Source: Escherichia coli (GTDB lineage: Bacteria; Pseudomonadota; Gammaproteobacteria; Enterobacterales; Enterobacteriaceae). Taken from it: DNA of 64,000 nt. Numbering within the stretch: the first letter of the stretch is position 1; each line of letters opens with the position of its first letter. Position numbers and translations under genes: made by a program. The notes beneath the pieces are model-generated. The model had not been told where the DNA came from and did no database searches. It saw nothing but the letters and a program-made list of their open reading frames with translations. Below are positions 1 through 64,000 of this stretch, one piece after another. The stretch lies in NCBI RefSeq assembly GCF_044647545.1, contig NZ_CP172818.1, one strand, 5' to 3'.

Positions 1-440
1 ATTGCCCCCAGCACACCATAAATCAGGCTACCGGTCATAAGCTGGACCACCGTACCCGTAATGGCGTAGTGCCAGTAATTGTAAATATCGACGTTCATCG
101 TTTTGGTCAGACGGGTGACCAGCATGGCGACATTGAGAAGAAAAATAACTGGGATAATCATGGCGCCAATGGCTGTCGCATAACCAACGCCGGAGGCAGG
201 GCCTGCGCCAACGTCAAAGACATGCAGGGCTAGGCCGAAACGCTCAATCATCACTTTGATAGGGGGACTGAGGCTGTCGATCGCCATGACGATCACCAGT
301 CCCATACCGACAAAACCAATCCCAACCGTTACCCCTGCCTTAATCGCCTGCAGCCAGGGGATGCGGAAGATAAGGCCAATCACGATCATGATGATAGGGA
401 CGAAAACGGTACCGCCGAGAGACAGGATGTAATCAAACAT
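1..440 (-). CDS. sgcC: PTS sugar transporter IIC component SgcC, N-terminal part only (gene runs off the window start)
   Basis: Reverse strand translates MFDYILSLGGTVFVPIIMIV... from ATG at 438-440; RBS AGGAGG at 445-450 (minus); followed by sgcB and sgcX as in K-12. Confidence 0.85.
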   Translation of the reverse strand, partial: MFDYILSLGGTVFVPIIMIVIGLIFRIPWLQAIKAGVTVGIGFVGMGLVIVMAIDSLSPPIKVMIERFGLALHVFDVGAGPASGVGYATAIGAMIIPVIFLLNVAMLVTRLTKTMNVDIYNYWHYAITGTVVQLMTGSLIYGVLGA

Positions 441-451
441 AATGCCTCCTT

Positions 452-730
452 TTATTGAGTTAACAGAGCCTTGATTTGTTGTTTTAACGCGTCGTCGTTG
501 ATCCCTGTGAGCAGGGCGGCGCCATTAAGCGTAGGGATGCCGTAATCACTGTTGGTTCGCATGGAGGTTACAATAAGGTCCATACCGTTACAGTTAAGAG
601 GGATCTCATTCAGACAGCATTGGGCGGTAGTGGCTGAAATGCCCTGTTCAGTCAGGAACTCTTGCAGCTTGTGTGCAATCATGGTTGAAGTCGACATGCC
701 GGTACCGCATGCCACAAGGATCTTTTTCAT
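452..730 (-). CDS. sgcB: PTS galactitol-like IIB component
   Basis: 92-aa ORF MKKILVACGTGMSTSTMIA... with the IIB Cys-phosphorylation motif; ATGA overlap with sgcX stop. Confidence 0.9.
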   Translation of the reverse strand: MKKILVACGTGMSTSTMIAHKLQEFLTEQGISATTAQCCLNEIPLNCNGMDLIVTSMRTNSDYGIPTLNGAALLTGINDDALKQQIKALLTQ

Positions 731-1848
731 AATGGATGTGCCTCTTGTGTAGTGCCTGAATCAGGCTCAACGGGGAAATGTGCTGCTGACATACCTGCCA
801 GAGCGGTCAATAGGCGGATGCAATCAGTCAAATCACGCAGGCTGGCAACCTCCGCCGGAGAATGGGTATAGCGACAAGGAATAGAGAGACTGGCGCAGGG
901 AATACCATCCTGCTCAACCTGGATATAACCGGTTTCTGTTATCACGCCGGGAGCCACTTCTCGCTGCACCGGAATGTTGTGTTCAAGAGCCGTCTGTTCC
1001 AACATCCGTATCAGGCGAGGAGGCGTGATTAATCCGGCCAGCGTTCCCCGACCATGGTAGTTCAGGCAGGTGATCCCAACGCCCTGATTAATCCTGACCT
1101 CGGAATAATCGTGTAAATCAGGGGTGTCACACGATGGAGTGATATCAATACCAATCGCCAGGTCAGGTTTTACACGGCGTAATACGGGAACAATGCCGCG
1201 GATATTAAATTCTTCCTGTACCGAAGCCACCAGATAAACGGCGATATCAAGCTCCATAGTACTGATAGCATCCGCTACACCGAGCAGGGCAGTACAGCCT
1301 AGACGATCGTCTAGTGCTTTACTGCACACCAGATCGTTTGCCAGGAGTTGCGGCGGGTTATACAGAGTGACAGGCGTACCGACCTGAATGCCCATCCGTA
1401 TAGCGTCGTCTTTGTCTTTGGCACCAATATCAATCCACAGTTTGTCGACAGAAGGTGACTGCGTGCGCTCGTCGCCTTTGGCAAAGTGGTAGGACTTAAT
1501 GCCGATACACCCCATGACTGGCCCTTTGTCCCCGGTGAGGGTGACGATGGAACCAGCCATAGTGACCTGCGCAGGACCGCCTACGCGTTCAAAGCGTAAA
1601 AATCCAGACGGCTCTATTTTGCGCACCATAAAACCGACTTCATCCATATGCGCAAAAATCATCAGTCGCAGCGCATCGGGTTTATCACTACCGTAGCGCG
1701 CGACGACATTCCCAAGCCTGTCTCGCCAGACCTCTTTTGCCTGACGCCTGAATTCGCACAGCATGACGTCAGCGACAGCGTTTTCGTGTCCTGAAATCGC
1801 ATTGTGCTGCAAAAGCGAGAACAGGGTTTCCTGCACAGAAAATGACAT
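727..1848 (-). CDS. sgcX: M42-family aminopeptidase/endoglucanase-like protein SgcX
   Basis: ORF 727-1878 opens at GTG; the ATG at 1846-1848 (MSFSVQETLF...) has a GGAG RBS and gives 373 aa. Confidence 0.85.
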   Translation of the reverse strand: MSFSVQETLFSLLQHNAISGHENAVADVMLCEFRRQAKEVWRDRLGNVVARYGSDKPDALRLMIFAHMDEVGFMVRKIEPSGFLRFERVGGPAQVTMAGSIVTLTGDKGPVMGCIGIKSYHFAKGDERTQSPSVDKLWIDIGAKDKDDAIRMGIQVGTPVTLYNPPQLLANDLVCSKALDDRLGCTALLGVADAISTMELDIAVYLVASVQEEFNIRGIVPVLRRVKPDLAIGIDITPSCDTPDLHDYSEVRINQGVGITCLNYHGRGTLAGLITPPRLIRMLEQTALEHNIPVQREVAPGVITETGYIQVEQDGIPCASLSIPCRYTHSPAEVASLRDLTDCIRLLTALAGMSAAHFPVEPDSGTTQEAHPL

Positions 1849-2633
1849 AGCTATCTCCGTAGACCGTAAAACAATCACTCGTTGAGCGTTTTATAGGCGC
1901 AGACTGGTCGAATAATTGTGAGAACGTTCACGTGAAAACGCGCAAAGCTGAACAAATAAAAAATTATGTGAGCCGAGTGGAATAAAAGCGCTCAACGTTT
2001 GTGAAAGTTACGGGCTGGAGAGACCAGTGATTATGGTTGAAATAATGAGGATGAATAAAACGCGGTAACTGTTATAGCACCACTTTGTTGCAGGACGCTC
2101 CCTCTTCATTACGTCCTGCACGTGGATACCCCAGCATCTCCATCAGCGGATCTTAGAATGTAATGGCGCGTGGCAGGTCGTTGGTTCCCAGCATAATGTA
2201 AGAAAACATCGGATCTCCTGAATAGATTCAGAGGGAGTATAGATAATCAGCTCAAATCACTCTCCGCTTTATGAGCCCAGGCTGGCATTGCCGTCAGATA
2301 ACGTTTTGCACGCTTATGTGCTTCCTCCGGGCCGACTTTTTGCCAGGAATCAAGGAAGCTGGCTAAACCTGATACCGCTTCTTCCCAGGGTTTGAGATTG
2401 CCGTTGCTGTCGCTGCATTACGCACAATATTGATCACTGGCACTGTGTGCATCTGGTGCCGACATCGGCATTCCGCAAGCCTGACAGAACTGTTCATGTT
2501 GTGACATATGATGCTCCTTATGGTGACATCTTGATTAATAAACATACTGAATATGTATTGTGCAGGTGATACATCAGATCAAAGCAAAGGTAAAGCCTCG
2601 ATATTTCCAGCCAGAAATACCGGGAACCTGTTG

Positions 2634-3380
2634 TTACCGGGCGATGAGTGCGAACACGCCCCAGCCAAAGCATTCCCGCGCGTAGGTCACGTAGCGTTTC
2701 GGCGCGATGTTTAGTTCGGCCCTGACTTCGGCGGCGAAGTCATCGTCAGGATTCGCTTCCAGCCAGCGGCGCATGGTCAGCCATTTTGCGGCTTCATACC
2801 GGTCCCAGCCTTCCTGGTCTGCCAGTACCATTTCCACCACGTCATAGCCGAGATCGTCGAACGCTCCGACAAGTCCTGGCAGCGTCAGGAAATCGCTTGT
2901 CGAGCTGACGCCGCAGGCCTGGGCTATTTCTTCTGTTGCTGGTAGCTGACGCCAGTAGGGTTCGCCGATAAGCATGATCCCGCCCGGTTTCAGGCTTTGC
3001 GCTAGCAGCTCCTCCGCCCCGGCAAACCCACCGGCAATCCATGTCGCGCCGACGCAGGCCGCCACGTCACATTTTTCATTTGCGACGTAACCGGCCGCAT
3101 CGTTATGAATAAAATGTACGCGTTCGCTGACGCCGAGTTCTTCCGCGCGACGCTTTGCCTGCGCGGTGAAGAGCGAACTCATGTCGATGCCAGTCCCCGT
3201 AATGCCATGATCCCTGGCCCAGGTGCAGAGCATCTCGCCCGAGCCGCTGCCGAGGTCAAGAATGCGGGTGCCCGGCTTCATGCGCAGCACGCGACCCAGC
3301 GTGGCGTACTTCTCTTCGGTGAACGGGTTATGGATGCGGTGTTCACTTTCGCTGATGGTAAAAATACGTGGGATATCCAT
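2634..3380 (-). CDS. yjhP: SAM-dependent methyltransferase (KpLE2 remnant)
   Basis: 248-aa ORF with methyltransferase motif ILDLGSGSGEM; position matches K-12 yjhP. Confidence 0.85.
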   Translation of the reverse strand: MDIPRIFTISESEHRIHNPFTEEKYATLGRVLRMKPGTRILDLGSGSGEMLCTWARDHGITGTGIDMSSLFTAQAKRRAEELGVSERVHFIHNDAAGYVANEKCDVAACVGATWIAGGFAGAEELLAQSLKPGGIMLIGEPYWRQLPATEEIAQACGVSSTSDFLTLPGLVGAFDDLGYDVVEMVLADQEGWDRYEAAKWLTMRRWLEANPDDDFAAEVRAELNIAPKRYVTYARECFGWGVFALIAR

Positions 3381-3435
3381 TATTTAATTCCTGTTATTGG
3401 GTTAAGCCTTAAAAAGGACACAACAAGATTGTTAT

Positions 3436-3981
3436 TCACGTCAGTGCTCCGGTTTCATCAGGGTCTGCGCACCGGATGTGGCCGGTCAGGGTCATGGGCT
3501 GAGCGGTGAGTGATTGCATCATCCAGCAGGCTTTGTGCTCCTCCGGGATGGGATAAGGTGCCGGATAGCCTTTGTCTCCGGCACAGGGTTCGAACCCATG
3601 TCGGGGGTAATAGGTGGCGTGGCCGAGAACAAAAACCGTCTGGCAGCCCATCAACCTCAGGTGCTCGATGCCAGTGCGTATCAACCGTCCTCCCACGCCC
3701 ATCCCTTGGTATTCCGGTATGACCGCCAGGGGAGCGAGGATGTGCATCAACGGTGAATCCATTTCTCCTTTGAAGGTTGCCCGGGTAAATAAAATATGCC
3801 CGACGGCTTTGCCTTCATACCGGGCTAGCAGCGATAACGCGGGGCGCGCGCTTTCATCCTCAAGTAAAGAGGCCACTAAATCGGCTTCTTTGCTGAAGCC
3901 AAATGCGCGGGTTTCGACTTCCCGGATATCACTGGCATCACTTTTATCTGTGATATGAAAAGTGAAGTGGTGTACTGTCAT
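3436..3981 (-). CDS. yjhQ: GNAT-family acetyltransferase, cognate antitoxin partner of TopAI
   Basis: 181-aa ORF, GNAT-like; immediately downstream of yjhX on the same strand. Confidence 0.85.
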   Translation of the reverse strand: MTVHHFTFHITDKSDASDIREVETRAFGFSKEADLVASLLEDESARPALSLLARYEGKAVGHILFTRATFKGEMDSPLMHILAPLAVIPEYQGMGVGGRLIRTGIEHLRLMGCQTVFVLGHATYYPRHGFEPCAGDKGYPAPYPIPEEHKACWMMQSLTAQPMTLTGHIRCADPDETGALT

Positions 3982-3992
3982 AGAAACTCTCC

Positions 3993-4250
3993 TTAGCGAT
4001 TATCGAGCTGAGCGCGAACTTTATTCAGCTCGGTGGTGTTGATTCGATAGGGCTGGCCATTGACGGACTTGATAAGTTTTTTGGTTTTGAGTTTTTTGAA
4101 GACGGCGAGCGTGCAGTCGGTCAGCAACAGCCCTTCGCGGCTGTAGCATTCAACGGAAGTGACGCGGCCTGAAGAATCGCGGACGTGCGCAATACGTCTA
4201 CCTTTAGCGAGAACGTGTAAGGTATGTTGTTCCTGACGGGATAAATTCAT
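3993..4250 (-). CDS. topAI: Topoisomerase I inhibitor toxin TopAI (YjhX)
   Basis: 85-aa [28 protein letters not shown]...; small toxin-sized gene upstream of yjhQ. Confidence 0.8.
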
Positions 4251-4740
4251 ACTGAAGAACCTATTTAATCATCATGTGCAAAACGTGCAAACACACCGCG
4301 GTGTCCGCATTCGATTTCGGCGCATTGATAATCAGTCCGGCCTGAAAAGGTCGGGGAACTGATTATCGGATGATTACATTCTCCAGCATCAAAGCCTCGG
4401 GTTGAGTTGAAAGGTATTTACGGAGCGAATATTAACACGTAGTTATAGGAGGGATATGTTTCAGTAGAAAAAGTGTGATGTACTTTGGAAATTGAATGCC
4501 AACCCATTTACTGGAAAAGGCAGATGACACTGACGAATGCATGTTGAAGTACGCCTGAAATGGCCTCATCGGCTTTTCCCTTCGGGAGATTATTCTCCTT
4601 TTGTTAAATCCAGAACATAAATATGCTCACCCATCTTCGATGCTTGAAAAATTGAAGCCAATCCTGATAAGTAATTTTTTTGAAAGGGTATTTTCCGGAT
4701 TCACACCGGCTTTGATGAGTGAAAAACCGTTCTCTTTTAT

Positions 4741-4959
4741 TCAGTCAATCGTGGCGGTAATTGCTTCAATTGCATATCCCTGGCGAGCATAAGCGGGACT
4801 GATGGTATAGCCGAGCCAAAACACATCGCATTGCTGACGTAAATAGATATCACCAATCAAAACCTGCGTCATTTGTTGACAATGGCCAATTGAATATCGC
4901 GAGCAAGTGTAAGAACTCCCAGCAAGACCCTGTAAATAATTCTGTGTAACTGCCCACGA
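4741..4959 (-). pseudogene. 3' fragment of a GNAT (RimL-like) acetyltransferase gene, no plausible full-length ORF
   Basis: Minus-strand translation ...MTQVLIGDIYLRQQCDVFWLGYTISPAYARQGYAIEAITATID*; closed by an in-frame stop at 4960-4962; below the 60-aa ORF-track cutoff. Confidence 0.35.
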
Positions 4960-5035
4960 TTAAAGGTGGTCGCTCAGGCGGTCACCGTATTCGATAATAA
5001 ATGGGTCTGGAAAAAGTGCAGCATCTGGCAGCGTA

Positions 5036-6228
5036 ATGCAGGTAGCCCAGTTCAACTCTCACTACCAGTATGATCCCAAGTTCGAGCGCGGAATGTATCT
5101 GTATGAGCATCGTCGCTGTTTCAATAACATCATCGACTACTGTAACTCACTTTGCTATCACGGTAAGTTGCAGCCTAAAAGAGGGATGGAAAAAGGACGA
5201 TTTTCCCCGCAATGGGATATTTACATATTGATGGTAGAGGCATGAAGCCAAATGGAGGGAGCCGTCATAACCCTCTTGAAGCTGAAACAATAGCAGCATG
5301 GCTGGTGGCACATAAGGATGATATAGAGCGCCATTACGGGGAACCACTGTACAAAGTTGTTGGTGTTGTGACGCCATTTTCGGCGCAGGTTAATGCTATC
5401 AAAATGTCATTGCGTAAGCTGGAAATTAATGGCAAAGACGAGCAGGGTTTACTGACAGTGGGGACTGTGCACTCCTTGCAGGGGGCGGAAAGGGCGATTG
5501 TTCTCTTTTCTCCTGTCTACTCAAAACATGAAGATGGCAGGTTTCTTGATAGCAACAGCACTATCCTCAATGTTGCTGTCTCACGCGCTAAAGATAGTTT
5601 TCTGGTATTTGGCGATATGGACCTTATCGAGATGCAGCCCGCATTTTCGCCGCGAGGGTTATTGGCAAAATATCTCTTTTCTTCAGATAATAATGCGTTG
5701 CAATTTGAGTTTCAGAAACGACAGGATTTAATTTCCGCACATACACAAATTTCAACGCTGCATGGTGTGGAGCAGCATGATGAATTTTTGAACAAGACTC
5801 TTGCCGGAGCTCAAAAGAAAATAACGATTATTTCCCCTTGGTTATCCTGGCAAAAAGTGGAGCAAACGGGATTTCTGGCATCAATGGCTTTGGCCCGTTC
5901 CCGGGGCATTGATATTACCGTGGTGACGGATAAAAACTGCAATATAGCGCATGTCGATGATGATAAGCGTCAGGAGAAACAACATCTGCTGAATGATGCT
6001 GTTGAAAAGCTCAATAAGATGGGTATCGCTACGAAATTGGTTAATCGTGTTCACAGCAAAATTGTGATTGAGGATGAAGAACTGCTGTGTGTCGGATCTT
6101 TTAACTGGTTCAGTGCTACACGGGAAGATAAGTATCAACGATACGATACGTCTTTGGTGTACCGTGGTGAAGGCGTAAAAAATGAAATAAAGGCAATATA
6201 TGGTAGTCTGGATCAACGTCAGCTTTAA
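5036..6228 (+). pseudogene. yjhR: Frameshifted, 5'-truncated SF1 helicase C-terminal domain fused to a PLD-like (HxK) nuclease domain
   Basis: ORF 5036-5245 (..[11 protein letters not shown]..) continues in another frame as ORF 5212-6228 (..[15 protein letters not shown].., ..[20 protein letters not shown]..); no helicase N-terminal motifs upstream. Confidence 0.7.
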
Positions 6229-6810
6229 ATGTGATGAGCCGTTCATGATACAGGAGTAGTAAAGGGCATATTTTACCAATGTTAAGGCGACTTTCCGTTT
6301 TATTGCGAGTCGCCTTTCCTGATTATAAATCTTATTGTTTACCTAATCATTTTCCTTTGCATAATGCGCCTGGGATTAATGGCGGGTGCTTTTAGGAATG
6401 AAAGAAAATGCAAGCAATAATATAATAATGGCCTAATTTCTTTGAACATCATTAAGCATATCATCATCGTCTATTTGCCAGAATCCGTCGACTTATAATC
6501 GCCAGAACGGCATATCAGGACGGTGCTGCGAACGCTGTGGCCCAAAACGTTCCAGTAAACTGTGTAGATGTTCGTAGATTTCCGAGCCATAATCGAAAAG
6601 GCGCGGATGTCTATTAAGGCATCCGGCTAATCTGTAAGCAATAACAACGGTTTATGCGGTGCGCGTTTTTCACCCTTGTGCCAGATTATTATATTGGCAA
6701 TTGCCTGCTGTTCGAGCCCGCAAGTGAAGAGATATTACCTTGATCTCATTTGTTTTTTGTTGTCTACTCTGAGAACGAACAAGGACATCCCCCATGAATA
6801 AACTCCCCGC

Positions 6811-7791
6811 TCACCTTTCGCGCCAAAACTGCAAAATTGCTTCTACAAACCTGTCAGAAATAATCCCTCGACGGGCTGCCGCGCTGAAATGACTGCTTCG
6901 CAGTGCCGTCGTCCAGTTCTCCGGTGACCGGTACGCTGAACCGTAATATCCCGTGCTTAAATCGTCCGGATCTTCATCAGGCGCGTTCGTCAGTCCTCTT
7001 GCACCTTGTTGCTGGAAGTCGACGAAAATAATATTGGCTAGAACATTATTTTGATAATTGCCATAAATAGCTTCATACGCATGAGGGAAATTTTCTTTCC
7101 AGTACCAGGTGGTATCGCCGCAAAACCACGGCGCGTCAGTAATTTTATTAAGCTGAGAATGGTATTGTTTTAGATCCCTACGAAAGGCGTCAACCATATG
7201 ATTAAAGTGTTGAGGGTGTGACGCGTAGTCACTGGTCATTAAGTCAAATTCGCCTTGCATCCAGCATACGCCGAGGAATTTGTTCTGCGGATTTTTTGCC
7301 AGTGCGGCTCGCGTTCTGCTGACTAAATCCTGGTATAGCGGAGTATCCGTTCCCCAACGACAAGCATCATGGCTGGCTCCGTGCCGTTCTGAATATGTCC
7401 CTTCGCTGCCCGCGGTAAAAGCCGATCCGCCACGGCAACACGGAACGATGAGAACCCCTGCATTATCAGGAATAAAGGGCAGTAATTTCCGTGCTATATG
7501 TAGTGCCTGGCCAACGGTGCCGTACTGTGTTTGATGATTCGTTGCCAGAGGATGGTGATAACCCTGCATATCCTGAACATCGTGTGGGCAGTGAGTCAGT
7601 GGAATAATGTCGTTAAAGTGACATGACGGGCCTCCGGGATGTGTATGCGCAAATCTCGCTAATTGTTTAATTCTGGGATGAGGCGCATCTTCCTTGTCCG
7701 GTAATGGTAGTCCTTCGCCATACGCCATGGCATTAGACTGACCAGCAACGGTAAGAACATAGTAATAATCGGGCGATATTATTGCGTTCAT
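6811..7791 (-). CDS. nanS: 9-O-acetyl-N-acetylneuraminate esterase
   Basis: ORF 6811-7818; ATG at 7789-7791 gives MNAIISPDYYYVLTVAGQSNA... (326 aa). Confidence 0.85.
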   Translation of the reverse strand: MNAIISPDYYYVLTVAGQSNAMAYGEGLPLPDKEDAPHPRIKQLARFAHTHPGGPSCHFNDIIPLTHCPHDVQDMQGYHHPLATNHQTQYGTVGQALHIARKLLPFIPDNAGVLIVPCCRGGSAFTAGSEGTYSERHGASHDACRWGTDTPLYQDLVSRTRAALAKNPQNKFLGVCWMQGEFDLMTSDYASHPQHFNHMVDAFRRDLKQYHSQLNKITDAPWFCGDTTWYWKENFPHAYEAIYGNYQNNVLANIIFVDFQQQGARGLTNAPDEDPDDLSTGYYGSAYRSPENWTTALRSSHFSAAARRGIISDRFVEAILQFWRER

Positions 7792-7855
7792 ATAATTTTC
7801 GCGTAATACAAATGACAAATTGATAGCAAGGCCCCTTTACCGGGGCCCTGAAGCG

Positions 7856-8962
7856 TTAGTTTTGTACTGTGACTTTATTATCCTTCACAGAAATTAAAAC
7901 TGAATCCGTCACCGCTTTGCCGCCTGCAGTTTCACCGCCAATAATTAATAAACTATTATTCCAGGGCAATGATACTCCGTAGGCCCGACCTTGCGATAAT
8001 TCGCCCGATTTATCCCATTTCCCGTTATGCCAAAGATGAATATCAGCGCTATATGATTTTTTCAGGCCTTCATGCGCATAGTTCTTACCGTTCTGGTAAT
8101 TTTCTCGTGAACCTTTGAATCCGGCCCCTCCGGCAAATATAAGTGAGTCATTGCTCATGCCTGCAAAACCGCCAGCGACGCCATCTGGTGATGCGACGGG
8201 AGCAAGCTTATTCCATTTTAAATTATTACCGGTGAAATCAAGTTCAAATACGGCATCCGTTCGCAATCCTGGTTTGGCTTCGCCATTAATAAGCCAGGTT
8301 TTATCACCTTTATTCACAACCGCCGCACCAGCCGTTCCGTACCAGGGAGATTCGCCAGCGTAACTCCATTGCTGTGTAGAGGGATCAAAAGACAACAGAA
8401 ACTTATTGAAGAAATAATCTTCTGCTTTTTTGTCAAAATAGTGGGCGTTGATTTTATCTATAGTGGTTGAATCTTTTCCAGCTTCGTTGAGATCTTCAAA
8501 ATAGCCATTGAAGATATTCTGGTTAACACCGCCAGTAACATAAGCCTTGCCGTTGTGTACAAAAGTCACATGGCCCGCCATGCCCATCGGCGCGTGCGAC
8601 ATCAATTTAACCCAGCTATTGGTTTTGGGGTTGTATTTGTGTACGTCATTAAATACCTGAGTCAAGCCCTCGCTGTTTTTGCCAATGCCGCCAAACACAT
8701 ACAGATTACCATCAATAAATGCAGAGGTTGCTTGATCTCTCGGTCCACCAGGGAATGCAGCTAACGCTGTCCATTTTTTATCTTTGGCCTGTGTATCCAG
8801 CTTGTACCATGCTGTACCTGCGCTACCTAAACCAATGTAGACAGTGTCGTTATCAATTGCTCCGGTACCACTTTTAAATGGCACAGGAGTTTCCGGTAAT
8901 ACAGACGCGTTTGCGGCAAATGAAGCCATTATGATAGCAAGCGCCGTTATTGTTTTATTCAT
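7856..8962 (-). CDS. nanM: N-acetylneuraminate mutarotase (Kelch-repeat periplasmic protein)
   Basis: ORF 7856-9070; ATG at 8960-8962 (MNKTITALAIIMASFAANA...) with a signal peptide and GGAGA RBS. Confidence 0.85.
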   Translation of the reverse strand: MNKTITALAIIMASFAANASVLPETPVPFKSGTGAIDNDTVYIGLGSAGTAWYKLDTQAKDKKWTALAAFPGGPRDQATSAFIDGNLYVFGGIGKNSEGLTQVFNDVHKYNPKTNSWVKLMSHAPMGMAGHVTFVHNGKAYVTGGVNQNIFNGYFEDLNEAGKDSTTIDKINAHYFDKKAEDYFFNKFLLSFDPSTQQWSYAGESPWYGTAGAAVVNKGDKTWLINGEAKPGLRTDAVFELDFTGNNLKWNKLAPVASPDGVAGGFAGMSNDSLIFAGGAGFKGSRENYQNGKNYAHEGLKKSYSADIHLWHNGKWDKSGELSQGRAYGVSLPWNNSLLIIGGETAGGKAVTDSVLISVKDNKVTVQN

Positions 8963-8981
8963 TGTGACTGTCTCCTGTCTA

Positions 8982-9698
8982 CTACAGTTTAAATGATACA
9001 CCAATGCGATAACTGTTTTCCGATAAATTATCTCTGCCGTTGTAAACACCCTGACGGTCAAGGTAGTCATATTCTATGTATGGCGTAATATCGGGCGTCA
9101 TATGGTATTGTAGAACAAATGCATTTTCCGTCGCCCATTTCTTATGGTTTGCATAGCGATAATCGTTCTGTTTGCTGTATAGCGTCGTTTGCCATGCGAA
9201 GGTGAAATCACTATTAATATGGTAAGTGACATATCCATCCCAACGATGAACGTTATCACGAGACATATCACCGGATAAGTCTTGTTGTCGGTAAGCTTTC
9301 CAGTCGTAACGATAGCGAATGCCAAAATTAAGATCTTTTGTCGCGTCCCAGGACAGTTTTACGTAGGGTCCGTAGCGGGTGCCGTTGCTGCTAAAATGCG
9401 TTAACATTCCCGGGCGCACCGTCCATTGATCATCAAGTTTAATCGCGTAATTAACTTCAACCTGAACATCATTGAGTGCGGCATTTTCCTTTTTATTATC
9501 ATGAATGGTATTCCAGGTATTACTTTCCATGCTTGCCCACCATCCATTTTGCCATCCCTCACTGACTTTGAGTCGAGTCTCATAGGCATGGCTTCCGCTA
9601 CGATATCCACCACGTACGTCCAGTGTCGCAGCCTGAGAAATTAATGGTGACGAAAAGCACAGTAATAATACGCCAGAAAGTATTTTAGCCTTTTTCAT
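8982..9698 (-). CDS. nanC: N-acetylneuraminic acid outer-membrane channel (KdgM family)
   Basis: ATG at 9696-9698 gives MKKAKILSGVLLLCFSSPLISQA... (238 aa); beta-barrel C-terminal ...IGVSFKL. Confidence 0.9.
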   Translation of the reverse strand: MKKAKILSGVLLLCFSSPLISQAATLDVRGGYRSGSHAYETRLKVSEGWQNGWWASMESNTWNTIHDNKKENAALNDVQVEVNYAIKLDDQWTVRPGMLTHFSSNGTRYGPYVKLSWDATKDLNFGIRYRYDWKAYRQQDLSGDMSRDNVHRWDGYVTYHINSDFTFAWQTTLYSKQNDYRYANHKKWATENAFVLQYHMTPDITPYIEYDYLDRQGVYNGRDNLSENSYRIGVSFKL

Positions 9699-10121
9699 AA
9701 ATTTCACTCATTTGTAGGATACAGAAAGCAATACAAAGCCCGCATAAACAATTAGCATTTATGTTGTGTAATATTTTTTGCCAGGCTTATAGTGTCTTTG
9801 GCAATGGGTAGCTTATTTTATATTTTTTGTATAAGGTCTCCTGTGAAAATTCTCTTTTCACATTATTTAAATAAACAGAGAGCCAGATTAAATACCTGAG
9901 TATAAAATCTCTTCTGATGTTTAATTGATTTGAATGTTCGTAAGCTATATCACTTACTCAATCCATTTTACCCAGAGTCATAAAATAGAGTGTTTGTTGA
10001 TCTCATTTTCATATTCCTTTCAGACTGAAGTGCGTTTTCATCACCCGATGAGAAAGAACTGAAGTGATGTTTGCCATAGATTGCAAGATGCCCTGTCTCA
10101 TTGTCTATCGCGGTGCACCTT

Positions 10122-10136
10122 TATACCTGTTATACC
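10122..10136 (-). promoter_or_regulatory. Candidate NanR operator (two GGTATA hexamers, GGTATAACAGGTATA on the minus strand)
   Basis: Plus strand reads tatacc-tgt-tatacc, about 420 bp upstream of nanC. Confidence 0.5.
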
Positions 10137-10883
10137 AGATCAAAAATCACGCAATCCATACAACAAAACCAGATTTGCAATTCGTGTCACAAAATATGTC
10201 GATCTTTTTCTAAGAGGAAGATGCCATGTGAAGCCAGACGAACACTTGCGGTGGTCTTCAAAAACTAAAGATATTCTTTTAAATATCTGTTTTATAAATA
10301 ATTTATTTAGAGTCTAAATAAGGGAAGCTTTGTAAGCTAACTCAGTGAGCTTGGTGAAAATAAGTGTTTACCCGCCATCAGGCTTAGCATAATTCTCATC
10401 ATGAAATATGTTTCCTGGTTTGTGGCTTGTAACTGGTCACTCCTGAAGCCGATCTGGAGAGGCTTGTTGATGTTGGTGTTTTCAGGGTGATGCCTCACTT
10501 AGTTTGTTTGCCGTATCGCCCGGCGAACAGCTGTGATTGAGGAAGGTTTAAGTCGTAGTGACCAAAGCCATATTTACCAACGGATGCAGATGAAAAAATC
10601 GTTTCCTGCTTTCCCCCATATCTCCATGATAAAAAGGAATGTAACAATCTCATGGTCTAAACTGACGAACCAGCCAGGAATAATCGCTAGGGACCTAAGA
10701 ATTAGCATGATAATAGCCACTAAGAAATTACTGCGTTCCATGAAATAGCCATTTTGTGGCAAATGGAGTTGACTAATAATGTCATATGTGAGACGGCTAG
10801 TTGAGCGAATATTAAATTTTGCTGAATTTTTTATGTTGATTTTACTTGTTACAGAACATATCACATGATATATAGATAATAAG

Positions 10884-11544
10884 AGAAGACAGCGCCGGGG
10901 GCCCGCGGCGCCCGCTCCCAGCGCGGCGGGGGCGGGGGGGGGATATAAGGGAGCCTCGTCCCACACCAGCAAAGGGGACGCGGCTCGAGCCCAGCGGGAA
11001 GGGGCGCGGGGAACGTCCGAAGGCGTCATACGCGTAAAACAGCCAGCGCGCGCGATGCGCACATCCCACGTTCGTCCATTCCGCGCAGGACGTGACGACG
11101 CCGGCGTTGGCGGGTTACCGCGCGGCGGGCTGCGGGGCGTTGAGGAACGCCCATAATGGCGGGCGTGCGGCTCCAACGTTCGGCTCTGTTTGGGCTGGTG
11201 CGTACCGGGTTGAGAAGCGGGTAAGTGAACGCGTTGCCGTTTTACGGCAGTGAGAGCGAGTAGCGCCCGCGCGCGGGGGGGGCGGCGGGGCGCGGCCGGT
11301 GTCCCCGGCGCGGCGCGGGTTCGTGGAGGCCACGCGCCAGTGCGGGAGTGGGCCCGGCATGCGAACGGCCGCACTGGGGGCATTCAATGACGACCTTCTC
11401 GGTTCGTGGTGGAGAGGGGGGGACGGTGGGCAGGGCGGCGGGGCGCGGCCCGGCGGGGCCGCGCACCGGGGGGGGGGGGGGGGGGGGGGGGGCGCACCAC
11501 CCCGCGTGCTGCGGGGCAGCGGTGGGCGGCCCCTCTCTCGGGAA
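10884..11544. other. Non-native GC-rich block with a 32-nt G homopolymer occupying the position of fimB-fimE-fimAICDFG and most of fimH; probable artefact or engineered scar, not a gene
   Basis: Abrupt switch at about 10884 from AT-rich nanC-fimB intergenic DNA to high-GC sequence with G runs (10920-10940, 11273-11281, 11469-11502); ends where the fimH reading frame resumes. Confidence 0.8.
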
Positions 11545-11715
11545 CAGTTGATGCGCAACGGTACGATTATTCCAGCGAATAACACGGTATCGTTAGGAGC
11601 AGTAGGGACTTCGGCGGTAAGTCTGGGATTAACGGCAAATTACGCACGTACCGGAGGGCAGGTGACTGCAGGGAATGTGCAATCGATTATTGGCGTGACT
11701 TTTGTTTATCAATAA
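11545..11715 (+). pseudogene. fimH: 3' remnant of fimH (type 1 fimbrial adhesin); the rest of the fim operon is absent
   Basis: Translation ...RNGTIIPANNTVSLGAVGTSAVSLGLTANYARTGGQVTAGNVQSIIGVTFVYQ* matches the FimH C-terminus; upstream frame dissolves into GC-rich filler. Confidence 0.85.
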
Positions 11716-11785
11716 AGAAATCACAGGGCATTGCTAATGCAGGTACGCAATATTACCTGAAGCTAAAAACCTGCACGTTAGCCCT

Positions 11786-11826
11786 TTGTAGGCCAGATAA
11801 GACGCGTCAGCGTCGCATCTGGCATA
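11786..11826. repeat. REP (repetitive extragenic palindromic) element
   Basis: tgtaggccagataagacgcgtcagcgtcgcatctggcat, canonical REP consensus. Confidence 0.7.
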
Positions 11827-11887
11827 AACAAAGCGCACTTTGCGACAATCCGAACAGAGCCCGCCATTGGCAGGCTCTGGTGTTCTT

Positions 11888-13231
11888 TTACGCTACCATG
11901 CTAATAATCAACACAATAATCAGCCCAACCACGGAGTTGACCAGCTCCAGCAGTCCCCAGGTTTTCAACGTGTCTTTTACCGACAGGTCAAAGTAACCTT
12001 TGAACAGCCAGAATGAGGCATCATTAATGTGGGTGAGGGTGTTGGAACCCGCAGCCGTCGCCAGCACCAGCAGCGCCGGATTCACGCCAACCAGCTGACC
12101 GGTTGCTGGATCAAGGATTGCAGCACTGATAATCCCGGCGGCGGTCATCGCCGAAACGACACCCTGACCCGTCGCCAGACGAATTAGCACAGTGATCAGC
12201 CATGCCATAATGTAGGGCGAGATATTGCCGTGGGACATCAACATGCCGATGGTGTCGCCAATGCCGGTGTCGATGATAGTTTGCTTCAACACGCCACCCG
12301 CACCGATGATCAGAATCACCATTGCAATGCTTTTCACCGCACTTTCAAAAGCGTTCATCACCCACTGCATGTCATGACCACGTGCGGTGCCAAAGAGTAC
12401 GAATGCAACCACCATCGCAATAAACATTGCAATCGGCGAGGAACCGATAAAGTTAACCACTTCCCAGGCAGGGGTATCTTTTACCAGCCAGATATTGGCG
12501 ATGGTGGTGGAGATCATAATGATCGCCGGGATCAGCGGCACCAGAATCGAAACGCCGAAAGAGGGCAGATTGTTCATATCTACCGGTTGATCTGCTTTCA
12601 GGAATGATGGCGTTGGGCGCTCAAGATTGCCGAGGAACTTCGGCAGGATCAGACCTGCGCAGATTACACTTGGGATCGTCACCAGTACGCCATAGATATA
12701 AACCATCCCCATATCTGCGCCATAAGCATTCACCAGCGCCACAGGACCCGGCTGCGGTGGGAACAGTGAATGTGCGGTAGTGGCAGCTGCTACTGCCGGG
12801 ATCGCCAGTTTCAGGAACGGAATTTTAGCTTCGGCGGCAATGACAATAACCAGCGGCGCTAACATGATAAAGGCCACTTCATAGAACATCGCCAGACCAA
12901 AAATCAGGCCGATGATAATCACCGACAGCTGTACATAGCGCAGACCGAGACGCGCCAGCAGCGTATGTGCTATCTGGTGAGCCGCGCCGGAGTCGACCAT
13001 CAATTTACCGATGACCGCACCGAACACCACGATGATAGCCAGTTCCCCCAGCGTGTTGCCGAAGCCCGCTTTCATGGTGTGCAGCAGCGACATCAAATCC
13101 ATGCCCGCCAGCATCCCGACGGACAGCGCCGCCACCAACAAAGCCACCATTGAATTGATTTTGAACTTCAAATTCAGTACCAGCATCAGACCAATGCCGA
13201 ATACCACCCAGAGAATGTTAAGCACATGCAT
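11888..13231 (-). CDS. gntP: Fructuronate/gluconate transporter (GntP family)
   Basis: 447-aa multi-[22 protein letters not shown]... Confidence 0.9.
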
Positions 13232-13284
13232 AACGTTTTACCTTACCTGGTTGAACCGTTGTTATTTTGGGCGACATGTTATGT

Positions 13285-13300
13285 AAATTGGTCAACCATT
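13285..13300. promoter_or_regulatory. Candidate UxuR/ExuR operator
   Basis: aaattggtcaaccatt, close to the AAATTGGTnnACCAATTT palindrome; in the gntP-uxuA divergent region. Confidence 0.5.
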
Positions 13301-13393
13301 GTTGCGATGAATGTCACATCCTCTGATCAATAACCATCGATTACCCTTTGCTGCAATTTGCAGCAACAACCAGGAGAGTGAAATTCTTGTGAT

Positions 13394-13408
13394 GTGGTTA
13401 ACCAATTT
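13394..13408. promoter_or_regulatory. Candidate UxuR/ExuR operator (second site)
   Basis: tggttaaccaatttt, second half-site-type palindrome about 175 bp upstream of uxuA. Confidence 0.5.
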
Positions 13409-13570
13409 TAGAATTCGGGTTGACATGTATTACCAAAAGGTAGAACTTATACGCCATCTCATCCGATGCAACGCCACGGCTGCGGTCTGGTTGTTCATCC
13501 GGATACCTAAACAACTCCAGGGTTCCGCGTCTCTTTGCTGTGGAACCCACTATGTGAAAGAGGAAAAATC

Positions 13571-14755
13571 ATGGAACAGACCTGGCGCTGGTACGGCCCA
13601 AACGATCCGGTTTCTTTAGCTGATGTCCGTCAGGCGGGCGCAACTGGCGTGGTTACCGCGCTGCACCATATCCCGAACGGCGAAGTATGGTCCGTTGAAG
13701 AGATCCTCAAACGCAAGGCGATCGTTGAAGACGCAGGCCTGGTATGGTCTGTCGTAGAAAGCGTGCCAATTCACGAAGATATCAAAACCCACACTGGCAA
13801 CTATGAGCAGTGGATCGCTAACTATCAGCAGACTCTGCGCAACCTGGCGCAGTGCGGCATTCGCACCGTGTGCTACAACTTCATGCCGGTGCTCGACTGG
13901 ACCCGTACTGACCTCGAATACGTGCTGCCAGACGGCTCCAAAGCTCTGCGCTTTGACCAGATCGAATTCGCTGCATTCGAAATGCATATCCTGAAACGTC
14001 CAGGCGCGGAAGCGGATTACACCGAAGAAGAAATTGCTCAGGCAGCTGTTCGCTTCGCCACTATGAGCGACGAAGACAAAGCGCGTCTGACCCGTAACAT
14101 CATTGCTGGTCTTCCGGGCGCGGAAGAAGGGTACACCCTCGACCAGTTCCGTAAGCACCTGGAGCTATATAAAGATATCGACAAAGCCAAACTGCGCGAA
14201 AACTTTGCCGTCTTCCTGAAAGCGATTATTCCGGTTGCCGAAGAAGTTGGCGTCCGTATGGCTGTTCACCCGGACGATCCGCCGCGCCCGATCCTCGGCC
14301 TGCCGCGCATTGTTTCCACCATTGAAGATATGCAGTGGATGGTTGATACCGTAAACAGCATGGCGAACGGTTTCACCATGTGCACCGGTTCCTACGGCGT
14401 GCGTGCTGACAACGATCTGGTTGATATGATCAAGCAGTTCGGTCCGCGTATTTACTTCACCCATCTGCGCTCCACCATGCGTGAAGATAACCCGAAAACC
14501 TTCCACGAAGCGGCGCACCTGAACGGTGACGTTGATATGTACGAAGTGGTGAAAGCGATTGTTGAAGAGGAACACCGTCGTAAAGCGGAAGGCAAAGAAG
14601 ACCTGATCCCGATGCGTCCGGACCACGGTCATCAGATGCTGGACGACCTGAAGAAGAAAACTAACCCAGGTTACTCCGCAATTGGTCGTCTGAAAGGCCT
14701 GGCCGAAGTTCGCGGTGTCGAACTGGCGATCCAGCGCGCTTTCTTTAGCCGTTAA
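13571..14755 (+). CDS. uxuA: Mannonate dehydratase
   Basis: ORF 13535-14755; ATG at 13571 ([19 protein letters not shown]...) with RBS GAGGAAA; 394 aa. Confidence 0.9.
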
Positions 14756-14835
14756 TATCCACCGGCATGGCTGCGCGCCGTGCCGGTTCCTTCTTCCTTG
14801 CCGTCACTCTCTGAAGACGGATTCTGGAGTTTACG

Positions 14836-16296
14836 ATGACTACTATTGTTGACAGCAATCTGCCGGTTGCCCGCCCGTCATGGGTGCATTCTCGTCTGGA
14901 ATCACGCATTGTGCATCTCGGTTGCGGGGCGTTTCACCGCGCGCACCAGGCGCTGTATACCCATCATCTGCTGGAAAGTACCGACAGCGACTGGGGTATC
15001 TGCGAAGTTAACCTGATGCCAGGTAACGACCGTGTGCTGATTGAAAACCTGAAAAAACAGCAACTGCTGTACACCGTGGCGGAAAAAGGCGCGGAAAGCA
15101 CCGAACTGAAAATTATCGGTTCGATGAAAGAAGCGCTGCATCCGGAAATCGACGGCTGCGAAGGTATTCTCAACGCGATGGCGCGTCCGCAGACGGCGAT
15201 TGTCTCTCTGACGGTCACGGAAAAAGGCTACTGCGCTGATGCGGCAAGCGGTCAGTTGGATCTCAATAACCCGCTGATCAAGCACGATCTGGAAAACCCG
15301 ACTGCGCCGAAGTCTGCGATTGGTTACATCGTCGAAGCCCTGCGTCTGCGTCGTGAAAAAGGGCTGAAAGCGTTTACGGTGATGTCCTGCGATAACGTGC
15401 GTGAAAACGGTCATGTGGCGAAGGTCGCGGTACTGGGGCTGGCTCAGGCGCGTGACCCGCAGCTGGCGGCATGGATTGAAGAGAACGTCACCTTCCCGTG
15501 CACCATGGTTGACCGCATCGTTCCGGCGGCGACGCCAGAAACCTTACAGGAAATTGCTGACCAGCTGGGTGTTTATGACCCGTGCGCCATTGCCTGCGAA
15601 CCGTTCCGTCAGTGGGTGATTGAAGATAACTTCGTTAATGGTCGTCCGGACTGGGATAAAGTGGGCGCACAGTTCGTTGCAGACGTTGTGCCGTTCGAAA
15701 TGATGAAGCTGCGTATGCTGAACGGCAGCCACTCTTTCCTGGCATACCTCGGTTACCTCGGCGGCTATGAAACTATTGCCGACACCATGACTAACCCGGA
15801 TTATCGCAAAGCGGCCTTTGCCCTGATGATGCAGGAACAAGCGCCAACGCTGTCGATGCCGGAAGGTACGGACCTGAACGCCTATGCGACGCTGCTGATC
15901 GAGCGTTTCAGCAACCCGTCTCTGCGTCACCGTACCTGGCAGATTGCGATGGACGGCAGCCAGAAGTTACCGCAGCGTCTGCTGGATCCGGTGCGTCTGC
16001 ACCTGCAAAACGGCGGCAGCTGGCGTCACCTGGCGCTGGGCGTGGCTGGCTGGATGCGTTACACCCAGGGCGTGGATGAGCAGGGTAATGCCATTGACGT
16101 GGTCGACCCGATGCTGGCCGAGTTCCAGAAGATTAACGCGCAGTATCAGGGCGCAGACCGCGTGAAAGCGCTGCTGGGCCTGAGCGGTATTTTTGCCGAT
16201 GATCTGCCGCAGAATGCCGACTTTGTTGGCGCGGTGACGGCGGCATATCAGCAGCTGTGCGAACGCGGTGCGCGCGAGTGTGTGGCTGCGCTGTAA
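14836..16296 (+). CDS. uxuB: D-mannonate oxidoreductase
   Basis: 486-aa ORF MTTIVDSNLPVARPSWVHSRLESRIVHLGCGAFHRAHQA... Confidence 0.9.
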   Translation: MTTIVDSNLPVARPSWVHSRLESRIVHLGCGAFHRAHQALYTHHLLESTDSDWGICEVNLMPGNDRVLIENLKKQQLLYTVAEKGAESTELKIIGSMKEALHPEIDGCEGILNAMARPQTAIVSLTVTEKGYCADAASGQLDLNNPLIKHDLENPTAPKSAIGYIVEALRLRREKGLKAFTVMSCDNVRENGHVAKVAVLGLAQARDPQLAAWIEENVTFPCTMVDRIVPAATPETLQEIADQLGVYDPCAIACEPFRQWVIEDNFVNGRPDWDKVGAQFVADVVPFEMMKLRMLNGSHSFLAYLGYLGGYETIADTMTNPDYRKAAFALMMQEQAPTLSMPEGTDLNAYATLLIERFSNPSLRHRTWQIAMDGSQKLPQRLLDPVRLHLQNGGSWRHLALGVAGWMRYTQGVDEQGNAIDVVDPMLAEFQKINAQYQGADRVKALLGLSGIFADDLPQNADFVGAVTAAYQQLCERGARECVAAL

Positions 16297-16320
16297 CTAA
16301 CTGATTACCCTACAGACTTA

Positions 16321-16366
16321 CTGGTCAATCAAACTGATATTTGGTTGACCAGTTTTCGTTTTTTTG
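16321..16366 (+). terminator. Intrinsic terminator after uxuB
   Basis: Hairpin ctggtcaa...ttgaccag followed by ttttcgttttttt. Confidence 0.7.
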
Positions 16367-16439
16367 CCCACCTGTACGTGCCAACTTCCAGTGCTAATGG
16401 TATAGTTTGAGATTAACGGGTGCCGTAAAATTGCCCGTT

Positions 16440-16474
16440 GTAGGCCGGATAAGGCGTTCACGCCGCATCCGGCA
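16440..16474. repeat. REP element
   Basis: gtaggccggataaggcgttcacgccgcatccggca. Confidence 0.7.
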
Positions 16475-16510
16475 AAAATTTGATTAACCGCACCTAACGG
16501 ACACAACACC

Positions 16511-17284
16511 ATGAAATCTGCCACCTCTGCGCAAAGACCTTACCAGGAAGTCGGGGCGATGATCCGCGATCTGATCATAAAGACGCCGTACAATCCTGGC
16601 GAACGGTTGCCGCCGGAGCGTGAAATTGCAGAAATGCTTGATGTCACGCGGACGGTGGTACGTGAAGCGCTGATCATGCTGGAGATCAAAGGGCTGGTGG
16701 AAGTGCGCCGGGGTGCCGGTATCTATGTTCTTGATAGCTCAGGCAGCCACAACACAGACAGTCCGGATGCCAACGTTTGCAATGATGCGGGTCCTTTTGA
16801 GCTGTTGCAGGCGCGACAGCTTCTTGAGAGCAACATCGCCGAGTTTGCCGCCCTGCAGGCTACCCGCGAAGATATCGTCAAAATGCGTCAGGCATTGCAA
16901 CTGGAAGAGCGTGAACTGGCTTCCAGTGCGCCGGGCAGCAGCGAAAGCGGTGACATGCAGTTCCATCTCGCTATTGCCGAAGCAACGCATAACAGCATGC
17001 TGGTGGAGCTGTTCCGTCAGTCCTGGCAGTGGCGGGAAAACAATCCAATGTGGATCCAGTTGCACAGCCATCTGGATGACAGCCTGTATCGCAAAGAGTG
17101 GTTGGGCGATCACAAACAGATCCTCGCCGCGTTAATCAAAAAAGATGCCCGAGCGGCGAAGCTGGCAATGTGGCAGCATCTGGAAAACGTTAAGCAACGT
17201 CTGCTGGAATTCTCGAACGTTGACGATATTTATTTTGATGGCTATCTGTTTGATTCATGGCCGCTGGATAAAGTCGACGCCTGA
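16511..17284 (+). CDS. uxuR: GntR-family repressor of the hexuronate regulon
   Basis: 257-aa ORF with N-terminal winged-HTH (..TRTVVREALIMLEIKGLVEVRRGAGIYV..). Confidence 0.9.
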   Translation: MKSATSAQRPYQEVGAMIRDLIIKTPYNPGERLPPEREIAEMLDVTRTVVREALIMLEIKGLVEVRRGAGIYVLDSSGSHNTDSPDANVCNDAGPFELLQARQLLESNIAEFAALQATREDIVKMRQALQLEERELASSAPGSSESGDMQFHLAIAEATHNSMLVELFRQSWQWRENNPMWIQLHSHLDDSLYRKEWLGDHKQILAALIKKDARAAKLAMWQHLENVKQRLLEFSNVDDIYFDGYLFDSWPLDKVDA

Positions 17285-17424
17285 CTTATTATAATAAGCG
17301 CAAGGGTAAACGTTCCTTGCGCTTTCTTAAATTAAGAAGTCGCAATGAGTATTACTTTGTAAATTGCAGGGGATTGTTTAGCTATCTGTATAACCTGAAT
17401 GTTAGTACTCATTCTTCCTGGTAG

Positions 17425-18099
17425 TTATTTACCAATATAATTCCATTCACCATTTTTTAATTCAAACAGTTCTGGAAGAGATGACGGTTGCAGAGTCATA
17501 CGTTTGAGTGGTGCATTTTCATCACCGGGATAGGCTTCTATACCAATTATTGGGTCATTACCCAACTCAATATTAGCATTAAGTAATGCGGCAAGGGCGA
17601 ATCCGGAAGAATTTGCTACCCCTGTTACCGTCATTATCTGATCAATATAGATATCAATCCTTGGCTGCTCATTGGTCCATCTTTTTGCCTGAGAAGCTGG
17701 AAGGGTTGAAATATATCCTATCGTGGTTCCGGCATAACCAGGAACATTGCAACCAGGGCCTAATGTTATTTCATGAACTGTATAGTCCTCAACAGGATCG
17801 AAAGGGCCTTTCATAAATAAATTTAGCCGTAATCCTTTTGCTAACTCTGTGGCAGCATGCGCCTTTTTACATATACCACCATATATTTCGTCTAAAGCTG
17901 AGGTGATTTTCAAGTTTCGATAGAGCATACGTCCTGTTGTTGTAATACCATTGAATTCTCTGCATGTTTCTGTCACATAATTAAATGGCCAGGACTCTTT
18001 ACTAATATCAAGTTTTCTAATTTCGACAACGCTTTTTCTATCGTAATTATGGTTATTGCCACGAGCAAGAGGCGGAAGATAGATATTTTCCGTATCCAT
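17425..18099 (-). CDS. yjiC: Uncharacterised protein YjiC (N-terminus possibly cut by an in-frame stop)
   Basis: 224-aa ORF from ATG at 18097-18099; the frame stays open upstream to a TAA at 18175-18177. Confidence 0.6.
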   Translation of the reverse strand: MDTENIYLPPLARGNNHNYDRKSVVEIRKLDISKESWPFNYVTETCREFNGITTTGRMLYRNLKITSALDEIYGGICKKAHAATELAKGLRLNLFMKGPFDPVEDYTVHEITLGPGCNVPGYAGTTIGYISTLPASQAKRWTNEQPRIDIYIDQIMTVTGVANSSGFALAALLNANIELGNDPIIGIEAYPGDENAPLKRMTLQPSSLPELFELKNGEWNYIGK

Positions 18100-18881
18100 G
18101 CGTGCACGTTCATGTTTACGTGTTAACTCACTGTCGACTTTTGGATGATGAAGGAAGTGATTATCTGTAATAATTTAACTCTGAAGGGCATTGCTTAATG
18201 GCATAGACATAATAGTTACCTTTATGAGTATTTCACTGATGCTTAGAAAAATAGATAAATTTTTCTGTAGTAAAAAGAGAAGTAAACAAATGACATGCAT
18301 GTTTCTGTTGTAGTGATATCAACTCTACACAGTGATATTAAATGGTGGGAAACACTCTAAAGTATCAAAAAACGCTCATTTAAAATTATTTGCATGCAAT
18401 TTAAAAGCATATCTTATTACTAATTGGAATTTGATGTTGCTATATTGATGTCTATATTAATAATGCCTGTGAATGGTATTTTTGATGTATTTGATATGTT
18501 ATCAATTTATATTATTTACAAACTAATTGTTTTAAATAATACATAGCTGATTATGCGGAAATAAATAATTTCCCACCGGAATTAAGTAGCGGTGGTGACA
18601 AGTATTTTCATCTACGTAACTATTCGGAATATTCAGAATATACTAGCGGTTTTTTTTTGAGTTTGATGATTTTTATCAAATCATGACTTTTTTCCTGAAA
18701 AGTCAGTAGATATTCATAGGCAAGTAAGGTTTTATACTTTGCTGACAGGATTCAGGCCTGTCTCAGACTGACATGGATGTAATGAACAAAAGGGAATGGC
18801 TATGGAAAATGAGCATCAATACAGTGGTGCCCGGTGTTCAGGGCAAGCCGCATATGTTGCTAAACGTCAGGAGTGCGCAAA

Positions 18882-19274
18882 ATGATGCGCCAATCACGTC
18901 AGGCTGTTTTACCTGAAATTTCAGGCAATAAAACGTCATCGCTGCGTAAATCAATATGTAGCGATCTCCTCACTCTTTTTAATTCTCCTCATTCGGCATT
19001 ACCGTCATTACTTGTTTCAGGCATGCCCGAGTGGCAAGTGCATAACCAGAGCGACAAACATCTCCAGAGCTGGTATTGCCGTCAGCTGCGTTCTGCACTG
19101 TTATTTCATGAGCCACGGATTGCGGCGTTGCAGGTCAATCTGAAAGAAGCGTACAGCCACACGCTGGCGATCAGCCTTGAGATAATGCTGTACCACGACG
19201 ATGAACCGCTAACGTTTGATCTGGTCTGGGATAATGGCGGTTGGCGTAGTGCGACGCTCGAGAATGTCAGCTAA
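18882..19274 (+). CDS. iraD: Anti-adaptor protein IraD (RpoS stabiliser)
   Basis: ORF 18873-19274; ATG at 18882 gives [17 protein letters not shown]... (130 aa); RBS AGGAG at 18868-18872. Confidence 0.85.
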
Positions 19275-20178
19275 GTACAATCTCCAGCTCGCGCAGTTCA
19301 CGCCAGAAGCGTTCGGCAACTGGATTCATGCGGGTATTCATTCGGTATGCATAGGCCTGAATCGGGATCACCAGTTCGTCCCGATTCAGTACAACGAGCT
19401 GCCCGCTGCGAATTTCTTGTTGGATGGCGTACTCCGGCAGCCAGGCAATCCCACAGCCGTCGAGGGCAACCTGCTTTAAAAGCTCGCTCATCGAAGAGAC
19501 AAAAAAGGTGCTGAAACTTAACTCACTGTGGCGCGTCAGGGTGCGATTAATCAATCGCCCCATGTAGGAGTTGCGGCTGTAATTCAGTAACGGAAAGTGT
19601 GGCTGCGCGAGGTTAAAAAGTGCTTCTCCGTGTTCGTCACTGGCGCAGACAGGGAACAATTGAGATTCAAATAAGCGAATGTGGTCAAACGGCGCTTCCA
19701 GCAAATCTTCGTCGTGAAAGGAAAAAATACAGTCACTTTGCCCTTCACGCAGTTTATCGACCGCTTCATCGACATCAATAGCTTCAATTGCCCAGGTAAA
19801 GAGCGGCGGCATCTGGCTGATAATGGACGGTAACAGCCCGAGGGAAAGAGAGTGTGCAGCGGCTATTTTAATTTTGCGTTGCGCGTAATCGCTGCCACCA
19901 CGGAGTTCTGCAAGGTTGCTCTCTAACTGTTGCAACAGATGGCGGATCTGCGAATGGAATATTTTACCTTGTTCCGAGAGTTGCAGCGGCGTCACCTGGC
20001 GGTTAAACAATTCAACGCCAATCGCCTGTTCCAGCGCACGGATGCGGCGGCTGAATGCCGGTTGCGAGACGTTGCGACTGACTGCTGCCTGGGAAAAATT
20101 GCGGCATTTTTCCAGGGTCAGAAAATCATAAAGCCATTTAGTTTCAATATTATGCAAAACCGCACCACAGTCATCCAT
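19267..20178 (-). CDS. hypT: LysR-family hypochlorite-responsive regulator
   Basis: 303-aa ORF with N-terminal LysR HTH (..[32 protein letters not shown]..). Confidence 0.85.
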
Positions 20179-20242
20179 TACGTTTTACTCTGTCAGCCGC
20201 CCTTGCGGGCATTCTACGTCCATTCGGGCGGCTGACAACCGT

Positions 20243-21415
20243 TTATGCCGTTTCAAACGTTCCTTTCACGCAGGCTTTGCCGTCTTTGACCATCAGCTTG
20301 CCGCGAGCGTATACCTGCTCAATGCGTAATTCTGGCGTCATGACCAGTAAGTCTGCGTCATTGCCTGGCAGAATTTCGCCTTTCCCGCTCAGGTTAAGGA
20401 AACCGGCTACGCTACTGGTGAGCGGGCGCAGGGCATCGCTGATACTGAAATCATAATCTTTGACCAGCACCTGCACGGTTTCCAGCAACGTTTCAAAACC
20501 GGCAACACCGATATGGGTTAAATTCCCTTCGTCATCGAAGAACGGCTGGCTACCGTTGCCGTCGGAGCTGAGGGTGACGCGTGCCAGCGGAATACCCGCC
20601 TGAACGGCGCGGGCAATACCTTCGGCAGGGGCGACTGGTTCGTCAATGCTGCTGGTGATATCGATGGTGCCGCCTTTGCGCGCGAACTCCAGCGCCTGCT
20701 CAAACAACGGAACGTTGCGGTTAACGTGGGTCGGCAGCAACTTGCTAATCGGCACATCGCAGTTTTCCAGCAGGTCATAGACAGGCTGTAACGCCTTTTT
20801 GCTGTCGCCCATGTGGAACACGGTGACGCCAGGTTTACCGCCGAGCAAACCGCCAACGCGGGATTCCGCCGCCATATTAGCCAGGTGATAAACGTCCGGT
20901 GCGGCAGAACGGTGATCAGAGATGGCGCATTTCACGCCAATCACGCGATCGATAATCGCCACGTCTTTTTCCACGGAACCCGTAATAGTGCGGGAAGGGA
21001 CATGATAAGCGCCGGTCAGCATCCAGGCGCTGATGCCTTCTTCATTGAGCGCACGGGTCTTGGCGAGCAGGGATTCCGGGTGGCGAGAGATAGAGTCGGT
21101 GCCCAGCAGACCAACCACTGACGTGACGCCTGCTTCCGTCAGACGACTTAACGCCACTTCCGGCGTGCGCGTCGTGGGACCTGCTTCGCCGCCACCGCCA
21201 ATCAAATGGACGTGTTGATCAATAAAACCTGGGCAGAGGATCTGCCCGCTGAGATCGACAACCGTGCAGTCCGGTACAATGTCAGAAGGGATATTACTGG
21301 CAACGGCGATAATTTTGCCGTTAGCGACGAGGACATCGCAAATTCCCCGATCTTCCGGCGCATACAAATGCGCTCCCTGCAGCAGGGTAAAACCGGCTGC
21401 GGTATAATCAATCAT
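20243..21415 (-). CDS. iadA: Isoaspartyl dipeptidase
   Basis: 390-aa ORF MIDYTAAGFTLLQGAHLYAPEDRG..., amidohydrolase-type metal ligands. Confidence 0.9.
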   Translation of the reverse strand: MIDYTAAGFTLLQGAHLYAPEDRGICDVLVANGKIIAVASNIPSDIVPDCTVVDLSGQILCPGFIDQHVHLIGGGGEAGPTTRTPEVALSRLTEAGVTSVVGLLGTDSISRHPESLLAKTRALNEEGISAWMLTGAYHVPSRTITGSVEKDVAIIDRVIGVKCAISDHRSAAPDVYHLANMAAESRVGGLLGGKPGVTVFHMGDSKKALQPVYDLLENCDVPISKLLPTHVNRNVPLFEQALEFARKGGTIDITSSIDEPVAPAEGIARAVQAGIPLARVTLSSDGNGSQPFFDDEGNLTHIGVAGFETLLETVQVLVKDYDFSISDALRPLTSSVAGFLNLSGKGEILPGNDADLLVMTPELRIEQVYARGKLMVKDGKACVKGTFETA

Positions 21416-21427
21416 GGTAACTCCTTG

Positions 21428-21889
21428 TTAAACAATAAGCTGCATAACCCAGATCGACAGCAATGCGTTAATCACGCAGACCGTAATGATATGCGGGTAA
21501 TATTTGGCATTCACTTCGGCTGTCCCCAGGCAGCGACCGACATTTTGCACCGGGTTGCCCATTAAATACATCGCGGGCAGTAAAACGGTGACATCGTGAC
21601 CGGTTAATGCGCCAGCGGTTGCCAGACTGGCGGCAACACCGACTGCGCCGCCCATACTCATTAATGCGGCTAAAAGGACGGTTGCCGCTTCACCGGGTAA
21701 TCCCCACAGCGCCATTACGGGTTCACAGATATGCCCCACCCAGTCGAGCAGGCCGGTAATTTTCAGCGCCTGAATGATGACAAACGCCATCACCACGTTT
21801 GGCAGCAGGTTGGTCGTGGCGATAGTAAAGCCACGGCGCGCACCATCGATAAACATATCCATGACGTTTTTGCGGACCTGAGTTGTCAT
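21428..21889 (-). CDS. yjiG: Nucleoside-recognition (Gate) domain inner-membrane protein
   Basis: 153-aa hydrophobic ORF; stop overlaps yjiH start, forming an operon with iadA. Confidence 0.8.
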   Translation of the reverse strand: MTTQVRKNVMDMFIDGARRGFTIATTNLLPNVVMAFVIIQALKITGLLDWVGHICEPVMALWGLPGEAATVLLAALMSMGGAVGVAASLATAGALTGHDVTVLLPAMYLMGNPVQNVGRCLGTAEVNAKYYPHIITVCVINALLSIWVMQLIV

Positions 21890-22569
21890 GCTTGCGCTCC
21901 TTGCGTTGGGTTGCGACGTTCTTCGAAGTTAAGCCAGACGCGCAAAATGTTGGCTCCGACAAATTTAAACACCAGGATGACTGCTAAAGGTACGATTACG
22001 GACGTGCCCAGAAAGGCAAACACCGCGACGCCGGAAGAGAAGTAGTTGGTGATAATGGCGCTACCACTGGTTTGATATGCGGCGAAAATCACTTTATCGC
22101 GTTCGGTAATTTCACCTTCCTGCGCCAGCTCTTTGGTCATACCTGCGGCGGCATCGGTGTTTTGCAGGTTAGCGATCAGCGCCAGCGAGCAGATCCCTGG
22201 AATGCCCAACAACGGTTTTAGCACTGGCGTCATTAACTGCTGCGCGGCGCGTAATCCGCCAAGACCATCGGTAATTGAAATAATCCCCAGAGAGAGAATG
22301 ACTGACGGTGCCAGCTCCAGCGCAAAGAGAAAGCCATCTTTAGCCCCCGCGCCACCCGCGCCGCGAAACGAGGTGGTGGCTCCGTTCGCACCAGGCAGTT
22401 GCCCAAACGATCCGTTCAGAACGGAAAAATCAAAAACGCGCCACCAACTGTCTGTCCCGGAAAAAACACCGGAAAAAAAGATTATGGTGAGAAAAAAAGC
22501 CAGATACCCTTTAATGCCCACTTTTTCTGTCGCCAGCTCCCCGGCTACAGCATCCCCTTGTTGTGTCAT
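21886..22569 (-). CDS. yjiH: Nucleoside-recognition domain inner-membrane protein
   Basis: ORF 21886-22581; preferred start is ATG at 22567-22569 (MTQQGDAVAGE...). Confidence 0.75.
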   Translation of the reverse strand: MTQQGDAVAGELATEKVGIKGYLAFFLTIIFFSGVFSGTDSWWRVFDFSVLNGSFGQLPGANGATTSFRGAGGAGAKDGFLFALELAPSVILSLGIISITDGLGGLRAAQQLMTPVLKPLLGIPGICSLALIANLQNTDAAAGMTKELAQEGEITERDKVIFAAYQTSGSAIITNYFSSGVAVFAFLGTSVIVPLAVILVFKFVGANILRVWLNFEERRNPTQGAQA

Positions 22570-22818
22570 AACAATCCCCATTGTTTTTTTGTGTTTGTGT
22601 GTTGCTTGAGCCAGGAAAATTCCTGGAGCTGAAAAACCTTATCAGCCATGTGGGTATGGGGAAAATGCAAGTATGTTTCTGACTATGCGTTTTTTGCATA
22701 GCGGTAAAATTACGCTGTGTGGAAAAGGTTCTACGCAGGATTGAGTTGCAGAAAATTCATAAACCCAGTGACAATGACATAGTAAATAAAAAACAGATAA
22801 TCCAGGGACGAAAACGCG

Positions 22819-23373
22819 ATGGCAAAGTACAACGAAAAAGAGCTGGCGGATACGAGCAAGTTTTTAAGTTTTGTCCTCCGACACAAACCGGAGGCGATTG
22901 GTATCGTACTGGACCGTGAAGGATGGGCGGATATCGATAAGCTCATACTTTGTGCCCAAAAAGCGGGCAAGCGGTTAACCCGTGCATTGCGGGATACTGT
23001 GGTTGCCACCAGCGATAAAAAGCGTTTTAGTTATTCCAGTGATGGTAGGTGCATCCGCGCGGTTCAGGGGCATTCGACTTCGCAGGTCGCTATTTCCTTT
23101 GCCGAAAAAACACCGCCACAGTTTCTCTACCACGGTACGGCAAGCCGTTTCCTTGACGAGATAAAAAAACAGGGGCTGATTGCAGGTGAGCGTCACTACG
23201 TACATCTCTCTGCTGATGAAGCAACGGCACGCAAAGTGGGAGCAAGACACGGATCGCCGGTTATTTTAACCGTCAAAGCACAGGAAATGGCGAAACGAGG
23301 CCTCCCTTTCTGGCAAGCGGAAAACGGGGTCTGGCTGACATCAACGGTTGCGGTTGAGTTTCTTGAGTGGTAA
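22819..23373 (+). CDS. kptA: RNA 2'-phosphotransferase (Tpt1 family)
   Basis: 184-aa [32 protein letters not shown]... Confidence 0.9.
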
Positions 23374-23385
23374 GGGAAACTTCCC

Positions 23386-24564
23386 TCATGAAGTGACCAC
23401 TTGTAGCTTAAATAATTGCACTGTGCTGATAAGCGCAGCAATAAACAACGCCGCCGCGCCGCAGAGAGTGGCGCTGGCAAGCGCCGATGTTCCATTGCCG
23501 AGCATACTGGTCAGCGCCGGGCCGAGGATTTGCCCAATGCCGTAAATGAGCGTCACAAAGCCTAAAAGATTGAGATTTCCCGGTACGCTCAGTTGGCGGG
23601 CGATAGTCATCACCAGAGATGTCGTGCCCATAAAGGTACCGCCAAAACCAAGACTGCTGATGATAAGCAAGAGAGGCGAGTCGCTGGCGAGAGTAAGCAG
23701 CACACAGATAGCCTGCACCAGCAAATTCGCCGTCAGGCAGGGCAAAGCCCCCCAACGTTTTGCTGCCCATAGCCAGCCAAAGCAACCAGGCACAATTGAT
23801 AAGCCGACTAACGTCCAGAGATGGGCGGTTAACAATGGTGAGCCTGCATCTTTCGCCATGAGCGGCAGGTAAGTCGCGACGATGATATAACCAAATCCCG
23901 CCAGGCCGTACAGAATAGCCAGTAACCACCAGCTCATTATCTGTTGCTCCGTTTTTGCCAATGGCATTGGTGTGATGGCGTGTTTTTTCGAGGGCATTAA
24001 AAGCGTAAGTGCAATCAGCATCATGCCAGAAAGCGCCCCGGCGCCTTGCCATAACGTTTGCGAGGAGAGGTCAAAATGCAGGCCTGCCAGAACATATTCA
24101 TTGCCCAGTGCGATGCCAATGCCAACGCCAGAAAACAAAGCTGCCAGCACAAAAGGATGGCGCGTGTGCTGCATAATCAGCGTCGAACCAAAAATCAGCA
24201 TACCGGCGCTGGCGACACCCGCCAGGACGCGAATCAATAACACCAGAATAAATGGCGGCAACCATGCCATTGCGAGGATCAACAACCCGCTCGCCAGGGC
24301 AGAAGCCAACAGAAATGGGCGCAGGCGCGATGGCTGGTGAAATGCGCCAAAAGAAAATAGCAGACTGCCAGCCAGATACCCCGCATAGTTGCCGCTGGCA
24401 ATCCACGAGAGCTGGCTAAATGAAAACGATCCTTCCGCCATCATGACGGGCAACATAGGCGTATAAAGGAAGCGGCCTAAACCCATACCTAAGGTCAGAA
24501 CCAGCATCCCGAAAAGCGCGGTGCTGAAAGAAAAGCGTTCTACGGGATGCGTGGACGAAGGCAT
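23386..24564 (-). CDS. yjiJ: MFS-type transporter
   Basis: 392-aa, about 12-TM ORF. Confidence 0.8.
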
Positions 24565-24631
24565 GTTTAACCTTGTTTGTCATTTTTGTTGTTAACAAGT
24601 TAATAACAAAAAGGTGAAGCATGCCAGCCTG

Positions 24632-26584
<1,953 letters not shown>

Positions 26585-26587
26585 TCC

Positions 26588-27739
26588 TTACAGCATCTCA
26601 ATAAAGGCCGCGACACGGGTACTGAGCTGCCCGACATCCGAGGTGGAGTAGTCTGTTTCAATAGCGATATAAGGAATGTTGTGCTGCTGGCGCACATGAC
26701 GTTTAATCGCCAGCGATTCCACCGCGTAGGTATGGCACGCCTGCAAAATCACATCAACTACGCCATCGACCTGATATTCCTCCACCATCTGGCTGAGCAT
26801 TTTCAGGCGCTGATCGTTCGGCGAAACACAGGAGCAGCCAATCGCCAGATATTTATCCGCCAGCGCGTCGTAGACATCGCCCGTTTCTGCCACGCATTGC
26901 TCGGTCGCTTTCGCCCCGGTGCAGTTTTCATAACCGACAACCCAGCCGCCATTCTCTTCAATCGCGCGCACCACTTTTTCTGCTGCGCCGCCAATCGGGC
27001 AGCCGGTGATTAAAATGCGCGGACGCGGGTCCAGTCGCTGGCCTTCTTCCCACTGCTGACGAACGCGGGCGGTCATTGCATCCAGTTCATTGATCAACGC
27101 CTCTTTATCGAACCGGAAGGTTGCGCCGTAAACCACTTTCAGAATGTCGCTGCCGCTAAGCGCCGGAGGATTTAACTGCCCAAGATGATAAAAATTAGCC
27201 AGTGCGCGACGTTCGCGGTTTTTCAGCGCAATGGCATCGCGCAGAGCATCTTCGCTAATCTCGTGCCCAAAACGTTCTTCTACCGTTTTTTGCAAGCGCA
27301 GCATCTCGGCTTTCCATAACGCACGCGAGGCATCGTCCTTAACGCTGTTGGGCAATTGCATCACATGAACAGGCTTAAACTCCGCCATGTATTCATACAT
27401 TTTCTTTTTGCCGTCGCAGGTGGTTTCACCGACCACCAGATCCGAAAAGTAGAAGTAGGGGCATTTATCGGTTTTGCCGAAGCCGTAGCTGCTTTTAATC
27501 AGCGGGCAGAGGTTGCGCGGCAGATCTTTCTCCGCTTCTTCAATGGTTTCATCAGAGGTGGAACAGAGCGAAACCACAACCGCACCGGCTGCCATCGGGA
27601 TCTCTTGCGGCATAAAGGTGCAGTAAGTGCCAACCAGCGGAATGCCGCGCTCCTTGAGATCCATGACGGTGAGAAAGCCTGTCTGGCGAGCTTCAGAGAA
27701 CTGATCGAAAATGGCGGGTAGATCGGTGACAAGTGACAT
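26588..27739 (-). CDS. yjiM: 2-hydroxyglutaryl-CoA dehydratase-like (HgdB/HgdC family) protein
   Basis: ORF 26588-27760; ATG at 27737-27739 (MSLVTDLPAIFDQF...) with RBS GGAAGG; conserved Cys residues. Confidence 0.85.
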   Translation of the reverse strand: MSLVTDLPAIFDQFSEARQTGFLTVMDLKERGIPLVGTYCTFMPQEIPMAAGAVVVSLCSTSDETIEEAEKDLPRNLCPLIKSSYGFGKTDKCPYFYFSDLVVGETTCDGKKKMYEYMAEFKPVHVMQLPNSVKDDASRALWKAEMLRLQKTVEERFGHEISEDALRDAIALKNRERRALANFYHLGQLNPPALSGSDILKVVYGATFRFDKEALINELDAMTARVRQQWEEGQRLDPRPRILITGCPIGGAAEKVVRAIEENGGWVVGYENCTGAKATEQCVAETGDVYDALADKYLAIGCSCVSPNDQRLKMLSQMVEEYQVDGVVDVILQACHTYAVESLAIKRHVRQQHNIPYIAIETDYSTSDVGQLSTRVAAFIEML

Positions 27740-27854
27740 GATTTTCCTTCCCCGTACCACGGGAGATAATGAAAAGAGGCCACATTATTACCATTCTTTT
27801 AGTATGGTTTATTTGATCTCTCTCGCGGTTAGCCACTTAGTTTTTCATGGATTT

Positions 27855-29135
27855 CTAAAAATTGCCGAGGGGGAACAAGGCCGGGAGCTGCGACAGCAAA
27901 TATAAAATTAGCCCAATACAACCGCCAACCAGCGTACCGTTGACACGAATAAACTGCAGATCTTTGCCGATATTTAACTCTATTTGCCGCGACATATCCC
28001 GCGCATCCCAGCTTTTTACCGTATCGCTGATGTGGCGCGTCAGGAATGCGGAAAACTCAGGCGCGACGCGGTGCGCGGCTTGTTCAAGATGACCATTTAA
28101 CGACGCCCGCAAGGCATCATCGGCAATTAACGTTTCGCCAAACCATTGACCCGCTCGTGCGATGCGTTCTTTCACACGAGAATCTTCACTGTTGATATCC
28201 ACTTTCAGCCATTCCCGTAAATCCCCCCACAATTCACTGAGATAGCGATTAAAAGCTTCATCTTCTTTCAGATAGCTTTTTACGGCATCGGCTCGCGCTG
28301 CCATTTCCGGATCGTTTTTCAGCTTGTCGATCAGGGCGAAGGTGGCGCGATCAAACGCATGGCGGATCTGATGCGCACGATCGCGACTAATATCATCAAG
28401 CAAAGAATTCACCGCGTCAGAAACCAACTCCGCGCTATGTTCGCCCAACCATTCGGTGGGGAGAATTTTGGCTTTCAGTGGATGCTCGCTCTCCAGCCAG
28501 CGAACAATTTGCTGGGCGATAAACTTGCGCGATTTATCGCGCTGGAGAAGGGCGATCAACTGTGCGATCAGCGTATCCAGCAGCACCTGATGACGATCGT
28601 TTTTGGTCATACTCTCCAGCATCAACGCACTGGTGCCGGAAAGATCGACCTTATCAATCGCCCGATGGACCGCGCGCTTAAGCAGGCGCTGAATACGCGC
28701 ATCATCGGTAAGTTCGAGAAAACCGCTCATGATCTGCAACAGATGCTGACCAACGCGGCGGGCGTTTTCTGGCTGGCTAAACCAGTTGCCAATCAGCAAC
28801 GCCGGTTCGTGGCGTCGAATCAATGCCACCAGGGATTGAGTATCAAGAAATTTTTCCTGCACGAACTGGCCGAGATTTTCGCCAATCCGGTCTTTATTAC
28901 GCGGGATAATCGCCGTATGGCGAGAAATGATCGGAATCGGCACGCGGCGAAACAGCGCCACCACCGCAAACCAGTCCGCCAGCGCGCCGACCATCGCCGC
29001 TTCAGCAATCGCCTTCACGCCGCTCACCCAAAAATTGGGCGGCAAAAACAGCGTAACGACAAAGGTAGCAGCGGCGATAAGCAGTAAAGAGAGCGCCAAC
29101 ATTTTGGCGCGTCTGAGTTCAATGAGTTTATTCAT
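27855..29135 (-). CDS. yjiN: DUF445 inner-membrane protein
   Basis: 426-aa ORF with N-terminal TM segments. Confidence 0.8.
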
Positions 29136-29175
29136 AACGTTAAGAATAGAGCCTGACGGCAGGATCGCGCAAAAA

Positions 29176-30363
29176 TCACTGCTCCTCTGCCAGCTCGGCA
29201 GCCTGATGTTGGCGCACGCGATTAAGCAATCCCGCCAGGGTGAAAACGACGATAACGCCCGCCACGACGGCTAACAGATGAAACGGCAAGCGACCGCCGT
29301 TAAACCACAGCCACCGGCCGATTTCGACCGAGACAGACATCACCATCAGGATCACCATATTCAGCGATGCGGAGACGGTCCCTTTCGGTAAGTTATTGGA
29401 AAACAGCGTAAAGCGGAATAAGGTCGGGAAGATCAAACCAATCCCGAAAGCATACAAACTGGTGCCCAGCACCGACCACAGCCATACGTGCGGTGACAGC
29501 AGATTGCCGATAATCAACAGCGCGAGGCCAACCAGTTGAATGGGTACGGCACGCCAGATAAAGCGCGGTTCGGTCGGATCTTTAACGAAACGCGCCACGA
29601 TGGCATTCGCGACAATCACCGCGCCGAACACCGGAACCTGTGTCCAGGCGAACTGCGAGGTCGTTAAGCCGCCTGCGTCAATCAGGATCACCGGCGAGAC
29701 AGCCACCCAACTCATCATTGGGATATAGCTTAAAGAGATGGTTGCTGCACCAAAGAGGAACTGCCGATTGCAAAAGACATTACGAAAATCGCGCAAGACG
29801 CTTTTGGCGCTAAATGAAACCGCGCCGCGCTTCACCGTCTCTGGCATCGCCAGCAGTAAGCCAACAAATGAGATAAAACCCATAATCGCAATGATGGCAA
29901 AAAGGACTTTCCAGTGTACAAAGTGCATCAGAGCTGCGCCGGAAAGCGGGCCGATAATCGGCGCAATCAGTACGATGGAGGTGATAATCGCCATCAACCT
30001 GATCCCTTTTGTCTGGCCGAACGCCTCCTGCACCGTGACATAACCAACGGTGGCAATAAAACAGATACTGGTGCCCTGAATTGCACGCGCGATAAGAAAC
30101 TGTGTCATAGACGTTGTGAACATTGTCGCAGCGCAGGCAAGGGTAAATATTAGCGCCCCGGTAATCAGCACCGGCCTGCGGCCAATCCTGTCGGAAAGCG
30201 GCCCCAGCAGCCACTGTAACGCCATACCGCCCGCGAGATAGAGACTGACGGCTGCCGGGGCCAGACTGACATCGGCATTAAAATCACGGACCACATTAAT
30301 GATCCCCGGCTGAATCAGGTCCGTCGACAGGTACGCGGCAAAATCATACAAAATCAACGCCAT
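29176..30363 (-). CDS. mdtM: MFS multidrug efflux pump MdtM; 5' end disrupted by the adjacent poly-G block
   Basis: Native-looking frame from ...[24 protein letters not shown]...; the ORF-track start (30453) lies in the G-rich block; first credible in-frame ATG is 30361-30363. Confidence 0.75.
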
Positions 30364-30376
30364 CGGGAAAAACAGC

Positions 30377-31205
<829 letters not shown>

Positions 31206-31332
31206 AGGACGCTGGTGCACTAATGACGAAACAAAGGAGGGGTTCTTCACGTTTGTGAAGGTGCCGAAACTGGATATGGACTATTGAGTGAAATGTCAGG
31301 CCGCAGATGCGGCGCCATCATCCGGCCCAAAA

Positions 31333-32289
31333 TTACTTCCTCAACCCCGCAAACGCTGCCCGAATCTCTTCCTCCGGCAACTGAATCCCGATAAACACCA
31401 TCGTGCTATGCGGTTTTTCATCGCCCCACGGGCGGTCCCAGTCGGCGCTGTAGAGGCGTTGGACGCCCTGGAATAGCAGGCGGTTAGGTTCGCCGTCAAT
31501 CCATAGCATCCCTTTGTAACGCAGTAGTTTATCCGCCGACTCCAGCAGCAGGTTTTCCATCACCCGGGAAACTTCGCTGATATCTACCGGGTAATCCAGT
31601 TCCACCACAATCGACGAAATATCGTTTTGTTTGTCCGCGATAAAGTGGAAACGCGGTTTGGTGCTGACGACGTTTTCTTCCAGCATAAAACCGTTGGTGT
31701 TGAACAGAAGGCCCAGGTCGATATCGCCGTGGGTAACGGTGTAGACCGGTGCGCGGGCGTTGATGCGCGCCAGGCGTTCACGCAGTTTCTCTGCTTCGCC
31801 TGCGACGTCGGTTTTCGTCAGCAGAATACGGTCGGCGTAGCCAACCTGGGACTGGGCGATGGTGAACTGGTTCATCTGCTCATCGGCATGTACCGCATCC
31901 ACCAGCGCAATCACGCCGTCCAGCAGGTAGCGCTGGCATAAAATCTCATGGGAGAAAAAGGTCTGAATAATCGGGCCGGGATCGGCCATGCCGGTGCATT
32001 CAATGACCAGACGGTCGAACTGAATATTGCCCTTGTCGAGATTATCCAGCAGGTCGAGTAGTGCGTCTTCCAGCTCGTTGGAGCGCGAACAGCAGATGCA
32101 GCCGTTGGTCAGCGTTTTGATCTGCGTGGCGCGGTCGCCAATCAGTTGATCATCAACGGAGACTTCGCCGAATTCGTTTTCAATCACGGCAATCTTGTAG
32201 CCGTGTTGTTCGTTAAGAATATGGCGCAGCAGGGTGGTTTTGCCCGCGCCTAAAAAACCGGTGAGTAGGGTAACTGCAATCGGGTTCAT
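31333..32289 (-). CDS. yjiA: GTP-binding metal chaperone of the COG0523 family
   Basis: ORF 31333-32373; ATG at 32287-32289 gives MNPIAVTLLTGFLGAGKTTLLRHILNEQHG... (318 aa); P-loop and CxCC motif. Confidence 0.9.
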   Translation of the reverse strand: MNPIAVTLLTGFLGAGKTTLLRHILNEQHGYKIAVIENEFGEVSVDDQLIGDRATQIKTLTNGCICCSRSNELEDALLDLLDNLDKGNIQFDRLVIECTGMADPGPIIQTFFSHEILCQRYLLDGVIALVDAVHADEQMNQFTIAQSQVGYADRILLTKTDVAGEAEKLRERLARINARAPVYTVTHGDIDLGLLFNTNGFMLEENVVSTKPRFHFIADKQNDISSIVVELDYPVDISEVSRVMENLLLESADKLLRYKGMLWIDGEPNRLLFQGVQRLYSADWDRPWGDEKPHSTMVFIGIQLPEEEIRAAFAGLRK

Positions 32290-32299
32290 GCTCTCTCCA

Positions 32300-32503
32300 T
32301 TAACAACAGCGCATACCGCCTTTACCATCGCCGCCGTAGCGTGCGTTCTGGCGTTCGCGGAAGAATTCTTCATAGCTCATGTACGGCTTGTCGGGATGGT
32401 TGGTCTTCATATGCTCGACGTAGTTGTCGTAGTCTGGAATGCCAATCAACATCTTCGCCGCCTGGCCGAGATATTTTTTTGCCTGTCCTAAGTTACCAAA
32501 CAT
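32300..32503 (-). CDS. yjiX: Small conserved protein YjiX
   Basis: 67-aa [70 protein letters not shown], immediately downstream of btsT. Confidence 0.85.
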
Positions 32504-32552
32504 AGTTCACTCTGATAAGAACAAAGCCCCGCCGAAGCGGGGCTAAACACGG

Positions 32553-34703
32553 TTAGTGGTGCGAAGAGATCTTCACGCCGCCTTCCGGGATTGGAACGTA
32601 CGGTGTTTCTTTGTCAGTACGTTTGTCGCTGTTACGCACCGCAAGCCAGGTTTTGAAACCGTAGAAGATGATGCTGTACACCACAATCAGGAACAGAATA
32701 CTCAGACCTGCGTTGGTGTAGTTGTTCACAACGATGTGGTTCATGTTGGCAATCTGCTGCGCCGTCAGGTCAGTACCGTTAGCAATCTTCTCTTTGTACT
32801 GGCTTGCCATGTAGAAGAAGCCTTCCATCTGCGGGTTGGTGCTGAACAGTTTCAGGCCCAGCGCCCAGGTGGTGCAGATAAGCAGCCATACAGCCGGAAC
32901 AACAGTTACCCAGATGTATTGGGTGCGCTTCATCTTAATCAGCACAACGGTGCCCAGTACCAGCGCTACGGCTGCCAGCATCTGGTTGGAAATACCGAAC
33001 AGCGGCCACAGGCTCTTAACGCCGCCCAGCGGATCGACCACGCCCTGATACAGCAGGTAGCCCCACAGACCCACACAGCCCGCAGTACCGATGATACCGG
33101 CAACCAGAGAGTCGGTTTTTTTCAGGAACGGGATGAAGTTACCCAGCAGGTCTTGCAGCATAAAGCGGCCAGAACGGGTACCCGCATCCAGCGCGGTCAG
33201 GATGAACAGTGCTTCGAACAGAATACCGAAGTGATACCAGAAGCCCATGTCAGCCATCGGCAGCACTTTGTGGAACACGTGAGCGATACCTACCGCCAGC
33301 GTCGGCGCACCACCTGCACGGTTCAGGACAGAAGGCTCACCAATGTCTTTCGCGGTTTGCAGGATCTGCTCTGGCGAAATCACGAAGCCCCAGGAGCTGA
33401 CGGTCGCTGCCGCGTGTGCGGTAACGTCTTTCAGCTGCGCCATGATGATCGGCGCGTTCTCGCCACCCATTTCATGCAGGTTAGGCATGGTGATGCCAAG
33501 GCCAGCAGGCGGGGTGTTCATCGCGAAGTAAAGACCCGGTTCGATGATGGACGCAGCAACCAGCGCCATAATCGCCACGAAGGACTCCATCAGCATTGCG
33601 CCGTAGCCGATGAAACGCGCGTCGGTTTCATTAGCCAGCAGTTTTGGCGTCGTACCGGAAGAGATCAGCGCGTGGAAGCCAGATACCGCACCACAGGCGA
33701 TGGTGATGAACAGGAACGGGAACAGAGCGCCTTTCCACAGCGGGCCAGTACCGTCAATGTACTGGGTCATGGCAGGCATTTTCAGTTCCGGGTTCAGCAC
33801 CACGATACCCAGCGCCAGGCCGACGATAACGCCGATTTTCAGGAAGGTTGCCAGATAGTCGCGCGGTGCGAGGATCAGCCACACCGGCAGCAGTGCGGAA
33901 ACAAACGCATAGCCAATCAGCGCGAAGGTAATGGTGGTGTCTTTAAAGGTCAGTGCCGGACCCCAGTACGGATCGTGAGCAATCACGCCACCGAAGTAGA
34001 TAGAGGCAACCAGCAGCACGATACCAATGACAGAGACTTCACCCACACGCCCCGGACGAATAAAGCGCATGTAGATACCCATAAACAGCGCAATCGGTAC
34101 GGTTGAGCAAACGGTGAAGACACCCCACGGACTTTCGGCCAGGGCTTTAACCACAATCAGCGCCAGGACGGCGAGGATGATGATCATGATTAAGAAACAG
34201 CCAAACAGCGCGATAGTCCCCGGTACTGGTCCCATCTCTTCTTTGATCATCTCACCAAGAGATGCGCCATTACGGCGAGAGGAGATAAACAGCACCATAA
34301 AGTCCTGAACCGCACCGGCCAGCACGACCCCCGCCAGCAGCCACAGCGTGCCAGGCAGGTAGCCCATCTGCGCGGCGAGAACCGGACCCACCAGCGGACC
34401 AGCACCGGCGATAGCGGCGAAGTGGTGACCAAACAACACGTAACGGTTGGTCGGAACGTAGTTCAGACCGTCGTTGTTAATAACCGCAGGCGTCGCGCGC
34501 GTGGGGTCGAGTTTCATCACCTTCTGGGCGATGTACAGACTGTAGTAGCGATACGCCACCAGATACACCGATACAGAGGCGACCACGATCCACAGGGCGC
34601 TGACGTGCTCCCCCCGACGTAATGCAACTACCGCGAGGCAGAATGCACCGATGATTCCGAGAATCACCCAGGGTATGTGCTTGAATATCTTTTTAGTATC
34701 CAT
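32553..34703 (-). CDS. btsT: Pyruvate/H+ symporter BtsT (CstA family)
   Basis: ORF 32553-34718; ATG at 34701-34703 gives MDTKKIFKHIPWVILGIIGAF... (716 aa). Confidence 0.9.
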   Translation of the reverse strand: MDTKKIFKHIPWVILGIIGAFCLAVVALRRGEHVSALWIVVASVSVYLVAYRYYSLYIAQKVMKLDPTRATPAVINNDGLNYVPTNRYVLFGHHFAAIAGAGPLVGPVLAAQMGYLPGTLWLLAGVVLAGAVQDFMVLFISSRRNGASLGEMIKEEMGPVPGTIALFGCFLIMIIILAVLALIVVKALAESPWGVFTVCSTVPIALFMGIYMRFIRPGRVGEVSVIGIVLLVASIYFGGVIAHDPYWGPALTFKDTTITFALIGYAFVSALLPVWLILAPRDYLATFLKIGVIVGLALGIVVLNPELKMPAMTQYIDGTGPLWKGALFPFLFITIACGAVSGFHALISSGTTPKLLANETDARFIGYGAMLMESFVAIMALVAASIIEPGLYFAMNTPPAGLGITMPNLHEMGGENAPIIMAQLKDVTAHAAATVSSWGFVISPEQILQTAKDIGEPSVLNRAGGAPTLAVGIAHVFHKVLPMADMGFWYHFGILFEALFILTALDAGTRSGRFMLQDLLGNFIPFLKKTDSLVAGIIGTAGCVGLWGYLLYQGVVDPLGGVKSLWPLFGISNQMLAAVALVLGTVVLIKMKRTQYIWVTVVPAVWLLICTTWALGLKLFSTNPQMEGFFYMASQYKEKIANGTDLTAQQIANMNHIVVNNYTNAGLSILFLIVVYSIIFYGFKTWLAVRNSDKRTDKETPYVPIPEGGVKISSHH

Positions 34704-34838
34704 AGTAAAACCTGGCATGTATTGATTAATAGTTGGCCGAAGCCGTTCTAGGTTTGCGTTGCGTTTGAGGAGGTAAATTGACCGCTATCCTGTAGTGATG
34801 TTGCCAGAGTTACGCGCGCGTAAAGTAAGGTAAATAAC

Positions 34839-34867
34839 TGAGTGGTTATTTTAGGGATGTAAGCGGT
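34839..34867 (-). promoter_or_regulatory. BtsR (YehT, LytTR-type) binding site: direct repeat ACC(G/A)CT(C/T)A-N13-ACC(G/A)CT(C/T)A
   Basis: Minus strand reads ACCGCTTA-catccctaaaata-ACCACTCA, about 150 bp upstream of btsT. Confidence 0.65.
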
Positions 34868-34912
34868 CAGTTTTGCGGTTGAGCGGCAAAGGCGTCGTTT
34901 AAGTGACGATAA

Positions 34913-34934
34913 ATATGTGATTCATATCACATAT
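34913..34934. promoter_or_regulatory. CRP binding site with a perfect TGTGA-N6-TCACA core
   Basis: atatgTGTGAttcataTCACAtat; the flanks extend it to an 11-bp inverted repeat with a 4-bp spacer (34911-34936). Confidence 0.65.
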
Positions 34935-35022
34935 TTATATTGTGAATAATTTATGTAAATAATGGCTTTTTAAATTCAGAGTGTGAATAAAATTACTCGG
35001 CGTAATCTCCGCGGGATATTCA

Positions 35023-35049
35023 TAAAGTTTTTCCTTTCCAGGCCGAAAA
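35023..35049 (+). promoter_or_regulatory. Sigma-28 (FliA) class 3 flagellar promoter for tsr
   Basis: TAAAGTTT-N11-GCCGAAAA against consensus TAAAGTTT-N11-GCCGATAA, 30 bp upstream of the tsr ATG. Confidence 0.7.
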
Positions 35050-35079
35050 TCTTGCATCGGTCCACAGGAAAGAGAAACC

Positions 35080-36744
35080 ATGTTAAAACGTATCAAAATT
35101 GTGACCAGCTTACTGCTGGTTTTGGCCGTTTTTGGCCTTTTACAACTGACATCAGGCGGTCTGTTCTTTAATGCCTTAAAGAATGACAAAGAAAATTTCA
35201 CTGTTTTACAAACCATTCGCCAGCAGCAATCCACGCTGAATGGCAGCTGGGTCGCGTTGTTGCAGACGCGTAACACCCTCAACCGCGCGGGTATCCGCTA
35301 CATGATGGATCAGAATAATATTGGTAGCGGTTCAACCGTTGCTGAGCTGATGCAGAGTGCCAGTATTTCGCTGAAACAGGCGGAAAAAAACTGGGCGGAT
35401 TACGAAGCGTTGCCGCGTGACCCGCGTCAGAGCACCGCCGCAGCGGCAGAGATCAAACGTAATTACGATATTTATCACAATGCGCTGGCGGAGCTGATCC
35501 AACTGTTAGGTGCAGGCAAAATCAACGAGTTCTTTGATCAGCCGACTCAGGGATATCAGGACGGTTTCGAGAAGCAGTATGTGGCTTACATGGAACAAAA
35601 CGATCGGCTCCATGATATCGCCGTCAGCGATAACAATGCCTCCTACAGCCAGGCGATGTGGATTCTGGTGGGCGTGATGATCGTCGTACTGGCGGTCATC
35701 TTCGCCGTCTGGTTCGGTATTAAAGCCTCGCTGGTAGCGCCAATGAATCGCCTGATTGACAGCATTCGTCATATTGCAGGCGGCGATCTGGTGAAACCGA
35801 TTGAGGTGGATGGCTCTAATGAGATGGGGCAACTGGCAGAGAGTTTGCGCCATATGCAGGGAGAGCTGATGCGTACCGTCGGTGATGTGCGCAACGGGGC
35901 CAATGCCATCTATAGCGGTGCCAGCGAAATCGCTACCGGCAATAACGATCTCTCTTCGCGCACCGAGCAACAGGCTGCTTCGCTGGAAGAGACGGCAGCC
36001 AGCATGGAGCAACTGACCGCAACGGTGAAACAGAACGCCGAGAATGCGCGCCAGGCCAGCCACCTGGCGTTAAGTGCTTCTGAAACGGCGCAACGCGGCG
36101 GCAAAGTGGTAGATAACGTGGTGCAGACTATGCGTGATATCTCCACCAGTTCGCAGAAAATCGCCGATATTATCAGCGTAATTGACGGCATTGCCTTCCA
36201 GACCAATATTCTGGCTTTGAACGCGGCGGTTGAAGCAGCGCGTGCGGGTGAGCAAGGACGTGGTTTTGCGGTGGTTGCGGGAGAAGTGCGTAATCTGGCC
36301 CAGCGTAGCGCCCAGGCGGCTCGTGAAATTAAAAGCCTGATTGAAGACTCGGTGGGGAAAGTGGATGTTGGCTCTACGCTGGTCGAAAGCGCCGGGGAAA
36401 CAATGGCGGAGATTGTCAGTGCTGTGACCCGCGTGACGGACATTATGGGCGAAATTGCTTCTGCTTCTGATGAGCAGAGCCGTGGTATCGATCAGGTTGG
36501 CTTAGCGGTTGCTGAGATGGACCGGGTAACTCAACAGAACGCCGCGCTGGTGGAAGAATCTGCCGCCGCCGCCGCCGCGCTGGAAGAGCAGGCCAGTCGC
36601 CTGACCGAAGCAGTGGCAGTGTTCCGGATTCAGCAACAGCAGCAACAGCAGCGTGAAACATCGGCTGTGGTAAAAACCGTGATGCCAGCTGCGCCGCGTA
36701 AAATGGCCGTGGCAGATAGCGGTGAGAACTGGGAAACGTTTTAA
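35080..36744 (+). CDS. tsr: Methyl-accepting chemotaxis protein I (serine chemoreceptor)
   Basis: 554-aa [30 protein letters not shown]... with HAMP, methylation helices and C-terminal NWETF pentapeptide. Confidence 0.9.
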
Positions 36745-36792
36745 TCGCCATAAAAATGCCCGATAAGCAAAATGTTATCGGGCATAGGGAGA

Positions 36793-38154
36793 TTAATCTT
36801 TCCGTGGGTCGTTGATCGGCTGACGAACCAGGAAGATGTACGCCAGTGCCCCCGCTGCGGTGACGCAACCGCAGATGATTAGTGCCAGACGGAATGAGTG
36901 GGTGGTATCAACAATAAAACCAGTAATGATCGGCGCAAAAGAGGCGCAGATGAAGCTGGCAAAGTTCTGGATACTGCCCACCGACGCAGTCATGCGAGAA
37001 GCAACTGCGACGTGGATCAAGCCCCAGCAGGATGTTCCGGCAAAGTGAATACAGAACAGTGCCATACCAATCAGCAGAACCGCTGTCATGGATGTTGTCG
37101 CTTGCGGTACGACCAGCGTAAAGGCGGCAGAACAGAACATCCCGGCAATAATGCAGATCTTACGGCTTTTAATCGGAGCCATTCCCCCTTTGACCAGCCA
37201 GTCAGTAACGTAACCGTTGACCAGCATCCCGGCAGCCCCAAACAGGAAAGGGATAGCCGCCATCAACCCTGTGCTTTTTAAATCCAGGTTATAGGCTGTT
37301 TGCAGGTAACCAGGAAGCCAGGCCAGATACAGCCACGCAGTGTAGTTGATGCCACTGAATCCGAGCATCATTCCCCACATTGTGCGGTTACGGAACAAGC
37401 TGCGCCATTCGGCAAAACTGAGCGGATCTCGGCGGGCATTGACGCTACCTGCATTGAGATAAGCTTGTTCAACGGCAGTCAGTTCTACGTGCTCGCGGTT
37501 GCGATAGAGCATATACCAGCCGATGGCGAGAAAAATCCCCAGTACACCAATGGTAATAAACATCCCGCGCCAGCCCATCACCAGCATCATCGCCGCCAGA
37601 ATCGGTGGGCTTACGGCAACGCCAATGGTAGAAGCTGCGTTGAAGAAGCCCATCGGGCGTCCGCGCTCTTTGATGTTGAACCAGTCGTTAATGACTTTTA
37701 CACCGCATGGGTTCATCGGCGCTTCACCAATTCCCATACCGATACGCACCAACACGAACTGCGTAAAGCTGTGCACCATGCCAGACATTGCCTGGAACAG
37801 TGACCAGAAGAACATCCCCAGTCCCAACATCAGGCGCGGGCCTTTACGATCCAATAGTGGGCCGCAAGGAAGTTGCGCAATCCCGTAAGCGAGTGAAAAC
37901 ACGGAGAGCAAAGCGCCGATTTCGGTGGCACTTAATCCCAATTCTTCACGAATCGTTAAATTTGCTACCGACAGCGAACTGCGGTCGAGATAATTGATTA
38001 CCGCCGCAAAAAATAATAACAACATGGCGGTGGTTTGAATGCGTTTAATTCGGGTACTGCGTTGAACTAATCCATCTGGTGGCACGGGAATATCTGCCGA
38101 CGAAGATGGAGTAAATGAAGAACGCGGATCGAGGGTGATATTTTCTTTTTCCAC
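36793..38154 (-). CDS. lgoT: L-galactonate:H+ symporter (MFS)
   Basis: 453-aa MFS ORF. Confidence 0.8.
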   Translation of the reverse strand: MEKENITLDPRSSFTPSSSADIPVPPDGLVQRSTRIKRIQTTAMLLLFFAAVINYLDRSSLSVANLTIREELGLSATEIGALLSVFSLAYGIAQLPCGPLLDRKGPRLMLGLGMFFWSLFQAMSGMVHSFTQFVLVRIGMGIGEAPMNPCGVKVINDWFNIKERGRPMGFFNAASTIGVAVSPPILAAMMLVMGWRGMFITIGVLGIFLAIGWYMLYRNREHVELTAVEQAYLNAGSVNARRDPLSFAEWRSLFRNRTMWGMMLGFSGINYTAWLYLAWLPGYLQTAYNLDLKSTGLMAAIPFLFGAAGMLVNGYVTDWLVKGGMAPIKSRKICIIAGMFCSAAFTLVVPQATTSMTAVLLIGMALFCIHFAGTSCWGLIHVAVASRMTASVGSIQNFASFICASFAPIITGFIVDTTHSFRLALIICGCVTAAGALAYIFLVRQPINDPRKD

Positions 38155-38370
38155 GCCGGACTCCTGTATTTATAATTTTAATTGTTTACGTAATTGTGCA
38201 TTACGCAAGGTTGACATTAACGGCAGGTTAAAGTTTTAGGACTTTACTACCGCTCACAAAAAAACATTTTTAGTCGACTGATTGTGAGCATAGGTAAGCG
38301 GGAATTTTCCGGTATTTATCTTTTGATAAAACCGTGCACCCGCTAATAGTTTGCTGTTTTTAATCCGTAC

Positions 38371-39285
38371 TTAATGAGCATAACGCATGTTCTCATTAAT
38401 GGATCGAATCATTGATTGTTTAGCTGAATTCAAATGGTTACGGAGCGCAAGGGTGGCATCAAGGTCACTGCGGCAAATCAGAGCGCTGAGAATGGTCATA
38501 TGCTCATCGACGGCAATGATATTGCGCTGTTTAAGATCGCTTTCGTCCCATTGATAGTGAAAATGAAAGATGACTGATATGATCTCAAGCGATTGTTCAA
38601 AAAAGATATTGTCGGCAGCTGAAAGCAGTAAGGAGTGAAAATCTCTGTCAAGTTGCGAGAACATGCGAAAGCTATTGCCGATGTTGTCACGCAGTAGCCT
38701 GTGACGTTCGAGCATGGTTTTCGCCTGCAGCCAGCGGGGATCATGATCAGGCAGGTTGAGAAAGTGCTGAAGTGAATGTGTTTCGAGCATTTCGCGTAGC
38801 TCAAACAGCTGCTCGGCGTAGGATTGATCGAATTGCTTCATGCTCCACTGGCCGCGCTTTTCGCTTTGAATAAGATTATAACGGCCGAATTTTAAAAGAT
38901 ATTCTCTTACAACCACCGGGCTGACACCCGCGGCCCGAGCCAGTTGCAGTTCAGAAAAAGTTTCCCCTGGGCGTAACTGGCGCTGGTTTATCATCGTGAA
39001 AAAAGCCTGCTCAAACACTTTGTTTTGTTCACTCATTGAAGCGGTAGTACAGGCGAAACCGTCATCATGGTCAGGTTTACGCGCAATAACATAGTCGTTT
39101 CCAACCTGCGTTAAGACGCCGCATTCGCGTAAGTGGCTGAGAATATGACGCACTGTAGTGCGGCTGATGTTGTACATTTCCGCCAGCGCACTTTGCGATG
39201 GAAGTGGGGAAGGGATATGACCCCGCGCCATATCATCAATGACCTGGTTAATCACATTGTGGCGTAAATTTTGTGAACGACTCAT
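38371..39285 (-). CDS. lgoR: GntR-family transcriptional regulator of L-galactonate catabolism
   Basis: 304-aa ORF with N-terminal HTH (..MYNISRTTVRHILSHL..). Confidence 0.8.
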   Translation of the reverse strand: MSRSQNLRHNVINQVIDDMARGHIPSPLPSQSALAEMYNISRTTVRHILSHLRECGVLTQVGNDYVIARKPDHDDGFACTTASMSEQNKVFEQAFFTMINQRQLRPGETFSELQLARAAGVSPVVVREYLLKFGRYNLIQSEKRGQWSMKQFDQSYAEQLFELREMLETHSLQHFLNLPDHDPRWLQAKTMLERHRLLRDNIGNSFRMFSQLDRDFHSLLLSAADNIFFEQSLEIISVIFHFHYQWDESDLKQRNIIAVDEHMTILSALICRSDLDATLALRNHLNSAKQSMIRSINENMRYAH

Positions 39286-39423
39286 ATTTTCCTCCTTGTG
39301 AGTCCATTAAAACCCGATTTAAAACATTTTTATGCGCGTGTTTTCACAAAACAGATTTTCCGTTCCGCTGCCATTTTTCATTTTCATTGATATCTAAGGC
39401 AACAAAAAATGGAGAGCCGAATC

Positions 39424-40446
39424 ATGTCTACGATGAATGTTTTAATTTGCCAGCAGCCGAAAGAATTAGTCTGGAAACAACGCGAGATTCCTATTCCGGG
39501 TGACAATGAAGCATTAATAAAAATTAAGTCTGTCGGGATTTGCGGTACCGATATTCATGCCTGGGGTGGAAATCAACCATTTTTTAATTATCCACGGGTT
39601 TTAGGCCATGAAATATGTGGGGAGGTTGTTGGGCTGGGTAAAAATATTGCTGATCTTAAAAATGGTCAGCAAGTTGCTGTGATCCCTTATGTTGCCTGTC
39701 AGCAATGCCCGGCGTGTAAAAGCGGGCGTACCAATTGCTGTGAAAAAATTTCAGTCATTGGCGTGCATCAGGATGGCGGTTTTAGTGAGTATTTGAGCGT
39801 GCCGGTGGCGAACATTTTGCCCGCAGACGGTATTGACCCGCAGGCGGCCGCATTGATTGAACCTTTCGCTATTAGCGCTCATGCGGTGCGTCGCGCAGCC
39901 ATTGCTCCCGGCGAGCAGGTGCTGGTGGTCGGAGCGGGGCCAATCGGTCTGGGCGCGGCGGCAATCGCTAAAGCCGATGGCGCACAGGTGGTGGTGGCGG
40001 ATACCAGTCCGGCGCGCCGTGAACATGTGGCAACGCGTCTGGAGTTGCCCGTGCTGGACCCGTCAGCCGAAGATTTTGACGCGCAGCTGCGGGCGCAGTT
40101 TGGTGGTTCGCTGGCGCAGAAAGTGATCGACGCGACAGGTAATCAACATGCGATGAATAACACCGTGAATCTGATTCGTCACGGCGGCACGGTGGTATTT
40201 GTCGGCCTGTTTAAAGGTGAGTTGCAGTTCTCCGATCCGGAATTCCATAAAAAAGAAACGACGATGATGGGCAGCCGCAACGCCACGCCGGAAGATTTCG
40301 CTAAAGTCGGTCGACTTATGGCGGAAGGGAAAATCACTGCCGACATGATGTTAACCCATCGCTATCCGTTCGCCACGCTGGCAGAAACCTACGAGCGCGA
40401 TGTGATTAACAATCGTGAGTTAATTAAAGGCGTAATTACTTTCTGA
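39424..40446 (+). CDS. lgoD: L-galactonate 5-dehydrogenase (zinc-dependent MDR family)
   Basis: ORF 39409-40446; ATG at 39424 (MSTMNVLICQQ...) with RBS GGAGAG; GHEICGEV zinc motif and GAGPIG Rossmann motif. Confidence 0.85.
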   Translation: MSTMNVLICQQPKELVWKQREIPIPGDNEALIKIKSVGICGTDIHAWGGNQPFFNYPRVLGHEICGEVVGLGKNIADLKNGQQVAVIPYVACQQCPACKSGRTNCCEKISVIGVHQDGGFSEYLSVPVANILPADGIDPQAAALIEPFAISAHAVRRAAIAPGEQVLVVGAGPIGLGAAAIAKADGAQVVVADTSPARREHVATRLELPVLDPSAEDFDAQLRAQFGGSLAQKVIDATGNQHAMNNTVNLIRHGGTVVFVGLFKGELQFSDPEFHKKETTMMGSRNATPEDFAKVGRLMAEGKITADMMLTHRYPFATLAETYERDVINNRELIKGVITF

Positions 40447-40473
40447 TAAGGCGAGATTATTAAAGTTGCCATG

Positions 40474-40508
40474 CAGCGTCCGGGGAAGTGTTGGGCGCTG
40501 TTTTTTTT
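40474..40508 (+). terminator. Intrinsic terminator after lgoD
   Basis: Hairpin cagcgtcc...gggcgctg followed by tttttttt. Confidence 0.7.
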
Positions 40509-40527
40509 CTGTTTCTCAATGATGTTT

Positions 40528-40576
40528 TGTAGGCCGGAGAAGGTGTGTAGGTCGCACCTTATGCGACCTACACATC
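40528..40576. repeat. REP-like palindromic element
   Basis: tgtaggccggagaaggtgtgtaggtcgcaccttatgcgacctacacatc, between the convergent lgoD and opgB. Confidence 0.55.
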
Positions 40577-40585
40577 AGTCAGGAA

Positions 40586-42877
40586 TTACCCTTCACGTTC
40601 CACAACTTTAATTTCCACCATGCCGATCCCGAGCTTACGCGGCGAGTGTCCGAGGATATTCCCTTCGTTGGTTGAGACAGGTTCCGGCGGCACAATTACC
40701 AGTGTGTCGGCATCGGTTGGGTTATCGAAATGCAGTGTGGTGGTGGTCACTTCATTGCCCAGCACAAGAGTTTGTTCTTCATTGCCTACGCGTACCGGAA
40801 TAGGACGGCTGGCGTTATTGCCGTATGCTTTGGCGGTAATCACCAGGTCAAATTTCTTCGGCAGCGGATGCTTGTACTCGATTTTTACTTCATCGCCCAG
40901 CTGCGCGTTGGACCAGCGGCCCCACGACTCCGGACGGGAAATCCCGCTAAACTGTTTCACCTCTTCTGGCGCACCGGCGACGTTAAAGATGAAACTGTCG
41001 GCTTTGTAGCGAATATCGTTATCAACAATCTTCAGCGTATCGACATTGCCTTTGTAACGCGCCATGTCGATGACCGTATCTTTAAATGCCGTCTTGCTCT
41101 TCCATGTTGTTTTGTCAACATGCTGGACAATTTGCTGACCGCCAAGCTGCCCCTGCGAGACACACCAGTCGGTGGAAAGTGCCAGTTCCGGAGCCCAGAG
41201 TTGTGCCATCTTATAGCAACGGTCAACCCAGACGAAATTGTCGCGTGGAGCGAAATCGGCCAGCTGGAAACGCAGCGGTGCTGAGTATTCGCTTTCCGGC
41301 AGCGGTTCCACGCGTTTGTCTGAAACCCGCAACAGCAGCGGCAAACGGAAATGGCTACCCGAGAAGGCAATCATGTTTTTCTGCTGGTCGATGGTGAACT
41401 CTTTCATCTCTTTAGGGAATTTCCACAGGCGGATGATATCTGGCTTCCACGCCAATGTTTTCTCTTTGATATTGAGGAAGATTTCCGACATCGACTGCCC
41501 GGATAAACTGCTACGACCAAGTCCGAGATAGTTATCGCCACCGAGAATGTCCAGCACCGTCGCGCCGTTATCCATCGTGTTACGCTTCACTGCCAGCGTC
41601 TCTTGCTGCGGCTTGTCGCCACGAATGACAAAAAACAGGTTATTGCGATCCTGCTTATTGAGGTATTTCCACGCCGTGTTGTTCATCGCTAAATGGTCAG
41701 AAGAGACGACGATGACAGTATCTTTAAACCACGGTGACGCTTTGATTTTGTTGATAAACGTCGCGATATTCTCCTGGCTGCAACTTACCGCGCTGAATGA
41801 CTGATTCGGTTTACCGTCAAAATCATATTTTTTGCGGTTACAGGTACGAGAAATAAAACCATCCGGGTGATGGGTATCGACTGTCAGGGTAAACAGTGAG
41901 AATCGCTGACCTGAGCGGGAAAGCTCTTCAAACTTTTTCCACGCTTCATCGAGAACGGTATCGTCGTAGAATCCCCAGTCGTTGCGATAGTGCGGGTCGG
42001 CTACCACGCTTTTCAGCTCTTCTGAGCCGTATAAGTGGTCGAAGCCGTGCGATTTCAGGAACACATCTTTACCGGCAAAACGCAGATTTGCGCCCTGCAC
42101 GAAATAGTTCTGATAACCCGAGTTTTTCAGGATATCGCCCAGACAGATGTTCTGCGGGAAGAAGCTGGAGACAGAGGCGGAGGCGTTGCCTTCAAAGGGG
42201 GCAAACAGCGGTATGCCGCACTGAGAAGCCACCATGCCCGCAATCGTGTAATCCGTTCCTGGCAGCTGCTGCGTGTGGCTGAAATCCAGGCCTTCATTTT
42301 TCAACGCGCCCAGTTCAGGCGTGAGATCCGGGAAAGCCTCGTTATCAAAATAGGTTCGCTCGAGACTTTCGCCATAGATATAAACCAGGTTGAGTTTCGG
42401 GTCAGGGATAGTTTTCGACGGCTCTTTATAATAAGCCGCAAAGTCCGGGTCGCCATCGCGTGACTGGGATTTCACCAGTTCCGTTATCTGACGAAATGCC
42501 GGGCTGGCGTCCACCGAACCCAGCGCCAGTAAGAGCGCCAGCAGGCTGTAACCAAAATGGTGCGGATGATGGCGACGACGGCGCAGGATCCAGCCCAGCG
42601 CACCGAACACCGCTGTCAGCCCCAGCACAATGCCGATACCCGGCAGGATGTATTTGCTGACGCCAGCACCGGTCAGGCTGTTGGTTAAGGTATAGAGAAC
42701 CGCGTCGTTAATACCATCGCCAGTAAAATAGTCGCTGGCAAACAGGGTGATATTTAAAACGACAAATAGCCCCAGCACTGTTAATGTGGCTGCAAACCAC
42801 CAGGTGTTACGTCCCGCTTTCCATGCGTAAATCAGCACAGAGGCGAGAAAAAGGGCGAAAGAGAGTAGTTCTGACAA
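40586..42877 (-). CDS. opgB: Phosphoglycerol transferase I (osmoregulated periplasmic glucan biosynthesis)
   Basis: 763-aa ORF with N-terminal TM domain and sulfatase-like domain. Confidence 0.9.
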
Positions 42878-43130
42878 CGGGCGATCCTCACTAAACCGGG
42901 CCGTTTAGCCAACGTTTAAGCTTTTTGAGAAGCACAATGTAATGGCGTCGCCATATTGCTGCAATTCTAGTGTCAAAAAAATGCGATGTTGTTAGGAATT
43001 AGTTTATAAACAGACTTTTTTGATCGCGGTCGCTTCCCGTGTAACAGGGGGAAAACCGTCCAGGAGCAGGGAAAAGGGCAGGAGAGAGCCGCGTCAGCCG
43101 GGTAACAGCTAAAACGCGGCGTTTCGCGGT

Positions 43131-43628
43131 TCAGGAAATGAAGTTCAGCCCCTGCTTTAACACCAGATCGCAGGCTTTGGTTTTCACCTTTTCTGCCAGC
43201 GGAGTCGTTCCGATGTTATCCAGATTGAGTTGCTGACCATCTTTGGTTTTCAGCAAACCCTGAATGCCATCCAGATAGTTGGTGTCTTCTTTTTGCTCTT
43301 CACTGTTCAGGCCCAGCTTTTCCAGCACCTGGTTCTTGATGTTTTCGGCATCGGTTACCGAAGCCAGCTTTTGCTTCGCGCAGTATTGCAGAATGCCTGC
43401 GGCGTTGTTCATGTTATCTGCGCTTAAGCCCTGGTTCCCGCTGCTAAGCAAGTTAGTTAATGACGCGAGCGACCAACCGCCTTCCTGTGTCGTGCTGTTT
43501 TGGTTGCCAAGTTCGCTGGCGGCGCTGGAGAGCGCATCTTTCCAGGACGCAGCATGCACCCCGGTGGAAATTAATGCGCTGGCGGCAATGGCACAGCACA
43601 GAAGATGTTTAACAGTTTTCATCATCAT
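43131..43628 (-). CDS. yjjA: DUF2501 periplasmic protein
   Basis: 165-aa ORF with signal peptide MMMKTVKHLLCCAIAASALISTGVHA; exact start Met uncertain. Confidence 0.75.
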   Translation of the reverse strand: MMMKTVKHLLCCAIAASALISTGVHAASWKDALSSAASELGNQNSTTQEGGWSLASLTNLLSSGNQGLSADNMNNAAGILQYCAKQKLASVTDAENIKNQVLEKLGLNSEEQKEDTNYLDGIQGLLKTKDGQQLNLDNIGTTPLAEKVKTKACDLVLKQGLNFIS

Positions 43629-43673
43629 TACTCAAGGTGGAATTGTGTAGCAGTATACCGCCAGAAACGGGGA

Positions 43674-44411
43674 TTAATACTCTTTACCTGTTACACGGCT
43701 ACGGTAGCTATCCCAGTTGAAGATCACCCACAAACTGTTACCCAGGCGCATACGGTCCATCACGCGTTCGCCCAGCAACTTGGTCATCTCTTCCATATTA
43801 CTGTTGGTCAGCATCCCGGTTGGGCGTTTGGAAGAAGAGCGGCGATCGACGATCTGGTTGATGATCACTTTTTCGTATTTCGATTCGGTCTGCACGCCGA
43901 TCTCATCGATCACCAGCAGATCAACGTTGCTCAGATCGTTAAGCAGTTGTTCTTCGCTGGTACCGCTATTCCTGAAGGTATCTTTCATCGCCGACATAAT
44001 ATCGGCCACGGTGATGATCAATACGGATTTACCGCGTAGCAGCAGCTCGTTGCAGATTGCCGCCGCCAGATGGTTTTTGCCGGTTCCTGGCTTACCAGAA
44101 AAGATGAAGCTGGCGATGTTGCCGTCAAACTCTTCGACATACTGGCGCGCTTTGCTTAACGCATTCATCTGCCCTTCACACTCAACGCGATAGTTCTCAA
44201 AGGAGCAGTTCTGATGCAGTGGACGAATACCGGAGCGGTTAAAGGTGCGCTGCATTTTCATCGCCCGATTTTCACGTTCGAGAGCGGCGGAGCGGATCGC
44301 TCCTTGTTCTTTTTGCCAGGCCAGTAGTTCTTCACCCGTTTTGAATGCGGGTTTGATATGGGCAGGCATCATCTTTTGCAGGCGTTGCATCAGGTCGCCA
44401 ACGTTTTTCAT
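43674..44411 (-). CDS. dnaC: Helicase loader DnaC
   Basis: 245-aa ORF with Walker A GKPGTGKNHLAAA. Confidence 0.95.
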   Translation of the reverse strand: MKNVGDLMQRLQKMMPAHIKPAFKTGEELLAWQKEQGAIRSAALERENRAMKMQRTFNRSGIRPLHQNCSFENYRVECEGQMNALSKARQYVEEFDGNIASFIFSGKPGTGKNHLAAAICNELLLRGKSVLIITVADIMSAMKDTFRNSGTSEEQLLNDLSNVDLLVIDEIGVQTESKYEKVIINQIVDRRSSSKRPTGMLTNSNMEEMTKLLGERVMDRMRLGNSLWVIFNWDSYRSRVTGKEY

Positions 44412-44413
44412 CG

Positions 44414-44953
44414 TTACCCTCTGAATCCTGGTGGAATTTGGCTGTCAGGTTCACTGACCGTATTCACATCTCGTTTCGGCAGTCCGCCGTTGCTGGCACG
44501 ACCGATTTGCAGGCTGCGCGCCAGTTTTTGTTGCCACTGTACATGGTGAAAGACTTTACCTTCCGCCTGCCAGTAGGCAATGAATGAGGCCAGTTCTTCG
44601 GTGGTCACCGGCTCTCTTAGTGCCACGCCCCATAGCGCCGCCAGGCGGATAAAGTCGGCATCGGGTTGCCAGTCCGGATACATGGCGAATTTCCCCATGG
44701 GTACAGCAACGGGAGCGGCTTGCGGTTCCTGATAGAGTTGATCGTCCAGAGCGACATCGCTTCCCGGACGCGCCAGCTTTTCTTCCAGCGCCAGCAGTTC
44801 AGCCAGGCGTGCAGGCGTGACGGCATAAAACGCCGGGGCATTGTTAGCAAATACGGCAACCACACCGCCTTCAGCTTTTGCCAGAACGGTTTGGTGATCC
44901 TGTACCAGGGCGTCAATACCAACGACGTCCGGGGTCAAAACTCTGGAAGACAT
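44414..44953 (-). CDS. dnaT: Primosomal protein DnaT
   Basis: ORF 44414-44965; ATG at 44951-44953 ([17 protein letters not shown]...); ends 2 bp before the dnaC start. Confidence 0.9.
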
Positions 44954-45060
44954 ACTGTTTCTCAAATATGGAACGATGAACGAGAAGGGAGATAACTTTT
45001 ATAGTAACACACGGAGGAGAGGAGGCTGTCTCTCATCCGCGTGCTTTAAGTGAGGCAATT

Positions 45061-45534
45061 TTATACGCGAGGGCGCTTGCGGTACAACCATAATCCAGGA
45101 ATGGAAAGACCGATGGATAACGCACCAACAATTGATGAAGCTGTAAGAAAGTTGGTTAACAGGGTAATCATCAACGGTTCGCTGTAGCCTAGCTGACTGA
45201 TTTTTACCGCCGAAATCATTGCAGTATAAGCTGATATGCCAGGAAACATAGGGATAACAGCCGCCACGGTAAACACTTTCGGATGCGCCAGATACCAGCG
45301 CGACCATTGAATACCAATGGTGCCGACCAGCATAGAAGCCATAAAGGTTGACCACTCAATATTCAGCCCGCTGGTCATTAAGATCATTCGGGAACCATGA
45401 CCAATCGCGCCAAGCAGCGCACACCAGCGTAATGCCCGAACGGGAACGTTGAACACCATCGCAAAGCCGACCGCTGGAATGGCGGCGAGGATCATATCCT
45501 GCGCCAATGCAAACAGAAACTCGATCACACCCAT
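45061..45534 (-). CDS. yjjB: Succinate exporter subunit YjjB (DUF3815)
   Basis: ORF 45061-45549; start [20 protein letters not shown]...; overlaps the yjjP 3' end. Confidence 0.75.
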
Positions 45535-46295
45535 CCGCGTAGCCCCCAAATCGTCAGTGCCATCACCACGCCGACGCAGGTAGCCAGTGTCAGCAGACTG
45601 GCGATCGCCCAGCGTGCCAGTCCGGTATTGATGTGGCCTTTAAACATATCGGCGACGGCATTAATCAACGGAAAGCCCGGCACCAGCAGCAGAACGCTGG
45701 CGGCCATTGCAATGGTGGGTGTATTGCTGAAGGTGGGAAGTTGCAAAAGCAAACCGGAAATAGTGGTGGCGGCGAAAGCGGTGAGGCAAAAGTTGATCTG
45801 TGGATGAAGATGACGTTGTGCCAGTAGCTGGCGGATATACATCGCGGCCGTACTGGCAAAGAAGGTGATGACGGCACCATCCCAGCCACCGTTATTGAGT
45901 TTACAGAAACAGGCGCAAGAAAGGCCAACCATTAAGGCTACCAGCCATCTTGGGTAACGTAATGGCTGAATTTGGCTAAATCGTTTCTCTACGCCTTTGT
46001 AATCCAGCAGATGGTGCTCCGCCAGAATCACAATGTGCTGGACTTCAGTCACCACATGCATATTAATGCCGCGATCGTGATTTTTACGTGTCGATGTCAG
46101 GCATTGCCCATCTTTAATGGTTGTCAGCACTATGGCGTTCGAAGAGATAGAACTTTCGACGCTGTCCATTCCCAGCGCCCGACCCAGTCGTGAGGAAAGC
46201 TCATCAACCAACGCGCTTTCCGCACCATGTTGCAAAAGAAATAATCCACACTGGATACAAAGCCGTGTTACGGCTCGCTGTTGCTCAGTTTGCAT
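45525..46295 (-). CDS. yjjP: Succinate exporter subunit YjjP (ThrE/DUF1212 family)
   Basis: ORF 45525-46358; ATG at 46293-46295 ([17 protein letters not shown]...) gives 256 aa. Confidence 0.75.
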
Positions 46296-46379
46296 AACTC
46301 GCCCTTTGTCATAGACGTGCTGCGTATTGTTCAGATAATGAGAATTCATTTGTATCATGAAGCACGGTTGTTTTGCGGT

Positions 46380-46910
46380 AGGTTAAGATCAAAATTGCGC
46401 TGATTAATCCTGGTTATCGGGAGAAGCTCGGTGATAAAAAGCGAATTATCTCTCGCCGCAAACAAATTATCACATGAATATTATCACCATAATGAATTTA
46501 TTGTTTGGCCTTTACGAATCAGGATAATAGATAACTGGGCGCGTTTTTTAATGCCAACAAGTTAAAACAATCAGATTTTATTGAATAAATATTGGTTGTG
46601 TGATTTTGCATTTTGCGGGAAGAGGTATCATTGAATTATAAATTAAATGAATGATATTTCTGTTTTTCATTAAGTATTTCTAACAACTTAATGTAGATAT
46701 TTTAAATGTCTCCAGGCTATTTCACCAGATTATCATTTGATGCTAACCTTCTGACACATGCAGTGGAGTTGTTGTGCAGCAGGAGTATGCTGATATGAAA
46801 GTGAATGCTAAGGATAATTTATTCGCTTAATCTATTAATTTGCTGGAAACATTTAAGGAATGAATATCCTGAATAAACCATCATGATTTTTAGACAGTGG
46901 ATGTGGAGGA
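46380..46910. promoter_or_regulatory. AT-rich yjjP-yjjQ intergenic region (candidate H-NS-silenced, LeuO-activated yjjQ-bglJ promoter region)
   Basis: About 530 bp of strongly AT-rich DNA with A/T tracts upstream of yjjQ. Confidence 0.5.
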
Positions 46911-46913
46911 AAT

Positions 46914-47639
46914 ATGTTGCCAGGATGCTGCAAAAATGGAATTGTTATCAGTAAAATACCTGTTATGCAAGCAGGGTTAAAAGAGGTCATGAGGACTCAC
47001 TTCCCTGAATATGAAATAATATCCAGCGCCTCTGCGGAGGACCTTACCTTATTACAATTACGTCGTTCCGGATTAGTCATTGCTGATTTAGCCGGTGAAA
47101 GTGAAGATCCACGTTCTGTTTGTGAACATTATTATTCTTTAATCTCACAATATCGGGAAATTCACTGGGTTTTCATGGTGTCACGCTCCTGGTATTCCCA
47201 GGCAGTAGAATTGCTCATGTGCCCTACGGCGACGTTATTGTCTGATGTTGAACCCATTGAGAATCTGGTCAAGACCGTACGTTCCGGCAATACGCACGCA
47301 GAGCGTATCAGCGCCATGCTGACCTCTCCGGCAATGACTGAAACTCATGATTTTAGCTATCGCTCCGTCATTCTTACTCTTTCAGAGCGCAAGGTACTGC
47401 GGCTATTAGGTAAAGGATGGGGCATCAACCAGATAGCTTCGTTGCTTAAGAAAAGTAATAAAACTATCAGCGCCCAAAAAAACAGTGCGATGCGTCGACT
47501 GGCAATTCACAGCAACGCTGAAATGTATGCATGGATAAATAGCGCGCAGGGTGCAAGAGAACTTAACTTGCCTTCTGTTTATGGAGATGCCGCAGAATGG
47601 AACACAGCCGAATTAAGAAGAGAAATGTCGCACTCATAG
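46914..47639 (+). CDS. yjjQ: LuxR/FixJ-type transcriptional regulator
   Basis: 241-aa ORF with C-terminal LuxR HTH (..[41 protein letters not shown]..). Confidence 0.85.
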
Positions 47640-48274
47640 AAAAATGCGTCATGAGCAGTATCGGTATTGAGAGTTTATTCAGAAAGTTTGCGGGTAACCC
47701 TTATAAGCTCCATACCTATACCAGTCAGGAGTCATTTCAGGATGCCATGTCGCGGATCTCGTTTGCGGCGGTCATTTTTTCTTTTTCTGCCATGAGAAGT
47801 GAGCGCAGAGAGGGATTATCTTGCCTGACTGAACTGGCGATTAAGTTTCCGCGTACCCGGCGTTTAGTTATTGCGGATGATGATATTGAAGCTCGGCTGA
47901 TTGGTTCATTGTCGCCATCACCGCTGGACGGTGTATTAAGTAAAGCGTCAACGCTGGAGATTTTTCATCAGGAACTCTTTTTGTCATTAAATGGTGTACG
48001 TCAGGCGACCGACCGACTGAACAATCAGTGGTACATTAACCAAAGCCGGACGCTAAGTCCGACGGAGAGAGAAATATTGCGCTTTATGTCGCGTGGCTAC
48101 TCAATGACACAAATTGCCGAGCAGCTTAAACGTAATATCAAAACGATCCGCGCGCATAAATTTAATGTGATGTCGAAACTGGGCGTCAGTTCTGATGCAG
48201 GGTTGTTGGAGGCCGCAGATATTCTGTTATGTATGCGGCATTGTGAAACAAGTAATGTGTTGCATCCCTATTAA
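47597..48274 (+). CDS. bglJ: LuxR/FixJ-type regulator BglJ
   Basis: 225-aa ORF overlapping the yjjQ 3' end by 43 bp; C-terminal HTH (..[44 protein letters not shown]..). Confidence 0.85.
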
Positions 48275-48311
48275 TCCACATGATGCCGGGTTTACTTCCC
48301 CGGCAGTGCTT

Positions 48312-49100
48312 TCATTTCAGCGTACAATCGCCACATTGCTGCACATCCGGTAAGCGATAACGCTGGCAGCAAGTGCGGCGCACCAGCAGGCCGTCGCGTA
48401 GCACCACGGTACGCCAGAGTGGATTATCTTCACCGTTCGTGAGCGTTTTCTCAAAAAAGAGGGCATGGCGCAGCGATTCAACCGTCGCCTCGCCGAGCAG
48501 TTGCTTCATCTCAGTGAGATACCAGTTGATCAAATAACCGGTATTACTCCAGATAAGTTTGCCGTTGATCTCTCCGGTCGCTTCTAGTGCCTGCACAACC
48601 GGAACCAGCGCCTGGCTGATTAACGTTTCCATTCGCTGCTGCGGCGAATGTGGTGTTGCGTTTTTATCTTCACACACATCGACCCAGAAACAGGCGGCAC
48701 GGCCGGTTTCGTGAAACTCAGCATGGAAATGTTCCGGCGACACATCTAATGCTTTTTCCTGCGTCAGTAGCGCCAGCATTAATGGTGGCACCATCAGGCC
48801 GATATACCATTGTGCCCATAGTGAGATCAGCGGTTTGTTCTCGCGGATCATCGTTGGTTGGTTGCGATAGATATGATCGGAATAGACCGCCAGTAGAGAA
48901 CTTAGCGCATTCGGTGATGACCATTGCGCCAGCGTCATGGCGTTAAGCGGAGCGGGTTCATCCAGGCGGATAAACTCCAGCAAATGTTCACGATGTTCGG
49001 CGATCGTCGCACGTACGGCTTGTGCAAGCCCAGCATCCTGCGGCTGGAGATGCGTTCGCCAGATGATATCTTCATAGAGCGGTGCGGAACGATAGGCCAT
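48312..49100 (-). CDS. fhuF: Ferric-siderophore reductase FhuF (2Fe-2S)
   Basis: 262-aa ORF ending in a C-terminal Cys cluster (..TCCQRYRLPDVQQCGDCTLK). Confidence 0.9.
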   Translation of the reverse strand: MAYRSAPLYEDIIWRTHLQPQDAGLAQAVRATIAEHREHLLEFIRLDEPAPLNAMTLAQWSSPNALSSLLAVYSDHIYRNQPTMIRENKPLISLWAQWYIGLMVPPLMLALLTQEKALDVSPEHFHAEFHETGRAACFWVDVCEDKNATPHSPQQRMETLISQALVPVVQALEATGEINGKLIWSNTGYLINWYLTEMKQLLGEATVESLRHALFFEKTLTNGEDNPLWRTVVLRDGLLVRRTCCQRYRLPDVQQCGDCTLK

Positions 49101-49120
49101 AATCGTGATAGTAATCTAAA

Positions 49121-49225
49121 TGATAATGATTGCTAATCATAGCGATAGGTTTACCCGATAGCAAGGGATTTCCCTGGCTTGCAAATGATAAAAATTATCA
49201 TATGATATTGGTTATCATTATCAAT
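49121..49225. promoter_or_regulatory. Fur boxes in the divergent fhuF/yjjZ promoter region
   Basis: tgataatgattgctaatcat (49121-49140) and atgataaaaattatcatatgatattggttatcattatc (49185-49222) resemble GATAATGATAATCATTATC. Confidence 0.7.
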
Positions 49226-49240
49226 GAAAGAGATGAAACC

Positions 49241-49477
49241 ATGTTGCAACGTACGCTGGGCAGTGGCTGGGGAGTGTTGCTGCCAGGATTGCTGATTGCA
49301 GGGCTGATGTATGCGGATTTATCGCCGGATCAGTGGCGGATTGTCATTCTGATGGGATTAGTATTGACGCCGGTGATGCTGTATCACAAACAGTTACGGC
49401 ATTACGTTTTGCTACCATCGTGCCTGGCGCTTATTGCTGGCATCATGCTGATGATAATGAATTTGAATCAGGGATGA
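49241..49477 (+). CDS. yjjZ: Small Fur-regulated inner-membrane protein
   Basis: ORF 49130-49477; start at 49241 (MLQRTLGSGWGVLLPGLLIAG...) gives 78 aa downstream of the Fur boxes. Confidence 0.7.
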   Translation: MLQRTLGSGWGVLLPGLLIAGLMYADLSPDQWRIVILMGLVLTPVMLYHKQLRHYVLLPSCLALIAGIMLMIMNLNQG

Positions 49478-49515
49478 AAAATCAAGGAAGAAACAAGAAA
49501 GGAAGTAAAGATAAT

Positions 49516-49602
49516 TGGTGCGAGGGGGGGGACTTGAACCCCCACGTCCGTAAGGACACTAACACCTGAAGCTAGCGCGTCTACCAATTCCGCCACCTTC
49601 GC
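49516..49602 (-). tRNA. leuV: tRNA-Leu (anticodon CAG)
   Basis: 87-nt complement reads GCGAAGGTGGCGGAATTGGTAGACGCGCTAGCTTCAGGTG...CACCA. Confidence 0.9.
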
Positions 49603-49636
49603 ACAGTCATCTTACTTTTTTTGATATCGCCTCGTT

Positions 49637-49723
49637 TGGTGCGAGGGGGGGGACTTGAACCCCCACGTCCGTAAGAACACTAACACCTGAAGCTAGCGCG
49701 TCTACCAATTCCGCCACCTTCGC
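49637..49723 (-). tRNA. leuP: tRNA-Leu (anticodon CAG), one-base variant in the variable arm
   Basis: Same 87-nt tRNA as leuV except gtaagaacac for gtaaggacac; 34-bp spacer from leuV. Confidence 0.9.
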
Positions 49724-49751
49724 CCAGTGCGAGCAATATCAACGTGGTTTT

Positions 49752-49838
49752 TGGTGCGAGGGGGGGGACTTGAACCCCCACGTCCGTAAGGACACTAACA
49801 CCTGAAGCTAGCGCGTCTACCAATTCCGCCACCTTCGC
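49752..49838 (-). tRNA. leuQ: tRNA-Leu (anticodon CAG)
   Basis: Third 87-nt copy; 28-bp spacer from leuP; copy names assigned by K-12 map order. Confidence 0.9.
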
Positions 49839-49993
49839 ATACCATCAATTCTTAAAAAGAATTGCTACCACGGAGGCGCATTCTAGTGGTTTTCAGCTTT
49901 TCGTCAATAGTTAATTATCGCCGGAGGTGTAATTGCTGGAAAAATGTCCATCAGGAAACTAGCGTGCAGGTTTGGTAGGCATGCGGGGGCAGA

Positions 49994-50087
<94 letters not shown>

Positions 50088-50105
50088 CGGTATTCGGCGA
50101 GATAA

Positions 50106-51137
50106 TTAACCTTTCTTCGCCTGGCGGGTCATAATGGCGCGATACACCTTGAAACGCCCGGTTTGCGCAATCACTTCATGGAAGCCAAATGTCTCATCCA
50201 GCACGTCCGGGTAAGGCAGGAAGGCGTTCGCTACAATTCGCAGCTCGCCGCCGCTATTAAGATGACGCACCGCGCCGCGAATCAGCGTTTGCGCCGCATC
50301 CAGGCTGGTTTGCATCCCATCGTGGAACGGCGGGTTGGAGATGATCATATCAAAACGACCTTTCACCTCGGAAAAGACGTTGCTGGCAAAGACTTCACCT
50401 TCAACACCGTTGGCCGCAAGTGTTGCGCGGCTGGCTTCTACCGCTGGCGCAGAGACATCGCACAAGGTGAGACGAATTTTCGGCGAATGGCGCGCAAAGG
50501 CAACTGAAAGCACACCCGCGCCACAGCCGACATCCAGCACTTTACCTTTCGTGTGCGGGGTTAACGTCGAGAGCAGCAACTGGCTACCGACATCCAGACC
50601 GTCGCGGCTAAACACGCCAGGCAGCGTTTTGACCGTCAGGCCATCGACGCTGTATTCGCCCCAGAATTTATCGGCATCAAATACCGGCTGTTTTTCCAGA
50701 CGACCAAAATAGAGGCCACAGCGACGAGCGCTGTCGACTTTATTCAACGGCGCATAATCTGCCAGCATCTGCTCGGCGCTGCGCACGCCGCTGCGGTTCT
50801 CGCCAACGACAAAAATATCTGTCCCCACTGGCAGCAGAGAAAGTAAATTCATCAACTGGAACTGGGCTTCCGGTTTGTTCTTCGGCCAGTAGTAAATCAG
50901 CGTATCGCAATCTGCGACGTCATCCACCGTGGCGACCAGACTGAAACGGGCGTTATCCCCCATCTGGCGGCTTAATACCTGCCAGTGGTGGAATTGCTGG
51001 GTATGAGCACGGCTGGCCGCGGTATCTAAACGCGCGGGCAGGTCATCCTGTAAGTCTCCGGCAAACAGAATACGGCTTTGTTCGAAATCATCACTGTGAC
51101 GCAGCAAGACTTCACTTGCCGGGGTAAATGCAGACAT
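50106..51137 (-). CDS. rsmC: 16S rRNA m2G1207 methyltransferase
   Basis: 343-aa ORF with SAM-binding motif [11 protein letters not shown]. Confidence 0.9.
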
Positions 51138-51239
51138 GGAATGCTCCTCAATTGATACTGGCGGCGATTATAGCCATATGTTGGCGCGGTATCGACGAAT
51201 TTGCTATATTTGCGCCCCTGACAACAGGAGCGATTCGCT

Positions 51240-51653
51240 ATGACATCCCGACGAGACTGGCAGTTACAGCAACTGGGCATTACCCAGTGGTCGCTGCGTC
51301 GCCCTGGCGCGTTGCAGGGGGAGATTGCCATTGCGATCCCGGCACACGTCCGTCTGGTGATGGTGGCAAACGATCTTCCCGCCCTGACCGATCCTTTAGT
51401 GAGCGATGTTCTGCGCGCATTAACCGTCAGCCCCGATCAAGTGCTGCAACTGACGCCAGAAAAAATCGCGATGCTGCCGCAAGGCAGTCGCTGCAACAGC
51501 TGGCGGTTGGGTACTGACGAACCGCTATCACTGGAAGGCGCTCAGGTGGCATCACCGGCGCTCACCGAATTACGGGCAAACCCAACGGCACGCGCCGCGT
51601 TATGGCAACAGATTTGCACATATGAACACGATTTCTTCCCTCGAAACGACTGA
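51240..51653 (+). CDS. holD: DNA polymerase III psi subunit
   Basis: 137-aa ORF MTSRRDWQLQQLGITQWSLRRPGALQGEIA... Confidence 0.9.
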   Translation: MTSRRDWQLQQLGITQWSLRRPGALQGEIAIAIPAHVRLVMVANDLPALTDPLVSDVLRALTVSPDQVLQLTPEKIAMLPQGSRCNSWRLGTDEPLSLEGAQVASPALTELRANPTARAALWQQICTYEHDFFPRND

Positions 51654-52068
51654 TTTACCAGCGGCTTACCACATTGAACAACGCGCCCACGCCTTTCCGT
51701 GGAGTGAAAAAACCTTTGCCAGCAACCAGGGCGAGCGTTATCTCAACTTTCAGTTAACGCAAAACGGCAAAATGGCGGCGTTTGCGATTACGCAAGTGGT
51801 GCTGGATGAAGCTACATTGTTCAATATTGCGGTCGATCCTGACTATCAGCGTCAGGGATTGGGAAGGGTGCTGCTGGAACATCTGATCGACGAACTGGAA
51901 AAACGCGGCGTGGCGACGCTCTGGCTGGAAGTCCGTGCCTCAAATGCTGCCGCCATTGCCCTGTACGAAAGTTTAGGCTTTAACGAGGCGACGATTCGCC
52001 GCAATTACTACCCCACCACGGACGGTCGCGAAGACGCCATCATCATGGCGTTGCCAATCAGTATGTAA
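51622..52068 (+). CDS. rimI: Ribosomal protein S18 alanine N-acetyltransferase
   Basis: 148-aa GNAT ORF overlapping the holD 3' end. Confidence 0.9.
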
Positions 52069-52082
52069 GACAAGGTGGAATA

Positions 52083-52760
52083 ATGAAGTGGGACTGGATT
52101 TTCTTTGATGCCGATGAAACGCTGTTTACCTTTGACTCATTCACCGGCCTGCAGCGGATGTTTCTTGATTACAGCGTCACCTTTACCGCTGAAGATTTTC
52201 AGGACTATCAGGCCGTTAACAAGCCACTGTGGGTGGATTATCAAAACGGCGCGATCACTTCATTACAGCTTCAGCACGGGCGTTTCGAGAGCTGGGCCGA
52301 ACGGCTGAAAGTTGAAGCAGGCTTGCTTAACGATGCCTTTATTAATGCGATGGCGGAAATCTGCACGCCGCTGCCGGGCGCGGTTTCTCTGCTTAACGCC
52401 ATTCGTGGCAACGCCAAAATCGGCATCATCACCAACGGCTTTAGCGCCTTGCAGCAAGTGCGTCTGGAACGCACGGGCCTGCGTGATTACTTCGATTTGC
52501 TGGTGATTTCCGAAGAAGTTGGCGTTGCTAAACCGAATAAGAAAATTTTCGATTATGCGCTGGAACAGGCGGGCAATCCTGACCGTTCACGCGTGCTGAT
52601 GGTTGGCGACACTGCCGAGTCCGATATTCTCGGTGGCATCAACGCCGGGCTTGCGACCTGCTGGCTGAATGCGCACAATCGCGAGCAACCAGAAGGCATC
52701 GCGCCCACCTTGACCGTTTCTTCGTTGCACGAACTGGAGCAGCTCCTGTGTAAACACTGA
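52083..52760 (+). CDS. yjjG: HAD-family pyrimidine 5'-nucleotidase
   Basis: 225-aa ORF with HAD motif I ([11 protein letters not shown]). Confidence 0.9.
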
Positions 52761-52850
52761 TTGCCTCCCCCCCGTTGATGGGTAAAATAGCCGCAATTTT
52801 TCGTTTTCAACAAGCGCGGCGCGATGCCGCTTACTCAAGAAGAAAGAATT

Positions 52851-54440
52851 ATGACGTTGTCTCCTTATTTGCAAGAGGTGGCTAAGCGCCGCACTTTTGC
52901 CATTATTTCTCACCCGGACGCCGGTAAGACTACCATCACCGAGAAGGTGCTGCTGTTCGGACAGGCCATTCAGACCGCCGGTACAGTAAAAGGCCGTGGT
53001 TCCAACCAGCACGCTAAGTCGGACTGGATGGAGATGGAAAAGCAGCGTGGGATCTCCATTACTACGTCTGTGATGCAGTTTCCGTATCACGATTGCCTGG
53101 TTAACCTGCTAGACACCCCGGGGCACGAAGACTTCTCGGAAGATACCTATCGTACCCTGACGGCGGTGGACTGCTGCCTGATGGTTATCGACGCCGCAAA
53201 AGGTGTTGAAGATCGTACCCGTAAGCTGATGGAAGTTACCCGTCTGCGCGACACGCCGATCCTCACCTTTATGAACAAACTTGACCGTGATATCCGCGAC
53301 CCGATGGAACTGCTCGATGAAGTTGAGAACGAGCTGAAAATCGGCTGCGCACCGATCACCTGGCCGATTGGCTGCGGCAAGCTGTTTAAAGGCGTTTACC
53401 ACCTTTATAAAGACGAAACCTATCTCTATCAGAGCGGTAAAGGTCACACCATTCAGGAAGTCCGCATTGTTAAAGGGCTGAATAACCCGGATCTCGATGC
53501 TGCGGTTGGTGAAGATCTGGCGCAGCAGCTGCGTGACGAACTGGAACTGGTGAAAGGCGCGTCTAACGAGTTCGACAAAGAATTGTTCCTTGCGGGCGAA
53601 ATCACTCCGGTATTCTTCGGTACTGCGCTGGGTAACTTCGGTGTCGATCATATGCTGGATGGCCTGGTGGAGTGGGCTCCTGCGCCGATGCCGCGTCAGA
53701 CTGATACCCGTACCGTAGAAGCGAGCGAAGACAAATTTACCGGCTTCGTATTTAAAATTCAGGCCAACATGGACCCGAAACACCGCGACCGCGTGGCGTT
53801 TATGCGCGTGGTATCCGGTAAATATGAAAAAGGCATGAAGCTGCGCCAGGTGCGCACCGCGAAAGACGTGGTGATCTCTGACGCGCTGACCTTTATGGCG
53901 GGTGACCGTTCGCACGTTGAAGAAGCGTATCCTGGCGATATCCTCGGCCTGCACAACCACGGCACCATTCAGATCGGCGACACCTTTACCCAGGGTGAGA
54001 TGATGAAGTTCACCGGTATTCCGAACTTCGCACCAGAACTGTTCCGTCGTATCCGCCTGAAAGATCCGCTGAAGCAAAAACAGCTGCTCAAAGGGCTGGT
54101 ACAGCTTTCCGAAGAGGGCGCGGTGCAGGTGTTCCGTCCGATCTCCAACAACGATCTGATCGTTGGTGCAGTTGGTGTGCTGCAGTTTGATGTAGTGGTA
54201 TCGCGCCTGAAGAGCGAATACAACGTTGAAGCAGTATATGAATCAGTCAACGTTGCCACCGCCCGCTGGGTAGAATGTGCAGACGCGAAGAAATTCGAAG
54301 AGTTCAAGCGTAAGAACGAAAGCCAACTGGCGCTTGATGGCGGCGATAACCTCGCTTACATCGCTACCAGCATGGTCAACCTGCGCCTGGCGCAGGAACG
54401 TTATCCGGACGTTCAGTTCCACCAGACCCGCGAGCATTAA
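52851..54440 (+). CDS. prfC: Peptide chain release factor 3 (GTPase)
   Basis: ORF 52824-54440; ATG at 52851 gives [31 protein letters not shown]... (529 aa). Confidence 0.95.
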
Positions 54441-54832
54441 TTCTTGCCTCCAGGGCGCGGTAGCCGCTGCGCCCTGTCAATTTCCCTTCCTTATTAGCCG
54501 CTTACGGAATGTTCTTAAAACATTCACTTTTGCTTATGTTTTCGCTGATATCCCGAGCGGTTTCAAAATTGTGATCTATATTTAACAAAGTAATGACATT
54601 TCTGACGGCGTTAAATACCGTTCAATGCGTAGATATCAGTATCTAAAGCCGTCGATTGTCATTCTACCGATATTAATAACTGATTCAGAGGCTGTAATGG
54701 TCGTTATTCATCACCCATCGCTTTTGTGATGGCGACCATTGACTTCTGTAGAGGGTGAAGTCTCTCCCTATTCAGCAATGCAACCTCGTGTTGCCAGGCT
54801 CAAATTACGAGCAAACATACAGGAATAAATCG

Positions 54833-55438
54833 ATGACTATGACAAGACTGAAGATTTCGAAAACTCTGCTGGCTGTAATGTTGACCTCTGCCGTCGCGAC
54901 CGGCTCTGCCTACGCGGAAAACAACGCACAGACTACCAATGAAAGCGCAGGGCAAAAAGTCGATAGCTCTATGAATAAAGTCGGTAATTTCATGGATGAC
55001 AGCGCCATCACCGCGAAAGTGAAGGCGGCGCTGGTGGATCATGACAACATCAAGAGCACCGATATCTCTGTCAAAACCGATCAAAAAGTCGTGACCCTGA
55101 GCGGTTTCGTTGAAAGCCAGGCTCAGGCCGAAGAGGCAGTGAAAGTGGCGAAAGGCGTTGAAGGGGTGACCTCTGTCAGCGACAAACTGCACGTTCGCGA
55201 CGCTAAAGAAGGCTCTGTGAAGGGCTACGCGGGTGACACCGCCACCACCAGTGAAATCAAAGCCAAACTGCTGGCGGACGATATCGTCCCTTCCCGTCAT
55301 GTGAAAGTTGAAACCACCGACGGCGTGGTTCAGCTCTCCGGTACCGTCGATTCCCAGGCACAGAGCGACCGTGCTGAAAGTATCGCCAAAGCGGTAGATG
55401 GTGTGAAAAGCGTTAAAAATGATCTGAAAACTAAGTAA
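54833..55438 (+). CDS. osmY: Osmotically inducible periplasmic protein (two BON domains)
   Basis: ORF 54755-55438; ATG at 54833 gives [28 protein letters not shown]... (201 aa). Confidence 0.9.
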
Positions 55439-55566
55439 TTCGTCGTAATTCGTCCTCCCGAACTTTGTCGGGAGGCGCGATGTGCACCACACTAAAAATA
55501 TCGCATTGAGTGATTTTCACGCTCATATCAAGCGGTGACATTAACTATGGTAAAGGAGACGCTTAT

Positions 55567-55728
55567 ATGTTTCGTTGGGGCATCATATTTCTGGTTATCG
55601 CGTTAATCGCCGCCGCACTTGGGTTTGGTGGTCTGGCCGGTACTGCTGCAGGCGCAGCTAAAATTGTCTTTGTCGTCGGGATTATTCTGTTCCTGGTGAG
55701 TTTGTTCATGGGCCGAAAACGACCCTAG
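55567..55728 (+). CDS. ytjA: Small membrane protein (DUF1328)
   Basis: ATG at 55567 gives [53 protein letters not shown]; RBS AAAGGAG. Confidence 0.75.
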
Positions 55729-55848
55729 ATTTCAGACCATTAAGAAAATTTTATCCAAAGCCAGTCCAGCGGACTGGCTTTTGCGGTTTTAGCGAATAAT
55801 AAATTGCGTTACTTTGTCATTCTTTCACAACAAAACAGGAAGGCAGAG

Positions 55849-56922
55849 GTGGGGCAGCGAATACCTGTAACGCTTGGTAATATTGCGCCGTTGTCGCTAA
55901 GGCCGTTCCAGCCTGGACGAATAGCTCTGGTGTGCGAAGGCGGCGGGCAGCGTGGAATTTTCACAGCTGGCGTGCTGGATGAGTTTATGCGCGCGCAGTT
56001 TAATCCTTTCGATCTTTATCTCGGCACATCTGCCGGGGCGCAGAACCTCTCGGCGTATATCTGCAATCAGCCCGGTTACGCGCGCAAAGTCATCATGCGC
56101 TATACCACAAAACGCGAATTTTTCGATCCATTGCGCTTTGTCCGTGGAGGAAATCTTATCGATCTCGACTGGCTGGTGGAGGCCACCGCAAGCCAGATGC
56201 CGTTGCAAATGGACACCGCAGCGCGGCTATTTGACAGCGGCAAATCGTTTTATATGTGCGCCTGTCGTCAGGATGACTACGCGCCGAATTACTTTTTACC
56301 AACCAAACAAAACTGGCTGGATGTGATTCGCGCCTCCAGTGCAATACCTGGCTTTTATCGTAGCGGAGTGTCGCTGGAAGGCATTAATTACCTGGATGGC
56401 GGGATCAGTGATGCGATCCCGGTTAAAGAGGCGGCAAGGCAGGGCGCAAAAACGTTGGTCGTTATCCGCACTGTGCCGTCACAAATGTACTATACGCCGC
56501 AGTGGTTCAAACGCATGGAACGCTGGCTGGGTGACAGTAGCCTGCAGCCGCTGGTCAATCTGGTGCAGCATCATGAAACCAGCTATCGTGAGATTCAGCA
56601 ATTTATTGAGAAACCACCGGGCCAGTTGAGGATATTCGAAATTTATCCGCCGAAGCCATTACATAGTATCGCGCTCGGCAGTCGGATTCCGGCGCTGCGT
56701 GAAGACTATAAACTTGGGCGTTTATGCGGGCGTTATTTTCTGGCAACGGTCGGTAAGTTATTGACTGAAAAAGCGCCGCTGAGCCGCCATCTGGTGCCGG
56801 TGGTGACGCCGGAGTCGATCGTTATTCCGCCTGCACCCGTCGCCAACGATACGCTGGTTACCGAGGTGATAGACGCTCCACAGGCGAACGACCCGACATT
56901 TAACAATGAGGATTTGGCTTGA
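55849..56922 (+). CDS. yjjU: Patatin-like phospholipase
   Basis: ORF 55804-56922; GTG at 55849 with RBS AGGAAGG gives 357 aa; GxSxG motif GTSAG and N-terminal GGGQRG. Confidence 0.8.
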   Translation: MGQRIPVTLGNIAPLSLRPFQPGRIALVCEGGGQRGIFTAGVLDEFMRAQFNPFDLYLGTSAGAQNLSAYICNQPGYARKVIMRYTTKREFFDPLRFVRGGNLIDLDWLVEATASQMPLQMDTAARLFDSGKSFYMCACRQDDYAPNYFLPTKQNWLDVIRASSAIPGFYRSGVSLEGINYLDGGISDAIPVKEAARQGAKTLVVIRTVPSQMYYTPQWFKRMERWLGDSSLQPLVNLVQHHETSYREIQQFIEKPPGQLRIFEIYPPKPLHSIALGSRIPALREDYKLGRLCGRYFLATVGKLLTEKAPLSRHLVPVVTPESIVIPPAPVANDTLVTEVIDAPQANDPTFNNEDLA

Positions 56923-57803
56923 TTTGCCGTTTTATCGACACCCACTGCCATTTTGATTTCCCGCCGTTTAGTGGCGATGAAGAGGCCAGCCTGCAACGCG
57001 CGGCACAAGCGGGCGTAGGCAAGATCATTGTTCCGGCCACCGAGGCGGCAAATTTTGCCCGCGTGCAGGCGTTAGCGGAAAATTATCAACCGCTGTATGC
57101 CGCTTTAGGGTTGCATCCGGGGATGTTGGAAAAACATAGCGATGTGTCTCTTGATCAGTTACAGCAGGCGTTGGGAAGACGTCCGACGAAGGTGGTGGCG
57201 GTGGGGGAGATCGGCCTGGATCTCTTTGGTGACGATCCGCAATTTGAGAGGCAGCAGTGGTTGCTTGATGAACAACTGAAACTGGCGAAACGCTACGATC
57301 TGCCGGTGATCCTTCATTCACGGCGCACGCACGACAAACTGGCGATGCATCTTAAACGCCAAAATTTGCCACGCACTGGTGTGGTTCATGGTTTTTCTGG
57401 CAGCCTGCAACAGGCCGAACGGTTTGTGCAGCTGGGCTACAAAATTGGCGTAGGCGGTACTATCACCTATCCACGCGCCAGTAAAACCCGCGATGTCATC
57501 GCAAAGCTGCCGCTGGCATCGATGTTGCTGGAGACCGACGCACCAGATATGCCGCTCAATGGTTTTCAGGGGCAGCCTAATCGCCCTGAACAGGCCGCCC
57601 GTGTGTTTGCCGTGCTGTGCGAGTTACGCCCGGAACCCGCGGATGAGATTGCCGAAGTGTTGCTTAATAACACGTATGCGGTGTTTAACGTTCGTGGAGC
57701 CGAGCCGAAGCGCACGCACGCAGCACAACGAGCCCCTAGTCTGCCCTTCGTAAGCCGGATAAGGCGTTCACACCGCATCCGGCAGTCGACGCACAATGCC
57801 TGA
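56919..57803 (+). CDS. yjjV: TatD-family metal-dependent hydrolase/DNase with an apparent C-terminal extension into REP repeats
   Basis: TTG start overlapping the yjjU stop; MICRFIDTHCHFDFPPF...; TatD-like body ends near 57692, but the frame stays open to TGA at 57801-57803. Confidence 0.7.
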   Translation: MICRFIDTHCHFDFPPFSGDEEASLQRAAQAGVGKIIVPATEAANFARVQALAENYQPLYAALGLHPGMLEKHSDVSLDQLQQALGRRPTKVVAVGEIGLDLFGDDPQFERQQWLLDEQLKLAKRYDLPVILHSRRTHDKLAMHLKRQNLPRTGVVHGFSGSLQQAERFVQLGYKIGVGGTITYPRASKTRDVIAKLPLASMLLETDAPDMPLNGFQGQPNRPEQAARVFAVLCELRPEPADEIAEVLLNNTYAVFNVRGAEPKRTHAAQRAPSLPFVSRIRRSHRIRQSTHNA

Positions 57804-57953
57804 TGCGACGCTGACGCGTCTTATCATGCCTACAAGTCTGTGCCGAACCGTAGGCCGGATAAGGCGTTCACGCCGCATCCGGCAGTTGGCGCACAATGCC
57901 TGATGCGACGCTGACGCGTCTTATCATGCCTACAGGTCTGTGCCGAACCGTAG
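57754..57953. repeat. Tandem duplication (2 x 100 bp) of a REP-containing BIME unit
   Basis: Two near-identical 100-bp units starting at 57754 and 57854. Confidence 0.8.
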
Positions 57954-57957
57954 GCTG

Positions 57958-58821
57958 TCACAAATACAGCGCCGGAAATATCAACCGGCTCACCCCGTGC
58001 TCCCGTAACGCATCAGCCAATTGCTCAACGTCTTCCGGCGTGGCGCTCGCCCAGCTTTGCGCCTCGCCATACACGCCGTGGGCATGAAACGCGTTCAGGC
58101 GTACCGGAACATCGCCAAGTCCCTTGATAAACGCCGCCAGCTCATCGATATGCTGCAAATAATCCACGTGGCCTGGGATTACCAGCAAACGCAGTTCTGC
58201 CAGTTTGCCGCGCTCGGCAAGCAGACTAATGCTGCGCTTGATCTGCTGATTATCGCGTCCGGTTAGCTGTTGATGGCACGCGCCACCCCACGCTTTGAGG
58301 TCGAGCATCGCGCCGTCGCATACCGGGAGTAATTTTTCCCAGCCGGTTTCGCTCAACATGCCGTTACTGTCCACCAGACAGGTGAGATGACACAGTTGTG
58401 GATCATTTTTGATAGCAGTAAACAGCGCCACCACAAACGGCAACTGGGTCGTGGCTTCACCGCCGCTTACCGTTATCCCTTCAATAAACAGCACCGCTTT
58501 GCGGACGTGACTAAGCACCTCGTCCACGTTCATGGATTGCGCCATCGGCGTAGCGTGTTGTGGACACATCTTCAGGCAGGTATCACACTGCTCGCAGACG
58601 GCTGCGTTCCACACTACTTTGCTGTTAACAATCTGCAACGCCTGATGCGGACACTGTGGCACGCACTCCCCGCAATCATTACAGCGCCCCATTGTCCACG
58701 GATTGTGACAGTTTTTGCAGCGCAGATTACAGCCCTGTAAAAACAGAGCCAGACGACTGCCTGGCCCGTCAACGCAGGAGAAGGGGATAATCTTACTGAC
58801 TAAAGCGCATCTGCTGTTCAT
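57958..58821 (-). CDS. yjjW: Glycyl-radical enzyme activating enzyme (radical SAM, PflA-like)
   Basis: 287-aa ORF with Cys-rich motifs (..[12 protein letters not shown].., ..[12 protein letters not shown]..). Confidence 0.85.
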
Positions 58822-60343
58822 GGCTTATCACGCGCGACTGGCGTTCCAGAATACGAGTGTTGCGTGCGGCTTCTTCTCCCAGCCAGGTGGTATTGGTACG
58901 TGAACCTTCGGCACGATATTTTTCTAAATCCGACAAACGCACCATATAACCGGTAACGCGAACCAGATCGTTACCGCTGACATTGGCGGTAAATTCACGC
59001 ATTCCGGCTTTAAAGGCACCGAGGCAAAGCTGTACCAGCGCCTGCGGATTACGTTTGATGGTTTCGTCGAGCGTCAAAATGTCGCTGATGCCGGAATAAT
59101 AATAAGCATGATGCGGGGCGACAGTTTGCAGATGGGTGATCGGATCTGGCTCATCGCCATACGGCAAACGCGCGCCCGGCGTGGTGCCGATATCGGAACT
59201 TATCCCCGACTGTGCGTGTAGCATGGCGCGATTTTGCCAGCCATATTTCACGGGGGTATTGGCGACAAACTCCGCCAGTTGCGCGCTGATGCGATAACCC
59301 ACTTCATTTGCAGCGGCTTCTTTACCGTAACGTGCGGCAATTCCTTCTTTCTCACACAACAAGTTAACCGCTTCTGCCAGTCCGTACATGCCAAACATTG
59401 GCACAAAACGTTCAGGGTTAATCAGCCCTTCTTTCACCAGGAAGCTATTCTCAAAGAAGTGTGATTGTTGATAGAGGAATTCACACCGCGCATCGATGAT
59501 GGCGATTTGCTGCTGGCAGTAGTGCGGTAGAGTGCGCGTAAAGAAATCATCCAGCGATTCACTGCGCTCGGCAATGGCTTTCAGGTTAAGGCGTACCAGC
59601 GTGCTGCCACCACCCGCCAGCGGCAGTGAGTTGTAACAGCTCACAATCCCGTAGCCCCCTTTTGTGAAAATTTTATCATGCACGGGACCGTTGGCGATGT
59701 GCGGTTTGCTACATTCACAGATGTTTTTCGCCACTTCCAGCAGCAGGTCATCAGGGGTGATTTCAGGATCGTAGATAAAAGTCAGGTTCGGTGAAACCTG
59801 CTTCAGCTCTGAATCTGCCCGTAAAATCGCACGGGTAATGGGCGAATCAGACGGGCCAATATTGGCGTGCATAAAGGCATCTGGCAGGGTTCTATCGAGG
59901 TAACGCCAGAAACGTTTTATTCGAATATCGATCTCGTTTTGTGTTAGAATTCTAACATACGGTTGCAACAACGCATCCAGTTGCCCCAGGTAGACCGGCA
60001 TCGATGTGACCGAAGGAACGTGGTGGTAAAGAATGGTCAGCAGAGAGAGTGCGTCATCAAGATCTTTTGCGCCTTCCAGCTCCAGCCATTCGGAACCGTT
60101 GGCCAAAAAACGGGCGTAATCGGGTAAGACATAGCGCGGTTTATACGGCGCATGACCTTCAAACATATCGCAGATTACACCTTCATCCAGCGCGCGGCGG
60201 GCTTCGGCAGGAAGCTGTGGGTAAGGCAGATTGTTTTCTGCTTCCAGCGCCAGAAAATGGCGCTTCTGCTCCGGGCTAAGTACCGGACTGGTGACAATTT
60301 GCTGGCAACGTTGTTGCAGTGCATTTTCATGAGAAGTGGGCAT
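58793..60343 (-). CDS. yjjI: Uncharacterised glycine-radical-enzyme-like protein (DUF3029)
   Basis: ORF 58793-60472; ATG at 60341-60343 ([17 protein letters not shown]...) with RBS AAGGAA gives 516 aa; 3' end overlaps yjjW. Confidence 0.8.
59663..59678. promoter_or_regulatory. Candidate DeoR operator OE (degenerate)
   Basis: tgtgaaaattttatca, 12/16 match to TGTTAGAATTCTAACA, 278 bp upstream of O1. Confidence 0.4.
59941..59956. promoter_or_regulatory. DeoR operator O1 (deoP1), inside the yjjI coding region
   Basis: Perfect 16-bp palindrome TGTTAGAATTCTAACA. Confidence 0.75.
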
Positions 60344-60541
60344 CTTCTGTTCCTTTTTATGCCGAAGGTGATGCGCCATTGTAAGAAGTTTCGTGATGTT
60401 CACTTTGATCCTGATGCGTTTGCCACCACTGACGCATTCATTTGAAAGTGAATTATTTGAACCAGATCGCATTACAGTAATGCAATTTTGTAAGTAGATT
60501 TCCTTAATTGTGATGTATATCGAAGTGTGTTGCGGAGTCGA

Positions 60542-60557
60542 TGTTAGAATACTAACA
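60542..60557. promoter_or_regulatory. DeoR operator O2 (deoP2)
   Basis: TGTTAGAATACTAACA, 45 bp upstream of the deoC ATG and 601 bp from O1; TGTGA-containing CRP/CytR-type motifs lie just upstream (60440-60540). Confidence 0.75.
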
Positions 60558-60601
60558 AACTCGCAAGGTGAATTTTATTGGCGACAAGCCAGGAGAATGA
60601 A

Positions 60602-61381
60602 ATGACTGATCTGAAAGCAAGCAGCCTGCGTGCACTGAAATTGATGGACCTGACCACCCTGAATGACGACGATACCGACGAGAAAGTGATCGCTCTGTGT
60701 CATCAGGCCAAAACTCCGGTCGGTAATACCGCCGCTATCTGTATCTATCCTCGCTTTATCCCGATTGCTCGCAAAACGCTGAAAGAGCAGGGCACCCCGG
60801 AAATCCGTATCGCTACGGTAACTAACTTCCCACACGGTAACGACGACATCGAAATCGCGCTGGCAGAAACCCGTGCGGCAATCGCCTACGGTGCCGATGA
60901 AGTTGATGTGGTGTTCCCGTACCGTGCACTGATGGCGGGTAACGAGCAGGTTGGTTTTGATCTGGTGAAAGCCTGTAAAGAGGCTTGCGCAGCAGCGAAT
61001 GTACTGCTGAAAGTGATCATCGAAACCGGCGAACTGAAAGACGAAGCGCTGATCCGCAAAGCGTCTGAAATATCCATTAAAGCGGGTGCTGATTTCATCA
61101 AAACCTCTACCGGTAAAGTAGCAGTGAACGCGACGCCGGAAAGCGCGCGCATCATGATGGAAGTGATCCGTGATATGGGCGTAGAGAAAACCGTTGGTTT
61201 CAAACCGGCGGGCGGCGTGCGTACTGCGGAAGATGCGCAGAAATATCTCGCGATTGCAGATGAACTGTTCGGTGCTGACTGGGCTGATGCGCGTCACTAC
61301 CGCTTTGGTGCTTCCAGCCTGCTGGCAAGCCTGCTGAAAGCGCTGGGCCACGGCGACGGTAAGAGCGCCAGCAGCTACTAA
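60602..61381 (+). CDS. deoC: Deoxyribose-phosphate aldolase
   Basis: ORF 60578-61381; ATG at 60602 with RBS AGGAGA gives [29 protein letters not shown]... (259 aa). Confidence 0.95.
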
Positions 61382-61423
61382 GCTGCCTTTTGCCAGAGGG
61401 TGGATGCTATGGGTCGAGTACCC

Positions 61424-61463
61424 CTGTAGGCCTGATAAGATGCGTCAGCATTGCATCAGGCAA
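61424..61463. repeat. REP element
   Basis: ctgtaggcctgataagatgcgtcagcattgcatcaggcaa. Confidence 0.7.
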
Positions 61464-61520
61464 TAACAACATCCGCCATCTGGCAACAACGCCTTCAAAC
61501 TTATTCCACGGGAGGTTACC

Positions 61521-62843
61521 TTGTTTCTCGCACAAGAAATTATTCGTAAAAAACGTGATGGTCATGCGCTGAGCGATGAAGAAATTCGCTTCTTTATCAA
61601 CGGCATTCGCGACAACACTATCTCCGAAGGGCAGATTGCCGCCCTCGCGATGACCATTTTCTTCCACGATATGACAATGCCGGAGCGTGTCTCGCTGACC
61701 ATGGCGATGCGAGATTCAGGAACCGTTCTCGACTGGAAAAGCCTGCATCTGAATGGCCCGATTGTTGATAAACACTCCACCGGCGGCGTCGGCGATGTGA
61801 CTTCGCTGATGTTAGGGCCGATGGTGGCTGCCTGCGGCGGCTATATTCCGATGATCTCCGGTCGCGGCCTCGGCCATACTGGCGGTACGCTCGACAAACT
61901 GGAATCCATCCCTGGCTTCGACATCTTCCCGGATGACAACCGTTTCCGCGAAATTATTAAAGATGTTGGCGTGGCGATTATCGGCCAGACCAGCTCGCTG
62001 GCTCCGGCGGATAAACGTTTCTATGCGACCCGCGACATTACCGCAACCGTGGATTCCATCCCGCTTATCACCGCCTCGATCCTGGCGAAGAAACTGGCGG
62101 AAGGTCTGGATGCGCTGGTGATGGACGTGAAAGTCGGTAGCGGCGCGTTTATGCCGACCTACGAACTCTCTGAAGCCCTTGCCGAAGCGATTGTTGGCGT
62201 GGCTAACGGTGCTGGCGTGCGCACCACCGCGCTACTCACCGACATGAATCAGGTGCTGGCCTCCAGTGCCGGTAACGCGGTTGAAGTTCGTGAAGCGGTG
62301 CAGTTCCTGACTGGTGAGTATCGTAACCCGCGTCTGTTTGATGTCACGATGGCACTGTGCGTGGAGATGTTGATCTCCGGCAAACTGGCGAAAGATGACG
62401 CCGAAGCGCGCGCGAAATTGCAGGCGGTGCTGGACAACGGTAAAGCGGCAGAAGTCTTTGGTCGTATGGTAGCGGCACAAAAAGGCCCGACCGACTTCGT
62501 TGAGAACTACGCGAAGTATCTGCCGACAGCGATGCTGACGAAAGCAGTCTATGCTGATACCGAAGGTTTTGTCAGTGAAATGGATACCCGCGCGCTGGGA
62601 ATGGCAGTGGTTGCAATGGGCGGCGGTCGCCGTCAGGCATCTGACACCATCGATTACAGCGTCGGCTTTACTGATATGGCGCGTCTGGGCGACCAGGTAG
62701 ACGGTCAGCGTCCGCTGGCGGTTATCCACGCGAAAGACGAAAACAGCTGGCAGGAAGCGGCGAAAGCGGTGAAAGCGGCAATTAAACTTGCCGATAAAGC
62801 ACCGGAAAGCACACCGACTGTCTATCGCCGTATCAGCGAATAA
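61521..62843 (+). CDS. deoA: Thymidine phosphorylase
   Basis: 440-aa ORF from TTG at 61521 with RBS GGGAGG; [21 protein letters not shown]... Confidence 0.95.
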
Positions 62844-62873
62844 CGGTATACTGATCTGATCATTTAAATTTGA

Positions 62874-64000
<1,127 letters not shown>

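Follow-up and report, generated by a model that had tools for sequence, protein, structure and literature searches.

A 9-bp coding repeat and length variation in the glutamine tract of the Tsr tether of Escherichia coli

The serine chemoreceptor Tsr carries at its C terminus the pentapeptide NWETF, where the adaptation enzymes CheR and CheB dock. Work from the Parkinson laboratory takes the conserved part of Tsr to extend to residue 517, followed by non-conserved C-terminal residues up to NWETF (PMC4692393). Counted from I517, the tether of K-12 Tsr is 30 residues long, and the tether of the related receptor Tar has 34 residues (PMC10561060). Engineered versions of Tar with tethers of 22, 29, 34 and 46 residues have revealed that the position of CheR is linear with tether length; the most probable position moves by 0.128 +/- 0.048 nm per tether residue, with an intercept of about 6 nm (PMC10561060). 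The natural Tsr alleles described below resemble these Tar variants in that both alter how many residues separate the helical bundle from NWETF. They differ in that the Tar variants are laboratory constructs with steps of 5-12 residues, whereas the Tsr alleles are natural, change in steps of three residues and vary in Gln only.

The other system to which this locus can be compared is the class of in-frame coding VNTRs that change by slippage. The Gln tract of tsr is like them in having a perfect repeat with a unit that is a multiple of 3, in varying by whole units, and in doing so recurrently on different backgrounds. The difference is one of degree: tsr has very few copies (1.3-4.3) in a short tract, which should make for modest instability. 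In the searchable literature we found neither a natural polymorphism of the Tsr Gln tract nor the use of tsr as a typing or variable locus; a match to 'tsr' in the MLVA literature concerns an unrelated Salmonella PCR marker named 'TSR'.

The tsr allele of the window

The window is a stretch of 64,000 nucleotides of E. coli DNA; the features that matter here are collected in Table 1. RefSeq gives the matching gene the name tsr in thousands of E. coli genomes, and the window gene has 0 differences at the DNA level from the tsr gene of strain Nissle 1917. The corresponding RefSeq protein, WP_000919544.1 (Nissle 1917, ATCC 8739, JE86-ST05 and others), is the same allele without any difference, and is present in the best 20-kb matches to the window. 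This allele is already known: it is found in RefSeq in hundreds of genomes and represents the usual wild-type form of a receptor that is very well known.

The preliminary description of this DNA had identified the gene as tsr, and there is abundant reason to agree. The protein is nearly identical over its full length to the experimentally studied K-12 Tsr, the gene occupies the conserved chromosomal place between btsT and lgoT (matching the annotation of K-12 and of JE86-ST05), and the protein ends in ...SGENWETF, with NWETF behind a non-conserved linker, as in other enterobacterial serine chemoreceptors of this type. Based on its identity to K-12 Tsr, the window protein would be expected to sense serine and to tether CheR and CheB. 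The surroundings of tsr are nevertheless not the same in every strain. In many strains (LF82, AR_0015, 2012C-4606 and others) the 3' neighbour is not lgoT, and TRAP transporter permease genes are found instead; in some strains the 5' neighbour is hpaR in place of btsT. Thus, tsr lies at a junction of variable gene content.

Table 1. Features of the tsr locus, in positions of the window
Feature	Position	Strand	Basis or remark
tsr coding sequence (serine chemoreceptor Tsr, 554 aa + stop)	35080..36744	+	ORF; DNA identical to Nissle 1917 tsr
Gln92 codon (Glu92 in K-12), periplasmic domain	35353..35355	+	coordinates computed from ORF start
C-terminal tether I517-E549, 33 residues (K-12: 30)	36628..36726	+	PMC4692393, PMC10561060; AF2 pLDDT <50 from 517
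Gln tract Q518-Q524, 9-bp tandem repeat CAGCAACAG x2 + CAG	36631..36651	+	sequence; TRF
Repeat unit 1 (CAGCAACAG)	36631..36639	+	sequence; TRF
Repeat unit 2 (CAGCAACAG)	36640..36648	+	alignment; K-12 is without one of the two units, which one being indistinguishable
Met535 codon ATG (K-12 T532)	36682..36684	+	Thr (ACG) in K-12, in outgroup L037 and in most alleles
Gly548 codon GGT (K-12 Glu545)	36721..36723	+	outgroups have Gly
NWETF pentapeptide codons (CheR/CheB docking site)	36727..36741	+	sequence; role from PMC4692393, PMC7390727
GC-rich terminator-like hairpin between the convergent genes tsr and lgoT	36756..36785	.	scored on - strand

The tsr gene of K-12 MG1655 is 1,656 bp long, exactly 9 bp shorter than that of the window, and encodes a protein of 551 aa (WP_000919536.1). 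The two genes share their neighbours (btsT-tsr-lgoT), their NWETF end and the location of the Gln tract directly after I517; they differ in that K-12 Tsr has four Gln (CAG CAA CAG CAG) and a tether of 30 residues, against seven Gln and 33 residues in the window. Outside the indel there are 24 nucleotide differences, and the complete list of protein differences between window and K-12 Tsr is E92Q, +QQQ, T532M and E545G. Much of what the preliminary description had proposed agrees with this alignment: a Tsr of 554 aa with seven consecutive Gln ahead of NWETF, a K-12 Tsr of 551 aa with four, and a difference between them that amounts to 9 bp in frame, exactly one repeat unit, such as slippage can produce. 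The Thr-to-Met difference that it listed is also real (T532 in K-12, M535 in the window), but E92Q and E545G had escaped it. As K-12 does have four Gln and not seven, the difference in length holds; what has to be reversed is its direction alone (see below).

The 9-bp repeat and its length classes

The seven Gln codons of the window read CAG CAA CAG CAG CAA CAG CAG. Tandem Repeats Finder reports, at 36631..36652, a repeat with a period of 9, 2.4 copies and 100% matches, that is, at least two perfect copies head to tail. The CAG/CAA triplet had originally been taken as the repeat unit, and the tract had been given as 36624..36653, a range that also spans the Arg and Ile codons ahead of it and, behind it, the first two bases of an Arg codon. 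The triplet does not survive as the unit, since the same program finds only 78% matches in a period-3 reading. Chance can be set aside as the source of the run: Gln makes up 7.8% of Tsr residues, and simple arithmetic from this figure gives an expectation of about 1e-5 for a seven-Gln run anywhere in the protein, so that chance is no explanation. The Gln tract is an ordinary low-copy in-frame tandem repeat within a well-known gene. Tandem Repeats Finder also detects GCC x5.7 at 36562..36578, which codes for an Ala run of Tsr. The length of this Ala run is constant in every E. coli tsr allele fetched, and the DNA alignment has no indel there, unlike at the Gln tract.

The lengths of the Gln tract were surveyed in complete E. 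coli genomes, in 5,382 of 5,426 of which the 3' end of tsr was found. The synthetic queries consisted of 45-bp flanks from the window, 1 to 4 repeat units and CAG, and a 9-bp indel relative to such a query brings the identity down to less than 95% or reduces the score by about 42 bits. The BLAST identity bands for the 10- and 13-Gln queries, and partly those for the 4-Gln query, are inflated by split alignments joined across the repeat; the counts for the 4-, 10- and 13-codon classes were taken at E-value thresholds attainable only by one unbroken alignment over the full length.

A 7-codon tract is by far the commonest. Tracts of the Gln type are found in 4,055-4,058 of the 5,382 genomes and the degenerate form QQEQQRQ in another 40, which are exactly the genomes missed by the Gln-type queries, giving about 4,095 genomes (76%) with the 7-codon length overall. 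The 4-codon tract occurs in 1,211 genomes (22.5%), the 10-codon tract in 68 (1.3%) and the 13-codon tract in 3 (0.06%). These classes together account for 5,377 of the 5,382 genomes, with about 5 unclassified, and two 60-row samples of the matches contained no lengths other than 4, 7, 10 and 13 codons. The natural frequency of the 4-Gln allele is probably below 22.5%, because 5 of the 15 rows in an evenly spaced sample of the 4-codon class are laboratory derivatives of K-12 or BL21. The exact 111-mer of the window, Met codon included, is present in about 704 complete genomes. No genome carries the Met haplotype with four Gln, the best identity to a synthetic query of that kind being 99.0-99.1%.

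All length changes between the tsr alleles that were fetched and aligned at the DNA level are exact multiples of the 9-bp unit, the 4, 7, 10 and 13 codons corresponding to 1.3, 2.3, 3.3 and 4.3 units. Two other kinds of repeat behaviour can be dismissed for this locus. CAG triplet expansion of the polyglutamine-disease type fits neither the poor period-3 match, nor the steps of 9 bp throughout, nor the fact that the commonest change is a contraction. A phase-variation or contingency locus is likewise rejected, since the 9-bp unit keeps all alleles in frame and Tsr is full length at 551, 554, 557 or 560 aa.

Position of the tract in the tether

The Gln tract begins at residue 518, at the transition from the cytoplasmic helical bundle to the disordered tether. 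In an alignment of Tsr orthologues the linker is variable and NWETF is conserved. An AlphaFold2 model built from 33 orthologues has a mean pLDDT of 68.8; in it the last helix runs through the tract to residue 527, but the pLDDT is below 50 from residue 517 onwards.

The Tar measurements allow a rough estimate of what one repeat unit might do. Calculated from the Tar figure, which was obtained with steps of 5-12 residues, three extra residues would shift CheR by about 0.4 nm on a scale of 6-10 nm. With 33 residues, the tether of the window Tsr is close in length to that of Tar. A change of three residues would probably have a small and near-neutral effect on the reach of CheR and CheB.

Direction and recurrence of the length changes

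The direction of change was judged against one divergent Escherichia genome (L037) and orthologues from other genera, a comparison that does not include E. albertii, E. fergusonii or Salmonella. The Tsr of L037 has 554 aa, with 94% protein identity and about 11% nucleotide divergence; its tail reads RIQQAQQRQHEALPVVKTVTPVASRKVAVTDSGDNWETF, with QQAQQRQHEA at the tract, and aligns without a gap against the window tail. In Leclercia, Enterobacter, Citrobacter, Kluyvera and others, most Tsr orthologues have 553-555 aa, and RIQQ[DES]QQ[KR] or close variants stand at this place. Counted from F515 to the end, the tail has 40 residues in the window, 39-41 in the close genera and 37 in K-12, which is shorter than all 32 others in the alignment (range 39-50). 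Within E. coli, the imperfect forms of the 7-codon tract connect the outgroup state to pure Gln. QQEQQRQ is encoded by CAG CAA GAG CAG CAA CGC CAG in the 40 genomes mentioned above, and QQQQQHQ by CAG CAA CAG CAG CAA CAT CAG in at least 244 E. coli genomes (SMS-3-5, for example). These alleles form a series of the same length by point substitution, in which Glu is replaced by Gln, and Arg first by His and then by Gln.

The preliminary description had read the comparison with K-12 the other way: the ancestral E. coli Tsr would have had four Gln, as K-12 does in its 551 aa, and the lineage of the window would have gained one 9-bp unit by slippage. This is not an unreasonable proposal, since the difference is exactly one unit and expansions do happen at the site, as the 10- and 13-Gln alleles demonstrate. 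It is nonetheless very improbable in the face of the survey and the outgroups. The supposed expansion is the length of about 76% of genomes, and it is the 7-codon form that aligns gap-free with the nearest outgroup and with the orthologues of other genera. Duplication of CAGCAACAG in a 4-Gln ancestor would not give imperfect intermediates of the same length such as QQEQQRQ and QQQQQHQ, which argues that the 7-codon length is ancestral, and the 4-Gln alleles belong to three or more unrelated haplotypes, every one of which has nearer relatives with seven Gln. The predominance of the 7-codon length, its gap-free alignment with the outgroups and the intermediates together indicate that the four Gln of K-12 are a derived one-unit contraction; on the sequence evidence, K-12 Tsr is a derived, minority form. 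There is next to no chance that the seven-Gln run is itself a sequencing or assembly error. Such an error might be suspected from a low-quality poly-G stretch in the window about 5.6 kb upstream of the tract, but the identical 111-mer recurs in about 700 complete genomes, the same length in about 4,055, and 13.7 kb around tsr are 100% identical to many finished genomes; the presence of the same sequence in hundreds of finished genomes refutes an artefact as its source.

The history that we favour for the tract, with a probability of roughly 85%, has the window carrying a common tsr allele of ancestral length. In this model, a Gln-rich heptad of the present length (QQ-x-QQ-R/K-x) would be older than E. 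coli. Point substitutions within E. coli (Glu to Gln; Arg to His to Gln) would have converted it to pure Gln and thereby created, as a by-product, a perfect 9-bp direct repeat (CAGCAACAG, 2.3 copies). This repeat would occasionally lose or gain whole units, most likely by replication slippage or by unequal exchange between the direct repeats, to yield alleles with 4, 10 or 13 Gln, among them the one-unit deletion of K-12, BL21 and their relatives. Each unit amounts to three residues of the tether, with a probably small, near-neutral effect on how far the adaptation enzymes can reach. With only 2.3 copies, the repeat should be weakly unstable.

Changes of tract length have recurred. Four Gln are found on three tail haplotypes, namely RETS..TPAAP..SEENWETF (K-12, BL21, ATCC 11775), TPVAP..MVVADSG (2017.02.03CC, F1005) and REAS..TPATP (2022E04-002). 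Ten Gln are likewise found on three, represented by HS, LF82 and EC6622, the last of which has the tail haplotype of the window. The 13-Gln alleles are closest to the 10-Gln allele of LF82. A particularly close pair is provided by the 4-Gln tsr of 2022E04-002, which differs at 2 of 1,656 sites from the 7-Gln tsr of AR_0015 and SW4848, and at 28 from K-12. Both the 4-Gln and the 10-Gln length thus occur on at least three flanking haplotypes; recombination may contribute to this recurrence. The pattern is consistent with recurrent slippage or with unequal exchange involving the 9-bp direct repeats.

An alternative that bears on these haplotypes is that homologous recombination has mainly moved a few original tracts between backgrounds, with little new slippage. 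Alleles of tsr are mosaic and common to several phylogroups; the tails of L004 and F1005 are identical, yet 26 sites differ overall, and EC6622 differs from the window at 23 sites in spite of its window tail. Furthermore, Nissle 1917 and ATCC 8739 share one Tsr protein and their tsr genes are 0-2 nt apart, and the tsr genes of K-12 MG1655 and the type strain ATCC 11775 are 0 nt apart, with the same LgoT protein; in each of these pairs the two strains presumably belong to different phylogroups. Such sharing suggests recombination across the region, and because tsr is mosaic across phylogroups, recombination probably does contribute to the spread of the length alleles. As the main source of the haplotype spread, though, it is rather unlikely. 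In 2022E04-002, the REAS/ATP haplotype shared with the 7-Gln relatives is retained within 6 nt on the downstream side of the tract, which would limit any imported segment to less than about 30 bp; the three distinct tail haplotypes found with 4 Gln, and the three with 10 Gln, also speak against this reading. In any case, recombination touches the number of events only, not the direction of change. The recurrence of length changes on several backgrounds could also be taken as a sign of selection, with tether length acting as a tuning knob that sets CheR/CheB reach and adaptation kinetics by niche, and with the short K-12 allele being adaptive or associated with the laboratory. Engineered Tar tether lengths measurably alter the distribution of the adaptation enzymes, and linker truncations are cited as impairing function (PMC10561060); moreover, the tail varies little among the close genera, at 39-41 residues. 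The step in question is nevertheless just three residues, with its expected shift of about 0.4 nm, and the tail ranges from 39 to 50 residues across the orthologues of other genera. No association with host or source is visible among the matches listed, and few genomes have 10 Gln (1.3%) or 13 Gln (0.06%). Maintenance of the length classes by selection is accordingly improbable in our estimation, and it seems just as doubtful that tethers of 30, 33, 36 and 39 residues (4, 7, 10 and 13 Gln) would give measurably different CheR/CheB reach and adaptation kinetics in serine taxis. If the tuning knob were real, the tether of K-12 Tsr would be unusually short beside those of most wild E. coli and of related genera, although it is this reference receptor that underlies essentially all of Tsr biophysics.

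On the favoured history of unit loss from a substitution-made repeat, this is an ordinary length polymorphism and carries little weight for biology at large. Its practical interest is that K-12, BL21 and their derivatives, in which nearly all quantitative work on chemotaxis has been done, carry a derived Tsr with a tether three residues shorter than that of about three quarters of sequenced E. coli. The K-12 tether is also shorter than in the orthologues of neighbouring genera, which is possibly useful to modellers of tethered CheR and CheB action. The tract further provides an example of how point substitutions in a Gln-rich segment can make a perfect direct repeat, which then varies in length.

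The tsr genes of AR_0015 and SW4848 have Leu in place of Arg at codon 516 (CGG to CTG), directly before the Ile-Gln tract. Residue 516 is among the last conserved residues of the signalling domain, and is Arg or Lys in the other alleles and in nearly all orthologues examined.

A further observation is the poly-G stretch upstream of tsr. Between mdtM (29176..30453, - strand) and yjiA (31333..32373, - strand), the window contains about 650 bp of near-pure poly-G or G-rich low-complexity sequence at 30395..31055 (+ strand). The best-matching genomes are 100% identical to the window on both sides of it (window 25000-30381 and 31327-45000), and at the site itself they have 1,824 bp with a partial dienelactone hydrolase gene, IS1 and brnT/brnA. 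In this part of the window, only positions ~31199-31329 match complete E. coli genomes, with 86% identity to the end of mrr. The stretch resembles an error of sequencing or assembly, at the hypervariable region of restriction genes (the 'immigration control' region), rather than biology.

Follow-up and report, generated by a model that had tools for sequence, protein, structure and literature searches.

An apparent 34-residue extension of Escherichia coli YjjV into a REP array is probably an artefact of the source assembly

Results

Gene content and repeats at the yjjV locus

The window analysed here is a 64,000-nt stretch of E. coli contig NZ_CP172818.1 (assembly GCF_044647545.1). Near its right end lie yjjU and yjjV, a REP array, and then yjjW and yjjI on the opposite strand. 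The apparent yjjV open reading frame (56919–57803, + strand) begins at a TTG codon that overlaps the yjjU stop, the same position at which PGAP places the yjjV start in relatives, and it encodes 294 residues. Membership of the YjjV/TatD family of metal-dependent hydrolases is supported by full-length family-model matches above the curated cut-off: the NCBIfam equivalog model for YjjV, PRK11449, scores 567.9 bits (cut-off 481) over residues 1–258 of a 259-position model, and Pfam TatD_DNase (PF01026) scores 250.6 bits over residues 6–257, the full profile. These boundaries agree with an earlier sequence-only reading of this DNA, which had placed the end of the TatD-like body near residue 258. 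The nucleotides that encode the genuine body (56919–57697, +) are 100% identical to those of strains WP4-S18-ESBL-09, DFL.5, and MS14385.

The C-terminus departs from that of the family, in which the protein has 259–260 residues and ends in ...FNV(P/RG). As had been read previously, codon 260 of the 294-aa frame is GGA (57696–57698); it follows CGT at codon 259 (57693–57695). After Gly260, the predicted protein continues for 34 residues, AEPKRTHAAQRAPSLPFVSRIRRSHRIRQSTHNA, of which eight are Arg or Lys, four are His, and one is Glu. Residues 261–294 lie outside every family model in Pfam and NCBIfam. The frame enters the first of two BIME units and ends there at an in-frame TGA (57801–57803, +), the path through the REP/BIME array that the sequence-only reading had traced. 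In a collection of 15 billion proteins, the exact 294-aa product is recorded from a single NCBI contig of 4,499,902 bp, and no other E. coli was found to carry a 294-aa YjjV.

The REP array occupies the gap between the end of yjjV and the end of the convergent downstream gene yjjW (57958–58821, − strand). It contains two 100-nt BIME units (57749–57848 and 57849–57948) that are 95% identical to each other and that match the Rfam model RF02564 (naRNA4) at 69.6 bits (57753–57830) and 79.1 bits (57853–57930), both above the gathering score of 59.5. The array is, by this measure, REP/BIME sequence of the multi-copy naRNA4 type, and the insert described below is not. This BIME element is present in multiple copies in every E. 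coli genome, with a median of 36 places per genome; the RF02564 (naRNA4/CssrE) model evidently detects REPs of this kind generally. Across lineages, the intergenic array (57737–57957 in the window, compared with six other loci) ranges from 112 to 515 nt and contains approximately one to five BIME units. Both the YjjV/TatD-family hydrolase and the BIME units are of an ordinary type, and no new kind of element is present.

Natural gene ends of yjjV in E. coli

Two forms of the yjjV end are observed in E. coli. In the first, found in O157:H7, ST131, and E272, the protein has 260 residues and ends in ...NV(R/S)G*, encoded by GGG TAG, and the REP stem starts 14 nt beyond the stop. In the second, found in K-12, RM14723, and YL3, the protein has 259 residues and ends in ...NV(P/L)*, encoded by CCG or CTG followed by a TAG that is fused to the REP, such that the stem starts at the stop itself. 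The K-12 length of 259 residues that the sequence-only reading had given is correct: the coding sequence of the K-12-derived strain ET12567 has 780 nt, encodes 259 residues, and ends in ...NVP*. When aligned with the window, K-12 yjjV reads CCG TAG.

The relatives of the window carry the 260-aa form. Over the 7.7 kb upstream, the identity to the complete genomes of MS14385, WP4-S18-ESBL-09, DFL.5, 4973, EC11, and E17 is 100%. A 783-nt yjjV encoding 260 residues is annotated in MS14385, WP4-S18-ESBL-09, DFL.5, and MS6198, and in these four strains, as in O157:H7 and ST131, the gene ends in CGT GGG TAG, so that codon 261 is the stop.

Extended alleles of natural origin also exist, and have 275 (for example, WP_059320968.1) or 276 residues within the same protein cluster. 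The 275-aa allele has the tail ...NVRGSLPFVGSIRQSAHNA and originates from a slip of GGG to GG just before the TAG, as seen at positions 2270–2330 of a locus from GCA_018456985.1, which reads CGT GGT AGT TTG. The 276-aa allele is a K-12-type end with one additional base before the TAG. Both read through the REP in the same frame as the window ORF and terminate at the TGA in AATGCCTGA, which is equivalent to the stop used in the window. These alleles, represented by 13 protein records, are found in at least 24 contigs; among 5,426 complete genomes there are only three examples, all from one farm clone. The GG form of the 275-aa allele is called in strains 33F4, 32F4, and 33E. A separate 373-residue protein, encoded on a Logan contig of 1,720 nt, leaves the YjjV family at ...PADE and continues for approximately 110 unrelated residues (RPGLVFVQSAGNEGDKAW...); this contig may be chimeric or may carry an insertion.

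A 39-nt insert shifts the yjjV reading frame

Comparison of the window with four complete genomes (MS14385, WP4-S18-ESBL-09, DFL.5, and MS6198) locates the origin of the extension. Both flanks are 100% identical in all four, and where these genomes have a single G, the window has 39 nt, AGCCGAGCCGAAGCGCACGCACGCAGCACAACGAGCCCC (57698–57736, +). The relatives read CGT GGG TAG TCTGCCC, and the window reads CGT GG[39 nt]TAG TCTGCCC, which corresponds to a net gain of 38 nt, with 39 nt in place of the last G of GGG. Because the net gain is 38 nt, the native TAG of the 260-aa allele, which is retained at 57737–57739 (+), is out of frame. The insert is composed of 17 C, 11 A, 11 G, and no T (72% G+C); being T-free, it cannot interrupt any of the six frames with a stop, which permits read-through. 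As judged from these alignments, the extension is the product of a multi-base insertion and frameshift and not of a point mutation. Relative to WP4-S18-ESBL-09, the segments 31327–57697 and 57737–64000 are 100% identical and the insert is the sole difference in 32.7 kb.

No source for the insert was identified in the sequences searched. Within the window, the longest exact match is 11 nt, which is at chance level. In the 5,426 complete E. coli genomes, the insert is absent and just chance-level 22/24-nt matches are returned (E = 1–5). Searches of PLSDB plasmids and INPHARED phages gave no convincing match, the best being 86.5% identity over 37 nt of a high-GC Arthrobacter plasmid (E = 0.04). 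No exact 36-mer or 22-mer of the insert occurs in 100,044 species genomes, and no exact 25-mer in JGI metagenomes. Around 57698–57736 there is no target-site duplication, terminal inverted repeat, or direct repeat. A transposable-element insertion or footprint was rejected on the basis of the missing duplication and inverted repeats and of the lack of a match in E. coli genomes, plasmids, and phages. A templated insertion or duplication was likewise rejected, with no donor of 12 nt or longer in the window and none in the 5,426 E. coli genomes. The insert does not behave as an RNA element either, with a fold z-score of −0.71 and no Rfam match.

The composition of the insert was compared with that of two blocks of corrupted sequence found elsewhere in the window (described below). 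An order-1 Markov score of junk against normal sequence, a weakly discriminating test, ranks the insert within the top 3.3% of 39-mers from normal sequence. A sharper separation is given by a feature that was chosen after the insert had been seen: 39-mers of 71% G+C or more in which A or T is missing account for 8 of 62,183 normal windows and for 344 of 1,534 in the junk blocks. Derivation of the insert as a degraded copy of neighbouring sequence is unsupported. In alignments that used a substitution matrix learned from a corrupted IS1 element in the same record, the neighbourhood scored 14–18, compared with 13.6 ± 2.7 (maximum, 23.6) for the background.

Genuine sequence can also lack T over stretches of this length. 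At 34307–34411, two natural runs of 42 nt that are T-free and G+C-rich lie 63 nt apart and are 100% identical to the relative. By coordinates, both map to btsT, on the opposite strand.

Corrupted sequence elsewhere in the same record

Two blocks of plainly corrupted sequence are present in the window. The first (10880–11544) consists of a corrupted copy of IS1 amid G/C-rich junk. At this site, the closest genome has an intact IS1 with its target duplication (776 nt). Relative to that copy, the IS1 in the window has lost many A and T residues and carries substitutions that almost all produce G or C (A>G, 24; T>G, 21; C>G, 19; A>C, 11); only 4 of 154 G residues are altered. A 269-aa ORF read from this block is recorded from the same single contig as the 294-aa YjjV. 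The second block (30382–31326) is 945 nt of G-rich junk that includes approximately 140 nt of near-pure poly-G (30900–31040). It overwrites the first ~9 codons of mdtM, and because the 5' end of this gene is lost, the ORF at 29176–30453 has a spurious N-terminus. The right part of the block (31199–31326) is a degraded mrr–yjiA junction with 88% identity. WP4-S18-ESBL-09 has brnTA, an IS1, and a gene fragment at this site (1,824 nt).

Single-base differences accompany these blocks. Relative to WP4-S18-ESBL-09, one C is deleted at 11843 (GCC to GC) and another at 17525 (CACCC to CACC), the latter within yjiC (DUF2686). Neither deletion is found in the 5,426 complete E. coli genomes, in which the best full-length match is 98.4%, and both probably arose as indel errors in the source assembly. 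Over ~56 kb, the remaining differences from WP4-S18-ESBL-09 amount to these two C deletions and one mismatch located 4 nt from the second block, with zero clean SNPs. This pattern of private differences, which comprises indels and junk without a clean substitution, is the profile of assembly error and not of divergence.

At the left edge of the window, positions 1–6807 (sgc/yjhPQR) are 99.9% identical to K-12, have a normal composition that is not that of junk, and have no counterpart in the corresponding stretch of WP4-S18-ESBL-09 that was examined. The gene content thus differs between these otherwise near-identical genomes.

Discussion

The most likely explanation for the 294-aa YjjV is an error in the source assembly. 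We place the probability of this reading at roughly three in four, an estimate drawn from assembled sequence rather than from raw reads and from databases that cover a portion of E. coli isolates. According to this proposal, 39 non-biological bases would have been placed exactly where unique yjjV sequence meets a multi-copy REP/BIME array, and would there replace one G of CGT GGG TAG. Such bases may have been introduced during assembly, gap closing, or polishing. With 38 bases added, reading would move into the −1-equivalent frame and miss the true TAG, and an ORF finder would continue to the TGA at 57801–57803. The true junction would then be CGTGGGTAGTCTG, without the 39 nt, and the strain would in fact make the 260-aa YjjV (WP_038432251.1) found in its clonal relatives. 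The insert is private to one assembly, and within the window that same assembly has two junk blocks and two private single-base deletions.

Several observations count against an artefact. Each junk block stands in place of repeats and is G-rich on the + strand, whereas the insert has been added cleanly between perfect flanks, is C-rich on that strand, and contains no homopolymer run. Its Markov score reaches only the top 3.3% given above, and the alignments do not support its derivation as a degraded copy of any window sequence. The existence of natural YjjV extensions in the same frame also makes an extended protein biologically possible.

The main alternative is a real insertion private to this strain, perhaps generated at the BIME boundary by illegitimate recombination or by repair, that is either untemplated or derived from an unknown donor. 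If this were the case, yjjV would be truly frameshifted in one isolate and would encode a hydrolase with a 34-residue basic tail derived from the insert and the first REP, and ribosomes would enter and translate through the REP hairpin, where stalling would be expected. The perfectly preserved flanks and the intact REP array downstream are consistent with such an event. REP/BIME borders are also naturally variable at this locus, in both intergenic length (112–515 nt) and type of gene end, and the natural 275- and 276-aa proteins (at least 24 contigs and three complete genomes) indicate that a tail of this kind is tolerated. Set against these points, no donor is present in any database searched, the insert occurs in one assembly only, an assembly with proven junk and private indels, and its composition resembles that of the junk. 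Moreover, since there is no SNP relative to the closest genome in ~56 kb, a 38-nt non-homologous insertion would be the sole genuine mutation in that interval. We consider a real insertion unlikely, at perhaps one chance in five. If it were true, the allele would join the 275- and 276-aa alleles as evidence of recurrent stop loss at the yjjV stop beside the REP.

Far less probable is a stop-free tag or barcode that was deliberately engineered into the 3' end of yjjV. The lack of T, the absence of stops in six frames, and the lack of a natural match would suit a designed sequence, but the insert leaves the native stop in another frame, no recognisable tag, scar, marker, or cloning site is present, the lineage is one of clinical and environmental isolates, and T-free, G+C-rich stretches are common in the junk of this record. 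The sequence-only reading was borne out in regarding the extension as a variant or an error, but its proposed cause, a single-base change or base-call error at 57696 that turned TGA into GGA, is rejected by alignment with nine E. coli alleles and is the least credible explanation: GGA is indeed one substitution from TGA, but no examined allele stops at codon 260 with a TGA, the relatives read GGG TAG or CCG/CTG TAG, and the native TAG persists at 57737–57739, displaced by a net 38 nt.

The 294-aa extension is thus probably not real biology, and it should be neither annotated as a new YjjV isoform nor counted as a stop-codon-loss mutation. Because the record is corrupted at 10880–11544 and 30382–31326 and carries private indels, other strain-specific features taken from it need read-level confirmation.

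The corrupted sequence can be compared with known G-biased, low-quality sequence. One example is poly-G from the 'no-signal' calls of two-colour Illumina chemistry; a literature search returned no useful citable description of poly-G artefacts. The junk blocks share with such sequence the poly-G, changes almost only to G and secondarily to C, and the preservation of G; the insert shares with it the lack of A on its G-rich strand. Unlike a simple model of poly-G at read tails, the second block is G-rich on the + strand on both sides, and the insert has no homopolymer. The insert also differs from REP/BIME elements, with no match to Rfam or to a repeat family.

In both the relatives of the window and K-12, yjjV belongs to the class of genes with a REP within 15 nt of the stop codon. 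For this class, ribosome stalling and reduced translation have been reported (Liang et al. 2015, as summarised in PMC12306157). Located at the REP or 14 nt away from it, the yjjV stop is naturally lost in rare lineages through one-base slips that yield 275- and 276-aa proteins reading into the REP, an observation that could be of minor interest to work on REP-dependent ribosome stalling. These natural alleles resemble the window in that a TAG just ahead of the REP is shifted out of frame, reading continues in the same −1-equivalent frame, and the tail ends in ...IRQS(A/T)HNA. They differ in that they arise from one-base slips and are seen in many independent assemblies, whereas the window has 39 orphan bases in one assembly only and a YjjV tail that is 19 residues longer than that of the natural extended alleles.

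Follow-up and report, generated by a model that had tools for sequence, protein, structure and literature searches.

The tandem repeat at 57749-57955, between yjjV and yjjW, is very probably this strain's allele of the chromosomal BIME-2 element that is annotated REP352 in K-12, and it fills the gap between the two genes. It is an already known and ordinary BIME-2, and its two-unit state is without special meaning. "The window" means here the whole 64,000-nucleotide stretch of Escherichia coli DNA that was analysed, and all positions are given on it.

Tandem Repeats Finder reported a single array in 56500-59500, at 57749-57955, with a period of 100, 2.1 copies, 95% matches, 0% indels and a score of 379. 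A second repeat search returned the same pair (57749-57848 against 57849-57948) at 95% identity. When 57754-57853 is compared with 57854-57953 there are four mismatches, at 57772 (A/G), 57787 (C/T), 57789 (A/G) and 57835 (A/G), and the register chosen by Tandem Repeats Finder adds a fifth at 57753 (A/G). The first-pass annotation had described an exact 100-bp tandem duplication. The tandem repeat is present, head-to-tail and well past chance expectation, but the word "exact" does not hold, as the copies are 95-96% identical with four to five differences. The array also reaches 5 nt further to the left and 2 nt further to the right than the 57754-57953 interval given there, and it closes with GTAGGC, a stub 6-7 nt long that belongs to a third unit. 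The same array was found, base for base, in the independently finished complete genomes WP4-S18-ESBL-09 and MS6198, and it is therefore not an assembly artefact. The features of the array and its surroundings are as follows.

56919-57803, plus strand: yjjV open reading frame (TatD-family hydrolase) as read in the window; 294 aa long (260 aa normally), of which the last 34 are a frameshift tail
57698-57736, plus strand: 39-nt T-free string, AGCCGAGCCGAAGCGCACGCACGCAGCACAACGAGCCCC, replacing the last G of yjjV codon 260; outside the BIME
57737-57739, plus strand: natural yjjV TAG stop, out of frame in the window; in relatives it precedes the first REP stem by 14 nt
57749-57955, no strand: whole BIME-2 array, two full 100-nt units and a 6-7-nt stub, from Tandem Repeats Finder and the mismatch count
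57750-57783, plus strand: unit 1 Y-type REP (GTAA followed by GCCGGATAAGGCGTTCACACCGCATCCGGC), motif match at 57754
57784-57797, no strand: unit 1 short linker of 14 nt, AGTCGACGCACAAT, without the IHF consensus, from sequence reading and unit comparison
57798-57833, minus strand: unit 1 Z2-type REP, inverted, GCCTGATGCGACGCTGACGCGTCTTATCATGCCTAC, motif match at 57798
57834-57849, no strand: inter-unit linker of 16 nt, AAGTCTGTGCCGAACC, kept in all units at the locus in other strains
57850-57883, plus strand: unit 2 Y-type REP (GTAG followed by GCCGGATAAGGCGTTCACGCCGCATCCGGC), motif match at 57854; inside the naRNA4 match 57853-57930
57884-57897, no strand: unit 2 short linker, AGTTGGCGCACAAT, from sequence reading and unit comparison
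57898-57933, minus strand: unit 2 Z2-type REP, inverted, motif match at 57898
57934-57955, no strand: terminal linker and the stub (GTAGGC) of a third Y REP; 2 nt lie between the array and the yjjW stop codon
57958-58821, minus strand: yjjW (glycyl-radical enzyme activase), convergent with yjjV, stop codon at 57958-57960

Read on the plus strand, each unit consists of GTAG, a 30-nt Y palindrome, a 14-nt linker, a 36-nt Z2 palindrome and a 16-nt linker. The Y palindrome is GCCGGATAAGGCGTTCAC(A/G)CCGCATCCGGC, preceded by GTAG (GTAA in unit 1), and the Z2 palindrome closes with CTAC; GTAG thus stands 5' of Y and CTAC 3' of Z2. Two variants are private to the Y REP of unit 1 (GTAA for GTAG, and A57772), and its hairpin is the weaker one. 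Unit comparison showed the Y motif to be that of the K-12 REP325 and REP352 units. In relatives the natural intergenic space between yjjV and yjjW is 218 nt, 207 nt of which are array.

BIME-2 elements have been defined as z2 plus y in many tandem copies, with a short linker and a copy number that varies between strains (PMC3333891), and the array agrees with this definition. Y REPs (57754 and 57854) are paired with inverted Z2 REPs (57798 and 57898) in 2.1 tandem copies, and the linkers are short (14 nt within and 16 nt between units). Unlike the linker of BIME-1 they are free of the IHF consensus (WATCAANNNNTTR), which had no match in 57700-57960. The linkers that flank BIME-2 units are classed as s, l or r; those of the array, read for length and sequence, differ from the linkers of REP325. 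In relatives the array is extragenic, lying wholly between the stop codons of yjjV and yjjW. The number of units varies from 0 to 5 among 59 complete genomes, and in strain L1PEag1 a Y REP at this locus is the target of an IS1397 insertion. Because the palindromes match the Y/Z2 consensus and related sequence occupies the locus in other strains, membership in BIME-2 was not refuted. The first-pass annotation was accordingly right to see a REP/BIME unit in tandem and right to place it between convergent genes, with yjjV on the plus and yjjW on the minus strand. Its remark that tandem BIME arrays are already known also holds.

Other REP sequences occur in the window. Its sole IHF-consensus match (AATCAAATTTTTG, 16473-16485) lies beside a perfect Y-REP motif with an inverted partner at 16444-16485, and from its sequence this is probably a BIME-1 or RIP-type element. 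Three tandem tRNA genes at 49519-49838 (tRNA-Leu in relatives) are followed at 49995-50071 by a Z2-like and a Y-like REP with one mismatch each, forming a small BIME.

Both units of the array also matched the Rfam family RF02564 (naRNA4) on the plus strand, over model positions 1-77 of 77. The scores were 79.1 bits (57853-57930) and 69.6 bits, against an Rfam gathering score of 59.5 bits. Minus-strand matches of 54.7 and 50.3 bits were under the gathering score, and the two array units are the only naRNA4 matches above threshold in the 64-kb window.

The first-pass annotation had asked for a comparison of copy number across E. coli, and this gave 0 to 5 units among 59 sampled genomes. The query was a fusion of two 400-nt pieces, one from the 3' end of yjjV and one from that of yjjW, and it matched 5,423 genomes. 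Sixty genomes were drawn evenly down the ranking of these 5,423, the number of units was read from the anchor-to-anchor distance, and 59 could be scored. In the sampled genomes the anchor gaps fall on a ladder of steps of about 100 nt, as listed here.

Anchor gap 33-34 nt: 0 units, 3 genomes
Anchor gap 116-117 nt: 1 unit, 14 genomes
Anchor gap 217-235 nt: 2 units, 12 genomes
Anchor gap 318 nt: 3 units, 4 genomes
Anchor gap 418-420 nt: 4 units, 10 genomes, the K-12 and B strains among them
Anchor gap 519-520 nt: 5 units, 16 genomes

Direct inspection of 0-, 1-, 3-, 4- and 5-unit allele sequences upheld these unit counts, and in the 0-unit allele only a collapsed REP remnant, GTAGGCCACATCCGGCATG, is left. 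Among the sampled genomes the number of units was steady within clones (2 in each of the three O157:H7 genomes, 4 in each of the four K-12 derivatives). It differed between lineages, with O157:H7 and several other sampled lineages at 2 units. Units 3 and 4 of strain EC1 have exactly the sequence of unit 2 of the window. In the sixtieth genome, L1PEag1, a Y REP of the yjjV-yjjW gap has IS1397 inserted in its loop (L010 3401-4870), and a study named in the reference list of PMC3333891 has IS1397 inserting specifically in the palindromic units of BIMEs.

Descriptions of BIME-2 arrays that differ in copy number from strain to strain go back to the 1990s. Strains with no unit at the locus are evidently viable, so the array is dispensable, and its copy number may be close to neutral. 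Gain and loss of units would come from unequal homologous recombination between the direct repeats of 100 nt, or from slippage between them during replication. The activity of TnpA-REP (RAYT) is another possible route, and BIME recombination promoted by TnpA-REP has been discussed (PMC3333891). The locus can serve as a modest VNTR marker, with 0-5 units on a 100-nt ladder, and it provides a natural allelic series for the effects of REP dosage on convergent 3' UTRs.

The neighbourhood of the array differs from its flanks. Identity to K-12 is 88-94% in a patch at about 56600-58650, compared with 96-99.7% in the flanks. Within the patch lie yjjV and the array, with the 3' end of yjjU on one side and the 3' half of yjjW on the other. 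The 800 nt of anchors around the array reached at least 95% identity in only 38 of the 5,423 genomes. MS6198 is 98.4% identical upstream and 100% identical downstream, near the BIME. These comparisons suggest that the patch at about 56600-58650 was imported or is an ancient allele, and that mosaic breakpoints lie close to the BIME. At the other end of the window, positions 1-6807 have no counterpart at the corresponding place in WP4-S18-ESBL-09, and for 1-12500 no complete RefSeq genome exceeds 98.9% identity, a value reached over 95% of the segment.

The first-pass annotation had further stated that the repeat is directly coupled to readthrough of yjjV. The readthrough arises because the last G of codon 260 is replaced by the 39-nt string, a net gain of 38 nt that shifts the frame, and this is its sole cause. 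The TatD domain of YjjV (aa 6-257) is untouched by the frameshift. The shifted frame runs on for 34 extra codons and meets a TGA at 57801-57803, inside the first Z2 REP and 50 nt into the array. Positions 45000-57697 and 57737-64000 are 100% identical to WP4-S18-ESBL-09, and the string is the only difference between the two over 45000-64000. In WP4-S18-ESBL-09 yjjV has a normal GGG-TAG end, followed by the same two-unit array. The coupling therefore does not stand: the array is the same base for base in strains that have an intact yjjV stop and lack the string, so the duplication and the readthrough are independent. The only link between array and readthrough is one of position, in that the shifted frame meets its TGA in the first Z2 REP.

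The string itself is 72% G+C, contains no T and lies 12 nt from the array. It was found in none of 5,426 complete E. coli genomes, and its two flanks were matched at 100% in 478 genomes, where they span 73 nt rather than 111 nt. A 26-nt core of the string had no exact match in two public collections (genome contigs and metagenome contigs), and blastn against E. coli genomes and plasmids gave only chance-level matches, with E-values of 0.04 to 5. None of its 12-mers recurs in the window. An origin of the string from the adjacent REP, as a copy that has decayed and lost its T, was considered and rejected, as the local alignment score of 23 (shuffle mean 18) was reached by 37 of 500 shuffles and is not significant. 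The length of the T-free run is not significant alone either, since runs of at least 42 nt without one of the bases occurred in 76 of 200 shuffled windows.

Two other parts of the window, 10880-11544 and 30382-31326, consist of G-rich junk with poly-G runs at places where WP4-S18-ESBL-09 carries IS1. The second contains more than 110 consecutive G, and 30900-31015 is almost pure G. Both align to WP4-S18-ESBL-09 at about 67% identity, with substitutions mostly to G or C, and look like sequence corruption at repeats and not biology. The 39-nt string may be a sequence artefact of the same kind, and string and poly-G junk together point to a problem of sequence quality, not to biology. It is rather unlikely that the string is a genuine mutation in a living strain, in which case YjjV would carry a 34-residue tail and ribosomes would have to traverse the hairpin of the first Y REP before they reach a stop in the Z2 REP. 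A deliberate insertion is another conceivable source of the string. Should the string be real, it would offer a natural test of how REP-to-stop spacing and ribosome unwinding affect translation, trans-translation and mRNA stability. The origin of an insert that sits beside a BIME and has no matches in the searched collections would then have to be explained. The repeat is not to be taken for a recent event, nor tied to the yjjV readthrough, which is itself suspect because the window is clearly corrupted at other repeats.

These data bear on two other accounts of the repeat. One is that a BIME unit was recently duplicated in this strain only, by a mechanism tied to the loss of the yjjV stop, and it draws on the position of the string just 12 nt upstream of the array and on the stop of the frameshifted ORF inside unit 1. 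However, units that differ at four to five positions are not fresh, and the identical array is found in WP4-S18-ESBL-09, MS6198 and other genomes that keep the GGG-TAG end of yjjV. The match of unit 2 to the EC1 units and the two units of O157:H7 and other lineages likewise speak against it, and this account can be given almost no credence. The other account is that the repeat is an assembly artefact like other parts of the window. The poly-G, GC-biased junk at places where relatives have IS1 does indicate that the sequence is unreliable at repeats. However, the array is 100% identical to that of independently finished genomes and fits the 100-nt ladder of alleles, which makes an artefact exceedingly improbable.

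What a REP352 allele of this kind would do can be considered from its predicted structure. As RNA, the single REPs fold with energies of -14.8 to -20.9 kcal/mol: the Y REP hairpin has -15.6 kcal/mol in unit 1 and -20.9 kcal/mol in unit 2, and the Z2 REP hairpin of unit 1 has -14.8 kcal/mol. Together, the Y and Z2 REPs of a unit form a single long hairpin of about 86 nt. Its energy is -36.6 kcal/mol in unit 1, where the private variants weaken it, and -48.2 kcal/mol in unit 2. The z-scores for folding of the whole array were -5.2 on the plus strand and -6.4 on the minus strand, and across folds they ranged from -3.8 to -6.6. No intrinsic terminator (hairpin and U tract) was found in 57700-57960 on either strand, the two matches of the scan being inside yjjV, and a canonical promoter was looked for in the array and not found.

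By analogy with REP325 and with genome-wide data, the REPs would fold into stable hairpins when transcribed from either side. Since 207 of the 218 nt between the genes are array and there is no canonical terminator, both convergent transcripts would end in these hairpins, which would serve the two genes as a common two-way 3'-UTR element. By the same analogy, they may block 3'-to-5' exonucleases, and they may partly stop transcription and so prevent readthrough from one operon into the other. REP325 has been reported to be a partial Rho-dependent terminator and a stabiliser of the upstream mRNA (bioRxiv 10.64898/2026.03.23.713779). In the same study 207 of 704 convergent gene pairs in K-12 (about 30%) hold a REP, with both genes more highly expressed, and the location of the array between convergent genes is therefore ordinary. 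That study also found the effects of REPs across the genome to be context-dependent and variable. A search of its supplements for yjjV, yjjW and REP352 gave only a differential-expression row for yjjW, which is uninformative on the array.

Convergent transcription is a site of positive supercoil build-up, and the array lies exactly between convergent genes. The array is probably a gyrase-binding site at the DNA level too, judging from other BIME-2 elements. A stronger form of this proposal is that its role is mainly at the DNA level, as a high-affinity gyrase site or a topological insulator. It would take up the positive supercoils that arise between the two converging transcription units, and the RNA hairpins would be incidental. 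According to work cited in PMC3333891 (Espeli and Boccard 1997; refs 2-5), gyrase cleaves BIME-2 elements in vivo, and REPs have been described as topological insulators. However, a DNA-level role is compatible with one at the RNA level, and the 0-unit lineages show that the array is not required, so the stronger form is considered possible but is not favoured. A quite different proposal is that the units are naRNA4-like genes whose transcripts bind HU and help to condense the nucleoid, as has been proposed for REP325. In its favour, the plus-strand RF02564 matches of both units are above the gathering score and span all 77 nt of the model, and naRNA4 is reported as an HU-binding RNA that restores condensation of the nucleoid (PMC4550694). 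However, the Rfam model fits essentially any BIME-2 unit with a Y-linker-Z2 layout, so a match reflects architecture and not function, and the linkers here are unlike those of REP325. In addition, deletion or overexpression of REP325/naRNA4 left nucleoid volume and REP-REP contacts unchanged (bioRxiv 10.64898/2026.03.23.713779), and the existence of genomes with 0 units means that an HU role is not required at this locus. The HU role is thus disputed even for REP325, and an naRNA4-like function of the units seems distinctly improbable.

The closest known system is REP352a-h of K-12 MG1655 (EcoCyc), with which the array shares the locus, the flanking genes and the Y-linker-Z2-linker unit, and the units are 93-97% identical. 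The two differ in several details. K-12 has four units of 101 nt whereas the window has two of 100 nt, and the Z2 loop is one base shorter in the window (GCTGACGC vs GCTTGACGC). The REP remnant at the right-hand end is GTAGGCCGTATCCGGCATG in K-12 and is 11 nt shorter in the window. In K-12 yjjV is 780 nt long and its TAG lies inside the first GTAG, whereas in the lineage of the window yjjV is 783 nt long and stops 14 nt before the REP stem. The array abuts the yjjV stop codon in both. REP352a-h overlaps yjjV by 2 nt in K-12 and is listed as lying inside the 15-nt distance at which arrays are reported to influence how the upstream gene is translated (bioRxiv 10.1101/2024.07.17.603846). It is also one of the eight arrays of that mobilome study and the only one of them not predicted to be RAYT-associated.

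REP325, which lies between yjdM and yjdN in K-12 and encodes naRNA1-6, has the same 100-nt period and the same order of Y (30 nt), linker, Z2 (36 nt) and linker, with REP palindromes nearly identical to those of the window. However, its linkers are unrelated in sequence and the overall identity is 79-81%. REP325 consists of six repeats of Y-l-Z2, of which naRNA4 is one unit (PMC4550694), and these six units lie between co-directional genes, whereas the two units of the window lie between convergent genes. BIME-1 or RIP elements (Y and Z1, with a long L linker that has an IHF site) resemble the array in being paired inverted REPs in intergenic DNA. They differ from it in that the array has Z2 in place of Z1, a short linker, tandem units and no IHF consensus. 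Finally, the REPINs mobilised by RAYT/TnpA-REP have a REP-doublet geometry like that of the Y and Z2 hairpins of about 86 nt in the window (bioRxiv 10.1101/2024.07.17.603846).

Follow-up and report, generated by a model that had tools for sequence, protein, structure and literature searches.

The yjjI-yjjW locus and its products

The analysed window, a 64,000-nucleotide stretch of an Escherichia coli genome (contig NZ_CP172818.1), contains the gene pair yjjI-yjjW next to the divergent deoCABD operon, together with the DeoR operators of the latter (Table 1). The pair and the deo operators are already known and annotated (the genes as b4379/b4380; the operators were described in the 1980s). The exception is the conservation of synonymous sites within the operators O1 and OE, which was measured here; the rest of the description of the pair and the operators was known before.

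Table 1. Features of the yjjI-yjjW locus (positions in the 64-kb window)
Feature	Position	Strand	Remarks
yjjW CDS	57958..58821	-	287 aa, radical-SAM activase of YjjI
YjjW ferredoxin-like insert, two CX2CX2CX3C motifs (auxiliary Fe-S clusters)	58564..58683	-	Fer4 Pfam matches
YjjW radical-SAM cluster motif CNLRCKNC (CX3CX2C), residues 31-38	58708..58731	-	sequence
Overlap of yjjI 3' end and yjjW start, 29 nt	58793..58821	-	ORF coordinates
yjjI CDS	58793..60343	-	516 aa, YjjI-family glycyl radical enzyme; ORF and RefSeq annotation
Glycyl radical motif RVTGY, residues 462-466 (G465 at 58949-58951)	58946..58960	-	invariant R462, G465
Cys loop VSCYN, residues 234-238 (C236 at 59636-59638)	59630..59644	-	predicted thiyl-radical cysteine
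DeoR operator OE, TGTGAAAATTTTATCA	59663..59678	.	12/16 matches; inside yjjI codons 222-227
DeoR operator O1, TGTTAGAATTCTAACA	59942..59957	.	perfect 16-bp palindrome, 16/16 matches; inside yjjI codons 129-134 (Y-V-R-I-L-T)
Putative extended -10 of deoP1 inside O1, TAGAAT preceded by TGT	59945..59950	+	hexamer assignment inferred
Predicted yjjI -10 hexamer, TACAAT	60378..60383	-	phylogenetic footprinting
Predicted FNR site of yjjI promoter, CGCATCAGGATCAA	60405..60418	-	only GGATCAAA half conserved
CRP site 2, TTTGAACCAGATCGCA	60456..60471	.	~93 bp from deoP2 start and predicted yjjI start; geometry inferred
CRP site 1 of deoP2, TGTGATGTATATCGAA	60509..60524	.	conserved
DeoR operator O2, TGTTAGAATACTAACA	60542..60557	.	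15/16 matches; at deoP2, yjjI-deoC intergenic region
deoC, first gene of deoCABD	60602..61381	+	divergent from yjjI

YjjI matched PF11230 (E = 2.7e-220; 732 bits, cutoff 23) and, over its full length, TIGR04040 (788 bits, curated cutoff 498), and YjjW matched TIGR04041 (395 bits, cutoff 250). The next-best models for YjjW were activases of the PFL-AE type, every one of them below its own cutoff; these scored above the NrdG models, which reached 45-63 bits with cutoffs of 126-131. The activase adjoins yjjI in 36 of 40 genome loci and in 69 of 77 metagenome loci, and an overlap similar to that of E. coli was also found in Enterobacterales, Rhodobacterales and other groups. The description of the pair in the initial annotation, as a glycyl radical enzyme with an adjacent, overlapping activase, agrees with both the family scores and the 29-nt overlap. 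Translational coupling of the two genes through this overlap is likely.

RefSeq annotates both genes in the same way in 100%-identical E. coli genomes. Of 5426 complete E. coli genomes, 5422 carry a full-length yjjI, and the codon differences between the window and K-12 are 42 synonymous and 5 nonsynonymous. A few truncated alleles of the gene also occur. The initial annotation had remarked that the pair has no assigned substrate, and indeed Pfam (2025 copy), NCBIfam (June 2026) and RefSeq name none for YjjI or YjjW, nor do the full-text papers in which yjjI is mentioned. Searches of the literature outside subscription journals found neither a characterization of YjjI/DUF3029 nor a glycyl radical enzyme of nucleoside catabolism, and the searchable literature contained no biochemical or genetic support for any YjjI substrate.

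YjjI has the motifs and the fold of a glycyl radical enzyme

R462 and G465 of the glycine loop were invariant in both homologue alignments (n = 22 and n = 16), as were S235, C236 and N238 of the Cys loop in the aligned homologues; C236 and G465 were unchanged across phyla, among homologues with identity as low as 33%. Other invariant residues of YjjI were E62, R70, Y71, H159, N186, R251, E305, H376, Q378, D384 and R392. The YjjI family profile aligned the glycine of RVTGY with G734 in the RVSGY motif of PFL, and S235-C236 with C418-C419, which places C236 at the position of C419. PFL and NrdD were reached by the family profile only: a search of PDB sequences with the single YjjI sequence gave no match, and E. 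coli YjjI had no PFL-like or Gly_radical match in Pfam.

The AF2 model of YjjI (pLDDT 91.5, pTM 0.91) showed the glycyl-radical/ribonucleotide-reductase barrel, with the ten-stranded alpha/beta fold characteristic of glycyl radical enzymes, and its closest structures were class III RNRs. The top structural matches, which were chains of glycyl radical enzymes and RNRs of 637-869 residues, were all longer than YjjI. The 2024 structures of YbiW and PflD were also among the structures matched. YjjI combines the features by which the superfamily is recognized, namely an RVxG[FWY] motif, a cysteine on the opposing loop and an adjacent radical-SAM activase. The initial annotation had proposed structure prediction as a way to locate the active site, and had regarded the lack of a radical glycine near the C-terminus as evidence against the assignment; the C-terminal RVTGY motif is present and invariant.

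By analogy with other members of the family, YjjW, which has a single SAM cluster and a pair of ferredoxin-type clusters, would activate YjjI by removing a hydrogen from G465. The resulting glycyl radical would in turn produce a thiyl radical on C236 for the attack on the substrate.

Comparison with class III RNR, PFL and eliminases

In both YjjI and class III RNR (NrdD), the glycyl radical is located close to the C-terminus and there is only one loop cysteine, and both form two-gene modules of enzyme plus activase with anaerobic induction. However, YjjI is ~200 residues shorter, and the sequence identity is only 13-18%. The N-terminal ATP-cone of class III RNR had no Pfam match in YjjI, and the hhalign match begins at NrdD residue 120. 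At the strand which in NrdD bears the essential bottom-face Cys175, the (approximate) profile alignment placed the invariant R70-Y71 of YjjI, and no conserved cysteine was found near these residues in the aligned homologues. The Cys4 zinc site/ribbon which precedes the glycine loop at the C-terminus of NrdD is absent, C440 being the sole cysteine of YjjI after residue 330. Moreover, class III RNR uses an NrdG-type activase, whereas YjjW is of the PFL-AE type with a two-cluster ferredoxin insert.

The Cys and RV(S/T)GY loops of PFL and PFL-like enzymes (YbiW, PflD, CutC, glycerol dehydratase, HypD, IslA, HPAD, BSS) align with those of YjjI, and the activases of the PFL-like glycyl radical enzymes are on the same branch as YjjW. 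The first ~250 residues of PFL are nevertheless missing from YjjI, and the Cys-Cys dyad of PFL contrasts with Ser-Cys (S235-C236). In 1,2-eliminases/dehydratases the C-x-E motif supplies a Glu at position Cys+2 as the general base. This motif of the eliminases/dehydratases (GDH, CutC, HypD, IslA) is replaced in YjjI by C236-Y-N238, with an invariant N238. On these motifs, the identification of YjjI as a canonical RNR, PFL or C-x-E eliminase was rejected. Since it lacks the catalytic extras of all three groups, YjjI should catalyse a distinct reaction of its own. Its barrel is most like that of class III RNR, while its glycine loop and activase are PFL-like.

DeoR operators within the yjjI reading frame

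Operators were sought with the 16-bp palindromic DeoR consensus TGTTAGAA/TTCTAACA. O1 and O2 were the only sites with three or fewer mismatches in the 64 kb; shuffled sequence gave a mean of 0.2 operator matches at this threshold, and two matches were reached in 3 of 100 shuffles. As the window contains three sites with four mismatches, the match of OE is not significant by itself, and OE was assigned by its position and conservation instead of its mismatch score. The spacings in K-12 are 279 bp (OE-O1), 599 bp (O1-O2) and 878 bp (OE-O2), and the O1-O2 distance of 600 bp in the window is due to one extra G at 60349. Dandanell et al. reportedly gave a spacing of 878 bp in 1987. A location of OE 878 bp upstream of O1 was rejected, because there is nothing operator-like near 59064 and in K-12 the 878 bp separate OE from O2; published work places OE ~300 bp upstream of O1 (PMC8053113).

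The initial annotation had correctly described O1 as a perfect palindrome but placed it one base off, at 59941-59956. Its coordinates for OE were exact, and what it called a mere degenerate candidate is, by spacing and conservation, the classical OE. That both operators lie within the yjjI frame, so that deo regulation and yjjI are interleaved, was likewise borne out.

Across 23 Enterobacteriaceae loci, the identity with E. coli at third codon positions was 100% in O1 and 98% in OE, compared to 53% for the remaining codons of that region of yjjI. Of these loci, 18 had the identical O1 16-mer; Edwardsiella differed at two bases and the remaining four loci at one. O1 was absent from Proteus, in which yjjI and deo are not neighbours. 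The codons of O1 include the rare AGA and CTA, which are retained throughout a bacterial family.

The operator sequences and the spacings of 279/599/878 bp, as in K-12, identify the site as the same system as classical deo looping, in which DeoR binding and looping between the operators have been reported (PMC8053113; PMC4217526). No mention that O1, OE and P1 are inside the yjjI CDS and constrain its codons was encountered in the classical deo papers found. The O2 operator of lac is likewise an auxiliary looping operator embedded in a reading frame, that of lacZ. However, lac O2 sits in the operon that it regulates, whereas the deo operators and the whole of deoP1 are located in a divergent neighbour, on the antisense strand. 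A looping operator inside a reading frame is under two constraints simultaneously, and the locus offers a clean natural case of operators and a promoter dictating the codons of an overlapping gene.

Promoter elements and expression of yjjI-yjjW

A generic promoter scan found no known deo promoter and no yjjI promoter; phylogenetic footprinting was then used to locate the promoter elements. The tandem deo promoters are 599 bp apart with an operator at each, P1 being at O1 (PMC3334521, PMC8053113). Given the position of its putative -10 within O1, deoP1 transcripts would be antisense to yjjI codons 1 to ~127 and would cross the yjjI promoter. CRP site 1 is identical to the CRP ChIP-seq motif for yjjI/deoC in ETEC (PMC4287617). 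The predicted -10 hexamer of yjjI was kept in 8 of 12 Enterobacteriaceae intergenic regions, the other four having the one-base variants TAGAAT/TACACT; with this -10, the FNR site would be centred at about -41.5 and the yjjI start would lie near 60370.

An FNR ChIP peak was published together with anaerobic activation of yjjI (PMC3688515), and after coordinate conversion this peak falls at ~60437 in the window. The gene is also listed as FNR-activated (PMC2634741), and a 4.3-fold anaerobic induction was observed in Yersinia (PMC3792023). Published data thus show that yjjI-yjjW is expressed, with anaerobic induction and activation by FNR; a pair silent under every condition, which the initial annotation had held to be incompatible with its proposal, is not what these data describe. 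In E. coli, FNR turns yjjI on under anaerobic conditions. The yjjI promoter and the first 680 bp of the gene are inside the OE-O1-O2 looping region of the divergent deo operon, a geometry which suggests that yjjI itself may be under DeoR, CytR or CRP control.

Gene neighbourhoods of yjjI

In Enterobacteriaceae, Hafnia and Edwardsiella, a divergent deoCABD operon is located beside yjjI, and several of these loci also have nupC after yjjW. Pasteurellaceae-like contigs show the order yjjI-yjjW-nupC-deoD. In Orbaceae, yjjI-yjjW follows a co-directional series of deoD and genes for a nucleoside symporter, a 5'-nucleotidase, Cdd, a pyrimidine-nucleoside phosphorylase and a second 5'-nucleotidase, the gap ahead of yjjI being 54 bp in Orbus. 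Near yjjI in a gammaproteobacterial MAG are deoB and genes for an amidohydrolase, a PfkB kinase and a member of the nucleoside phosphorylase family.

Neighbour families were defined by unbiased clustering for 81 distant yjjI loci. After YjjW, the most widely recurring families at these loci (the five commonest) were nucleoside genes; a Bmp-type ABC importer was found in 21-32 loci, and a nucleoside hydrolase and a nucleoside phosphorylase in 10 each. Genes cdd (6 loci), deoB (5) and deoC (4) were lower in the list, among unrelated families. The pair often sits inside the transporter operon, as in the Lachnospiraceae/Eubacteriales order Bmp-yjjI-yjjW-ATPase-permease-permease-deoC-add-deoB, with cdd instead of add in related loci. 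The YjjI family is common in gut Lachnospiraceae.

The comparison of genome neighbourhoods proposed in the initial annotation yielded a recurring partner: genes for nucleoside uptake and catabolism are near yjjI in 11 of 23 independent YjjI lineages. Nucleoside context was missing from the other 12 distant lineages, and also from Morganellaceae, most Vibrionaceae, Rhodobacterales and an archaeal contig. No common metabolic partner was found in Morganellaceae, Vibrionaceae, Shewanella, Rhodobacterales, or the archaeal and several metagenomic contigs. The only recurring neighbour in these taxa was a LysR regulator, which was the sole neighbour noted in most Vibrionaceae; in Shewanella, yjjI follows genes for an acetaldehyde dehydrogenase and an acrylyl-CoA reductase.

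Possible function of the YjjI-YjjW system

Gene context points to nucleosides, pentose phosphates or bases as candidate substrates, without choosing between them. We consider yjjI-yjjW to be a real, expressed two-gene glycyl radical system, and the reading of its context that we favour, with some reserve, is a role in the anaerobic catabolism of nucleosides, acting on the nucleoside or its pentose moiety. The occurrence of the pair in nucleoside clusters of Enterobacteriaceae, Pasteurellaceae-like contigs, Orbaceae, Lachnospiraceae and others indicates that the adjacency to deo is probably functional, and not an accident of placement. Some of the synteny within Proteobacteria (Enterobacterales, Pasteurellales, Orbales) could go back to a single ancestor and not to independent selection. 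The placement might even be positional throughout, with the deo control region having expanded over a neighbour whose product acts on an unrelated anaerobic metabolite, e.g. a keto acid or a compound of nitrate/nitrite respiration. The activase is the only universal partner of yjjI, the neighbours are unrelated in roughly half of the lineages, as exemplified by the genes preceding yjjI in Shewanella, and a co-expression study which found yjjI co-expressed with narG-type genes proposed a role in nitrogen metabolism (PMC3228777). Nevertheless, we regard this explanation as rather unlikely: yjjI is repeatedly linked to nucleoside transport and catabolism in different phyla, and the pair has been inserted inside a nucleoside ABC transporter operon, which makes chance or shared ancestry alone hard to accept.

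In a bolder version of this role, YjjI may be an unrecognized RNR-like radical enzyme of anaerobic nucleoside metabolism that acts on a nucleoside or pentose(-phosphate) and not on nucleotides, for example in 2'-deoxygenation or dehydration toward DeoC and acetaldehyde, or in deoxynucleoside synthesis, and that in E. coli is co-controlled with deo by DeoR/CytR/CRP plus FNR; this more specific proposal is tentative, and the odds are somewhat against it. It is very improbable that YjjI is instead a cryptic RNR, i.e. a stripped-down class III enzyme supplying dNTPs. Class III RNRs are its closest structural neighbours, some homologues have precomputed NRDD Pfam matches and one yjjI locus adjoins a class II RNR gene, but the ATP-cone, an equivalent of C175, the Cys4 zinc site and an NrdG-like activase are all lacking. 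Strictly anaerobic growth of E. coli still requires nrdDG, so YjjI is no substitute for these genes. Least credible of all is a decaying or silent remnant, kept only for the deo operators and P1 inside it. Such a remnant would fit with the frozen synonymous sites within the operators, with the existence of a few truncated alleles and with the lack of a reported phenotype in the literature found; it is hard to reconcile with the nearly universal full-length gene in E. coli, purifying selection over the whole of yjjI, catalytic residues invariant across phyla, documented FNR-dependent expression and retention of the pair in many taxa with no deo operon nearby. Pseudogene or remnant status is thus largely refuted by conservation.

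The functions of YbiW and PflD have reportedly been assigned in recent years, which would leave YjjI as the last E. coli glycyl radical enzyme without a reaction. Its embedding in nucleoside operons provides a concrete and cheap list of substrates, i.e. nucleosides and ribose/deoxyribose phosphates, with or without formate, and the nucleoside link predicts that yjjI regulation is nucleoside-responsive. If the proposed role is correct, a radical, oxygen-sensitive step would be added to the classical deo pathway, and YjjI could represent an evolutionary intermediate between ribonucleotide reductases and PFL-like enzymes.

Organization and identity of the yjjI-yjjW locus

Genome comparison identified the window as E. 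coli: the region 57700-60700 is 100% identical to several complete E. coli genomes, and at least 80% of it is present in 5422 of 5426 E. coli genomes. RefSeq annotates yjjV, yjjW, yjjI and deoCAB at this locus in E. coli genomes, and the gene order of the window is that of K-12 (b4378 to b4384). The ORFs of yjjW and yjjI, described in the initial annotation as overlapping at their junction, share 29 nt. The yjjV product is longer than in K-12 (294 vs 259 aa), because the K-12 stop codon, located inside a REP element, is replaced; the ~35 extra codons run into REP-like sequence. Two tandem REP/BIME-like units of ~100 bp follow yjjV (57740-57955), yjjV and yjjW lie closer together than in K-12, and the window differs from the best-matching genomes at 57700-57736.

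Features of the yjjI-yjjW-deo region (positions in the window)
Feature	Position	Strand	Description
yjjV	56919-57803		
yjjW	57958-58821	minus	ORF, 287 aa
yjjI	58793-60343	minus	ORF, 516 aa
OE	59663-59678		4 mismatches; inside yjjI
Sigma-70-like match	59670-59697	minus	TCGCCA, 16-nt spacer, TAAAAT after TG
O1	59942-59957		TGTTAGAATTCTAACA; yjjI codons 129-134
Predicted yjjI -10 hexamer	60378-60383	minus	
Predicted FNR half-site of yjjI	within 60405-60418		
CRP site 2 of deoP2	60456-60471		
O2	60542-60557		TGTTAGAATACTAACA
deoC	start 60602	plus	

YjjI matched Pfam PF11230 ("Glycyl radical enzyme YjjI-like"; 2.7e-220) and NCBIfam TIGR04040 (788 bits, cutoff 498), while YjjW matched TIGR04041 (395 bits, cutoff 250). 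The second-ranking matches of YjjW were PFL-AE-type activases, and the NrdG models scored far under their cutoffs. YjjW contains a CX3CX2C motif (residues 31-38) and two CX2CX2CX3C ferredoxin motifs. The glycyl-radical identity proposed earlier for YjjI is upheld by an RVTGY motif near the C-terminus (residues 462-466). In an alignment of 22 homologues, down to 33% identity, the catalytic-loop residues C236 (in VSCYN), R462 and G465 were invariant, as were E62, R70, Y71, H159, N186, N238, R251, E305, H376, Q378, D384 and R392; the same core was invariant when 16 distant members were aligned separately. Both the gene pair and the operators are securely identified; neither is new, both being already present in databases and older literature. 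No functional name for YjjI is held by NCBIfam (June 2026), Pfam or RefSeq; a recent assignment in a subscription journal is possible, as the literature search covered open-access text.

Relationship of YjjI to characterized radical enzymes

A single-sequence search with YjjI found no relative in the PDB. The family profile gave weak, consistent matches (E 0.002-0.03) to PFL, YbiW, HPAD and NrdD, and to a chain of 8iof, labelled "Benzylsuccinate synthase alpha subunit" in the profile search and N-methyl-cis-4-hydroxy-D-proline dehydratase in another description. In the profile alignment, C418-C419 and RVSGY (G734) of PFL correspond to S235-C236 and RVTGY of YjjI, respectively. Profile-to-sequence comparison aligned PflB 247-751 with YjjI 89-481 (74% probability), covering both catalytic loops, and NrdD 120-532 with YjjI 17-362 (89% probability), with the glycine domain outside the match. 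These partial matches define YjjI as a minimal glycyl-radical enzyme consisting of the barrel only.

By its barrel YjjI is nearest to class III RNR, whereas its glycine loop and its activase are PFL-like. Unlike NrdD, it lacks the ATP-cone, the Cys4 zinc site and the bottom-face cysteine, where the invariant R70-Y71 is aligned; the Cys-Cys dyad of PFL and the C-x-E motif of the glycyl-radical eliminases are also missing. With these defining features absent, placement of YjjI in any characterized reaction class is not warranted.

DeoR operators within yjjI

Apart from O1 and O2, no site with three or fewer mismatches was found in the 64 kb; shuffled sequences gave a mean of 0.2 sites, with two matches reached in 3 of 100 shuffles. 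Three tandem tRNA-Leu(CAG) genes (49516-49838, minus strand) appeared as weak look-alikes in this search. The initial annotation had correctly recognized O1 as a perfect operator inside yjjI, with coordinates one base too low (59941-59956). Its degenerate OE candidate is borne out as the classical OE by the K-12 spacing (OE-O1, 279 bp; O1-O2, 599 bp; OE-O2, 878 bp) and the published position: the two tandem deo promoters lie 599 bp apart (PMC3334521), and the third site, OE, is located ~300 bp further upstream, with loops forming among all three sites (PMC8053113; PMC4217526). Compared to K-12, the yjjI leader of the window contains one additional G (60349), which lengthens O1-O2 to 600 bp and OE-O2 to 879 bp and so slightly shifts the helical phase of the DeoR loop.

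O1 is read in yjjI as TAT GTT AGA ATT CTA ACA, the palindrome forcing in two rare codons, AGA (2 of 33 Arg codons, one of them here) and CTA (3 of 56 Leu codons, one of them here). Among 23 Enterobacteriaceae loci, third-codon identity to E. coli was 100% in O1 and 98% in OE, compared to 53% outside the operators. In Proteus, where deo does not adjoin yjjI, PYVGKLT replaces PYVRILT at the O1 position and there is no operator. O1 and OE are thus both under selection at the DNA level within the reading frame.

Both O1 and O2 contain a TGT-TAGAAT extended -10 element, so that DeoR would occlude the -10 of P1 and P2, and transcripts from P1 would run antisense through the first ~127 codons of yjjI. 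The only sigma-70-like match of a generic scan overlaps OE in the sense orientation of yjjI, and may represent either an internal promoter or a fortuitous match.

Expression and predicted promoter of yjjI

Published data show that the pair is expressed. FNR is listed as a direct activator of yjjI, its ChIP peak lying at 4,615,181 in older K-12 coordinates (PMC3688515), both genes are marked as FNR-activated (PMC2634741), and in Yersinia intermedia yjjI and yjjW rise anaerobically 4.3-fold and 2.1-fold (PMC3792023). Coordinate conversion (deoC at 4,617,323) places the ChIP peak at ~60437.

Across 12 intergenic regions of Enterobacteriaceae, footprinting revealed conservation of O2, both CRP sites, the CytR region and GGATCAAA, which is followed 21-22 nt later by the hexamer TACAAT (identical in 8 regions, with a one-base variant in the other 4). 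GGATCAAA and TACAAT are compatible with a class II FNR promoter of yjjI, with a predicted start near 60370. The predicted positions would put this promoter between O1 and O2, within the DeoR loop, and RNA polymerase leaving it must cross O1 and OE.

The deoP2 start and the predicted start of the divergent yjjI each lie ~93 bp from CRP site 2, and because of this roughly equal spacing one CRP/CytR array might serve both promoters. CRP ChIP-seq in ETEC identified TGTGATGTATATCGAA in the intergenic region, together with another peak that falls within yjjI close to P1 and has the motif CGTACCGTCGGTCACA (PMC4287617). The intragenic motif corresponds to 60004-60019, where the window differs from K-12 at two bases (60014 and 60017). 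DeoR, CytR or CRP may plausibly control yjjI as well.

Gene neighbourhoods of yjjI

Neighbourhoods were compared for candidate substrates, using the family alignment as query against one genome per species and analyzing the flanks. yjjW was the universal partner of yjjI. Divergent deoCABD adjoins yjjI in Enterobacteriaceae, Hafnia and Edwardsiella, in several of these genera with a convergent nupC after yjjW; no deo genes were found beside yjjI in Morganellaceae, Vibrionaceae, Shewanella or Rhodobacterales. In Orbaceae (Gilliamella, Orbus), yjjI-yjjW comes last in a run of co-directional genes comprising deoD, a nucleoside:H+ symporter, 5'-nucleotidase, cdd, pyrimidine-nucleoside phosphorylase and a second 5'-nucleotidase. 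In one gammaproteobacterial MAG the pair is surrounded by deoB and by genes for an amidohydrolase, a nucleoside-phosphorylase family member and a PfkB kinase. The order yjjI-yjjW-nupC-deoD was found on Pasteurellaceae-like contigs (L103, L110); on L111 nupC was seen, the 2.7-kb flank stopping short of any deoD. On two further such metagenome contigs (L104, L107), no yjjW was detected and unrelated opposite-strand genes directly follow yjjI; some of these strains may have lost the activase or carry it elsewhere.

A LysR regulator at yjjI is common to Vibrionaceae and Shewanella. Directly upstream of yjjI, Shewanella (L057/L058) carries an ExaC-type acetaldehyde dehydrogenase (961 bits, cutoff 900). 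An AcuI acrylyl-CoA reductase is also located just upstream in Shewanella, and in a gammaproteobacterial MAG (L069) a more distantly related aldehyde dehydrogenase and a LysR regulator adjoin the pair. Such neighbours may hint at an aldehyde product, e.g., acetaldehyde as made by DeoC.

The gene for a homologue only ~36% identical to E. coli YjjI is flanked by those for a nucleoside hydrolase, a phosphorylase and a Bmp-type ABC importer; another phosphorylase gene and cdd follow downstream. As a test of generality, metagenome contigs were scanned with a distant-clade alignment, and all flanking ORFs were clustered without prior labels, family identities being confirmed by Pfam. After YjjW, the top five recurring families were all nucleoside genes: ABC ATPase (32 loci), Bmp substrate-binding protein (22), ABC permeases (21), IU nucleoside hydrolase (10) and nucleoside phosphorylase (10). 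Cytidine deaminase (6), phosphopentomutase DeoB (5) and DeoC (4) ranked lower, among unrelated families; an adenosine deaminase and amidohydrolases were also seen. yjjI-yjjW is often embedded within the transporter operon, as in Udp-Bmp-YjjI-YjjW-ATPase-permease-permease-DeoC-Add-DeoB (Lachnospiraceae/Eubacteriales by NCBI sources), to which loci with Cdd are related. Bmp or a nucleoside catabolic enzyme occurred in 11 of 23 YjjI lineages (70% identity clusters with usable flanks); the remaining lineages, including an archaeal contig, had no nucleoside context.

Recurrence across phyla and insertion in nucleoside-transporter operons are hard to ascribe to chance or shared synteny, and the position of yjjI beside deo is therefore probably functional. 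On balance we lean, with some reserve, towards a role of YjjI in anaerobic nucleoside metabolism. Its RNR-like barrel suggests that the enzyme attacks a ribosyl 3'-H, with subsequent chemistry at the 2'-position. The absence of the reductase cysteines speaks against a canonical reduction by YjjI, but would allow dehydration or cleavage without net redox change, or the use of a different reductant; these routes are speculative and individually unlikely.

In one metagenomic lineage (L127), a co-directional gene for a class II (B12-dependent) ribonucleotide reductase with an ATP-cone (6591-9017) lies upstream of yjjI-yjjW-Bmp-ABC, ending ~980 bp before yjjI.
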